This document shows, in pieces, positions 1-32,000 of a stretch of DNA of 32,000 bases. The DNA lies in the NCBI RefSeq assembly GCF_000015025.1, contig NC_008578.1, positions 450,001 through 482,000 of the forward strand, given 5' to 3'. The stretch comes from Acidothermus cellulolyticus 11B (GTDB lineage Bacteria; Actinomycetota; Actinomycetes; Acidothermales; Acidothermaceae). The notes beneath the pieces are model-generated. The model had not been told where the DNA came from. It searched no databases and was given only the letters and a program-made list of their open reading frames with translations. Every line of letters begins with the position of its first letter. The first letter of the stretch is position 1. Both the position numbers and the translations under genes were made by a program.

Positions 1-2355
1 CCCTCCGCGCTTGCCGGGATCGTCGCAACCGTTGCGGGCAGCCTGATCGCAACGGTTGGTCATCCGGCGACCGCGCATGCCGCGACGCCGCAGCGGCAAG
101 CCTCTGGTTGGATCACCTATTGGCAGACCGGTTCGACGACCCAGGTCGCCAACAACGGGGATCTTTTCTCGGACGTGTCCGTCTTCTGGTTTCACGCGGC
201 CAGTGCCACGTCGATCGTGCCGTCGGGAAGTACGCCGGACAGCGTGCTGCAATCCACGATCGCTGCTGTACGGTCCCGCGGCGTGCCGGTGACGATTACT
301 GTGACGGACGGCACCGGCAGCGGTGTGATGGCCTCGATTCTCTCCAATCCGACGACCCGCACGCAGCACGAGCAAGCGCTGCTGGCGCTCGCCACACGTT
401 ATGGGGCGAGCGGTATTGACCTGGACTACGAAAACATGGCGGTGTACGCCAACTCCAATCCGGCGCTCGTGCAACCGACCCGGACGGGTTTCGATGCGCT
501 GGTGCAGGAGCTGTCGACGTTGCTGCACCAGCACGGGATGATTCTTGCCGTTGATGTCATGTCGAAGACCAGCGAACCGGGCGCGACCCCGGCCGGCCAG
601 GTGTACGACTACCCGACAATCGGCCGGTGGGCGGACCGGGTGCGCATCATGACCTACGACCAGCATTCCGCCGGTTCGGCGTACCCGGGCGGGCCGATCA
701 GCTCGATCTCCTGGGTGCAGACCATCTTGAATTTCGCGGTCACCGTCATCCCGCCGCGGAAGATTTTCATGGGGGTGCCGCTGTATGGCTACGACTGGGC
801 CAGTACCGGCGGCCGGGCGAAGGCCGTCACCTACCCGCAGGTGGTGAACCTGGTCGCTCAGTATCACGCGACGCCGCGGTGGTCAGCGCCGGACGGGGAA
901 CCGTATGTCACGTACACGGACGCCAGCGGTGTCCAGCATTCGGTCTGGTACAACGACGCCAATGCGTTGCAGGCGCGGCTTCCGCTGGTCGGCAAGTACG
1001 GGCTCGGCGGGGTTGCCTTCTGGTCGTTCGGCGATGAAGATCCCGGCATCTGGTCGATACTTCGTGCCGCGACATATGGGCCGAATCCGTTCGGCAATTT
1101 CGAACAGGCAGTGCTCTGGCCGGGTGGGGTGCGGTTGACCGGCTGGGCGATCGACCCGAACACGGCGTCGTCCATCAACGTCGACGTGTACGTCGACCGC
1201 GTGATGGTGCAACGCGTTCTGGCGTCTGGAAACAGGCCGGACGTCGGCACCTTCTACTACGTGTACGGCAGCGCGCACGGTTTCGACACGGTGATCCCGC
1301 TGCACGCCGGGACGTACACGATCTGCGTGTATGGCATCAATGTCGGGCTGGGGGATACGAATTCGCAGCTCGGCTGCCGGACGGTGACGATGCCCACGAA
1401 CAATCCGGTTGGCAATTTCGAAGCCGCCGGCGGTGCGTACGGCGTCCTCACCGTCTCCGGTTGGACGCTCGACCCGGACACCGCTGACCCGATTTTCGCC
1501 CACGTATATGTCGACGGACAGTTGCGTACGATCACCCTGGCGAACGGGAACCGGCCGGACGTCGCCGCTGCGTTTCCCGGATGGGGCGCGGCCCACGGAT
1601 TTTCCGCGTCGGTGACCGTGACCGGCGGCACGCACACGGTCTGTGTGTACGGCATCAACGTCGGCTTCGGAACGGTGAATCCGCAGCTGGGGTGCAAGAC
1701 CGTATCGGTGAGTTCCGGCAATCCGGTCGGCAATTTTGAGTCCGTCACCGGCGGGTTGGGGACGCTCACCGTAAGTGGCTGGACGATTGATCCGAATACA
1801 CCGGCGCCGATCGACGTGCACGTGTATGTCGACGGCCGATTCGCCGGCAGCGGAACCGCGAACGCGAATCGGCCGGACGTCGGAGCGGCGTTCCCGTCGT
1901 ACGGTCCGGATCACGGTTTTGCGGTCACCGTGGGTGCGCCGAGCGGAACCCATACGGTCTGTGTGTACGCCATCAATGTCGGCCCGGGTGAAGCGAATCC
2001 GCCATTGGGATGCCGGCAGGTGTCTGTCGCCAACGCCAATCCCATCGGCCACCTGGACACCGTGACTCGCAACGGCAACCAGTTCGTCGCCCAGGGTTGG
2101 GCGATTGACCCGAACACCGCCGATCCGATCGACGTCGTCGTGTATTACCTGGGCGGTTCCAGCCCGGCGGCCACCGGAACCGCCGACCTGCCCCGGCCCG
2201 ATGTGGCCGCGGTTTTCCCGGCGTACGGGCCAAATCACGGTTTCGCCATCGACGTACCGGCGCAACCGGGCGGCGGCGTGCTGTGCGCCTTCGGGTTGAA
2301 CGTGGGACCCGGTGACGCGAACGGCTTCCTCGGCTGCCTTTCCGTGCCGCAGTGA
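1..2355 (+). CDS. Secreted glycosyl hydrolase family 18 protein (YaaH/CFLE-like chitinase fold) with four C-terminal tandem repeat domains. The 5' end is cut by the window edge.
   Basis: Frame 1 is open from nt 1. The residues before the listed Met at 175 read ALAGIVATVAGSLIATVGHPATAHA, which looks like a signal-peptide h-region plus an AxA site, so the true start lies upstream of the window. The GH18 catalytic motif SGIDLDYE is at 412-432. MTYDQHS and GGVAFWSFGDED motifs are typical of GH18. Stop codon is at 2353-2355. Confidence 0.85.
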   Translation, partial: PSALAGIVATVAGSLIATVGHPATAHAATPQRQASGWITYWQTGSTTQVANNGDLFSDVSVFWFHAASATSIVPSGSTPDSVLQSTIAAVRSRGVPVTITVTDGTGSGVMASILSNPTTRTQHEQALLALATRYGASGIDLDYENMAVYANSNPALVQPTRTGFDALVQELSTLLHQHGMILAVDVMSKTSEPGATPAGQVYDYPTIGRWADRVRIMTYDQHSAGSAYPGGPISSISWVQTILNFAVTVIPPRKIFMGVPLYGYDWASTGGRAKAVTYPQVVNLVAQYHATPRWSAPDGEPYVTYTDASGVQHSVWYNDANALQARLPLVGKYGLGGVAFWSFGDEDPGIWSILRAATYGPNPFGNFEQAVLWPGGVRLTGWAIDPNTASSINVDVYVDRVMVQRVLASGNRPDVGTFYYVYGSAHGFDTVIPLHAGTYTICVYGINVGLGDTNSQLGCRTVTMPTNNPVGNFEAAGGAYGVLTVSGWTLDPDTADPIFAHVYVDGQLRTITLANGNRPDVAAAFPGWGAAHGFSASVTVTGGTHTVCVYGINVGFGTVNPQLGCKTVSVSSGNPVGNFESVTGGLGTLTVSGWTIDPNTPAPIDVHVYVDGRFAGSGTANANRPDVGAAFPSYGPDHGFAVTVGAPSGTHTVCVYAINVGPGEANPPLGCRQVSVANANPIGHLDTVTRNGNQFVAQGWAIDPNTADPIDVVVYYLGGSSPAATGTADLPRPDVAAVFPAYGPNHGFAIDVPAQPGGGVLCAFGLNVGPGDANGFLGCLSVPQ
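1084..2352 (+). repeat. Four in-frame tandem coding repeats of about 318-328 nt (about 106 aa) forming the C-terminal half of the GH18 protein
   Basis: Units start at 1084, 1402, 1720 and 2048. Each carries NP(V/I/F)GNFE, GW(A/T)(I/L)DP(N/D)T, a (Y)VD(G/R) strand, NRPDV, HGF, GTHTVCVYGINVG and LGC, giving two conserved Cys per unit. The fourth unit is the most diverged. Confidence 0.85.
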
Positions 2356-2475
2356 CACCTGTCACGACGACGGCAGCGACGTGCCGCACCGGCTTGCCGA
2401 GCGCGGAGTTTGCCGGCAGGGTGGATGACGCAGAAGTGCACGGCACCGGCGGGCTGACATGACACGGGAGGGACG

Positions 2476-3378
2476 GTGGTCGACGAGAAGGCCGCCCGGC
2501 CTCGGGTTCTGGTGGGCCGGATCCGGAGTGCGTATGACCGGCTTCCGGCGGGTGTGCGGATTTTCGGCGGTGCGGTTCGTGAGTTCAGCGACCATCGGTG
2601 CACCCTGCTCGCGGCAGCGCTGGCGTATCACGTGCTTTTCTCGTTCTTTCCACTCGCCCTGGTGGCGGTGGGAATCGTCGGCTTGGTCAGTAGTGACCCT
2701 GCGGTGCGGAACGAGGTGGCCACTCGGATCGTCGGCATCGTGCCGCTGAACACCGCCGGCCGGGATCAATTGGCGAATCTGTTGACCTCCATCGCCGGCG
2801 CCCGCGGCGCGATCGGGTTTGTCGGTCTGGCGGGTTTGTGGTGGTCGGCCAGCGGTGTGATGGGCGCGCTCCGGGGCGGGCTGAATCAGGCGTTCGACGT
2901 GACGGCCAAACGTCGATTCTGGCGAGCGAAATTCCTGGACCTGGTCTTGGTGCTCGGGGCCGTGGTCGTGGTCGGTGTGTCGTTCGGGGTGACGATTCTG
3001 GTCGGCATTTTCCAGCACATTGCGCATCGCTTGCCGGGTGTGCTTGCGGACGCGGGTAGCTGGTTGGTCGATACCGGCGGCCTTGGCATCGCCTTGCTGT
3101 TCATCTTCACGATGTGTCTGTTGCTCTACCGCTACGTACCGGTTCAGTCGTCGCGGATCGTGGATCTGTGGCCCGGCGCGCTGGTCGCCGCCGTCGGTCT
3201 GGAGGCGCTGCAGTACGGGTTTGCTTTCTATCTCTCGAACTTCGGTCACTACAACCGGGTGTACGGGACGCTCGGCGGAATCGTCGCGTTCCTCTTCTTC
3301 GTGTACGTCGCCGGTGCGGTGTTCTTCTTCGGCGCGGAGGTTGCCGACGGGTACGCCCGCTACCGGCTCCGGCGGTAG
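2476..3378 (+). CDS. YihY/BrkB (virulence factor BrkB / RNase BN-like) family inner membrane protein
   Basis: GTG start is preceded by GGGAGGGA. The N-terminal signature LAAALAYHVLFSFFPLALV is followed by multiple hydrophobic helices and a C-terminal FFFGAEV motif typical of the family. Confidence 0.8.
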   Translation: MVDEKAARPRVLVGRIRSAYDRLPAGVRIFGGAVREFSDHRCTLLAAALAYHVLFSFFPLALVAVGIVGLVSSDPAVRNEVATRIVGIVPLNTAGRDQLANLLTSIAGARGAIGFVGLAGLWWSASGVMGALRGGLNQAFDVTAKRRFWRAKFLDLVLVLGAVVVVGVSFGVTILVGIFQHIAHRLPGVLADAGSWLVDTGGLGIALLFIFTMCLLLYRYVPVQSSRIVDLWPGALVAAVGLEALQYGFAFYLSNFGHYNRVYGTLGGIVAFLFFVYVAGAVFFFGAEVADGYARYRLRR

Positions 3379-3422
3379 GCGGCATTCCACGTCGCCGACG
3401 TCGTCCACTGCACCGGTGGTGC

Positions 3423-4589
3423 CTACGGCCGCGCTTCCCGCGGAGGGCGGAGTGCGCGGACGTGCCGGCGTTTGCGCAGCAGGGCCGGCAGGGCGGTGAG
3501 GACGCCGGCCGCCACCCGCAGGCGGAGCCGGACGGAGAAATTCGGCGTCGCGGGGACGGACATTCCGATGAGCCTCCGGAGCGGCAGCAGCAAAGTAATC
3601 GCAAGGAACCGGAGAAATTCCCAGCCTGCCCGCCATATCGGGGCGCAGGTGATGAGCATCCACAGTCGATTCCGCTCGTTGTAGAAGGCGAACATCGGCG
3701 AGCGGGGGTCGGTTGAGGCGGCGTGCTCGTGCCGTACCACCGCCTCGGGCACGTAACGGATCGCCCAACCGGCTCGACGCAGCCGCCACGACAGCTCGGT
3801 GTCCTCGTAGTACAAGAAGAAATCCGGGTCGAACGATCCGACGGCACGTGCGGCGGAGACGCGGATCGCGGCCGCCGTCCCCGAAAATGCCGGCACGTCA
3901 CGGTCGGTGTCGTACCGCCCGTCGTCCGGTTCACCGAATCCGCGGTCCCGGCCGTAACCGTCCGGGCCGATGAGCACGCCGGTGTTGTTGAGCAGGCCGC
4001 TGTCCGCGAAGACGACTTTGCTGGTGGTCGCCGCAATTCGCTCGCCGCCGGGTTCGGCGAACGGCCGCATCAACGCGGCGAGCCAGCCGGGAGCAACGAC
4101 GGTGTCCTGGTTCAGCACGACGACGAACGGGGTTTGCGCGTGGCGTATCGCGAAATCGGCGGCGCCGGCGAATCCCCGGTTGGTGTCGAGGCAGACCAGC
4201 CGGGGTTGCAGCGGATGGGCTGCGGCCAGCGCGGTGGTGTTGTCGGTCGAGGCGTTGTCGATGACCCAGATCTCCGGCTCGATCTGCCGGCCGCGGTTGT
4301 CGGTGACCCGTTGGGATGCGAGGGCGTCCAGGCAGCGGTCGATGAACCGGGCGCCGTTCCACGTGATCACAGCGATGGTGACCCTCGGCACTTCGGCCGG
4401 ACTGGGCGATTCGCCCGCCCCGGGGACGGTGTCCGGCCGAGCGACGGTGTCCCGGTTGGCCGAATCGCCCGGCTTAGGGACGCCGTCCGGTGCGGGCGCT
4501 CCGGCCGATTCGGGCTGGGTCATGGCGGCATCATCCCTGAGGTCCGTGATTGCCGGCAGCGGCGGAGGTGCTCCGGCCCCGACCGGCAC
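3423..4589 (-). CDS. Family 2 glycosyltransferase (WbbL/GlfT-like, rhamnosyl/galactofuranosyl-transferase type) with a C-terminal hydrophobic tail
   Basis: GT2 motifs are VTIAVITWNG, VIDNASTDNT, NRGFAGA, LNQDTVV and FFLYYEDTELSWRLRRAGW. The N-terminus is low complexity and Pro/Ala rich. The start is uncertain; an alternative ATG at 4523 gives MTQPESAG. Confidence 0.85.
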   Translation of the reverse strand: MPVGAGAPPPLPAITDLRDDAAMTQPESAGAPAPDGVPKPGDSANRDTVARPDTVPGAGESPSPAEVPRVTIAVITWNGARFIDRCLDALASQRVTDNRGRQIEPEIWVIDNASTDNTTALAAAHPLQPRLVCLDTNRGFAGAADFAIRHAQTPFVVVLNQDTVVAPGWLAALMRPFAEPGGERIAATTSKVVFADSGLLNNTGVLIGPDGYGRDRGFGEPDDGRYDTDRDVPAFSGTAAAIRVSAARAVGSFDPDFFLYYEDTELSWRLRRAGWAIRYVPEAVVRHEHAASTDPRSPMFAFYNERNRLWMLITCAPIWRAGWEFLRFLAITLLLPLRRLIGMSVPATPNFSVRLRLRVAAGVLTALPALLRKRRHVRALRPPREARP

Positions 4590-4604
4590 CTTCGCGACCC
4601 CCCA

Positions 4605-4700
4605 GCCCGACCCCGCTCCGGCCCATCCCGGCCCGCCCCGCTCCGACCCCCCGGGCCCGGCCCCGCTCCGACCCCCCGGGCCCGGCCCCGCTCCGGCCCG
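4605..4700. repeat. GC-rich imperfect tandem repeat (25-nt unit CCCCGCTCCGACCCCCCGGGCCCGG, about 2.5-3.5 copies) in a divergent intergenic region
   Basis: Two exact units lie at 4635-4659 and 4660-4684. Degenerate copies (CCCCGCTCCGGCCC) flank them at about 4610 and 4685. The repeat lies between the divergently transcribed GT2 (minus) and GT4 (plus) genes. Confidence 0.75.
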
Positions 4701-4822
4701 TTCTGGCGCGGCGCGGCCGCGCCGCCTGTCCGGACGACCAGGCGTAAGCTACGTCACAGTGCTGGTCGCACTCCAAGGTTGTCGTCAGACCAGCGGATCG
4801 TGACTGTCGAGGTGAAACGACC

Positions 4823-5953
4823 GTGGCGCCGAGAGTGCTCATCGACGCCACCGCTGTTCCCGCTGACCGGGGTGGTCTCGGGCGGTATGTCGACGGTTTG
4901 CTCGCCGCGCTCGGCGCGCTCGGCGCGGACGTCGCCGTCGTCTGCCAGCGGGTGGACGCCGAGCGGTACGGCCGGATGCTGCCCAATGCGCAGATCGTCG
5001 CCGGGCCGGCGTCGTTGGCGAATCGCACCGCGCGGCTGGCCTGGGAGCAGACCGGCCTCCCGCTGATCGCCGAACATGTCGGGGCACGGGTGCTGCACAC
5101 CCCGAATTACTCCGTGCCGCTGCACTCCCCGGTGCCGGTGGTGACGACCATCCACGACGCGACGTTCTTCAGCGAACCGGAGTTGTACCCGGCGGCCCGG
5201 GGTGCGTTTTACCGGGCGGCGATTCGGTCGGCGGTCCGGCGGGCGTCCCGGTGCATCGTGCCGTCGAAGGCGACCCGCGAGGAGTTGGTCCGCCTCCTCG
5301 AAGCCGACCCGACCCGGATCGACGTCGCGTATCACGGTGTTGACCACGCGATTTTCCACCCGCCGAGCGACGCGGAGCGGGCGCACATTTTCGCCCGGCT
5401 GGGGCTGCGCGACCAGCAGTATGTGGCGTTTCTCGGCGCGTTCGAGCCGCGGAAGAATGTGCCGAGCCTGGTCCGCGGCTGGGTGCAGGCGGTCAAGGAC
5501 ATGGAGAAGCCCCCGGCGCTCGTCATCGCCGGCGGCGCGGGCTGGGACGACGACATCGACGCCGCGATCGCCGAGGTGCCGGCGCACCTGCGGGTGATCC
5601 GGCCGGGATATTTGCGCATCGCCGATCTCGCCGGCTATTTGGGCAGTGCGGAGGTGGTGGCTTTTCCCAGCCACGGCGAAGGGTTCGGTCTACCGGTGTT
5701 GGAGGCGATGGCCTGCGGCGCTGCGGTGCTGACGACGTACCGGCTCTCGCTGCCGGAGGTCGGCGGTGACGCCGTGGCGTACACCGAGCCGGACGCCGTG
5801 TCGATCGGCCGGGCGCTTGCGGCTCTGCTCGCCGACCCGGATCGTCGCCGCGCGCTCGGCGAGGCCGCGTATCGCCGGTCGTTGGAGTTCAGTTGGACGG
5901 CGAGCGCGGAGGCGCATCTGGCGAGCTATGAGCGGGCCGCAGGGGAGGCGTGA
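4823..5953 (+). CDS. Family 4 (GT-B, GT1-type) glycosyltransferase, mannosyltransferase-like
   Basis: GTG start. The N-terminus is VLIDATAVPADRGGLGRYV. The C-terminal domain carries the FPSHGEGFGLPVLEAMACGAAVLTT signature (E-x7-E region) of GT4 enzymes. Confidence 0.85.
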   Translation: MAPRVLIDATAVPADRGGLGRYVDGLLAALGALGADVAVVCQRVDAERYGRMLPNAQIVAGPASLANRTARLAWEQTGLPLIAEHVGARVLHTPNYSVPLHSPVPVVTTIHDATFFSEPELYPAARGAFYRAAIRSAVRRASRCIVPSKATREELVRLLEADPTRIDVAYHGVDHAIFHPPSDAERAHIFARLGLRDQQYVAFLGAFEPRKNVPSLVRGWVQAVKDMEKPPALVIAGGAGWDDDIDAAIAEVPAHLRVIRPGYLRIADLAGYLGSAEVVAFPSHGEGFGLPVLEAMACGAAVLTTYRLSLPEVGGDAVAYTEPDAVSIGRALAALLADPDRRRALGEAAYRRSLEFSWTASAEAHLASYERAAGEA

Positions 5954-6065
5954 CCTCATAGCCGAGTTCGCGCAAGGCCTCCGCGGCGGCGGCCGGGAAG
6001 TCGCGTGCCTGCCGGCGTGGGACTTTCCCGGCGGGCCGGGACACGGGGACCGCTAGGCTGCGCCC

Positions 6066-8675
6066 GTGCGCGTGCTTCACGTCACCTCGTCGTTCCCCCG
6101 ACATGATCAAGACTTCATAGCCCCGTTTTTACTCGACCTTATGCATGCGCAGCAGCAGGCCGGGATCGACGTGATGGTCGTCGCGCCACACGACGCCACG
6201 GTCAGTCAGTACGCCGCGGTGAGCCCGGACCCCCCGATCGGTCCGGACGCCACGGTGAGCCCGGACGCCGCGGCTGCGGCGGCTGCGCCCGCCCGGCCGA
6301 GCCCCAGCCCCGACACCCGCCCGGACCCCAGCCCCGACGCCCGCCCGCGCCCCAGCCCCGACGCCCGCCCGCCGGGCCGCCGCCCGGATACCCACGGCAC
6401 GGTCGCTGGCGTGCGGGTGCGCTGGTTCCACTACGCACCGGCCGGCCTCGAACGGCTCGCCTACCGTGGGGGACTCCTCGCCGCGGCACGGTCCCCGGCG
6501 GCGCTGCTCATTCCGCCGTTCCTGGCCGCGATGACCGCCGCGGTTCGCCGCGCGACCCGCGACTTCCAGCCGGACCTCATTCACGCCCACTGGTGGTTCC
6601 CCGCCGGTTTCTGCGCCCTCCCGGCCAGCCGCCGCTCCGGCCGGCCGCTCGTCATCACCGCGCACGGCTCGGACCTCCACCTCCTCCGCTTCCCGCCGCT
6701 GCGCCCGCTGGCCCGCGCCGTGCTCCGCCACGCCGCGCTCGCCACCGCCGGCAGCGCCGCCGCTTTTACGGGCGCGGGCGGCGGTGGTATCAGCTCGGCC
6801 GGCTCGGTGACCGTTTATCCCGGGTTGACCGGCCAGGCGCTCTCCAACGTCACGGTCAGCCTGCCGGACGCGAGCGGCGCCGGCTGGTCCGCTGGTGACT
6901 TTCTCACCTTCACGTTGACCAGCGCCGCGGCTAGCACGCCCCACGTCTGCCAGACGTCGAGCAACCTCAACGAGTCGGCCTCGCTGGCGGCTCCGACGGT
7001 GACCGCGGCGAATAGCGGCACGTCGGCGGCGTTCACCGGGTTCACCGTGACCCAGGGGTCGAGTAGCACGTGCAATGTCAAGGACTCTTTTACAATCGCT
7101 TTGACCAGTGGCGCGCCCAGTGACACGAATAACACGGTGTTCACGATTTCGGGTTTGTCGTTGACCCTGGGCTCGGCCATCGCTCCGGGCACGCCTGTGT
7201 ACGTGTACGTGACGGCGAGCAACGGCACGCCGTTCGGAGCAGGCACCGTCGATGCCGCCGCGCAGGTGGCGACGGTGTCGGACGTGTCGGTGAGCACGAG
7301 CGTGGTCGGTGCGACGCCCGGCGCGACGGTAGCGATTAATCCAATCGTGGTCACCGACTACGCTCGCGGCACCATCAACACGCAGATTCAGTTCAAGCTC
7401 GCGACTTCCGGTGTCACTGACAAATTCGCGACGGCGGGCACGTTGACCGCGCCGTCCGGGGTGACTTTCACCGGGCCGAGTGAGACGCTGCCATCGAGCA
7501 CGCTGACGTATAAGATTACTGGTTCGGTTCCGGCGGGTGGCAAGTTCACCCTGACCGGCGCCACCGTCACAGTGGACGCCACACAGCCCGCCACCCTAGC
7601 TGATCACGTGGTGCAGGTATGGACCGGTTCGACGCTCGGTCAGGTGGGTCCGAACGCGAATGTCGTGGTCGTCGCGAACACGTCGCGTACCTACGCCGGT
7701 GTTGACCGGTACGCTACGTCGGCCGCTTTGTTCGCCGCCAACCACAACAGCTACGCGGTGGTCGCGAGTGGGATGAGCTACGCGGACGGGCTGTCGGCTG
7801 ATGTGCTGGCTGCGCATCTGGGTACCGGTGTGTTGTTGACGGATCCGAATTCGTTGCCGGACTCGACTCGGCAAGCGCTGATCAACAATGGTGTTGCGAT
7901 CGTGTACATCGTGGGTGGCACGTCGGCGGTGAGCGCGAATGTGGAGTCGCAGATCGCCGCGCTGCACGTGTCGAACAACCCGGCCAACCCGTTGATCACC
8001 GTGTATCGGATCGCCGGCAGTGACCGGTACCAGACCAACATGCAGGTCAACCTCACGGCTGGTCCGACCGGCGGCCGGGCGATTATCGCGACGGGCACGA
8101 ATTTCGCGGACGCCCTGGCGGTGAGCCCGGAGGTCTACTCCCAGCACTACGCGCTGGTTCTCACCGACCCGAATTCGTTGAGCTCGACCGCGCAGAGCAC
8201 GCTGACGGACCTGGGTATCACGAATGTGATCATCGTGGGTGGCACGTCGGCGGTGTCGGCGAATGTCGAGTCGCAGTTGAAGAGCGATGGGTTCACGGTG
8301 CTGTACCGGATCGCCGGTGCGGATCGGACCGGGACCGCGGCGCAGATCGCGATCTGGGCGACCGCTGGACTGTCGGCGGCCAACGGGTACAACGCGCTGG
8401 ACACTGGCGGCCTGGCAACGTTCAAGGGCGCTGCCAATATGGCCACGGTTGAGTTGACGCGTGGGGATGCGTTCCCCGACGCTCTGTCCGCCGGCCCGGC
8501 GGTTGGGAACGCGGGTCACGTGCTGCTGCTCACCGCTAACCCGACCACGCTCGGGTCTGGCGCCGGCCAGTACCTGGGCGGCAAGGCGCGCACTGTGACC
8601 ACCTTCGACGCGATCGGCTACTCGGCGGCGGTCAGCCCGTCGGTGCTCACCGCGGCGATCGCGGCGCTCGGCTAA
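6066..8675 (+). CDS. Chimeric ORF joining a GT4 N-terminal domain only to a Ser/Thr/Ala-rich S-layer-like region and three C-terminal CWB2 cell-wall-binding repeats. It may be a fusion or pseudogene, or a surface-protein gene with an unrecognised internal start.
   Basis: Residues 1 to about 225 (MRVLHVTSSFPRH..., IHAHWWFPAGF, ITAHGSDLH) match a Glyco_trans_4 N-domain, but no C-terminal EX7E Rossmann domain follows. From about nt 6750 the sequence changes to T/S/A/G/V-rich beta-type sequence. Three DRY/DR-containing CWB2 units then follow. It is a single uninterrupted frame. Confidence 0.6.
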   Translation: MRVLHVTSSFPRHDQDFIAPFLLDLMHAQQQAGIDVMVVAPHDATVSQYAAVSPDPPIGPDATVSPDAAAAAAAPARPSPSPDTRPDPSPDARPRPSPDARPPGRRPDTHGTVAGVRVRWFHYAPAGLERLAYRGGLLAAARSPAALLIPPFLAAMTAAVRRATRDFQPDLIHAHWWFPAGFCALPASRRSGRPLVITAHGSDLHLLRFPPLRPLARAVLRHAALATAGSAAAFTGAGGGGISSAGSVTVYPGLTGQALSNVTVSLPDASGAGWSAGDFLTFTLTSAAASTPHVCQTSSNLNESASLAAPTVTAANSGTSAAFTGFTVTQGSSSTCNVKDSFTIALTSGAPSDTNNTVFTISGLSLTLGSAIAPGTPVYVYVTASNGTPFGAGTVDAAAQVATVSDVSVSTSVVGATPGATVAINPIVVTDYARGTINTQIQFKLATSGVTDKFATAGTLTAPSGVTFTGPSETLPSSTLTYKITGSVPAGGKFTLTGATVTVDATQPATLADHVVQVWTGSTLGQVGPNANVVVVANTSRTYAGVDRYATSAALFAANHNSYAVVASGMSYADGLSADVLAAHLGTGVLLTDPNSLPDSTRQALINNGVAIVYIVGGTSAVSANVESQIAALHVSNNPANPLITVYRIAGSDRYQTNMQVNLTAGPTGGRAIIATGTNFADALAVSPEVYSQHYALVLTDPNSLSSTAQSTLTDLGITNVIIVGGTSAVSANVESQLKSDGFTVLYRIAGADRTGTAAQIAIWATAGLSAANGYNALDTGGLATFKGAANMATVELTRGDAFPDALSAGPAVGNAGHVLLLTANPTTLGSGAGQYLGGKARTVTTFDAIGYSAAVSPSVLTAAIAALG
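6302..6373 (+). repeat. Three tandem 24-nt coding repeats (CCCCAGCCCCGACRCCCGCCCGNN) encoding P-S-P-D-x-R-P inside the GT4 N-domain
   Basis: Units lie at 6302-6325, 6326-6349 and 6350-6373. They translate as PSPDTRPD/PSPDARPR/PSPDARPP. Related VSPD repeats precede them at about 6195-6270. Confidence 0.85.
7692..8672 (+). other. Triplet of CWB2 (putative cell wall binding repeat 2, PF04122-like) domains at the C-terminus of the 6066-8675 ORF
   Basis: Units start at 7692 (YAGVDRYATSAA), 8004 (YRIAGSDRYQTN) and 8304 (YRIAGADRTGTA). Each has (F/Y)ADAL/DGLSA, a LLT(D/A)PN stretch and IVGG(T)SAVS. A 48-nt stretch encoding IVGGTSAVSANVESQ is nearly identical at 7908-7955 and 8232-8279. Confidence 0.75.
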
Positions 8676-8708
8676 CCGCTGAGACCCACGCCAAAACGCA
8701 CGAACCAC

Positions 8709-8738
8709 GTGGGCCCGGGGCAACCGCCCCGGGCCCAC
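8709..8738. terminator. Intrinsic terminator hairpin between convergent genes
   Basis: A 12-bp perfect GC-rich stem, GTGGGCCCGGGG / CCCCGGGCCCAC, has the 6-nt loop CAACCG. It is followed by CGGTTTTAT on the plus strand and preceded by a GCGTTTTGG complement usable on the minus strand. Confidence 0.7.
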
Positions 8739-8753
8739 CGGTTTTATCTGGGC

Positions 8754-8787
8754 GGTTTTGGGGTGACGCTGGCGTCCCCCCAAAACC
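8754..8787. terminator. Second hairpin in the convergent intergenic region, a possible terminator for the minus-strand dehydrogenase gene
   Basis: GGTTTTGGGG pairs with CCCCAAAACC. An inner GACGC-TG-GCGTC stem extends the helix. U/A-rich stem ends occur on both strands. Confidence 0.5.
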
Positions 8788-8806
8788 ACATCCCAACCGC
8801 CGGCTC

Positions 8807-9811
8807 TCACCCCGCCGGGATGAGAGCTACCTTCGCTCGGGAACCGCTGCCTTCGCGGAGTGCCGCGAAGGCAGCCGCATACGCCTGGAGCGGGAATCGG
8901 TGTGTCACAAGGAAACCCAGATCCACGCTGCCCGCGTTGAGGAGGTCGACGACCCGGCGCCACGCCGTCCGCGTGTAACCAAAACTTCCAGCGATGGTGA
9001 GATCGCCGTTGACGACGTCGTCCACCGGCAACTCCGCACCCGGCGGGCCACCCAGGTAGCCAAGGAGAAGCACCACCCCGCCGCGGCGCACCGCGGCGAA
9101 CGCCGTCCGCACCGCCGCCGCACTCCCGGCCGCCTCGACCACGAGATCAAAATGACCCGCCGGCACAGCCTCGGTATCCACCGTGAACTGATCCGCACCA
9201 GCGCTGGCGGCCAGCCCGGCCTGCTCGGTCCGCCGGCCAAGGAGGGTCACCTCACTGGGCGACCACAGGTGCGCCAACCGTGCCGCCAGCAAGCCGATCG
9301 TCCCATCGCCGATCACTAACACCCGCCATCCCGGAACAGGCGAGACCCGGCTCAGCCCGGTGAAGACCACCGACGCCGGTTCGGTGAGCACGGCCGACTC
9401 CTCGGAGACTTGAGGCGCTAGCGGATGCACGAGATGCGCCGGCGCACGCACCAGCTCCGCCGCAGCGCCGTAACGGGTGAACCCCAGCTCGTCGTAGGTG
9501 TCGCATCGATTTGTTGCGCCGGCCGCGCAGGCGGTGCATCTACCGCACGGCACGATCCCCTCCACGACGACCCGCGTACCGGCGGCCAGGCCACCGCGTC
9601 CCGGTTCGGCCACCACACCCGTCCACTCGTGACCGAGCACCATCGGGTAGCGGATGAAGAGGGGATCCACCCGACCGTCGACGATGTCCACATCCGTTCC
9701 GCAGATGCCGACGAGGGTCGGACGCACCAGCACCTCCTCGGCGCCAGGCACGGGGTCGGCCACCTCGGCGAGCTCGATCGCTCCGGGTTCGCGGACCAAC
9801 AGAGCGCGCAT
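8807..9811 (-). CDS. Zinc-dependent medium-chain alcohol/polyol dehydrogenase (sorbitol/threonine dehydrogenase-like)
   Basis: Motifs are GICGTDVD, GHEWTGVV, a structural-zinc Cys cluster CGRCTACAAGATNRC, and the Rossmann motif VIGDGTIGLL. The preferred start is ATG 9811, preceded by GAGGTG. The listed ORF start at 9832 would overlap the IclR gene. Confidence 0.85.
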   Translation of the reverse strand: MRALLVREPGAIELAEVADPVPGAEEVLVRPTLVGICGTDVDIVDGRVDPLFIRYPMVLGHEWTGVVAEPGRGGLAAGTRVVVEGIVPCGRCTACAAGATNRCDTYDELGFTRYGAAAELVRAPAHLVHPLAPQVSEESAVLTEPASVVFTGLSRVSPVPGWRVLVIGDGTIGLLAARLAHLWSPSEVTLLGRRTEQAGLAASAGADQFTVDTEAVPAGHFDLVVEAAGSAAAVRTAFAAVRRGGVVLLLGYLGGPPGAELPVDDVVNGDLTIAGSFGYTRTAWRRVVDLLNAGSVDLGFLVTHRFPLQAYAAAFAALREGSGSRAKVALIPAG

Positions 9812-9813
9812 GG

Positions 9814-10629
9814 TCACCTCGCGTGTTCCCACTCGGCCGGCAGCGTGCCGCCGAGCACCTTCGTCAGCTGTTCCGCTCCGAGCCGCACCACGTCGCCTAG
9901 CTCCTGCAGCCGCCAGGTCGGCACCCCAACCTTCACCCCGGTCGCCGAGAGCGCGCCTCCGCAGCGCCCTCGATGGTCGAAGAACGGTGCAGCGACACAG
10001 AAAACACCGTCGACGTCCTCCTCGTCATCGATCGCGTAGCCCCGGCGCCGTGTCATCGCCAAGTCGTGCAGCAGGGTGGGGACGTCGCAAATGCTCTTGG
10101 CCGTGCGGCGCGGCAGACCGCACTCCTCGGCAATCCGCCGGACCTCTGCATCCGTCAGGGTGGCCAGAATCGCCTTCCCGGCGGCGGAGGTGTGCGGCAG
10201 TTCGCGCACCCCCAGCGGGGCGTGAAACCGCACCGCATCCAACGCGTCAATCCGCTCGACGAAGACGGGATAACCGTCGTCCGCAATCGCCAAGCGGATG
10301 GTGAGCCGGGTCTCCTCGCTGAGCTTGCGGAGAATCGGCGCCGCCATCTCGGTCAGCGGAAACTGCCGCGCCGCGACATCCCCCAGGTGCACCAACACGA
10401 TTCCCAACGTGTACCGGGGGCCCGGTTCGATGGCGCGCAGATAACCAGCGTCGACCAACGTCCGGACCAGACTGTGCGTGGCGCTCTTCGACAGACCGCA
10501 GGCGTGGGCCAGCTCGCTCAGGGTGGACCCTTGCGCCGACCCCTGTGCCACGGTTGACACGATCTGCAGCGCACGCCACACGCTCCCCACCCGGTAGCGG
10601 GCGGTGTCATCGGTGTTCGGCATGGACAT
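9814..10629 (-). CDS. IclR-family transcriptional regulator
   Basis: The N-terminus has a winged HTH (LSELAHACGLSKSATHSLVRTL). The C-terminus has an IclR effector domain (GVFCVAAPFFD). The stop lies 2 nt before the dehydrogenase start, so the two genes probably form one operon. Confidence 0.85.
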   Translation of the reverse strand: MSMPNTDDTARYRVGSVWRALQIVSTVAQGSAQGSTLSELAHACGLSKSATHSLVRTLVDAGYLRAIEPGPRYTLGIVLVHLGDVAARQFPLTEMAAPILRKLSEETRLTIRLAIADDGYPVFVERIDALDAVRFHAPLGVRELPHTSAAGKAILATLTDAEVRRIAEECGLPRRTAKSICDVPTLLHDLAMTRRRGYAIDDEEDVDGVFCVAAPFFDHRGRCGGALSATGVKVGVPTWRLQELGDVVRLGAEQLTKVLGGTLPAEWEHAR

Positions 10630-10738
10630 ATCGTATGCGGTATCGCACGACAGATGTGGGTCGCCGTCCCGTTACCGATTCGTAGCCGAGAGAAAGCCCG
10701 TAGCTGCTTGACGAGCCGAGCGTCGTCTGCTTCGCTAA

Positions 10739-10752
10739 CAATTACGTAATTG
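10739..10752. promoter_or_regulatory. Perfect 14-bp palindrome CAATTACGTAATTG in the IclR/M24 divergent intergenic region, a candidate IclR operator
   Basis: It sits in an AT-enriched stretch 30 nt upstream of the 10782 start. An adjacent CCGAA-N5-TTCGG inverted repeat lies at 10753-10767. Confidence 0.4.
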
Positions 10753-10781
10753 CCGAACTGCATTCGGTATTACAGAACGGA

Positions 10782-11966
10782 GTGGTATTGGACGTCAACC
10801 GGGCAACCGCGGCCGCCGCCCGGCTCGCCGCGCTGCGAGAGCACGTCGGAGTTCCGGGCATCGTGCTCACCACCCCGGGCAACGTTGCCTGGCTCACCGG
10901 CGGTGCCAACACGCCCATCGACCGCGGCGCAACCACCGACGTCATCTGGGCGGTCGCGACCCCGGACCACATAGCGATCATCACAACCGAGGTTGAAGCG
11001 CCCCGATTGGCCGATGAAGCGGCATTCGGTTCCCTCGGTTGGCCTATCCACGCGGTGCCGTGGTGGGAGCCCGCCATGTTCGTCGCCAAGGCCGAAGCGA
11101 TTGCCGGCGTTCATGCGGACCGCCTCGCCGCCGACGGGCACCCTGCCTTCGGACTCGACCTCGCCGTCCACCTCGTGCGCACCCGCATGGCCCTCACACC
11201 GCCCGACGTCGCGGCCCTTGCCCGGCTGGGCACAGACGCCGCCGCAGCCGTCAGCGCCGCGCTTCGCGCCTGGCAACCCGGGGACACCGACCGTACGATC
11301 GCCGCTCGGATCGCCGCGGATCTCGAAGAGGTCGGGGCATTTCCCACCGTTCTCCTCGTCGGCGGCGACGACCGCCTCCAGCGCTACCGGCACCCGGTCA
11401 CCGTTGGTGCTCCGCTCCACGACGTCGTCATGACCGTGCTCGTAGCGGTCCGCGGCGGCCTTCACGTCGCCCTCACCCGCTACGCCGCCCGCACCCCGCC
11501 GCCCACCGAGTGGCGGGACCGGCTCAACGCCGTCCGGCGGATCCACCGGGCTGTCCTCGACGCCTGCTGGCCCGGACGCACGGTCGGTGCGGCCCTCCAA
11601 GCCCTTGCCGCGGCCTACGCGGCCGAGGGCGCCCCCGACGCCTGGCGCCAGCACTACCAAGGCGGGCCGATCGCCTACGCGCAGCGGGAGTACGAACTCG
11701 CCCCGGTGCAGACCACGGACCAGTGGTGGAGTCACGTCCTCACCTCCGACACGGCGGTGGCGTGGAATCCCAGCCTCCCCGGCGGTGCGAAGGACGAAGA
11801 CACCTACCTCATCACCCCCGCCGGACCCCGCCTCCTCACCACCTGCACGGAATGGCCCATGACCAACGACGACGTGCCGCGACCCGACGTCTGGGTCATC
11901 GACGGCACCCCGCCGAGCGGCGAGCGACAGCAACAGCCGTTGCCCATCGGCACGTCGCCGCCGTGA
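10782..11966 (+). CDS. M24-fold (creatinase/Xaa-Pro peptidase-like) protein with an apparently degenerate metal site
   Basis: The N-terminal domain is creatinase-like (RLAALREHVGVPGIVLTTPGNVAWLTGG). A pita-bread C-domain is recognisable, but the canonical D, D, HxxGH and E ligand positions appear substituted (TVLVAV, VALTRY, HYQGG, WNPS). The start could be GTG 10782 or TTG 10788. Confidence 0.7.
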   Translation: MVLDVNRATAAAARLAALREHVGVPGIVLTTPGNVAWLTGGANTPIDRGATTDVIWAVATPDHIAIITTEVEAPRLADEAAFGSLGWPIHAVPWWEPAMFVAKAEAIAGVHADRLAADGHPAFGLDLAVHLVRTRMALTPPDVAALARLGTDAAAAVSAALRAWQPGDTDRTIAARIAADLEEVGAFPTVLLVGGDDRLQRYRHPVTVGAPLHDVVMTVLVAVRGGLHVALTRYAARTPPPTEWRDRLNAVRRIHRAVLDACWPGRTVGAALQALAAAYAAEGAPDAWRQHYQGGPIAYAQREYELAPVQTTDQWWSHVLTSDTAVAWNPSLPGGAKDEDTYLITPAGPRLLTTCTEWPMTNDDVPRPDVWVIDGTPPSGERQQQPLPIGTSPP

Positions 11967-12019
11967 CCACCCCACCACGGAGCACGCCGCGCCCTCTCAC
12001 CCGTACGGAAGGACACACC

Positions 12020-12940
12020 ATGCGAGCTGATGCACTGCTCCGGGCGGCAAACATCCCCGCCGAGTCGGGGATTGCGCCGAGCAGCAAGAAATTCCCAGAC
12101 GGCGCCGATTTCCGCATCGAAATTCCCTCCGTCGAAGGCCCGGCGGTGCTGGCCGCCGTCATCGACGAAGCCGAGCGTCGCGGCGTCGTCGTCAACCGTG
12201 TCTCCCAGGGCAGCGGTGCGATGCTCCTGACCGAAGCCGAGCTGCGTGATATGGCCGCCATCGGCCGTGACGCCGGACTGGAAATTTCCCTCTTCGTCGG
12301 ACCGCGCGAAGAATGGGGAATCGGCGCCCAGTCCCGCGGCGTCGACGGAGCCGCGCTCAGCGGATCCATTCGCGGACTGCGGCAATTGCGGTATGCGGTC
12401 GAAGACGTGCTCCGCGCCGTGGAGTGCGGCATCCGCGGATTCCTTGTCGCCGATCCCGGGCTGCAGCGGTTTCTCTCCCGGGCGCAAGACGCCGGCGATA
12501 TTCCCGCCGATGTGGTCTGGAAGACGTCAGCGGTGAGCGCGCCGTCCAATCCACTGACCCTCCAACTTCTGGTGGACATCGGCGCCGACACCGTCAACCT
12601 GCCCACTGACCTGACGCTGGCCGAACTCGCCGAAATGCGTGCGGTAGCGGACATCCCGCTCGACCTGTATGTCGAATCGCCGGATGCGATGGGCGGTGTG
12701 GTGCGCGGGGAACAACTCGCCGACCTGGTGAGCGTCGCCGCACCGCTGTACGCCAAATTCGGGTTACGCAATTCCCGTCCGCTCTATCCCTCGGGGCTCC
12801 ACCTGCAAGATGACGCGGCCGTCATCGCCAGGGAGAAAGTACGCCGCGCGCAACTCGCCTTGGAATGGCTGGAGCGTACCGGCTCCCACGCGATCCAGTC
12901 GAAACCCGGCGCCCTCGGTTTGGGAATCCCGGTGCCATGA
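12020..12940 (+). CDS. Hypothetical protein of 306 aa with a predicted alpha/beta (TIM-barrel-like) pattern
   Basis: ATG at 12020 is preceded by GGAAGGA at 12007-12013. The upstream part of the listed 11039-12940 ORF is Arg/Pro-rich out-of-frame overlap with the M24 gene. The stop overlaps the next start (ATGA at 12937-12940). I recognise no confident family. Confidence 0.65.
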   Translation: MRADALLRAANIPAESGIAPSSKKFPDGADFRIEIPSVEGPAVLAAVIDEAERRGVVVNRVSQGSGAMLLTEAELRDMAAIGRDAGLEISLFVGPREEWGIGAQSRGVDGAALSGSIRGLRQLRYAVEDVLRAVECGIRGFLVADPGLQRFLSRAQDAGDIPADVVWKTSAVSAPSNPLTLQLLVDIGADTVNLPTDLTLAELAEMRAVADIPLDLYVESPDAMGGVVRGEQLADLVSVAAPLYAKFGLRNSRPLYPSGLHLQDDAAVIAREKVRRAQLALEWLERTGSHAIQSKPGALGLGIPVP

Positions 12941-14697
12941 CCGCTGCTTCGAATTCGTCATCGCGTAACGCGCCGTTGCGCAGCGCCCGTTGGTTCGACG
13001 GCGACGACGACGTTGCCGTCGAACACCGCGCGGCGCTTCGCTCAGCGAACCCTGAGTTCCGTCCCGGCGGATCGCAGCCAGTGATCGGGATCGCGGACAC
13101 GTCAAGTGAACTCAACCCGTGCAATTTGCCGCTGCGCGGACTCATCCCCGACGTGGCGCAAGGAATTCACGACGCCGGCGGGATTCCGGTCACCCTCCCC
13201 GCCATGTCGCTGGGTGAAGACCTGATGAAGCCGACCGCGATGCTCTATCGCAATCTGCTGAGCATCGAAATCGAAGAATATCTCCGCGCCTACCCACTCG
13301 ACGGGATCGTGCTCCTCGCCAACTGCGACAAGACCGTGCCCGGCTCTGTCATGGGTGCCGTGAGCGCCAATTTCCCAACAATGATGCTCATCGGCGGTCC
13401 TCGGCCCATCCAAACATTCCGCGGACGCCGGATCGGCAGTGGTACCGCGTTATGGCGCGCCTTCGACCAGCACCGTTCGGGCGAGCTGGACGATGCCGCA
13501 TGGGCGGAATTTGAGCAGTGCCTGAGCTGCGGCCAAGGCGCGTGCAACACCATGGGCACAGCCGCCTCCATGGCCGTCGTCGTGGAAACCCTCGGCTTCA
13601 CCCTGCCTGGTACGGCGACGATGCCCGCCGACGACCCGGCCCGCCGGGCCGTCGCGCACGAGACCGGTCGCCGCGCGGTCGCCGCCGTCCGGGAGAACGT
13701 CCGACCCCGCGACCTCATCACCGGAATCAGTCTTCGCAACGCAATCCGCGCCCTCAACGCCTGCGGCGGCTCAACCAACGCGATCCTTCACCTCATCGCG
13801 ATCGCCCGGCGCGCCGGCAACGCCCTGTCACCAGCGGACGTCGCCGCCGCCGGCCGTGGCGTTCCGGTGCTCCTCGATATCGAACCGCACGGTCAGGGTC
13901 TCGTGCCGGATTTTCACGCGGCCGGCGGCGTCCCGGCGATCCTTGCCACCCTCGGCGATTTCATCGACCGCTCTGCGCTCGCCGGAAATGGCGAACCGTG
14001 GTCGCGCGTCCTGCGGAATGCGCCGGTCGTCAACGAGACGACCGTCATCCGCCCGCTGGACGCGCCATTGCGATCCGACGGCGCTTTCGCCTTCCTGCAC
14101 GGCAACCTTGCACCGCGCGGCGCCGTACTGAAAACCGTCGCGGCGAGTGAGCGTCTTTTCCAGCACCGGGGTCCAGCCGTCGTTTTCCACGGCTACGACG
14201 ATCTGTGGTCGCGCATTGACGATCCAGATCTCGAGGTCACGCCGGAGAGTGTGCTCGTCCTCGCCGGATGTGGACCGATCGGCGGCCCCGGAATGCCTGA
14301 ATGGGGCATGATTCCCATCCCGAAGAAGCTGGCGAAAGCCGGCGTCCGTGACATGGTGCGCGTGAGCGACGCGCGCATGAGCGGTACGTCGTTCGGCACC
14401 TGTGTGCTCCACGTCGCACCTGAGGCCGCAATCGGCGGGCCGTTGGCGCTGGTCCGGGACGGTGACATCATCCACCTCGACGTCACCCGCGGCCGCCTCG
14501 ACGTGGAAATCAGCGAGGCGGAACTGCGGCGTCGCGCCGCCGAGTGGGTGACGCCGCCCAATCCCTACCGGCGGGGTTGGATCGCGCTGTACCGCGCCCA
14601 CGTCACCCAAGCCGACGAAGGCTGCGATCTCGATTTTCTCCAGCCCCGCACGCCGCAAGACATCGAATTCGTCGAACCCACCATCGGTCGTTCGTAA
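12937..14697 (+). CDS. IlvD/Edd-family sugar-acid dehydratase (aldonate dehydratase-like)
   Basis: Motifs are LANCDKTVPG, GACNTMGTAASM, GGSTNAILHLIA, a DARMSGTS loop and LRSARWF near the N-terminus. The start is ATG 12937, translationally coupled to the preceding gene. Confidence 0.85.
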   Translation: MTAASNSSSRNAPLRSARWFDGDDDVAVEHRAALRSANPEFRPGGSQPVIGIADTSSELNPCNLPLRGLIPDVAQGIHDAGGIPVTLPAMSLGEDLMKPTAMLYRNLLSIEIEEYLRAYPLDGIVLLANCDKTVPGSVMGAVSANFPTMMLIGGPRPIQTFRGRRIGSGTALWRAFDQHRSGELDDAAWAEFEQCLSCGQGACNTMGTAASMAVVVETLGFTLPGTATMPADDPARRAVAHETGRRAVAAVRENVRPRDLITGISLRNAIRALNACGGSTNAILHLIAIARRAGNALSPADVAAAGRGVPVLLDIEPHGQGLVPDFHAAGGVPAILATLGDFIDRSALAGNGEPWSRVLRNAPVVNETTVIRPLDAPLRSDGAFAFLHGNLAPRGAVLKTVAASERLFQHRGPAVVFHGYDDLWSRIDDPDLEVTPESVLVLAGCGPIGGPGMPEWGMIPIPKKLAKAGVRDMVRVSDARMSGTSFGTCVLHVAPEAAIGGPLALVRDGDIIHLDVTRGRLDVEISEAELRRRAAEWVTPPNPYRRGWIALYRAHVTQADEGCDLDFLQPRTPQDIEFVEPTIGRS

Positions 14698-14707
14698 ACA
14701 GGCACAC

Positions 14708-16066
14708 ATGAGGAGGTCCACCTTGCCCAGGAAATCCGTCGTTGCCGCGCTTGTCGTGACCGCGCTCGCTGTCGCGGCATGCTCCAGCGGCACAAAGAGC
14801 CAGACCAATACCAGCAACTCCGCGACCTCGAGCGGCGCCGGCGGCGCGTCATCGAACGCGAACACCGCACCGGTCACGCTGACGCTCTGGCACAACTACG
14901 GCACGGAACAGAACGCCACAGCCACGCAGAACCTCGTCAACGCCTACGAAAAGCTTCATCCCAACGTGACGATCAAAGTGGTGAGCCAACCGGCGGACAA
15001 CTACTTCTCCCTGCTGCAGGCTGCAGCGATCTCCAAGACCGGGCCTGACATCGCCGTCATGTGGACCGGCTTATTCACCCTGCAGTACAAGGATTTCCTC
15101 ACGCCGCTCAAGGGACTCGTCCCCGATGCGGCGCTCACCAAGCAGCAGGGTCTTGAATGGATGACGGACAATTTCAACCCGAACGGCAATCCCTACGTCA
15201 TGCCGCTCGAGACCCAGTTCTATATCGGTTTCTATAACAAGGCCGCATTCGCGAAAGCCGGCATCACCCAGGTTCCGCAGACCTGGAATGAGCTTTACGC
15301 GGCATGCGACAAGCTCAAGGCGGCCGGTTACACGCCGCTGGTGTACGGGAACGGCGGGCAGAGTCTCGGTGCGGAGTTCTACCCGTGGTACGATGCGAGC
15401 TACATCGAGATCGGCCTTCTCCCCGTCGATCAGTGGCGCAACCTCTACGACGGGAAAACGCCGTGGAATTCTCCGGAAGAAATCGCCGCCTTCAGCAAGT
15501 GGGCTGCGCTCCACGACAAGGGTTGCACCAATCCGGACGTGCTGACCAAGACGAACAACATCGATGATTTCGTCAACGGGAAGGCGGCGATGATTATCGA
15601 CGGCACCTGGGACACCCAGAAGTTCACCGACGCGATGAAGGACAACGTCGCCGCGTTCGTCCCGCCGTTCTCAGACACACCGATCAAGGGTGTCGTCAAC
15701 TACCCCGGGGACGGTTTCAGCATCATGAGCTACTCCAAGCACAAGGCGGAGGCGGCGGACTTCCTCGCCTTCATCGCGTCGCCGGAAGGGCAGGCGGCCA
15801 TCAACGCCGCCGGTCTGATCCCCGACACCGAGGGTGCGACCACCTCGAATCCGGTGAACCAGCAGATGCTGGACTTTGTCAGCAAGGACGGGATGACCCC
15901 GTACCCGATGCTCGACAATGTCGTCCAGGGTGAGATCGTCGATGCGGGCAACAAGATTCTGCCGTCCATTCTTGCCGGCAAGATTTCGCCGTCCGACGGT
16001 CTCGGCCAACTGCAATCGACGTGGGCGCACCTGAGCCCGGACAAGAGGTCCAACGTTTACCAGTGA
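14708..16066 (+). CDS. ABC transporter substrate-binding lipoprotein (carbohydrate, family 1)
   Basis: The lipobox is LAVAAC, with Cys25 at 14780-14782. It is followed by a Ser/Thr/Gly linker and then typical sugar-binding-protein sequence (LTLWHNYG, PLVYGNGG). Confidence 0.85.
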   Translation: MRRSTLPRKSVVAALVVTALAVAACSSGTKSQTNTSNSATSSGAGGASSNANTAPVTLTLWHNYGTEQNATATQNLVNAYEKLHPNVTIKVVSQPADNYFSLLQAAAISKTGPDIAVMWTGLFTLQYKDFLTPLKGLVPDAALTKQQGLEWMTDNFNPNGNPYVMPLETQFYIGFYNKAAFAKAGITQVPQTWNELYAACDKLKAAGYTPLVYGNGGQSLGAEFYPWYDASYIEIGLLPVDQWRNLYDGKTPWNSPEEIAAFSKWAALHDKGCTNPDVLTKTNNIDDFVNGKAAMIIDGTWDTQKFTDAMKDNVAAFVPPFSDTPIKGVVNYPGDGFSIMSYSKHKAEAADFLAFIASPEGQAAINAAGLIPDTEGATTSNPVNQQMLDFVSKDGMTPYPMLDNVVQGEIVDAGNKILPSILAGKISPSDGLGQLQSTWAHLSPDKRSNVYQ

Positions 16067-16072
16067 TCCGAA

Positions 16073-16108
16073 GAGGCTCGGTCGAGACAATTGTCTCGAC
16101 CGAGCCTC
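16073..16108. promoter_or_regulatory. Perfect 36-bp palindrome (18-bp arms) between the binding-protein and permease genes, either an intercistronic stem-loop or a protein site
   Basis: GAGGCTCGGTCGAGACAA / TTGTCTCGACCGAGCCTC starts 6 nt after the TGA at 16064-16066. No T-tract follows it. Confidence 0.7.
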
Positions 16109-16124
16109 CACCGGCAGACCGACC

Positions 16125-17078
16125 GTGAAGGGAACGATGGCGAGCTCAACCGTCACCCCAGGACGGCTCACCGCCCGTCCGCCTCATGCCACGCAGCGCC
16201 GCCGCACCGGCTCGACGCTCGGTCACCGGCGCGCCTGGGCTGGCGCTGCGATGTCTCTCCCCGCCTTCATTCTTGTCGCCGCCGTGCTGGGCATTCCGAT
16301 CGGTCAGGCGGTGTACTACTCGATGACCGACTGGAACGGGCTCACCGCCCATTGGATTGGTCCGGCGGCCTATCGCCGGGAATTCGCAGACCCGACATTC
16401 TGGCGTGTCCTGCAGAACAACGCTCTTCTGCTTCTGGCGGTGCCGGTAGCCCTGGCCGTCGGACTGGCCATTGCCTACGTACTCAATCAGCACATCCCGG
16501 GTTGGCGGATCTTCCGTACCCTGATTTTCTTTCCGACTGCGATCTCCTGGGTCGTCATCGGCATGGTGGCGTCCCGATTCTTCGCCGGCGAAGGCACTCT
16601 CAACGACATTTTGCGCAGCCTGGGCCTTGGCTTCCTGCACACCGACCTGCTCTCCGGGACCCGGACCGCGCTCCTCGCCGTCGCCATCACCTTCATCTGG
16701 TCGATGGTCGGCACGAATATGGTGATTTTCCTCGCCGGCATGGCAACTCTCGATCCTGCACTCCACGAGGCGGCCCGCCTCGACGGTGCCGGTGGTTGGA
16801 CGGTGTTCCGGCGGATCGTCCTGCCTCAACTCAAGCGGTTCATCCAATTCGCGTTCACCATTACCGTGATCAGCGCTTTCACCGCGCTTTTCAGCCTCAT
16901 CTTCGTGATGACCGGAGGTGGCCCGGGGTACGGTACGACAACGCTGGAATTCTTCGTCTACCAGACCGCCTTCTCCAAGAGCCAATTCGGTTTGGGTGCG
17001 ATGCTCGGTGTCGTGCTCTTCGTCATCATGGTCGTCGTCGGGCTCATCCAACTGCGTGTCCTGCGAACGCGGGACTAA
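16125..17078 (+). CDS. ABC sugar transporter permease (MalF/BPD_transp_1 type)
   Basis: It has six predicted TM segments and an EAA-like loop (LHEAARLDGAGGWTVFRRIVLPQLK). The start is GTG 16125 or ATG 16137. Confidence 0.85.
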   Translation: MKGTMASSTVTPGRLTARPPHATQRRRTGSTLGHRRAWAGAAMSLPAFILVAAVLGIPIGQAVYYSMTDWNGLTAHWIGPAAYRREFADPTFWRVLQNNALLLLAVPVALAVGLAIAYVLNQHIPGWRIFRTLIFFPTAISWVVIGMVASRFFAGEGTLNDILRSLGLGFLHTDLLSGTRTALLAVAITFIWSMVGTNMVIFLAGMATLDPALHEAARLDGAGGWTVFRRIVLPQLKRFIQFAFTITVISAFTALFSLIFVMTGGGPGYGTTTLEFFVYQTAFSKSQFGLGAMLGVVLFVIMVVVGLIQLRVLRTRD

Positions 17079-17102
17079 CCGGGCGGAAAGGACTCCCATC
17101 GT

Positions 17103-17981
17103 GTGCAGTGTTGCGAGGTGGTCGAGGTGAGCGTAGCGACGGCACCTGCCCCCGCCGGACATCGTCGTCGCCCTCGGCTCACGGTCGGACGGGTGATACT
17201 CGTCCTCCTCATGACCGCGGTCACCGTCGTCATGCTCTATCCGTTCGGCTTCATGGTGAACAACTCGTTCAAAACGCAGCAACAATTCGATGGCGCGGTC
17301 AGCGGCCACTCGCTCTCCTCGTGGATGCGCCTTCCGAAAGTCATTCCGGTCTGGCGGGAAATCATCAATTCCACCATCGTCTGTGCGGCCGCGATCGCCA
17401 TCATTCTTGCGGTCAGCACCATCGCCGGTTTCGCCTTCGCGAAGCTGCGCTACCGGGCGTCGGTGCTTGTCTTCATCGCCATCATCGCGGCCATGCTCAT
17501 TCCGGTTCAATCCATCATCATCCCGGCGTACGTCAATTTCTCCAAGGCACACCTGCTCACCGGGTACTGGGGTGCCGTGCTCGTGTACGCCGCGCTTGGC
17601 ACGCCGTTCGCCACGTTCCTCATGACCACCTTTTACCGTGGTCTGCCGGATGACCTGGTCGACGCGGCCATCGTCGATGGCTTGGGGTATTGGGGTGCGT
17701 TCGTGCGGGTCGCGCTGCCGATGGCGCTCCCGGCAATCGTTACGGTGACCGTCCTGCAGTTCATCCAAATCTGGGACGACCTGCTCGTCGGACTGCTGTT
17801 CTTACAAAACCCGAGTGACCGCACGATTACCGTCGGGCTCGGCGTTCTTGCCTCTGGTCGCACCACAGACATTCCGGTGCTGATGGCTGGTTCTCTCATG
17901 AGTGCCCTCCCTGCGATCCTTGTCTACGTCGTTTTCCAACGGCAACTCGTGAGCGGACTTACCGCCGGGATGGGCAAATAG
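17103..17981 (+). CDS. ABC sugar transporter permease (MalG type)
   Basis: The EAA loop is LVDAAIVDGLGYWGAFVRVALPMALP and the protein is polytopic and hydrophobic. Alternative GTG starts lie at 17118 and 17127. Confidence 0.85.
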   Translation: MQCCEVVEVSVATAPAPAGHRRRPRLTVGRVILVLLMTAVTVVMLYPFGFMVNNSFKTQQQFDGAVSGHSLSSWMRLPKVIPVWREIINSTIVCAAAIAIILAVSTIAGFAFAKLRYRASVLVFIAIIAAMLIPVQSIIIPAYVNFSKAHLLTGYWGAVLVYAALGTPFATFLMTTFYRGLPDDLVDAAIVDGLGYWGAFVRVALPMALPAIVTVTVLQFIQIWDDLLVGLLFLQNPSDRTITVGLGVLASGRTTDIPVLMAGSLMSALPAILVYVVFQRQLVSGLTAGMGK

Positions 17982-18006
17982 CGTCTACGATCCGACAGGA
18001 GTTGCG

Positions 18007-19380
18007 ATGAACCGCGTGGTCAGTCGATCCCCACAGCGGCCCGACGATGTGGTCGTCGACGTGGCGGTGACCGATCCGGCGGCCGTGCGCAACGCGGCCG
18101 ACACCGCCCGGCAGGCTGCGCGGGACTGGTCGGCCGCCACGGCGCTGGCTCGAGCCCGGGCGCTGCACCAGCTTGCCGATGCGATCGCCGCCGAGCGGGA
18201 GACGCTATCCGCACTCATCGTCCGCGAAGTCGGCAAACCGGTGAGCGAAGCCGGCGCCGAAGTGGACCGCGGGATTGCGCTCGTCCGCTACTACGCACAA
18301 CAAACCCTCGATCCGATAGGCGAAACATATCCAGCCCCGGATGGGACGTCACTGCTGTACACGTTTCGCCGACCGCACGGCGTCGTCGGCCTCATCACGC
18401 CGTGGAATTTCCCCATCGCCATTCCACTCTGGAAAATGGCCCCCGCCCTCGCGTACGGCAACACCGTGGTGTGGAAGCCTGCGCCGGAGGCGACCGGCGT
18501 GGCGCTCCGCCTCCACGAACTCTGCGCCGCTGCACTGCCGAGCGGGGTCGTGACTATCGTCCTCGGTGACGCCGAGACCGGCCGGGCCGTGGTGGACACC
18601 ACGGACGCGGTGTCTTTCACCGGATCCGCACGTGTCGGCGCGCTGGTGCGGATCGCGGCCGCGGAGCGTGGCATCCCCAGTCAATGCGAAATGGGTAGCG
18701 TCAACGCCTCGATCGTCTTCCCGGACTATCCCGTCGAGGACGCAGCGCGGGTCATCGCCTCGGCTGCCATGGGGTACGCGGGACAGAAGTGCACGGCTAC
18801 CAGCCGGGTCATCGTGGTCGGCGATCCCGAGCCTCTCGTCGATGCATTGGTCGCGGCGGTGGAGGCATTCCCGGTGGGCGACCCGGCCGATCCGACGACC
18901 GGCATGGGCCCGGTGATCAGCGCGGACTCCCTTGAGGCCGTTCTTACCGCGGCGGACGAAGCAAGAGCCTCGGGCGGGGCTCTGCTCACCGGCGGCCGGC
19001 GATGCCGCGACGACGGGTGGTACGCGGCTCCCACCCTGGTGCGCGGCCTAGCGCCCGGGCATCGCCTGGCGCAAGAGGAAATCTTCGGCCCGTTCTGCGT
19101 TCTCCTCACCGCACGCGACATCGACGAGGCTTTCGAGCTGGCCAACGCCGTCCGCTACGGACTCGTGGCAGCGGTCTTCACCCACGACACTCGGGTCGTC
19201 GCGGAGGCGGTCCGCCGGTTGGACACCGGGCTGATCCGGATCAACGCGGCGACGACCGGCGTCGATTTCTACGCTCCCTTCGGAGGTCAGAAGCTCTCTA
19301 GCAGCGGCCCGCGGGAACAAGGCAAAGCGGCCCGCGACTTCTTCACCACCGTGCATACGGTGACCATCACACCGGCGTAG
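18007..19380 (+). CDS. NAD(P)-dependent aldehyde dehydrogenase (2,5-dioxovalerate/alpha-ketoglutarate-semialdehyde dehydrogenase-like)
   Basis: AGGAG lies upstream of the ATG. ALDH motifs are ITPWNFP, FTGSARVG, the catalytic Glu in EMGSVNA, the catalytic Cys in GQKCTATSR, and EEIFGP. Confidence 0.85.
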   Translation: MNRVVSRSPQRPDDVVVDVAVTDPAAVRNAADTARQAARDWSAATALARARALHQLADAIAAERETLSALIVREVGKPVSEAGAEVDRGIALVRYYAQQTLDPIGETYPAPDGTSLLYTFRRPHGVVGLITPWNFPIAIPLWKMAPALAYGNTVVWKPAPEATGVALRLHELCAAALPSGVVTIVLGDAETGRAVVDTTDAVSFTGSARVGALVRIAAAERGIPSQCEMGSVNASIVFPDYPVEDAARVIASAAMGYAGQKCTATSRVIVVGDPEPLVDALVAAVEAFPVGDPADPTTGMGPVISADSLEAVLTAADEARASGGALLTGGRRCRDDGWYAAPTLVRGLAPGHRLAQEEIFGPFCVLLTARDIDEAFELANAVRYGLVAAVFTHDTRVVAEAVRRLDTGLIRINAATTGVDFYAPFGGQKLSSSGPREQGKAARDFFTTVHTVTITPA

Positions 19381-19584
19381 CCCGCTCAAGCCCAACCGCC
19401 ATGGGGCGTGGGGCGTCGACGGTCGCGCGGTCATGGTGTCGCTGCGTGCCGCGCGGCGACGATAGACTCACCGCGCAGGCAGCCGCCGCGCGGGCGGTTG
19501 GTGGTCCACGCCGCCGGTCGACTCGACGCGTGAGCTTCGCCGGTTGACGCTTCGGAGCTGCGCAGCCGGCGGGGAAGGGAGATT

Positions 19585-20481
19585 GTGGAGCAGCACAACC
19601 TCGACGTCTCGATCGTCCTGCCCTGTTACAACGAGGAAGACCACGTCGCGCTGGAGATCGAGCGGATCATCGCGGCGATGGACGCCAGCGGATACCGCTA
19701 CGAACTCATCGCCATCGACGACAAATCCACCGACAACACTCTCGCCCGGCTTCGGGAGGCTGAGCGGAAATACCCGCAGGTGCGGGTCGTCGCGTTTCGC
19801 CGCAACGGCGGCTCCGGCACGGCCCGGCGGATCGGTACAGGTGAAGCGCGGGGCCGGATCGTCGTCTGGACGGACGCCGACCTCACCTACCCGAACGAAC
19901 AAATCCCCGACCTCGTCGCCTACCTCGACGAGCATCCGGACGTCGACCAAGTCGTCGGGGCGCGCACCAGCGAACAAGGCCGGCACAAACTGCTGCGGGT
20001 GCCGGCGAAATGGTTCATCCGCAAACTTGCCGAATGGCTCGCCGGCACGAAAATCCCCGACCTGAATTCCGGCCTGCGGGCGTTCCGCCGCCAGGTCGCG
20101 CTGCCCTACCTGCGCCTCCTGCCGCCCGGATTCTCCTGCGTCACCACCTTGACCTTGGCGTTTCTCTCCAACCAGCACGCCATCGACTACATCCCGATTT
20201 CCTACGCCCGGCGCTCGGGGAAATCCAAATTCCATCCCCTGCGCGACGCCTACCGTTACCTGCTGCAGGTGCTTCGCATGGTGATGTACTTCAATCCGCT
20301 GAAAGTGCTGATGCCGCCGGCGCTCTGGCTCATGGGAATCGGCGTCGCGAAGGGAATCGCCGACGTCGTCCGCTACCGCTTCCACCTCTCCACCAACACC
20401 GTGCTGCTCTTCGTCACCGGCTTGATCATCGCAGCGGTGGCGCTCCTCGCCGACCTTTTCGTCCGATCCCGGGCCGACTAG
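19585..20481 (+). CDS. GT2 polyprenyl-phosphate glycosyltransferase (GtrB/DPM1-like) with two C-terminal TM helices
   Basis: The GTG start is preceded by GGGAAGGGAG. Motifs are VSIVLPCYNEE, AIDDKSTDNT and WTDADLTY (DxD). The C-terminal hydrophobic helices are LMPPALWLMGIGV and LLFVTGLIIAAVALLADLF. Confidence 0.8.
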   Translation: MEQHNLDVSIVLPCYNEEDHVALEIERIIAAMDASGYRYELIAIDDKSTDNTLARLREAERKYPQVRVVAFRRNGGSGTARRIGTGEARGRIVVWTDADLTYPNEQIPDLVAYLDEHPDVDQVVGARTSEQGRHKLLRVPAKWFIRKLAEWLAGTKIPDLNSGLRAFRRQVALPYLRLLPPGFSCVTTLTLAFLSNQHAIDYIPISYARRSGKSKFHPLRDAYRYLLQVLRMVMYFNPLKVLMPPALWLMGIGVAKGIADVVRYRFHLSTNTVLLFVTGLIIAAVALLADLFVRSRAD

Positions 20482-20488
20482 CCGGCGC

Positions 20489-21472
20489 ATGCGCCACCCC
20501 CTCACCCCCCGGACCCGCACCCTCCTGCGGGTGGTCCTGCTCGGCGTCATCGTCGCCGCCTTCGCGGTCGCCGTCCGCGACCGCTGGGGCGCCGTCCGCG
20601 ACAGCCTCACCGACCTGCCGGTCTGGAGCCTCGCTGCGGCGACCGCCCTCGGGTTCGCCAACATCGGCGCTGCGATGTTCTCGTGGCGCACCCTGCTTGC
20701 CGATCTCGGGTCCCCGCTCCGACTCCGGGACGCCGCCCGCATCTTCTACCTCGGCCAGCTCGGCAAATATCTCCCCGGCTCGGTCTGGACCGTCGTCGCC
20801 CAGGTGGAACTCGGCCGCGACCACGGGGTCCCGCCCCGCCGATCCGTCGCGGCCAGCGCCGTCTCACTCGGCATCTCGCTCGCCGCCGGGCTGCTGCTCG
20901 CGGCCGTCACCCTGCCCTACTCCGCCCGGGCGGCGCTCGAACACTACTGGTGGGCGCTGCTCGCCCTCCCCGTGATCGCCGTCGCGCTGCTGCCCCGCAA
21001 CGTCTACCGGCTCACCCACCTCATCCTCCGGCTGCTCCGCCGCGAACCCCCGGACCACGAGTTCTCCTGGCGCGGCGTGCTCCGCTCCTTCGGCTGGCAG
21101 CTCACCGGATGGCTGGGACTCGGCACCCAGGCCCTCGTCCTCGCCGTCGCCCTGCACGCGGACGCCGGACACGCCGCGCCGGTCGCCCTCGGCGGCGCGG
21201 CGCTTGCCTGGTGCGCCGGCTTCCTCGCCGTACCGGTGCCGGCCGGTGCCGGGGTGCGGGAAGCGGTCTACCTCGCGGTCCTCGCCCCGGTGCTCCCCGC
21301 CGGCCCTGCGCTCGCCATCGCCCTGGTCTCCCGGGCCATCGCGACGCTCGGCGACGGCATCTTCGCGGCCGGGGCGCTCCTCGCCGCCCGCAGCGGACGC
21401 GCCGCCGTTCAGCCGGGTGCGGCTTTTCACAGCCCGCTCGCAGGGAAGTCCCAGCGAACGGGCGGAGAATAG
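20489..21472 (+). CDS. Flippase-like polytopic membrane protein (LPG_synthase_TM / UPF0104-like)
   Basis: It has about eight hydrophobic segments and an FYLGQLGKYLPGSVW motif resembling the UPF0104 family. It starts 7 nt after the GT2 stop. Confidence 0.6.
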   Translation: MRHPLTPRTRTLLRVVLLGVIVAAFAVAVRDRWGAVRDSLTDLPVWSLAAATALGFANIGAAMFSWRTLLADLGSPLRLRDAARIFYLGQLGKYLPGSVWTVVAQVELGRDHGVPPRRSVAASAVSLGISLAAGLLLAAVTLPYSARAALEHYWWALLALPVIAVALLPRNVYRLTHLILRLLRREPPDHEFSWRGVLRSFGWQLTGWLGLGTQALVLAVALHADAGHAAPVALGGAALAWCAGFLAVPVPAGAGVREAVYLAVLAPVLPAGPALAIALVSRAIATLGDGIFAAGALLAARSGRAAVQPGAAFHSPLAGKSQRTGGE

Positions 21473-21565
21473 CCGGTAGTGGGTTGGTGAACCCGGAGCG
21501 CCGGGAAGGCTGTCGGCATGAGCGTCGAAGCCGGCGGGCGCGGCCGAGGACGAGTGAGGTGATCC

Positions 21566-22252
21566 GTGGGTGTGACAGGCGACTTCTGGGAATCGTGGCA
21601 ACCGCCGTCCTGGCTGCAACCGGTCTGGGGAGCGCTCAGACCCGACCAGTTGCGGCGGATGTTCCGGTACACCGCCGGATCGGCGATCTGCTTCGCCGTC
21701 TCAGAAGTCACCTTCGTCGTGCTGTTCTACCCCCACCTGCTCGGTGCGAAGTCCTCCTCGGTCGCCGCGTCGGTCGCCGGCATCATCCCCGGGTACTGGC
21801 TGAACCGCACGTGGACCTGGGGACGCCGGCACCGGTCGGATTTCTGGCGTGAGGTCGTGCCGTACTGGGCGACGTCCGTGGCGAGCGCCGTCTTTGCCGC
21901 CCTCGCGATCGGGGCGGTCAATGACGCGACGATGGCCTACAGCCGGGGTCTGCGCACGGTGATGAACGCGGCGACCTACATGGCGGTGTACGGGCTGATA
22001 TTCATCGGCAAATACCTGCTCTTCGACCGGCTGCTCTTCCCGTCGGCAACACCGGCGGCCGTCGGTGAGCCGGTGACCGTGACCGCCGAACCGCGGCCGG
22101 GCGCAGGAGGGCTGACTGCCGAACCGCGGCCGGGTGCAGCGAACCCGCACCGGGCGAGCCCCCACCCGCCGGTTCCGCGTCCGCGACCCTCACGGACCCT
22201 CAGCTGGACGCCGTCCGAGAAAACCGCTCCCGGACATACGTGCGAAGGATGA
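21566..22252 (+). CDS. GtrA-family membrane protein (putative lipid-linked sugar translocase) with a Pro-rich C-terminal extension
   Basis: GAGGTGA lies upstream of GTG 21566. The GtrA-like pattern is FRYTAGSAICFAVSEVTFVVLF, four TM helices, then GKYLLFDRLLF. The tail has a 33-nt direct repeat (22083-22106 / 22116-22139, encoding TAEPRPGA twice). The last 53 nt overlap the convergent GT2 gene. Confidence 0.65.
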   Translation: MGVTGDFWESWQPPSWLQPVWGALRPDQLRRMFRYTAGSAICFAVSEVTFVVLFYPHLLGAKSSSVAASVAGIIPGYWLNRTWTWGRRHRSDFWREVVPYWATSVASAVFAALAIGAVNDATMAYSRGLRTVMNAATYMAVYGLIFIGKYLLFDRLLFPSATPAAVGEPVTVTAEPRPGAGGLTAEPRPGAANPHRASPHPPVPRPRPSRTLSWTPSEKTAPGHTCEG

Positions 22253-23051
22253 CCCGCGCGTAGCGCAATCCGTACAGCAGGTTGTGCCCCTTCTTGCTCC
22301 GCCCGGCCCGGCGCACCCGCATCACCGTCGGCACTTCCGCGACCCGGTACCCCTGCAGAATCGCGCCGATGAGCAGCTCAGAGGTCTGGTACTGCGGCTG
22401 TGTCTGCCGCACCGTCGCGGTGATCTCCGCCCGCATGGCCCGCAGGCCGCTGGAACTGTCCGTAACCCGGGTGCCGGTCAGAAAACTGATCAGCCGGGAG
22501 AAGAATCGGACGCCGAGGTTGCGCACCGCGTCGGTGTTCTCGGTCCGGCCGAGCTGACGGGAACCGATCACGAAATCTGCTTTGTCTGCTTCGAGAAGCT
22601 CGATCATCGCAGGCAGATCCGCCGGATCCCACTGCCCGTCGGCGTCCAGGGTCGCGATGTACCGGGCACCGCCCTCCCGGGCGATCCGATACCCGGTGCG
22701 GAGCGCCACCCCGTGCCCGCAATTGCGGGACAACCGGCAGACCAGCGCACCGCCGGCTTCCGCGACCTCGGCAGTCCGGTCCGTACTGCCGTCATCGACC
22801 ACCAGGACGCGCGCATCGAGGCTGCCGATGCGCGGAGGGATTTCCGCCAGAACGCTCGGCAACGCCGCTTCTTCATCAAGTGCCGCGATGACGATGACCA
22901 GCGGCGGCAGGTGTTCCGCCGGGTAACGGGCGCGGAAATCCGCCAGAGCCGCTTCGACGACCTCGCTCGTGCCGGCGGCCTCCCGCAACGCCCGGTGAAT
23001 TCTGCGTTGACGCACCGACTTTCCCTTCGCGTTTCGGCTCATGAGGGGCAT
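22200..23051 (-). CDS. GT2 glycosyltransferase (DPM1/Ppm1-like soluble catalytic domain)
   Basis: The preferred start is ATG 23051 (MPLMSRNAKG), which overlaps the stop of the upstream membrane-protein gene (TAATG). Motifs are VIVIAALDEE, VVDDGSTDRT, TLDADGQ (DxD) and GLRAMR. The 53-aa extension to 23210 lies inside the upstream gene. Confidence 0.8.
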   Translation of the reverse strand: MPLMSRNAKGKSVRQRRIHRALREAAGTSEVVEAALADFRARYPAEHLPPLVIVIAALDEEAALPSVLAEIPPRIGSLDARVLVVDDGSTDRTAEVAEAGGALVCRLSRNCGHGVALRTGYRIAREGGARYIATLDADGQWDPADLPAMIELLEADKADFVIGSRQLGRTENTDAVRNLGVRFFSRLISFLTGTRVTDSSSGLRAMRAEITATVRQTQPQYQTSELLIGAILQGYRVAEVPTVMRVRRAGRSKKGHNLLYGLRYARVILRTYVRERFSRTASS

Positions 23052-24598
23052 TATTCTCCCATCGCCGGCAGCGGGGTCCGTGCCGTGTTCGGCGTTTCCC
23101 GGTTCTCCGGGCCGGCGCTGACCGGCAGCGAGAGCCACCACCACAGGAACACCGCTTGCAGCGCAACGAAAAGTCCGACAGCGAGCAGCGGAGCGATCGG
23201 CGGATTCCACGGCGTGTCACGGACGAAGAGCGGTGCGTTTACGCCGGTGCGGTACCGGTGCAAGGCCTGGACAAAGCCGCTGACCTGCACGGCACCGACC
23301 GTCACACCGATGATGAGCGCGGGCACGAGCAGTCGCCGCGCACGAGCCCGGCGGTCTCGCGGCCGGCGGGACATGGCGTAGCCCGCGAGAATCGGCGCCC
23401 CGACCGCGACCGGAAGAATGTACCGGCCCTGCCCCACAATGCCGAGTTTGCGGGCTTCGAGCGATGCCAATGCGGTGGGAAGCAGAATCGTCACCGCCAC
23501 CACCCCGGCAATGACGACGGCGAGCCGAAATTCCCGCCGCACGAGCACCGCCAACGCCAGCAGGGCGCAGATTGCCTCCCACGCGAAATAGCACCAGGTC
23601 GGCATATTCGTGTCCAACCAGCCGAAAACCCCGAAAAGCTGGTACATATTCAAACCGACCGCACGGATCGCCGTTGTGAAAATCTGCCAGTTGCTGGCAT
23701 TCGGTGCGACCGGCTGCCCGGCACCGGCGAGCTTGAGACTCCCCATGGCGAAAATCCACACCAAGGCGAAAATAGAGCTCGCCGCGAGGATTCCGGCGCC
23801 GATCTGCCCGTCCCGGCGGCGCAAGACCCGGAGCACCGGTTGCCACCCGGTGACGCCGACGACGGTGAGACCGATGACGGCGAGCAGCAGCGGTGAAAGT
23901 CCGCGGACCTGCACGAGCACGGACGCCGACACCGCCGTCCAGAGCACGAGACCGCGCGGCGGCGGGTCCTCGCGCGAGGCGAACGCCGCCAGCGCGCAGG
24001 TCCAGGTCGCCAAGGCTGCACTGATCTCCAGGCCGCTCGGATTCACCACACTGGCAAGGAAAAGCGCCATCGGCGTGACGGCCGCTGCGACACCGAGCAC
24101 CGTCCAGCGCGCTCGCCGGATCCGCGACGCGGCGACAAACCCGACGGCGAGGAAGAGCGACGACAGCGCGGCACTGACCAGCCGCATCCAGAACAGTACG
24201 TCCTTGCCGTTGGTGACGAGTGTCGGCAGCCCGACGAGAAGGTAGTACAAGGGGGGATAGCCGCCGACGTACGTGAGCGCCTCGGTCAGTCCCGATTGTG
24301 CCGTCCAGCGGGGCAGACATGCCGCGGATTGCTCCGGCTGAAAGGCGATGCACGCCGGGTTGCCTTGCGCCAGCGTCGCCGGTACCGTGAATGCCTCATA
24401 CGGTATGTGATCAGCCGGTTGCGGGGTGCCGCGGAATTCGCCGCGCACATTCGCGGCTGCCTTGACGGCATGCGCCGGCTCGTCGGGTGCCGCGTATTTC
24501 GGGGTCGTGACCGCCCAGAGCGCGGTGATACCGAAGAGGATGACGAAGCCGAGCAGTGCCCGCACCCATGTCCGCTTCATCGCCGAGAGTGTACCCAC
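23051..24598 (-). CDS. Large polytopic membrane protein, DUF2142-like (putative GT-C-fold glycosyltransferase)
   Basis: After the first TM helix comes a periplasmic-loop motif, YAAPDEPAHAVKAA, as I recall for DUF2142. There are more than ten hydrophobic segments. It is translationally coupled to the downstream GT2. Confidence 0.6.
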   Translation of the reverse strand: MGTLSAMKRTWVRALLGFVILFGITALWAVTTPKYAAPDEPAHAVKAAANVRGEFRGTPQPADHIPYEAFTVPATLAQGNPACIAFQPEQSAACLPRWTAQSGLTEALTYVGGYPPLYYLLVGLPTLVTNGKDVLFWMRLVSAALSSLFLAVGFVAASRIRRARWTVLGVAAAVTPMALFLASVVNPSGLEISAALATWTCALAAFASREDPPPRGLVLWTAVSASVLVQVRGLSPLLLAVIGLTVVGVTGWQPVLRVLRRRDGQIGAGILAASSIFALVWIFAMGSLKLAGAGQPVAPNASNWQIFTTAIRAVGLNMYQLFGVFGWLDTNMPTWCYFAWEAICALLALAVLVRREFRLAVVIAGVVAVTILLPTALASLEARKLGIVGQGRYILPVAVGAPILAGYAMSRRPRDRRARARRLLVPALIIGVTVGAVQVSGFVQALHRYRTGVNAPLFVRDTPWNPPIAPLLAVGLFVALQAVFLWWWLSLPVSAGPENRETPNTARTPLPAMGE

Positions 24599-24669
24599 CC
24601 GGGCAATTTGAGATCAGTCTCTCACCGGGAGCTCCCAGCAAGCTTTGAGGATCACTGCCTAGGATTCCG

Positions 24670-26523
24670 ATGATGAGCTCTCAGCTTGCCGTAGCGTCGC
24701 GCCTGCGGCTTGCCCGGTTGCGCCGTCCTAGACCGGACGGCGGATGGCTGCCTGCCTCTCCGCGGGTGCGTCGCGCCGCCGTCCCCGCCCTTCTTGTCAT
24801 CGTCGCGACTGCGTTGAGTTACGGCTATACCGCGTCCGCATGGCTCACGGATCCGACGACCACCTGGGTCGGCAACGTCGGAGACCCTGAGCAGAATCAG
24901 TGGTTTCTCGGTTGGCTGCCGTACGCCATCGGGCACGGTCTCAACCCGCTCATCAGTCAGCACGTGCTGTTTCCTGACGGCGTCAACCTGATGTGGAATA
25001 CCTCGGTGCTGCTGCCGGCGCTGCTGCTCTCGCCCGTCACCGTGCTCTTCGGGCCCACGGTCGCCTACAACGTCGCCCTTCTGCTCTGCCCGCCGACGGC
25101 CGCGCTAGCGGCGTACTTTGCCATCCGGCGCTGGACCTCGCAGTTTGCGGCGGCCGGCGGCGCGTTGCTCTTTGCCTTCAGCCCGTTCTTCTTCCGCCAA
25201 GCACAGGATCACCTGCACATGGCGGTTACCGCGTTCGTGCCGCTCTTTTTTCTCACGATGGACGAGGTGTTCCGCCGGCAGCGGCGCCGGTGGTGGGTGG
25301 CCGGAGGTCTGCTCGGCCTGGTCGCGCTCGGGCAGTTCTTCACCGCCGAAGAGTTCCTCGCCACCGACGTGCTGCTCGGCGCCGGTGTGGTCGCCGTCCT
25401 TGCCGCCTGCTATTGGCGGGTCGTCGCCGCGAAAATCTGGTACGCCGCGCGCGCTCTCGCGGTTGCGGCGGGTGTTTTCGCCGTCGTCGCCGCGTATCCG
25501 CTCTGGGTGCAATTTGGCGGACCGCAGCGGGTTCCCGGCACGATCCACGCGCCGAACGTGTACGTCAACGATCTCGCGAACCTCATCGTGCCGGTCGGAC
25601 AGTGGCTCGCGCTCGGATCCGCGCACGGCATGAACCAGAGCTGGACCGGCAATCCGGGGGAGTGGAACGGGTATCTCGGTATCCCGCTGCTGCTCGTCAT
25701 CCTGCTGGCGCTGGTCGTCGGCTGGCGCCGCCCGATTGTCCGGGTTGCCGGGGGTTTGTTCGTCGTGGTGGAAATCCTTTCTTTTGGGCCGAATCTGCAC
25801 ATCGGCGGCCACGTCACCACTATCTGGCTGCCCTGGCAGTGGGTGCAGCGGCTGCCGCTGTTCCATAACGCGCTGCCGAACCGGCTCGGGGTGTACGTCT
25901 ACCTGTTTGCCGGGCTGCTCACCGCCGTCCTGATCGACCACGTGATCGCTTGGGTCACGACGGCCGTCCGGGCTGGGAAATCGGCTGGTGTGCCGGCGCG
26001 GCGTCCCTGGGAGAAGCTGCGGGCGGTAGCGGTCGGAGCGGCGGCCGGACTGTTGATCGTCGTTGTGTTGAGCTGGCTGCCGGCCGCTCCTGCGGTGACC
26101 ACCGTCACGGAACCGGCGTACTTCACCTCGACCGGGGAAGCAGCAGACCTGCCGGCGGGGACCGTGGCCGTCGTCCTGCCCTACGTGTCGGGACCGAACC
26201 TCGAGGACGCCGAGGTCTGGCAGGCACGATCCGGCTTCCGCATGAAAATGCCCGGCGGATGGCTGATCGTCCCCGGACCGCATCACGGTGTGGAAGGGCC
26301 GACGTACCAGGTCTTCGGCGAGGTATTTCCGGACACCACGACGCTGGACGACGGTCTCGCTGCCGCGGTGCGGGCGGAGTGGCGGCAGTGGGGGGTCACC
26401 AAGGTCATTGTCGGTCCCGGGCCCTATGACCAGAACGTCATCGCCGGGCAGGTTTCGTACATTCTCGGCGGGGTGCAGCCCCGGTGGACCGGCGGCGTCG
26501 CGGTCTTCGACGTCCCGCAGTGA
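24670..26523 (+). CDS. Large polytopic membrane protein with a C-terminal extracytoplasmic domain (GT-C-like; family not recognised)
   Basis: The first loop has acidic residues, GDPEQNQWFLGWLPYAIGHGLNPL. There are about 11-12 TM segments. A soluble tail of about 150 aa follows the last TM (TVTEPAYFTS...VAVFDVPQ). Confidence 0.6.
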   Translation: MMSSQLAVASRLRLARLRRPRPDGGWLPASPRVRRAAVPALLVIVATALSYGYTASAWLTDPTTTWVGNVGDPEQNQWFLGWLPYAIGHGLNPLISQHVLFPDGVNLMWNTSVLLPALLLSPVTVLFGPTVAYNVALLLCPPTAALAAYFAIRRWTSQFAAAGGALLFAFSPFFFRQAQDHLHMAVTAFVPLFFLTMDEVFRRQRRRWWVAGGLLGLVALGQFFTAEEFLATDVLLGAGVVAVLAACYWRVVAAKIWYAARALAVAAGVFAVVAAYPLWVQFGGPQRVPGTIHAPNVYVNDLANLIVPVGQWLALGSAHGMNQSWTGNPGEWNGYLGIPLLLVILLALVVGWRRPIVRVAGGLFVVVEILSFGPNLHIGGHVTTIWLPWQWVQRLPLFHNALPNRLGVYVYLFAGLLTAVLIDHVIAWVTTAVRAGKSAGVPARRPWEKLRAVAVGAAAGLLIVVVLSWLPAAPAVTTVTEPAYFTSTGEAADLPAGTVAVVLPYVSGPNLEDAEVWQARSGFRMKMPGGWLIVPGPHHGVEGPTYQVFGEVFPDTTTLDDGLAAAVRAEWRQWGVTKVIVGPGPYDQNVIAGQVSYILGGVQPRWTGGVAVFDVPQ

Positions 26524-26545
26524 GCAATATTGGACTGCCGTGGTC

Positions 26546-26711
26546 ACCGGGAATATCGACCTCCCGGGTTGGGCAATCGCGACGTCCCGTAGTGAGCCGG
26601 AATCTTGACCTCCGGCAGCCAGCGGGAATCTCCCAGGAATCTCCCGGCAATCTCCCAGCGTCACCCGGTGCACCGGTGGGTATGCTGCGGGCATCACGAG
26701 GGAATTTCCGG
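26546..26711. promoter_or_regulatory. Array of seven related GG(G/C)AAT...TCCC motifs, a CACC(C)GGTG duplication and a candidate -10 (TATGCT, 26681-26686) in the leader of the sulfoquinovose synthase gene
   Basis: Motif starts are at 26549, 26572, 26598, 26624, 26635, 26646 and 26700. Three contiguous 11-nt units, (G/C)AATCTCCC(A/G)G, lie at 26626-26658. Hairpin-capable CCGGGA-N9-TCCCGG and CCGGA-N9-TCCGG lie at 26547-26567 and 26597-26615. The palindrome CACCGGTG is at 26671-26678. Confidence 0.55.
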
Positions 26712-26739
26712 TTCGGCTAAATGATCAGCGGAGTGTGCG

Positions 26740-27915
26740 ATGCGTGTCCTGATTCTCGGCGGTGACGGTTTCTGCGGTTGGCCGACCTCCCTGCACCTGT
26801 CGGCACAAGGGCATGACGTGCACATTGTCGACAACTTCGCCCGGCGGTGCGCGGACATCGAATTGGAAGCCGAATCGCTCACCCCGATCGCGCCGATGGG
26901 AACCCGGTTGCGCGCCTGGCGTGAGGTGAGCGGCAAGGAGATCGAATTCTCCCGGTTCGACGTCGCGGTGCACTATCACCGGCTGCTCACCCTGCTGCAG
27001 GAGTGGCAGCCGGACGCGGTTGTGCACTTCGCCGAACAGCGGGCCGCGCCGTACTCGATGAAATCGTCGTGGCACAAGCGGTACACGGTGAACAACAACA
27101 TCAACGCGACGAACAACCTGCTCGCCGCCATCGTCGAATCCGGGCTGGACATTCACGTCGTCCACCTCGGAACGATGGGCGTGTACGGCTACGGCACCGC
27201 CGGGATCAAAATTCCCGAAGGATACCTGCGGGTGCAGATTCCCAAGGAGAACGGCGAAGTCGTTGAATCGGAAATCCTCTACCCGCCGAACCCGGGGTCG
27301 ATTTATCACATGACGAAGACGCAGGACCAGCTGCTCTTCGCCTACTACAACAAGAACGACGGGGTGCGGGTCACCGACCTGCACCAGGGCATCGTCTGGG
27401 GCACCCAGACTGTCGAGACCCGGCTCGACGACCGGCTCATCAACCGATTCGATTACGACGGCGATTACGGAACTGTGCTGAACCGGTTCCTCGTCGAAGC
27501 CGCGATCGGATATCCGCTGACCGTGCACGGATCGGGCGGCCAGACCCGCGCGTTCATCAACATTCAAGACACCGTGCGGTGCATTCAGCTTGCGGTCGAG
27601 AATCCGCCCAACCCCGGGGAGCGGGTGCGGGTCTTCAACCAGATGACCGAGTGTCACCGGATCATCGACTTGGCCAAGCTGGTCTCCGAGCTCACCGGCG
27701 TGGAGATCGATCACGTGGAGAATCCGCGGAACGAAGCGGACTCCAACGACCTGTTCGCCGAGAACCGGCAGCTCCTCGAACTCGGGTTGAAGCCGATCAC
27801 CCTGGAGGCCGGGCTGCTCACCGAAATCACCGAGATCGCGCGGAAGTACGCCGACCGGATCGACGTCGACAAGATCCCGTGCCGGTCGTACTGGCGTCCG
27901 AAGCGGAGTGTGTGA
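26740..27915 (+). CDS. sqdB: UDP-sulfoquinovose synthase (SQD1/SqdB/Agl3 family, extended SDR)
   Basis: GGAG lies 7 nt upstream of the ATG. Near-collinear motif matches to plant SQD1 as I recall it are GGDGFCGW, ESLTPI, HFAEQRAAPYSM, LGTMGVYG (catalytic Thr), YHMTK at 27304-27318 (Tyr-His-x-x-Lys including the SQD1-specific His), RFDYDGDYGTVLNRF and GGQTRAFINIQDTV. Confidence 0.9.
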   Translation: MRVLILGGDGFCGWPTSLHLSAQGHDVHIVDNFARRCADIELEAESLTPIAPMGTRLRAWREVSGKEIEFSRFDVAVHYHRLLTLLQEWQPDAVVHFAEQRAAPYSMKSSWHKRYTVNNNINATNNLLAAIVESGLDIHVVHLGTMGVYGYGTAGIKIPEGYLRVQIPKENGEVVESEILYPPNPGSIYHMTKTQDQLLFAYYNKNDGVRVTDLHQGIVWGTQTVETRLDDRLINRFDYDGDYGTVLNRFLVEAAIGYPLTVHGSGGQTRAFINIQDTVRCIQLAVENPPNPGERVRVFNQMTECHRIIDLAKLVSELTGVEIDHVENPRNEADSNDLFAENRQLLELGLKPITLEAGLLTEITEIARKYADRIDVDKIPCRSYWRPKRSV

Positions 27916-28041
27916 CCGCCGGTCGTGCGGGCGGCCGAAGCGGAGTGTGTAGCGGATCGTTCTTCCGGCCGCCGGTTCCGCCGAGACGGTTGGCCGCAGA
28001 CCGGGGAGCCGTCCGGCCGCCGGTGATTGTGATCAAGGTGG

Positions 28042-28968
28042 GTGGGTGTTCGCGTTAGCATAGGCGTCGAAACGCTGATGGCTGACGTAGGACGCGAGCG
28101 CGAGACGCGCCGGCAGGACGAGCGCGACCGTGACGCCGTCGGGCGGCGGTACCTCGCGCACTTCACCGAATCAGACCGGCGCTTTCTGGCTGCGGCACGC
28201 CCCGGTGTCGCGGAGCTGCTCGGCCGCCGACCGGGCGTCGTCCTCGACCTGCTCGGCAGCGAAGAGGTCGCGGCGGCGCTCTTCCCGCGGCCGCCGCAAC
28301 CGTCCGACGCGCTCGCGATGGTCTCCCCGGCGCTGGCGTTCGCGGTCGCCGTCCACCGGGCCGCCGAGGAGCAATCCGGTTCGCTGTACGTCCCCGAATG
28401 GGTGGGACCCCGGCAACGGGTGCCCGTCTTCGCCGGCCCGGAGCTCGCCGCTTTTCTCGCCGAGCCGTGGCACCGGCTCTTTCTCGTCGAACTGCTCGCC
28501 TCGTATGCCCGGGTGGCCAGCGGGAGCTACCTGACCCGCACCGCGCACGGGTGGCGGCGGCGGCGGTACAGCGAACTTGACCCGGTGCAGCTTGCCGGGC
28601 TGCTGCACGCGGTGTCGCCCGTTGAGCAGGCGGGTGTCTACCGGCGGCTGGGTGATCTCGCGTTGTTCTTGACCGGCGTGTTCCCGGACCACACCGCGAC
28701 CCGGGCGTTCCGTCCGCTCGACGCGCAGCGGTTGCTGCGCCTGGTCGGGGAATCGCACGAGCACGCCGATCGCGGCGCAGTGGATTTGCTGCAGTGGCTG
28801 GGACCGCGGTGGTACCGGCAGGCTGTGGCGCACGTCCCGTTCGTCACCGCGGACGCCCGGATTCTGCAGACGATGGCCGACCAATTCGTCAACGCCCGGC
28901 GGATTCTCACCGTCGTCGCCGACCGGTACCTTTTCCCGGTCGGCAATCCGTGGTTTCCGTGGAATTAG
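28042..28968 (+). CDS. Hypothetical cytoplasmic protein with no recognised domain
   Basis: The ORF has host-like codon bias (C/G at third positions). The N-terminus is charged (RERETRRQDERDRD). The start is uncertain (GTG 28042 or ATG 28078). The stop TAG at 28966-28968 overlaps the stop of the convergent GT4 gene. Confidence 0.55.
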   Translation: MGVRVSIGVETLMADVGRERETRRQDERDRDAVGRRYLAHFTESDRRFLAAARPGVAELLGRRPGVVLDLLGSEEVAAALFPRPPQPSDALAMVSPALAFAVAVHRAAEEQSGSLYVPEWVGPRQRVPVFAGPELAAFLAEPWHRLFLVELLASYARVASGSYLTRTAHGWRRRRYSELDPVQLAGLLHAVSPVEQAGVYRRLGDLALFLTGVFPDHTATRAFRPLDAQRLLRLVGESHEHADRGAVDLLQWLGPRWYRQAVAHVPFVTADARILQTMADQFVNARRILTVVADRYLFPVGNPWFPWN

Positions 28969-30194
28969 CGGCCCTCCCGGCGCACCTCGCTGAACAGCCG
29001 CACGTACGCCTCGGCCACCTGCCGGGGTGTCGCCGCCTTTTCGATGAACGTCCGGCCGGCGGCGCCCATCACGGCCGCCCGCTGCGGATCCTCGACGAGA
29101 GCGCGGATCGCGGCGACGAAAGCTTTCTCGTCGTCCGGTGGTACGGCGATTCCCGCACCGGAGTCGTGAACGATCCGCGCCACTTCGCTGCCCTCATCGA
29201 CACTGGCCACCACCGGCCGGGCGGCGGCAAGAATCGAATACGTCTTCGACGGAACGCTGGAGCGGGCCAGTCCCTTCTTCAACGGGACGACGTGAATGTC
29301 CGCGGCGGCCAACACCTCGGGCAGCCGTTCGACCGGCTGCAACGGCACGAACCGAATGTTCGGCAGACCGTCCGCCAGGCGCTGCCAGTCGGGGAGAGTC
29401 GAACCGGTTCCGTTGACGACGAAGACGACGTCGTCGCGGTCGCGAAAATCACGGGCGGCGGCGATGAGCAAATCCAGCGATTGCGACATGCCGACGTTCC
29501 CGGCGTACATGACGACGGTCTTCCCCGCAAGCCCGTACTCGCGGCGGTACGAATTCTCCCGCTCCCCGGGCGTGATTCCCGCGACGTCCACGAAATTCGG
29601 GATGACGTGCACCCGCCTCGGATCCCGTACCTTGGCGGCGATGTTGGCGCGCATGTCCTCCGACAGCACGGTGACGGCGGCGCATCGGGCGTACGACCAG
29701 CGTTCCAGCGCGGCGGCGGCGCGGATGAGCGCCGGATTGCGCAGCAATCCCAGTTCGACCGCCACATCCGGAAAAACATCCTGCACATTAAGGACGAGCG
29801 GACACCGCCGGGCAAGGGACGCCAGCCATCCGGTCGCCGCCATCGGCAACGGCGGTGTCATCGCGAAAGCGACATCCAGGCGGCCGCCGATGCTCGCTGC
29901 GACGGCGGAAAGGCCGCAGAACGCGGCAAAACCAAGCGCACGCTTCGGGATGTTCCGTTTGTCGGCCGTCGGGAACGGATACACCCGGGTGACCGAACCC
30001 CACGGCCGCCACTGCCGGTGCACGACACGGCCGCGCCACTCCGGCTCGACCGCGTGCCGCTCGTACCAGGGCAGTGACGTCACGACGTGGATGTCGTGAC
30101 CAAGTCCGCCGATTTCCTCGATGAGCCGGGCGGCGATGATGCCGGTGGGTGCGACGTCCGGCACGAAATGCGGTACGACGGCGAGGATTCTCAT
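28965..30194 (-). CDS. GT4 glycosyltransferase, WcaI/WbuB-like
   Basis: The preferred start is ATG 30194 (MRILAVVPHF), preceded by GGAG and overlapping the upstream stop (ATGA). The C-terminal-domain motif PLKKGLARSSVPSKTYSILAAARPVV is typical of the WcaI/WbuB subgroup. Confidence 0.8.
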   Translation of the reverse strand: MRILAVVPHFVPDVAPTGIIAARLIEEIGGLGHDIHVVTSLPWYERHAVEPEWRGRVVHRQWRPWGSVTRVYPFPTADKRNIPKRALGFAAFCGLSAVAASIGGRLDVAFAMTPPLPMAATGWLASLARRCPLVLNVQDVFPDVAVELGLLRNPALIRAAAALERWSYARCAAVTVLSEDMRANIAAKVRDPRRVHVIPNFVDVAGITPGERENSYRREYGLAGKTVVMYAGNVGMSQSLDLLIAAARDFRDRDDVVFVVNGTGSTLPDWQRLADGLPNIRFVPLQPVERLPEVLAAADIHVVPLKKGLARSSVPSKTYSILAAARPVVASVDEGSEVARIVHDSGAGIAVPPDDEKAFVAAIRALVEDPQRAAVMGAAGRTFIEKAATPRQVAEAYVRLFSEVRREGR

Positions 30195-31336
30195 CTCCGC
30201 TCGGCCACCTCCCGGTACACCGCCACCTGCCGGTCGACGCTGCGCGGCGCGGCGAACTCGGCCGCCCGGCGTCGGCCCGCGTCGGCGCAGCGGCACCGTT
30301 CGGCGTCGTCGTCTAGCAGTCGCTCCAGAGCGTCCGCCCAGCCGAGGATATCGTCCGGATCGACGAGCAGCCCGGCGTCACCGACCAGCTCCGGCAACGC
30401 CGCGGCCCGGGCGGCGGCCACCGGGACGCCGTGCGCCATCGCCTCCAGGACTGGCAAGCCGAAACCCTCGAAACGGGACGGAAAAGCAAGCACAGCCGCC
30501 CGCCGGTACAGTTCGACAAGGTGCGGCCGGGGCAGGTGGCCGAAGAATTTCACCTGGTCGTTGAGGCGATGCCGAGCCGCCAGCGCACGGATTTCCGATT
30601 CCGTCGACCGCGCCGACCCCCACGCCCCAGCCCCGGCGGCGCCGGTGAAAACGAGCTGCACCGCGCGGCGGTGAGCGAACCGCGCGAAAGCCTCGATGAG
30701 CACGCGGTGATTCTTGTGCGGGTAGAACGCGGCCGGATAGAGGATGAACGTCCCGACGTTGCGGAGCAACGCATCGACGGCCTCCCGGTCGGCGTCCGTC
30801 GGTTCTGGTGGGGGAAGGAGCAGCGGCGGAATGACGACGACCCGGCCCGCGGCCGGAAATGCGGCCCTGACGTGCCGGCCGGTGAACTCGCTCACCGTGC
30901 AGACTACCCGGGCCCGGCGCACCGCCCGGCCTTGCGCGGCCCGCAAATACGCGCGTTTGAGAATTGAGAAATTCCGCGGATACACCAGGTATTGCAAATC
31001 GTGAATGGTCACGACCGCCGGGACGGGCGCGGTCGGCACCAGCCCGCCGAGATGGTGGACGACGTCGAAATCCCCCGACCGGAGGCGGAGAGCGAGCCAG
31101 CTGTGCTCGACCGCGACCCGGCGGACGACGTGTCGGCCGGCGGGCAGCGGCGCGGTGATGCAATGGCGGGCGAATTCCGGGTAGCGGCCGGTGAATTCTG
31201 GCGTGGCAAAAAGCGTGAGCGCCAGGTCGTCGCGGCCGCGGAGGGCGTTGAGCAGGTCGACCGCATACCGTTCGGTGCCGCCGACCACGCCGGGCACGCA
31301 CCAGAGCAAGTTCACCGCGACGCGCAACCGGGTCAT
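30191..31336 (-). CDS. GT4 glycosyltransferase (mannosyltransferase-like)
   Basis: The signature FPSRFEGFGLPVLEAMAHGVPV is present. The N-domain is RVAVNLLWCVPGVVGGTERY. The start overlaps the upstream gene stop (ATGA at 31333-31336). Confidence 0.85.
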   Translation of the reverse strand: MTRLRVAVNLLWCVPGVVGGTERYAVDLLNALRGRDDLALTLFATPEFTGRYPEFARHCITAPLPAGRHVVRRVAVEHSWLALRLRSGDFDVVHHLGGLVPTAPVPAVVTIHDLQYLVYPRNFSILKRAYLRAAQGRAVRRARVVCTVSEFTGRHVRAAFPAAGRVVVIPPLLLPPPEPTDADREAVDALLRNVGTFILYPAAFYPHKNHRVLIEAFARFAHRRAVQLVFTGAAGAGAWGSARSTESEIRALAARHRLNDQVKFFGHLPRPHLVELYRRAAVLAFPSRFEGFGLPVLEAMAHGVPVAAARAAALPELVGDAGLLVDPDDILGWADALERLLDDDAERCRCADAGRRRAAEFAAPRSVDRQVAVYREVAERR

Positions 31337-32000
31337 CGGCCGGCCGCTTCCCGGTAGACCTGCACGGTGCGCTCCGCGGCCGTCGTCCAGGAGTACTGGG
31401 CGGCACGGCGCCGCGCTGCGTCCGACAGCTCGTCGTGCCGGTCACCCGCGGCGCTGACCAGCGCGTCCGCCAGCGCATCGACGTCCGTCGGGTCCACGAG
31501 CAGCCCCGCGCCGTCCGCGAATTCCGCCATCGCCGACCCTGCCGACGTCACCACCGGGACGCCGTGCGCCATCGCCTCCAGCACCGGCAGACCAAACCCC
31601 TCCCGCAGGGACGGATAACAGAACACCCGGGCGCCGGCGTACGCGGCATGCAGATCCGCCGCCGGCAGGAATCCCACCATCCGCACCCCGGGTGCCGGGT
31701 CGAGGTGCACCGCGCCCCACCCGGCCGGGCCGGCCAGGACGAGTTCCAGCTCGGGTATGCGCCGGCGGGCCCGCGCGAACGCCTCCAGCAGCCGTGGCAG
31801 GTTCTTGCGCGGCTCCACCGTCCCGCACCAGAGCACGTACGGGCGGGAAAGCCCATACCGGGCAAGGAAATCGCGCACCTTCGCCTCGGGAATTTCCGGG
31901 ACGGACACCCCGTGCGGCACCAGCCGCAGCTGATCCTCGGCGAAACCGGCGTCCACGCACTCGGCCCACGTCGCCCGGGACGGAACCATGACCAGGTCCG
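31333..32000 (-). CDS. GT4 glycosyltransferase, C-terminal part only (the gene continues beyond the window end); paralogous to 30191-31336
   Basis: The signature YPSLREGFGLPVLEAMAHGVPVVTS is present. The frame stays open to nt 32000, and only the C-terminal Rossmann domain is inside the window. Confidence 0.8.
   Translation of the reverse strand, partial: DLVMVPSRATWAECVDAGFAEDQLRLVPHGVSVPEIPEAKVRDFLARYGLSRPYVLWCGTVEPRKNLPRLLEAFARARRRIPELELVLAGPAGWGAVHLDPAPGVRMVGFLPAADLHAAYAGARVFCYPSLREGFGLPVLEAMAHGVPVVTSAGSAMAEFADGAGLLVDPTDVDALADALVSAAGDRHDELSDAARRRAAQYSWTTAAERTVQVYREAAGR

Follow-up and report, generated by a model that had tools for sequence, protein, structure and literature searches.

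The closest described counterparts of the locus analyzed here are the SlpA/Cwp surface proteins of C. difficile, which are held by a triple CWB2 anchor, and the GT4-family GT-B enzymes (TuaC-like and from WsaF neighborhoods) of cell-wall and S-layer glycan clusters. To our knowledge, CWB2-anchored surface proteins have scarcely been studied outside Firmicutes. In the actinobacterium Acidothermus cellulolyticus 11B, a single open reading frame (ORF) joins parts of both kinds of protein, as seen in a 32,000-nucleotide stretch of contig NC_008578.1 (positions 450,001 to 482,000; hereafter the window, whose numbering we use throughout). Its glycosyltransferase part shares the N-domain Pfam families of the GT4 enzymes but differs from them in being an N-domain only, with a lineage-specific Pro-rich tandem-repeat insert, whereas the intact allele has two domains with the EX7E motif. 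We propose that a single in-frame deletion of 975 bp, in the lineage of the sequenced 11B culture, produced this ORF and left it a double null, a reading to which we assign a probability of roughly 0.6.

The frame of 869 aa (Table 1) is open throughout, with neither a stop codon nor a frameshift in its downstream part. Pfam matches to the GT4 N-domain families PF13439 (E = 3.6e-15), PF13579 and PF13477 cover residues 19 to 231, and a β-rich region is followed by three PF04122 (CWB2) matches in the C-terminal third (E = 2.6e-37). The C-domain families PF00534 and PF13692 have no match in the ORF, and no displaced copy of the missing C-domain occurs anywhere in the window. The ORF starts with a cytoplasmic GT4 domain, and no secretion signal is found there. 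An earlier note, made from the sequence without database searches, had recognized a GT4 N-domain interrupted by Pro-rich repeats and missing its C-terminal half, an end of GT4 homology at what we now define as the breakpoint (ARAVLRHAA/LATAGSAAAF, nt 6738 to 6750), an in-frame run into a surface-type region with three CWB2 repeats, and a start lacking a classical signal peptide; each of these observations is borne out. Intact alleles from close strains have the Pro-rich insert too; it is absent from distant orthologs, whose matches to a 453-aa query span only ~1140 nt (~380 aa).

Table 1. Features of the chimeric ORF and its surroundings, in window coordinates
Feature	Position	Strand	Remarks
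First GT4 gene, intact, 376 aa, directly upstream	4823..5953	+	Anchor for retrieving intact loci
Chimeric ORF	6066..8675	+	869 aa; RefSeq WP_148204503.1; GenBank ABK52202.1 with a later start
GT4 remnant (second GT4 gene), Rossmann-type N-domain only, aa 1-224	6066..6737	+	Equals aa 1-224 of the intact 454-aa GT4 on contig L100
Pro-rich insert in the GT4 N-domain	6192..6372	+	Tandem repeats of 18 nt (6192-6273) and 24 nt (6290-6372)
Internal in-frame GTG, weak alternative start	6720..6722	+	Would yield MLRHAALATAGSAAA/F; KD9 1.24
Deletion junction	6738..6750	.	CTCGCCACCGCCG; strict microhomology CTCG (6738-6741)
Leftover tail of the CWB2 signal peptide, LATAGSAAA	6738..6764	+	Predicted cleavage AAA/F
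All-β (Ig-like sandwich) surface region, mature CWB2 protein	6765..7694	+	Predicted; allelic-cassette part
Substitution G>C, Gly240Arg (P0017 numbering)	7365	+	Column G in 10/11 and A in 1/11 homologs
Substitution C>A, Thr289Lys	7513	+	Column T, L, P or A in homologs
Three CWB2 repeats, cell-wall anchor	7695..8672	+	Nearest solved structures C. difficile SLPH, Cwp8, Cwp6
Substitution G>C, Gly648Arg	8589	+	Column G or A in homologs
Intrinsic-terminator-like hairpin (13 bp, 12 G-C) and T-run	8709..8738	+	34 nt past the stop codon

The two-gene locus is found in near-clonal relatives, in relatives of 92 to 98% identity and in those of 41 to 59%, with the order GT4, CWB2, ADH conserved. In contig L001, 94 to 95% identical to 11B, a 192-nt spacer separates the GT4 and CWB2 genes. 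Three near-clonal contigs (L100, L103 and L108) show zero substitutions over window positions 1 to 6737 and carry the GT4 gene whole (454 aa, with EX7E); L100 extends further, across the spacer and the signal-peptide region, and matches window positions 6738 to 7011 at 100% identity. Its GT4 allele (L100:11244-12605) matches PF00534 and PF13692 (E = 9e-30 and 4e-32) and contains the EX7E motif REGLGLVAVE. An intact CWB2 protein of 675 aa is encoded on 16 contigs (from 7 SRA runs and 9 IMG datasets), with an alignment that starts exactly at nt 6738 (99.85%), and a complete GT4 gene lies ~200 to 250 nt upstream of a separate CWB2 gene in at least 10 Acidothermaceae MAG loci as well as in contig L002. 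Some strains have an extra 650-nt segment, whose two small ORFs gave no Pfam match. Most of the single-gene environmental contigs stop just short of the terminator-like hairpin.

Apart from the 11B ORF, each of the 12 homologs is either a CWB2 protein standing alone or a full GT4 enzyme. The earlier note had allowed for orthologs that share the fused architecture; none of those compared does, and a conserved fusion is rejected, with no fused homolog among the protein matches, the environmental contigs or 77 genome loci, a set to which the 11B genome itself does not belong. Exact look-ups of the fused protein in its 869-, 844- and 833-aa forms returned no other record, and the left flank of the fused junction retrieved a single contig from JGI metagenomes, which is intact. 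Since all related sequences, the near-clonal ones included, have two separate genes, we regard the 11B ORF as a broken allele peculiar to the strain or to its reference sequence, and not as a new kind of protein.

Compared with the intact loci, 11B lacks exactly 975 nt (325 codons, 3 x 325), and the frame is kept. The missing stretch comprises the catalytic half of the GT4 gene, the 192-nt spacer and the first 30 codons, counted from the ATG-called start, of the CWB2 signal peptide. A 12/13 imperfect direct repeat, CTCG[T/C]CACCGCCG, marks the junction: in the intact alleles of L001 and L100 the left copy reads CTCGTCACCGCCG and the right copy CTCGCCACCGCCG, 975 nt apart, and 11B keeps a single CTCGCCACCGCCG. 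Consistent with this arrangement, L001 aligns to the window on either side of a 975-nt gap with an overlap of 13 nt. This exact in-frame loss relative to both near-clonal and distant loci bears out the first of three origins that had been suggested for the ORF, namely the fusion of two genes by deletion. The case resembles other short-direct-repeat deletions in bacteria in that imperfect repeats flank the lost segment, one copy is left, and neighbors on the same strand become one ORF. Although the mechanism is thus ordinary, the position of the breakpoint inside a signal peptide is special, since a single event thereby takes the catalytic half from one gene and both promoter and export signal from the gene that follows.

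The ancestral locus, as relatives show, comprises a complete 454-aa GT4 gene, a 192-nt spacer and a separate gene for a secreted CWB2 protein; within the spacer lie the presumed promoter region, the 5' UTR and the ribosome-binding site. Under this model, slippage or an illegitimate recombination event involving the two copies of the repeat may then have removed the GT4 catalytic C-domain, the entire spacer, and the signal-peptide n-region with most of the h-region. The GT4 half would no longer bind its nucleotide-sugar donor, and the surface protein would be transcribed from the GT4 promoter only. Because a 224-aa cytoplasmic domain takes the place of the export signal, the surface protein would presumably not be secreted. 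With both halves disabled, the ORF would be a double null and an unrecognized pseudogene annotated as a normal protein. A sigma-70 consensus scan of the deleted spacer gave no promoter match. A -10-like TAGGTT, read by eye, overlaps the GT4 stop codon.

The intact CWB2 precursor, of 671 to 675 aa, begins with a 35- to 39-aa signal peptide, continues into Ig-like β domains and ends in a wall anchor of three CWB2 repeats. When the intact allele is modeled with AF2 (pLDDT 80, pTM 0.72), residues 1 to 35 are disordered and are followed by the β domains and then by the CWB2 repeats, which are predicted to form a three-fold prism-like anchor. A Foldseek comparison aligns this predicted model with C. 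difficile SLPH (7acy_B) at a TM score of 0.68 and an rmsd of 3.5 Å, and the repeats match Cwp8, SLPH and Cwp6 in the PDB by sequence. The all-β region is only ~52% identical between strains, whereas its flanks are 94 to 97% identical. Genes of the GT2, GT4 and WsaF-like types neighbor the locus and are circumstantial for putative binding to an anionic secondary cell-wall polymer or for a putative 2-D lattice. The CWB2 protein is likely an S-layer protein. Searches of the literature on an Acidothermus S-layer and Acidothermus transcriptomes, and for sequencing-run accessions, found nothing relevant.

Beyond the deletion, 11B differs from its near-clones by three missense changes in the 1938 nt of the CWB2 gene (Table 1) and a single synonymous change across 28.5 kb of flanking DNA, at position 24320, a significant clustering (Fisher P = 0.001); the change at 8589 is the sole difference within window positions 8495 to 16102. 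All four are derived in 11B, the near-clones having the ancestral base at each site, and all four are G:C transversions, two of them GGC>CGC in a G+C-rich context. Given a dN/dS of ~0.42 among intact alleles, three nonsynonymous changes out of three would arise with P~0.15, so pseudogene decay cannot be claimed from their type, and clustering is the significant signal. The three radical missense changes suggest that selection in the 11B lineage favored an altered or lost surface protein; laboratory propagation or phage pressure may be the cause. Neutral decay cannot yield three extra changes so quickly, and a real deletion therefore needs selection on the gene before it occurred. We entertain, tentatively and with the odds somewhat against it, a fuller version of this account, in which the surface-layer gene of 11B was hit repeatedly and specifically, by radical missense changes that add charge at conserved Gly and Thr residues and then by the deletion, under strong selection against an actinobacterial CWB2-type S-layer at an exchangeable cassette locus.

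Because the fused allele is seen in no assembly besides the 11B reference, an artefact of that reference has to be weighed. An identical deletion, perhaps together with the three base changes, could have arisen in E. coli clones or PCR products made for sequencing and finishing, living 11B then having two normal genes; we consider this rather unlikely, but it is the most serious of the alternatives. Contigs that otherwise match 11B over ~28 kb are intact at this locus and show the ancestral base at each of the four variant sites, the differences are packed into one gene and share one mutational class, and the deleted piece carries the promoter and signal-peptide part. E. coli often tolerates such parts of S-layer genes poorly, and deletions of this kind can result when a polymerase jumps from one short repeat to another in G+C-rich DNA. 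Besides the prior selection that it needs, several observations count against a real deletion: the fused allele is known from the reference sequence alone, a spectrum made up wholly of G:C transversions is unusual for spontaneous mutation, and the existence of a near-clonal strain without any of the five 11B-specific changes is equally expected of errors or clone artefacts. Yet three point errors and a deletion within 2 kb would be an exceptional local failure, and microhomology deletions are just as typical of real mutations. Finished isolate genomes are covered by multiple clones and contain very few errors, and the 11B record, which we take to be such a genome, was counted in favor of a real deletion. 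The reference-specific difference at 24320 is far from the CWB2 gene and so suggests a slightly diverged real lineage instead of locally bad sequence.

If the deletion is real, as we favor, the surface protein might in principle still be exported from the GTG at 6720, with MLRHAALATAGSAAA serving as a short signal peptide and the GT4 promoter driving transcription. After this GTG come a basic residue, a few Ala and Leu residues and an intact AxA cleavage motif; the frame is preserved, and neither a stop codon nor a frameshift interrupts the ORF further downstream. However, the hydrophobic core would consist of ~7 weakly hydrophobic residues (KD9 1.24, against 2.41 for the native signal peptide MNVVSRRFRRASVAGLAAFVTAGVAVLATAGSAAA/F and 1.26 across the 11B junction), and direct reading of the 15 nt before the GTG shows no Shine-Dalgarno-like run, in contrast to the GGAGG that lies 5 nt ahead of the native start. 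The CWB2 gene has also lost its own promoter region and 5' UTR, and the three radical substitutions fall at conserved small-residue positions. Rescue by this route is improbable, and the description of the GTG as only a weak signal-peptide candidate stands. It is harder still to credit a selected multidomain fusion with a new function: although the ORF is long, open, in frame and annotated as a protein, the architecture is in no ortholog, near-clonal relatives have two genes, the GT-B fold is halved with its EX7E domain absent, and the wall-binding module lacks an export signal.

The composition of the ORF bears on the two other suggested origins. Total GC falls from 0.77-0.80 to 0.63 across it, a drop of ~0.14 at the junction, with GC1 going from 0.79 to 0.57, GC3 from 0.88 to 0.83, C3 from 0.56 to 0.40 and T3 from 0.08 to 0.15. 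The change in codon usage that the earlier note had seen by eye is real but smaller and more ordinary than described, lying mainly in GC1. The GC3 of the CWB2 part is within the range of other window genes (0.78 to 0.87), and the outlier is the Pro/Ala/Arg-rich GT4 part. The shift is mostly driven by amino-acid composition, and since the CWB2 part is typical of neighboring genes, there is no sign of a foreign origin. Insertion of a foreign surface-protein gene into the GT4 gene could invoke the GC drop and the strong divergence of the mature CWB2 part as an allelic cassette, and so could a join of unrelated DNA during assembly, but both are rejected as barely credible: GT4, CWB2 and ADH follow one another as separate genes in every relative examined, GC3 is the regional norm, intact loci have the two sides of the junction as contiguous neighbors separated by exactly 975 nt, and read-based assembly would not be misled by a repeat of only 13 nt. 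A reference-specific origin is conceivable as the clone or PCR artefact discussed above.

The RefSeq/UniProt "cell wall-binding repeat-containing protein" is thus a deletion chimera that ought to carry a pseudogene or fusion flag, and the 869-aa ORF is unfit as evidence for a GT4-CWB2 domain architecture. A real deletion would leave the type strain of the only Acidothermus species known in culture without a probable S-layer protein and the adjacent glycosyltransferase, whereas near-clones keep both; this would bear on work on the cell envelope, enzyme secretion or display and phage susceptibility, for which a ready comparison pair would exist. Should the selection account also be true, the pair would be a natural, nearly isogenic S-layer-null and wild-type set. 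The intact gene defines a family of CWB2-anchored, Ig-like surface proteins in Acidothermaceae with cassette-like allelic variation.

S-layer loss occurs in cultured strains, and 11B would resemble such cases as a cultured isolate with a presumed null allele of a putative S-layer gene whose environmental near-clones are intact. SlpA-type cleavage, SecA2 dependence and a lattice are C. difficile features for which the Acidothermus protein offers no evidence, and the 11B copy has no signal peptide. The host is an actinobacterium instead of a firmicute, and the exposed part of the Acidothermus protein consists of Ig-like β sandwiches without SLPL sequence similarity. Despite these differences, the intact Acidothermus alleles share with SlpA/Cwp a signal peptide, an exposed variable domain and a predicted prism-like triple CWB2 anchor, together with cassette-like variation of the mature region between conserved flanks and a neighborhood of glycan-biosynthesis genes. 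Read as an exchangeable S-layer cassette, the locus would be analogous to the S-layer cassette types of C. difficile, but in Actinomycetota.

Our ORF call, Pfam matches and GC profile bear out the earlier note's description of a GT4 N-terminal half joined to a CWB2 half, with the GT4 C-domain missing and a GC shift. The GT4 N-domain families PF13439, PF13579 and PF13477 match residues 19-231 of the ORF, three CWB2 (PF04122) matches fill its C-terminal third (E=2.6e-37), and no Pfam match to a GT4 C-domain was found in it; SlpA and TuaC appear only as partial, sub-threshold NCBIfam matches. The 11B database entries for the chimeric protein (ABK52202.1, 833 aa; WP_148204503.1, 869 aa) and a MetaClust entry of 844 aa differ solely in the choice of start codon. 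The N-terminal part has a single homologue, a complete GT4 enzyme, and all other homologues of the C-terminal 640 residues are stand-alone proteins of 640-702 aa with their own N-terminus. The junction is visible from protein sequences alone, as the window protein reads ...ARAVLRHAA followed by LATAGSAAAFTGAGGGG, the stand-alone CWB2 homologues P0002 and P0017 read MEVRVNVVSRRFRRASVAGLAAFVTAGVAV followed by LATAGSAAAFTGAGGGG at the matching place, and the complete GT4 P0012 reads ...ARAVLRRAAVVTAVSEAL. This three-way comparison therefore places the join within the surface protein's signal peptide.

An intact syntenic locus is found on L001, an ENA contig of 94-95% nucleotide identity, where a GT4 gene is followed by a 192-nt spacer, a gene for a CWB2 protein (673 aa) and an opposite-strand ADH gene. 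Positions 212-941 of L001 match window 6019-6750 and positions 1904-5508 match window 6738-10349; because these two blocks flank the gap, the window is short of exactly 975 nt, or 325 codons. The lost DNA comprises GT4 codons 225-454 with the stop codon, the whole spacer, and CWB2 codons 1-30 from the called ATG, or 26 from a GTG preceded by GGAGG. The breakpoint lies in a 12/13 imperfect 13-nt repeat with CTCGTCACCGCCG as its left copy and CTCGCCACCGCCG as its right copy, and strict identity is limited to CTCG (6738-6741) because the right-hand version is the one retained in the window.

An exact match to the upstream GT4 protein (window 4823-5950) retrieved 20 contigs, four of them nearly identical to the window (runs SRR11077863, 72, 73 and 76). 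The near-clonal contig L100 shows no substitutions against window 1-6737, its sole difference being a 25-nt tandem repeat (4635-4659) that is one copy shorter. Its GT4 is complete (454 aa; EX7E motif REGLGLVAVE), is identical to the window ORF over residues 1-224 and shares its Pro-rich insert; after it come the 192-nt spacer and the first part of the CWB2 gene, and then window 6738-7011 at 100% identity. Sixteen contigs of ~2.2 kb each (7 SRA runs, 9 IMG datasets) encode the 675-aa precursor intact; their alignments to the window all start exactly at nt 6738 (99.85%), and they equal L100 throughout the shared spacer and signal region. The 25-nt repeat has 4.1 copies at window 4598-4699, where the GT2 gene (-) and the first GT4 gene (+) diverge from a shared spacer, and the copy missing from the near-clones could reflect true variation in copy number or a collapse during k-mer assembly.

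The two-gene arrangement extends to more distant relatives. Three divergent Acidothermus-like contigs (L099, L104 and L105; flanks 92-98%) carry a complete second GT4 gene and then a separate CWB2 gene, L021 carries the intact GT4 alone, and in L002 and in 10 or more MAG loci of Acidothermaceae type (41-59% identity at the protein level) a full-length GT4 orthologue is followed 200-250 nt downstream by a separate same-strand CWB2 gene. Orthologues sharing the fused architecture were sought among the protein homologues, contigs and MAG loci compared, and none was found; exact look-ups gave no second assembly with the fused protein, and a JGI metagenome scan with the 36 nt that precede the junction returned only an intact GT4. 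The deletion fusing two genes that the earlier note proposed is thus supported by the in-frame gap relative to the intact L001 and L100 loci. The chimeric ORF is deletion-derived and represents no natural domain architecture, which holds for a real mutation and an artefact alike. The event is of an ordinary kind, a short-repeat deletion giving an in-frame fusion, in a modestly interesting context.

These loci vary in other respects. The Pro-rich insert of the GT4 N-domain is built from tandem repeats of 18 and 24 nt (window 6192-6372) and is a recent, lineage-specific expansion within the enzyme domain, because intact alleles of close strains have it and Acidothermaceae MAG orthologues (matches spanning ~380 aa) do not. 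Some ~650 extra nt separate the two GT4 genes on L099 (11188-11844) and on L102 and L104-L107, between window 6009 and 6019; this segment, not found in 11B or its near-clones, holds two short minus-strand ORFs (96 and 74 aa) that overlap each other and have no Pfam match. On L004 (10001-17071), from a more distant relative, a GT4 carries a fused LPG_synthase_TM domain (761 aa), and two convergently encoded CWB2 proteins (883 and 725 aa) come next; the LPG_synthase_TM homologue in the window is a gene of its own (20489-21472).

We favor a deletion that is real in the sequenced culture, with a probability of roughly 0.6. In its favor, the 11B record is the finished genome of an isolate, a repeat of 13 nt cannot produce an assembly mis-join, deletions through microhomology are common, and so is the loss of surface proteins. 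The assembly join suggested in the earlier note fails as stated and survives in a narrower form, a clone or PCR artefact in the reference sequence, which we regard as possible but less likely. The 5' end of the CWB2 gene is of a sort that E. coli often tolerates poorly, the fused allele is seen in the reference alone, and the near-clonal strain is ancestral at each variant site. Substitutions between the reference and near-clonal contigs number zero in window 1-6737, one in 8495-16102, at nt 8589 within the CWB2 gene, and one in 16076-30447, a synonymous GCC>GCA change in a DUF2142 gene at nt 24320. The CWB2 remnant differs from the 16 intact-gene contigs at exactly three sites, all missense and all gaining positive charge, which are derived in 11B because L001 carries the other residue. 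The nt 24320 change is likewise derived in 11B, and no derived change falls on the side of the near-clonal strain. Reference-specific changes are confined to the CWB2 gene, as an artefact would have it, except for the distant one at nt 24320, which counts for a real mutation; the odd spectrum, with all four being G:C-pair transversions, counts for an artefact. That three of three are nonsynonymous is not significant alone, because intact alleles evolve at a dN/dS of ~0.42. The significant signal is the clustering: of the 30.4 kb compared, a stretch of 1.9 kb contains three of the four substitutions (Fisher P=0.001). Once the deletion had occurred, neutral decay would have been too slow to produce it, which leaves selection on the surface protein before its loss, or else a reference with errors or artefacts in this part only.

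Features of the fused locus, with residues in P0017 numbering
Feature	Position	Strand	Change or size	Residue change	Remark
Chimeric ORF	6066..8675	+	869 aa
Substitution	7365		G>C	Gly240Arg	11 homologues: G/A
Substitution	7513		C>A	Thr289Lys	11 homologues: T/L/P/A
Substitution	8589		G>C	Gly648Arg	11 homologues: G/A
Strong terminator-like hairpin	8709-8738				3' of CWB2 gene

The fused allele would cut the GT-B fold to half, with the donor-binding domain gone, and would leave the surface protein without promoter region, leader, ribosome-binding site and start codon. Its signal peptide would lack the n-region and most of the h-region as well; the hydrophobicity value of the core, KD(9), is 2.41 for the native signal peptide versus 1.26 for the junction region. 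Functional rescue through an internal start, or a selected fusion, receives small probabilities: the internal GTG at 6720 would yield MLRHAALATAGSAAA followed by F, with a KD(9) of 1.24, and no Shine-Dalgarno-like sequence precedes it. Judged from the sequence, the product is most likely a chimera that is neither exported nor functional, and the type strain is probably null for its putative S-layer protein as well as for a linked glycosyltransferase.

The composition shift noticed earlier is real as a drop in total GC (0.77-0.80 to ~0.63 across nt 6750-6900), but it lies mostly in GC1 (GT4 part 0.79, CWB2 part 0.57), because the surface protein is rich in Thr/Ser/Asn/Val and the GT4 part in Pro/Ala/Arg. 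From the GT4 to the CWB2 part, GC3 falls only from 0.88 to 0.83 (C3 0.56 to 0.40, G3 0.32 to 0.43, T3 0.08 to 0.15), and the CWB2 value lies inside the range of other window genes (0.78-0.87). Foreign DNA is ruled out as its source; the shift marks the border of two different native genes. Horizontal acquisition of the surface-protein gene is refuted by this GC3 and by the two-gene order in relatives. Elsewhere, a mechanical ORF at 16091-17653 stands out by an anomalously low GC3 (0.48) and probably does not represent the true frame; ORFs 16125-17078 and 17103-17981 overlap it and match called genes in L119 (BPD_transp_1).

The ends of the single-gene contigs (L005-L020, 16 datasets) nearly coincide, at spacer nt +16 to +30 and window 8697-8709. 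Ten of the 16 begin 16-30 nt past the GT4 stop, 175-189 nt 5' of the GTG start, and 12 stop 22-34 nt past the CWB2 stop codon, at the foot of the hairpin. These near-common ends suggest that the CWB2 gene may be read as an abundant monocistronic mRNA with a ~180-nt leader. A -10-like element, TAGGTT, overlaps the GT4 stop codon.

The mature CWB2 part (window 6757-8472) acts as an allelic cassette. Its protein identity to that of L099, L104 and L105 is only ~52% (dS ~1.1), in strains that match the 11B type at 93-97% in GT4, spacer, signal peptide and 3' flank; the left edge of the divergent block (~6757) is only 10-20 nt from the right breakpoint of the deletion. Neighboring genes encode GH18, BrkB and GT2 proteins and a first GT4. 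Just upstream of the window, relatives (L099 1-3258, L100 1-2226) encode a 1297-aa protein with GT2, WsaF_N/WsaF_C and GT1 domains, then a SpoIID-domain protein of 882 aa and the GH18 protein. These genes form a cluster of a type that serves S-layer glycans or cell-wall polymers, beside the CWB2 gene. We infer that the intact CWB2 protein is the S-layer protein. The locus reveals a cassette-variable, CWB2-anchored surface protein family in Acidothermaceae.

An AlphaFold2 model of the intact protein (pLDDT 80, pTM 0.72) has disordered residues 1-35 (the signal peptide), an all-β region at ~45-345 and an α/β region at 350-675. The β part gives weak Ig-like, pilin and adhesin matches in Foldseek, whose best matches to the model are the C. 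difficile Cwp8, Cwp6 and SlpA SLPH chains (target-normalised TM 0.68, rmsd 3.5 Å); a PDB sequence search returns the same proteins. These C. difficile proteins are the nearest solved structures to the predicted fold of the intact Acidothermus CWB2 protein.

Follow-up and report, generated by a model that had tools for sequence, protein, structure and literature searches.

A predicted UDP-sulfoquinovose (UDP-SQ) synthase gene, sqdB, lies among genes for polyprenyl-phosphate-type GT2 glycosyltransferases, flippase-like proteins and GT-C-fold membrane proteins in the window, the 32,000-nucleotide stretch of Acidothermus cellulolyticus 11B DNA (NC_008578.1:450001-482000) analysed here. The synteny comparison suggested in an earlier note on this DNA revealed that sqdB, a GT2 gene termed GT2c, a GtrA or flippase-like gene and a GT-C gene recur together in related genomes, and the combination was recovered from either starting gene. 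On balance, we lean towards a route in which UDP-SQ is converted to polyprenyl-phosphate-SQ, flipped, and moved by a GT-C enzyme onto an envelope acceptor. Homologs of sqdB are common in Actinomycetota and the JGI label already reads UDP-sulfoquinovose synthase; the novelty lies in how the gene is wired, not in its being present.

The sqdB gene product and its family

According to the ORF listing of the window, sqdB (26740..27915, + strand) is a single ATG-initiated ORF that encodes 391 residues. Its GC content is 0.85 at the third and 0.39 at the second codon position, a coding signature in DNA of ~67% GC. The product had been assigned to the SQD1/SqdB/Agl3 family along its whole length, and both comparisons agreed with this: the NCBIfam model for UDP-sulfoquinovose synthase, NF041015, matched with an E value of 2.6e-105 (352 bits; residues 1-376 against positions 1-372 of 384), and the Arabidopsis SQD1 crystal structures (1qrr and 1i24) matched residues 2-386 with an E value of 1.4e-97. 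In the HMM placement against epimerases, the GalE model scored 48 bits. The runner-up families in NCBIfam and the PDB (GalE, RmlB and UXS) reached E values of only 1e-13 to 1e-7, with UXS at ~1e-13 and GalE at 1e-7 in the PDB comparison. All six motifs quoted previously occur in the translation: GGDGFCGW (residues 7-14), ESLTPI, FAEQRAAPYSM, LGTMGVYG, YHMTK and GGQTRAFINIQDTV.

Homologs in 80 genomes, which include cyanobacteria, proteobacteria and many Actinomycetota, share 70-84% identity with the protein; it is 74% identical to a cyanobacterial SqdB and 45% to SQD1. The closest named relative is a metagenome-assembled genome of Acidothermus sp. (95% identity for SqdB and 63% for the neighbouring membrane protein Mem617). 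Since independent metagenome contigs carry the same protein and gene order, the locus is not an assembly artefact.

The NAD-binding GxxGxxG motif reads GGDGFCG (residues 7-13), and H95, R101, T145, M146, Y149, S180, Y182, H183, K186 and Q209 are conserved in the alignment. His183 sets SQ synthases apart from GalE and RmlB. This residue, the His beside the catalytic Tyr in YHMTK to which the earlier note had drawn attention, is present and does not vary among 107 homologs and SQD1. The protein also has the Thr145/Tyr182/Lys186 triad (SQD1 numbering), as T145 in LGTMG and Y189 and K193 in YHMTK; the roles of these and other residues in SQ synthases have been described (PMC4388408). Of the residues essential in Agl3 (PMC4388408), His95, Arg101 and Met145 are retained and invariant across the 107 homologs and SQD1, and Tyr182 and Lys186 are kept as well.

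One position differs. Glu147 of Agl3 (TMGEY), whose substitution with alanine strongly impaired the enzyme (PMC4388408), corresponds to a valine in the window protein (LGTMGVYG). This valine is invariant in all 88 homologs of at least 65% identity, cyanobacterial and proteobacterial proteins among them, and we therefore treat it as typical of the clade, with the glutamate apparently not a family-wide requirement. The substitution remains the sole sequence-level ground for caution about the assignment. The window protein (352 bits), validated SQD1 (485 bits) and cyanobacterial SqdB (344 bits) all score below the NF041015 equivalog cutoff of 575 bits; thus, the cutoff cannot settle membership. 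As far as sequence analysis reaches, the identification of the window protein as a UDP-SQ synthase is supported.

Genes surrounding sqdB

Directly 5′ of sqdB, and in the same orientation, is the gene for Mem617 (24670..26523, + strand), a 617-residue, DUF6311-like membrane protein predicted to be a GT-C-fold glycosyltransferase. In Pfam it matched PTPS_related weakly, and some homologs matched PF19830. The AlphaFold2 model had a pLDDT of 90.9 and a pTM of 0.90, and its 24 best Foldseek matches were all GT-C enzymes (AglB, AftD, STT3, ArnT, PglB, AftA and DPY19; probability 1.00). The translation contains no WWD, and hence no WWDxG motif of the STT3/AglB/PglB type; the match to AglB, with a TM-score of 0.47, reflects the general fold only. 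Asp72 does not vary across the family alignment, and the model places it in a short segment joining the first two long helices. In one locus (L035), two Mem617 homologs lie immediately 3′ of sqdB.

Divergent from Mem617-sqdB is the gene for a DUF2142 protein (23051..24598, − strand; PF09913, E 3e-96), likewise a predicted GT-C-fold membrane glycosyltransferase. Its AlphaFold2 model (pLDDT 93.0, pTM 0.93) had only GT-C enzymes as its 25 best Foldseek matches (EmbB, AftB, AftA, STT3, EmbC, Pmt4 and PglB), and for both models every match at E ≤ 0.001 was a GT-C enzyme. The high-confidence models thus predict a GT-C fold for both proteins, and the GT-C enzymes at the top of both match lists all depend on lipid carriers. 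Residues D39-E40 of DUF2142 are invariant in the alignment; as read from the secondary-structure maps, these and D72 of Mem617 would lie in an extracytoplasmic loop.

GT2c (22200..23051, − strand; PF00535) encodes a soluble PpgS/ArnC/DPMS-like GT2 of 283 residues, a length confirmed by an independent gene call, and is predicted to be a polyprenyl-phosphate sulfoquinovose synthase. Its best NCBIfam matches were PpgS (4e-26) and dolichyl-P hexose transferase (2e-25), followed by AglJ and ArnC, all under the equivalog cutoffs; the best PDB matches were ArnC (8vxh, 2.5e-11) and DPMS (5mlz, 2e-10). By homology, GT2c belongs to the polyprenyl-phosphate sugar synthase class. Its ATG overlaps the TAA of DUF2142 (GGGAGaaTAATG), with a Shine-Dalgarno sequence upstream of the overlap, and the two genes are translationally coupled. 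Pairs of GT2 and DUF2142 genes also occur in streptococcal rhamnan loci (PMC9746298).

A second AglJ/ArnC/PgfS-like GT2 gene, GT2b (19585..20481, + strand; PF00535, E 3.5e-28), is the first gene of an operon that continues with LPG_synthase_TM and GtrA. GT2b matched AglJ (1e-26), ArnC (6e-23) and PgfS (1e-21) in NCBIfam. The GtrA-family gene (21566..22252, + strand; PF04138, E 8e-8) encodes a small membrane protein predicted to flip a lipid-linked sugar. The LPG_synthase_TM protein (20489..21472, + strand; PF03706, E 4e-24) resembles the flippase region of MprF (7.5e-9) and is a second candidate flippase; we infer flippase activity for both. It is also similar (blastp 8e-17, HMM 3e-14) to the c25 proteins encoded between GT2c and sqdB in loci L001, L002, L004, L005 and L070. 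Overall, the Pfam and NCBIfam assignments and the GT-C fold models bear out the description of this flank of sqdB as carrying two polyprenyl-phosphate-type GT2 enzymes, GtrA and GT-C-like proteins.

On the 3′ side, sqdB is followed by a gene for a 296-residue protein (28078..28968, + strand; 308 residues from the first possible start), which matched nothing in Pfam, NCBIfam or the PDB. It is conserved beside sqdB in none of 160 loci, its position is kept on contigs of the source lineage, and its membership of the module is uncertain. Beyond it, three GT4 genes identified by Pfam occupy the − strand from 28965 to the end of the window: the WcaI-like GT4b (28965..30296 from the first possible start; 28965..30194, 409 residues, in an independent call), GT4c (30191..31336) and GT4d (31333..31998, its 5′ end cut by the window end). 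GT4b scored 235.6 bits against a cutoff of 276 in the WcaI subfamily model, and no curated SqdX model matched the window GT4 genes, of which GT4d is incomplete. The three genes are convergent with the sqdB operon and are not co-transcribed with it, and no GT4 homolog is conserved next to sqdB in loci of the GT2c type. The three GT4 genes of the earlier note are accordingly present, while their link to the sqdB module could not be demonstrated.

The same note had placed an S-layer-like CWB2 protein in the extended region. CWB2 repeats were indeed found by Pfam and NCBIfam at 6066..8675, where the N-terminal half of a GT4 is fused to three such repeats; this is not a classical S-layer protein, and it lies 18 kb away behind an unrelated catabolic operon. 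It is conserved near sqdB in no locus, and a role as glycosylation target or locus member is not supported. The intervening segment (8807-19380) encodes an ILVD/EDD-family dehydratase, an aldehyde dehydrogenase, an ABC importer and an IclR regulator. NCBIfam placed the dehydratase with L-arabinonate/dihydroxy-acid dehydratases and the dehydrogenase with α-ketoglutarate-semialdehyde dehydrogenases, which indicates a Weimberg-type sugar-acid pathway. Sulfo-Entner-Doudoroff catabolism of SQ was rejected for this segment, which has no sulfoquinovosidase, aldolase or lactonase and whose enzymes are of the Weimberg type.

With respect to regulatory sequences, the 71 bp between the ORFs of DUF2142-GT2c and Mem617-sqdB (24599..24669) probably constitute a shared regulatory region; it contains no sigma-70-type consensus, which says little for Actinomycetota. 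A repeat search identified three tandem 11-nt repeats (GGAATCTCCCNG; 26623..26658, + strand; spacing 11, 86-100% identity, family D2) ~80 nt 5′ of the sqdB start codon; they may serve as an operator. A scan for sigma-70 promoters around sqdB yielded no promoter-like sites, and terminator-like sites occurred at chance level. No Rfam family matched within the entire window, the 216-bp sqdB leader included, which speaks against a known RNA element such as a riboswitch there.

Linkage of sqdB and GT2c in other genomes

To count GT2c orthologs, we used loose clustering together with tblastn, as ORF starts are variable in DNA of high GC content and strict coverage therefore undercounts them. Starting from sqdB, 19 of 36 actinobacterial genome loci outside the Solirubrobacterales had a GT2c ortholog (48-66% identity) no more than 10 kb away, as compared to 0 of 23 Solirubrobacterales loci and 1 of 21 non-actinobacterial loci. 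No ortholog of GT2b was conserved beside sqdB in the other genome loci, where it produced cross-hits of 27-33% only. Starting from GT2c, an SqdB-family gene was present in 28 of 80 metagenome loci, and in 12 of the 19 that extend at least 4 kb to both sides of GT2c, mostly at a distance of 1.2-1.9 kb.

In these metagenome loci, a GtrA gene often lies between GT2c and the SqdB-family gene, with a GT-C-like protein encoded alongside. The loci found from sqdB include operons with the order GT-C, GT2c, GtrA, SqdB (L077); SqdB, GT2c, LPG_synthase_TM-like, GT-C (L070); and GT2c, flippase-like, SqdB, GT-C, GT-C (L002). GtrA-family genes are situated between GT2c and sqdB in L054, L064, L068, L072, L077 and many metagenome loci. 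In L081, a DUF2142 ortholog (41-42% identity) lies 5′ of the GT2c ortholog, beside GtrA and SqdB, and a GtrA ortholog (50-51%) separates GT2c from SqdB.

The GT2c family is linked to two clades of SqdB, whose identities to the window protein are 67-80% and 45-51%. No catalytic residue is lost in either clade, and their NF041015 scores are 456-476 or 344-352 bits. Because the linkage occurs in two divergent SqdB clades, functional coupling is favoured over simple inherited synteny. Against a carrier function dedicated to SQ, 7 of the 19 long metagenome loci contain a GT2c relative with no sqdB within reach, and three of the nearest relatives are among these (L084, L086 and L087, 65-70% identity). 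The GT2 clade is therefore perhaps not strictly SQ-specific, or sqdB is located elsewhere in those genomes. The GT-C partner also varies by lineage, comprising PMT-like proteins (c10 and c36), DUF2142 and Mem617-like proteins; thus, either the acceptor also varies or GT-C genes are perhaps less tightly linked than GT2 genes.

A proposed lipid-carrier route and its alternatives

The region from 19.6 to 27.9 kb may represent a variant, specific for sulfoquinovose, of the 'three-component' systems for extracytoplasmic glycosylation. Such systems include GtrA/GtrB/GtrC (O-antigen glucosylation), CsbB/GtcA/YfhO (LTA glycosylation), ArnC/ArnT (lipid A Ara4N), mycobacterial PpgS/Rv3789/Rv3779 (GalN on arabinogalactan) and Ppm1/Pmt. 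In the proposed route, cytoplasmic SqdB, consistent with its homology, would produce UDP-sulfoquinovose from UDP-glucose and sulfite. GT2c, judging from its family and gene linkage, would then move SQ from UDP-SQ onto polyprenyl monophosphate. GT2 enzymes invert configuration, and the product would therefore be polyprenyl-P-β-SQ. This lipid-linked SQ would reach the outer leaflet via GtrA, the LPG_synthase_TM protein or both, where a GT-C enzyme would put SQ on an extracytoplasmic acceptor. The models provide the fold of this enzyme, and its donor and acceptor are putative; wall polysaccharides, lipoglycans and secreted proteins are all conceivable as acceptors. Candidates for this last step are DUF2142, which is coupled to GT2c, and Mem617, which shares the orientation of sqdB. 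The envelope would thereby acquire a sulfonate decoration that is permanently anionic and contains no phosphate.

The class of GT2c, the two predicted GT-C folds and the recurring combination of sqdB, GT2, flippase-like and GT-C genes lend independent support to the lipid-phosphate-SQ route that the earlier note had put forward tentatively. Against it, sqdB and GT2c are on opposite strands, 3.7 kb apart and in separate operons. The window also doubles each component (GT2b/GT2c, GtrA/LPG_synthase_TM and DUF2142/Mem617).

The locus shares with the three-component systems a GT2 polyprenyl-P-sugar synthase, a GtrA flippase and a GT-C enzyme clustered with a dedicated nucleotide-sugar gene. It differs in that the nucleotide-sugar gene is sqdB, so that the sugar would be a sulfonated 6-deoxyhexose; in that several lineages replace GtrA by LPG_synthase_TM (MprF flippase-like); and in that the GT-C partners, DUF2142 and the DUF6311-like Mem617, belong to uncharacterised families. 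The literature searched contained no description of a three-component system with a sulfonated sugar and no report of sulfoquinovose in an actinobacterial wall or glycoprotein, in keeping with the previous statement that no such system was known in Actinomycetota.

The window protein belongs to the same family, over its whole length, as the SQD1/SqdB enzymes of the sulfolipid pathways of Arabidopsis, cyanobacteria, Rhodobacter and Sinorhizobium, and shares with them the GxxGxxG motif, the Thr/Tyr/Lys triad and the His beside the Tyr. As had been claimed, its gene stands outside a two-gene sqdB-sqdX cassette: it has no co-oriented GT4 neighbour, being flanked by the genes for Mem617 and the 296-residue protein, and the nearest GT4 gene is convergent. 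SqdD (GT8), SqdC and SqdA of the sqdBDC/sqdA pathway are absent, with no GT8 or acyltransferase domain among the scanned window ORFs. As the conserved partners are polyprenyl-P-type GT2, flippase-like and GT-C proteins, something other than a diacylglycerol lipid is predicted as the product. In this the locus resembles Agl3 of Sulfolobus acidocaldarius, which supplies UDP-SQ for the N-glycan of the S-layer and archaellin, likewise a non-lipid surface glycoconjugate. By contrast with Agl3, the host is bacterial, the residue at position 147 is Val rather than Glu, and Mem617 resembles AglB as its best structural match in general fold only. Moreover, the predicted donor is a single, monophosphate-linked sugar transferred outside the membrane, whereas Agl3-derived SQ has been proposed to enter a diphosphate-linked oligosaccharide in the cytoplasm.

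Three other explanations were weighed against the lipid-carrier route. An ordinary sulfolipid pathway, in which a cytoplasmic GT4 (an SqdX/SQD2 analogue, nearby or elsewhere) uses UDP-SQ to make SQDG, a phosphate-sparing membrane lipid, while the GT2, GtrA and GT-C genes serve another sugar, appears unlikely. An sqdB-GT4 cassette (sqdB followed by GT4) is the rule in related Solirubrobacterales loci, and SQDG is known in some Gram-positives, all of them Firmicutes (bioRxiv 10.1101/2022.08.18.504050). The window has three GT4 genes 1-4 kb from sqdB, but these are convergent with it. Further, the GT4s adjacent to sqdB in Solirubrobacterales match GT4d in its C-terminal half at 39-47% identity; yet GT4b is WcaI-like, and GT4a, GT4c and the window-cut GT4d are as distant from these SqdX-like GT4s (31-47%) as from one another (32-41%). 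In actinomycete-type GT2c loci, it is GT2c, flippase-like and GT-C genes that are conserved beside sqdB, and no GT4. A sulfolipid would also leave the two-way linkage of sqdB and GT2c over two SqdB clades unexplained.

It is similarly improbable that soluble glycosyltransferases build UDP-SQ into a polyprenyl-diphosphate-linked repeat unit or glycan that is then exported, with the GT2/GtrA/GT-C set decorating the same polymer with a different side-chain sugar. A route of this kind has been proposed for Agl3-derived SQ in the Sulfolobus N-glycan (PMC4388408), GT4 genes and a WcaI-like enzyme adjoin sqdB, and with two GT2/flippase/GT-C sets not every one must carry SQ. The sqdB part of the window nevertheless has no Wzx/Wzy, ABC exporter or priming phosphotransferase, and the minimal conserved operons of other genomes (such as L077, L070, L127 and L133) consist of SqdB, GT2c and a flippase-like protein, sometimes with a GT-C protein or an epimerase, and no GT4. 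We consider it very improbable that the SqdB-like SDR makes a different UDP-sugar for the lipid-carrier system to transfer, for instance by halting at UDP-4-keto-glucose-5,6-ene or by using some nucleophile in place of sulfite. The sub-cutoff NF041015 score and the valine at the Agl3 Glu147 position would fit such an activity, but validated SQD1 and the cyanobacterial homolog also fall below the cutoff, the valine is invariant among close homologs, and the remaining tested catalytic residues, including His183, Arg101, His95 and Met146, are conserved. Cyanobacteria, which except for Gloeobacter produce SQDG via SqdB (PMC13436972), include the source of the homolog of 74% identity.

Returning to the lipid-carrier route, we suggest tentatively, as something close to an even possibility, that many soil and sediment Actinomycetota make polyprenyl-phosphate-sulfoquinovose and add sulfonate to the envelope from outside. 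The lineages concerned would be Acidothermus-like bacteria, Frankiaceae, Mycobacteriales, Gaiellaceae, Pseudonocardiales (Prauserella and Saccharomonospora) and Nocardioidaceae (Marmoricola). To our knowledge, the archaeal N-glycan is the only established use of SQ apart from SQDG. Current reviews describe sulfoquinovose as a product of phototrophs, made as SQDG and consumed by heterotrophs (PMC13436972). If the suggestion is true, this would be the first non-glycerolipid SQ glycoconjugate in bacteria, and glycobiology would gain an SQ glycoconjugate of a new class along with a novel activated donor. DUF2142 and DUF6311-like proteins would be assigned a function in GT-C transfer, and LPG_synthase_TM proteins that stand alone one in flipping polyprenyl-P-sugars. 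The Gram-positive wall would obtain a fixed, teichoic-acid-like negative charge without phosphate, relevant under phosphate limitation. A substantial non-phototrophic source of SQ in soils would change the source terms of the soil SQ/sulfonate cycle and might account in part for the frequency of SQ-degrading pathways among soil bacteria. The cassette is carried by culturable strains, namely Prauserella rugosa, P. halophila, P. isguenensis and Saccharomonospora sp., and the prediction is therefore directly testable.

Identity and distribution of SqdB

The sqdB gene is an ATG-initiated open reading frame of the + strand that encodes 391 aa and spans positions 26740-27915, exactly where the earlier note had placed it. 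Its GC content, 0.85 at third versus 0.39 at second codon positions, is the usual coding signature for DNA of ∼67% GC. All six motifs quoted in that note were found in the translation. The protein resembles the SQD1/SqdB/Agl3 family along its full length, as had been claimed: it matched NCBIfam model NF041015 over residues 1-376 (E 2.6e-105) and crystal structures of Arabidopsis SQD1 over residues 2-386 (E 1.4e-97), and shared 45% identity with SQD1 in a multiple alignment. The sulfoquinovose (SQ) synthase models were far ahead of ordinary epimerases and dehydratases, which matched at merely E 1e-13 to 1e-7, a comparison that the note had proposed. On NF041015, an equivalog model with a curated cutoff of 575 bits, SqdB scored 352 bits. 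Because this cutoff also excludes validated SQD1, at 485 bits, and a homolog from a cyanobacterium, at 344 bits, we consider it narrow. The identical protein, in an identical gene order, occurred on several independent metagenome contigs.

In SQD1, the residues that matter are Thr145, Tyr182 and Lys186; Agl3, the UDP-SQ synthase of Sulfolobus, cannot do without His95, Arg101, Met145, Tyr182 and Lys186, and its Glu147 and Tyr148 are important (PMC4388408). When SqdB was aligned with SQD1 and 107 homologs, each of these residues save one proved conserved, as was the His following the catalytic Tyr (YHMTK) that the earlier note had singled out. The exception is the counterpart of Agl3 Glu147, which is Val in SqdB (LGTMGVYG). 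The same Val was present in 88 of 88 close homologs, 80 of them genome records, including sequences from the cyanobacterium Tildeniella, at 74% identity, and from many Alpha- and Gammaproteobacteria. Because it is invariant in these cyanobacterial and proteobacterial sequences among others, the Val can be read as typical of the SqdB clade. This LGTMGVYG clade presumably includes the SqdB proteins characterised from Rhodobacter and Synechococcus PCC 7942. Judged by its sequence, SqdB very probably makes UDP-SQ.

A search for SqdB homologs returned at least 8000 matches, the best 120 of which were all 80–95% identical. Those among the best 120 that carried organism names were actinobacterial MAGs, from Acidothermus sp. 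(95%), Frankiaceae, Marmoricola, Mycobacteriales and Acidimicrobiales, and many of the 120 were already labelled UDP-sulfoquinovose synthase by JGI. SACE_5690 of Saccharopolyspora erythraea was likewise in the tree of the 2015 Agl3 paper (PMC4388408). The presence of sqdB in Actinomycetota is therefore already known; the new question is its use there.

Organization of the window and its glycosylation proteins

The window was mapped from GC3-supported ORFs together with Pfam and NCBIfam matches. The first 8.7 kb (1-8.7 kb) encode GH18, BrkB, GT2 and GT4 proteins and an 869-aa protein (6066-8675, +) in which three CWB2 wall-binding repeats are joined to a GT4 fold of which just the N-terminal half is present, an unusual fusion. 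The earlier note had called this CWB2 protein S-layer-like and placed it in the same extended region as sqdB; it is not a classical S-layer protein, and its membership in the proposed sqdB system was not supported. A Weimberg-type sugar-acid block follows (8807-19380), comprising a Zn-dependent dehydrogenase, IclR, an M24-like protein, a dehydratase of the L-arabinonate/dihydroxy-acid-dehydratase family (727 bits on PRK06131), a sugar ABC importer (binding protein and two permeases) and an alpha-ketoglutarate-semialdehyde-dehydrogenase-like protein. The block shows no link to SQ and lies between the window's two glycan regions. Within it, a 227-aa ORF (11804-12487, −) extends into the 3′ end of the M24-like gene (10782-11966); its GC3 is moderate (0.78), it matched no family and it may be spurious.

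The second glycan region begins with GT2b, LPG_synthase_TM and GtrA, in that order (19585-22252, +). DUF2142 and GT2c follow on the − strand (22200-24598); the TAA of DUF2142 overlaps the ATG of GT2c, with a Shine-Dalgarno sequence ahead (GGGAGaaTAATG). Across 71 bp, DUF2142 diverges from a unit of Mem617 (a 617-aa membrane protein), sqdB and a 296-aa protein without an assigned family (24670-28968, +). The 216-bp sqdB leader contains three tandem 11-nt repeats, GGAATCTCCCNG, at 26623-26658, ∼80 nt before the ATG, and at 26580-26597 an 18-nt stretch that copies the final codons of Mem617 (26508-26525) at 94% identity. The tandem repeats may be an operator and the copy a duplication scar; no Rfam family matched the leader.

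The best NCBIfam matches of GT2c were mycobacterial PpgS (4e-26), haloarchaeal dolichyl-phosphate hexose transferase, AglJ and ArnC, and its best structure matches were ArnC and DPMS. Every one of these is a polyprenyl- or dolichyl-phosphate sugar synthase, in agreement with the type assigned to the GT2 enzymes near sqdB by the earlier note. Mem617 had no usable family annotation. Its AlphaFold2 model, built from a 42-sequence alignment (pLDDT 90.9, pTM 0.90), had GT-C enzymes as its best 24 Foldseek matches in the PDB, all at a probability of 1.00: AglB, STT3, PglB, AftD, AftA, ArnT and DPY19. Similarly, the best 25 structure matches of the DUF2142 model (pLDDT 93.0, pTM 0.93) were the GT-C enzymes EmbB, EmbC, AftA, AftB, STT3, PglB, DPY19 and Pmt4. 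The two membrane proteins beside sqdB are thus GT-C-like, as first thought. Near the N-terminus, between the first helices of the models, lie invariant acidic residues (D72 in Mem617, D39-E40 in DUF2142), at the place where the catalytic acid of GT-C enzymes sits. Altogether the window encodes GtrA, an MprF-flippase-like protein, two GT-C proteins and two GT2 enzymes of the polyprenyl-phosphate type. With sqdB, these supply every part that a three-component extracytoplasmic glycosylation system (GT2, GtrA flippase and GT-C) needs.

Linkage of sqdB and GT2c across genomes and metagenomes

We searched 80 genome loci around sqdB homologs with every window protein. Only GT2c recurred. Orthologs of 48–66% identity were found no more than 10 kb from sqdB in 19 of 36 actinobacterial loci outside the Solirubrobacterales, in none of 23 Solirubrobacterales loci and in 1 of 21 non-actinobacterial loci. 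The other two components also recurred around the GT2c orthologs. Thus, the order was PMT-like GT-C, GT2c, GtrA and SqdB in locus L077; SqdB, GT2c, an LPG_synthase_TM-like protein and PMT-like GT-C in L070; and GT2c, a flippase-like protein, SqdB and two GT-C proteins in L002. In L001, L004, L005 and L036, a PMT_2-like GT-C gene diverged from GT2c, flippase-like and SqdB genes in that order; in L035 SqdB preceded two Mem617-like genes. Prauserella and Saccharomonospora had epimerase, GT-C and GT2c, then GtrA, then SqdB.

In several actinobacterial lineages, a stand-alone LPG_synthase_TM-like protein, which resembles the flippase domain of MprF, fills GtrA's slot between GT2c and sqdB (L001, 8843-9904; L002, 8908-9933; L070, 12064-13008). 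The window's LPG_synthase_TM (20489-21472, +) is homologous to this protein (HMM E 3e-14), whose position in place of GtrA suggests that the family flips polyprenyl-phosphate sugars.

In the reverse direction, a metagenome scan that used 18 aligned GT2c orthologs returned 80 loci, 28 of which held an SqdB-family gene. Among loci that extended 4 kb or more to both sides, the proportion was 12 of 19, with the SqdB-family gene mostly at 1.2–1.9 kb from GT2c. GtrA often lay between the two, and several loci had an adjoining GT-C-like protein of 7–10 TM. The closest analogue of the window, L081, has DUF2142 (42%) followed by GT2c (71%); its GtrA (51%) and SqdB (70%) are encoded by the opposite strand. 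Of the synteny that the earlier note had left to be checked, the linkage of sqdB and GT2c was seen both ways.

The GT2c-linked SqdB proteins formed two clades, 67–80% and 45–51% identical to the window protein. The latter are of the SQD1 type, score 456–476 bits on the SQ-synthase model and keep all catalytic residues. That a single GT2 family is linked with both of these divergent clades can hardly be put down to inherited synteny and argues for functional coupling. With the SQD1-type SqdB, an operon recurred at positions ∼9–12.5 kb of seven metagenome loci (L115, L118, L126, L127, L133, L141 and L159) in the order GalE-like epimerase, GT2c-like, GtrA, SqdB. UDP-glucose might come from the epimerase, or this enzyme might act on UDP-SQ itself.

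A proposed route for SQ and other sqdB contexts

We lean towards a lipid-carrier route, which the earlier note had proposed and which the comparative gene linkage strengthens; it is drawn from sequence and structure comparisons. SqdB, by homology, would form UDP-SQ. GT2c, as its family membership and the linkage with sqdB suggest, would make polyprenyl-phosphate-SQ, to be flipped by GtrA, the LPG_synthase_TM protein or both. DUF2142 and/or Mem617, which have the GT-C fold, could then move SQ from this putative donor onto an extracytoplasmic acceptor. GT2 and GT-C enzymes both invert configuration, so the final SQ linkage would be alpha. The GT-C partner varies by lineage (PMT-like, DUF2142 or Mem617-like), and the acceptor may therefore differ as well. 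Counting against this reading, in the window 3.7 kb separate sqdB from GT2c, which lies on the other strand, the components there are duplicated such that either set could carry SQ, and no sqdB was within reach in 7 of the 19 long metagenome loci, including those of three of the closest GT2c relatives (L084, L086 and L087).

Synthesis of plain sulfolipid (SQDG) by a GT4 enzyme appears improbable. The three GT4 genes noted beside sqdB are present (28965 to the window end, −), but they are convergent with the sqdB unit, and their membership in the system was not supported. One is WcaI-like, and the other window GT4s resembled one another at least as closely as they did the GT4s that adjoin sqdB elsewhere, although GT4d, cut at the window end, could be compared only in part. 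We give equally little weight to the idea that SQ is built into a diphosphate-linked glycan in the cytoplasm, in the manner of Sulfolobus. That SqdB makes a product other than SQ is very unlikely.

The lipid-carrier route would match known three-component systems in its parts and differ in its dedicated sugar, a sulfosugar, which is its apparently new element. Our full-text search, with subscription journals mostly outside it, found nothing tying SQ to polyprenyl or undecaprenyl carriers, to GtrA or other flippases, to GT-C enzymes or to actinobacterial wall polymers. Archaeal N-glycans were the only non-lipid SQ glycoconjugates in the literature searched. The Gram-positive SQDG producers named in that literature are all Firmicutes (bioRxiv 10.1101/2022.08.18.504050), and a 2026 review still casts SQ as a phototroph product (PMC13436972). 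Pairs of GT2 and DUF2142 have been noted in streptococcal rhamnan loci, with no defined function given (PMC9746298). Though wholly a matter of computational inference, the prediction is specific, concerns a gene set widespread in nature and is testable in culturable strains. Those that carry the cassette are Prauserella rugosa NRRL B-2295, P. halophila DSM 44617, P. isguenensis CECT 8577, Saccharomonospora sp. CUA-673 and Saccharopolyspora erythraea (SACE_5690).

Other sqdB contexts were also observed. The classic order of sqdB followed by GT4 was found in the Solirubrobacterales loci and in several MAGs labelled just Actinomycetota. A conserved arrangement of an HExxH membrane protein (cluster c1), a 190-aa protein (c12), sqdB and GT4 occurred at positions ∼8–12.3 kb of the Solirubrobacterales-type loci L003, L008, L011, L013, L016, L018, L025, L038 and L042, and is probably the classic SQDG route in Thermoleophilia. 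Finally, a ∼250-aa protein (c44) that looks sulfotransferase-like by eye comes after sqdB in certain loci of Nocardioidaceae and Actinomycetes (L043, 12398-13144 and 15466-16215; L057, 11140-11973; L067, 2018-2755).
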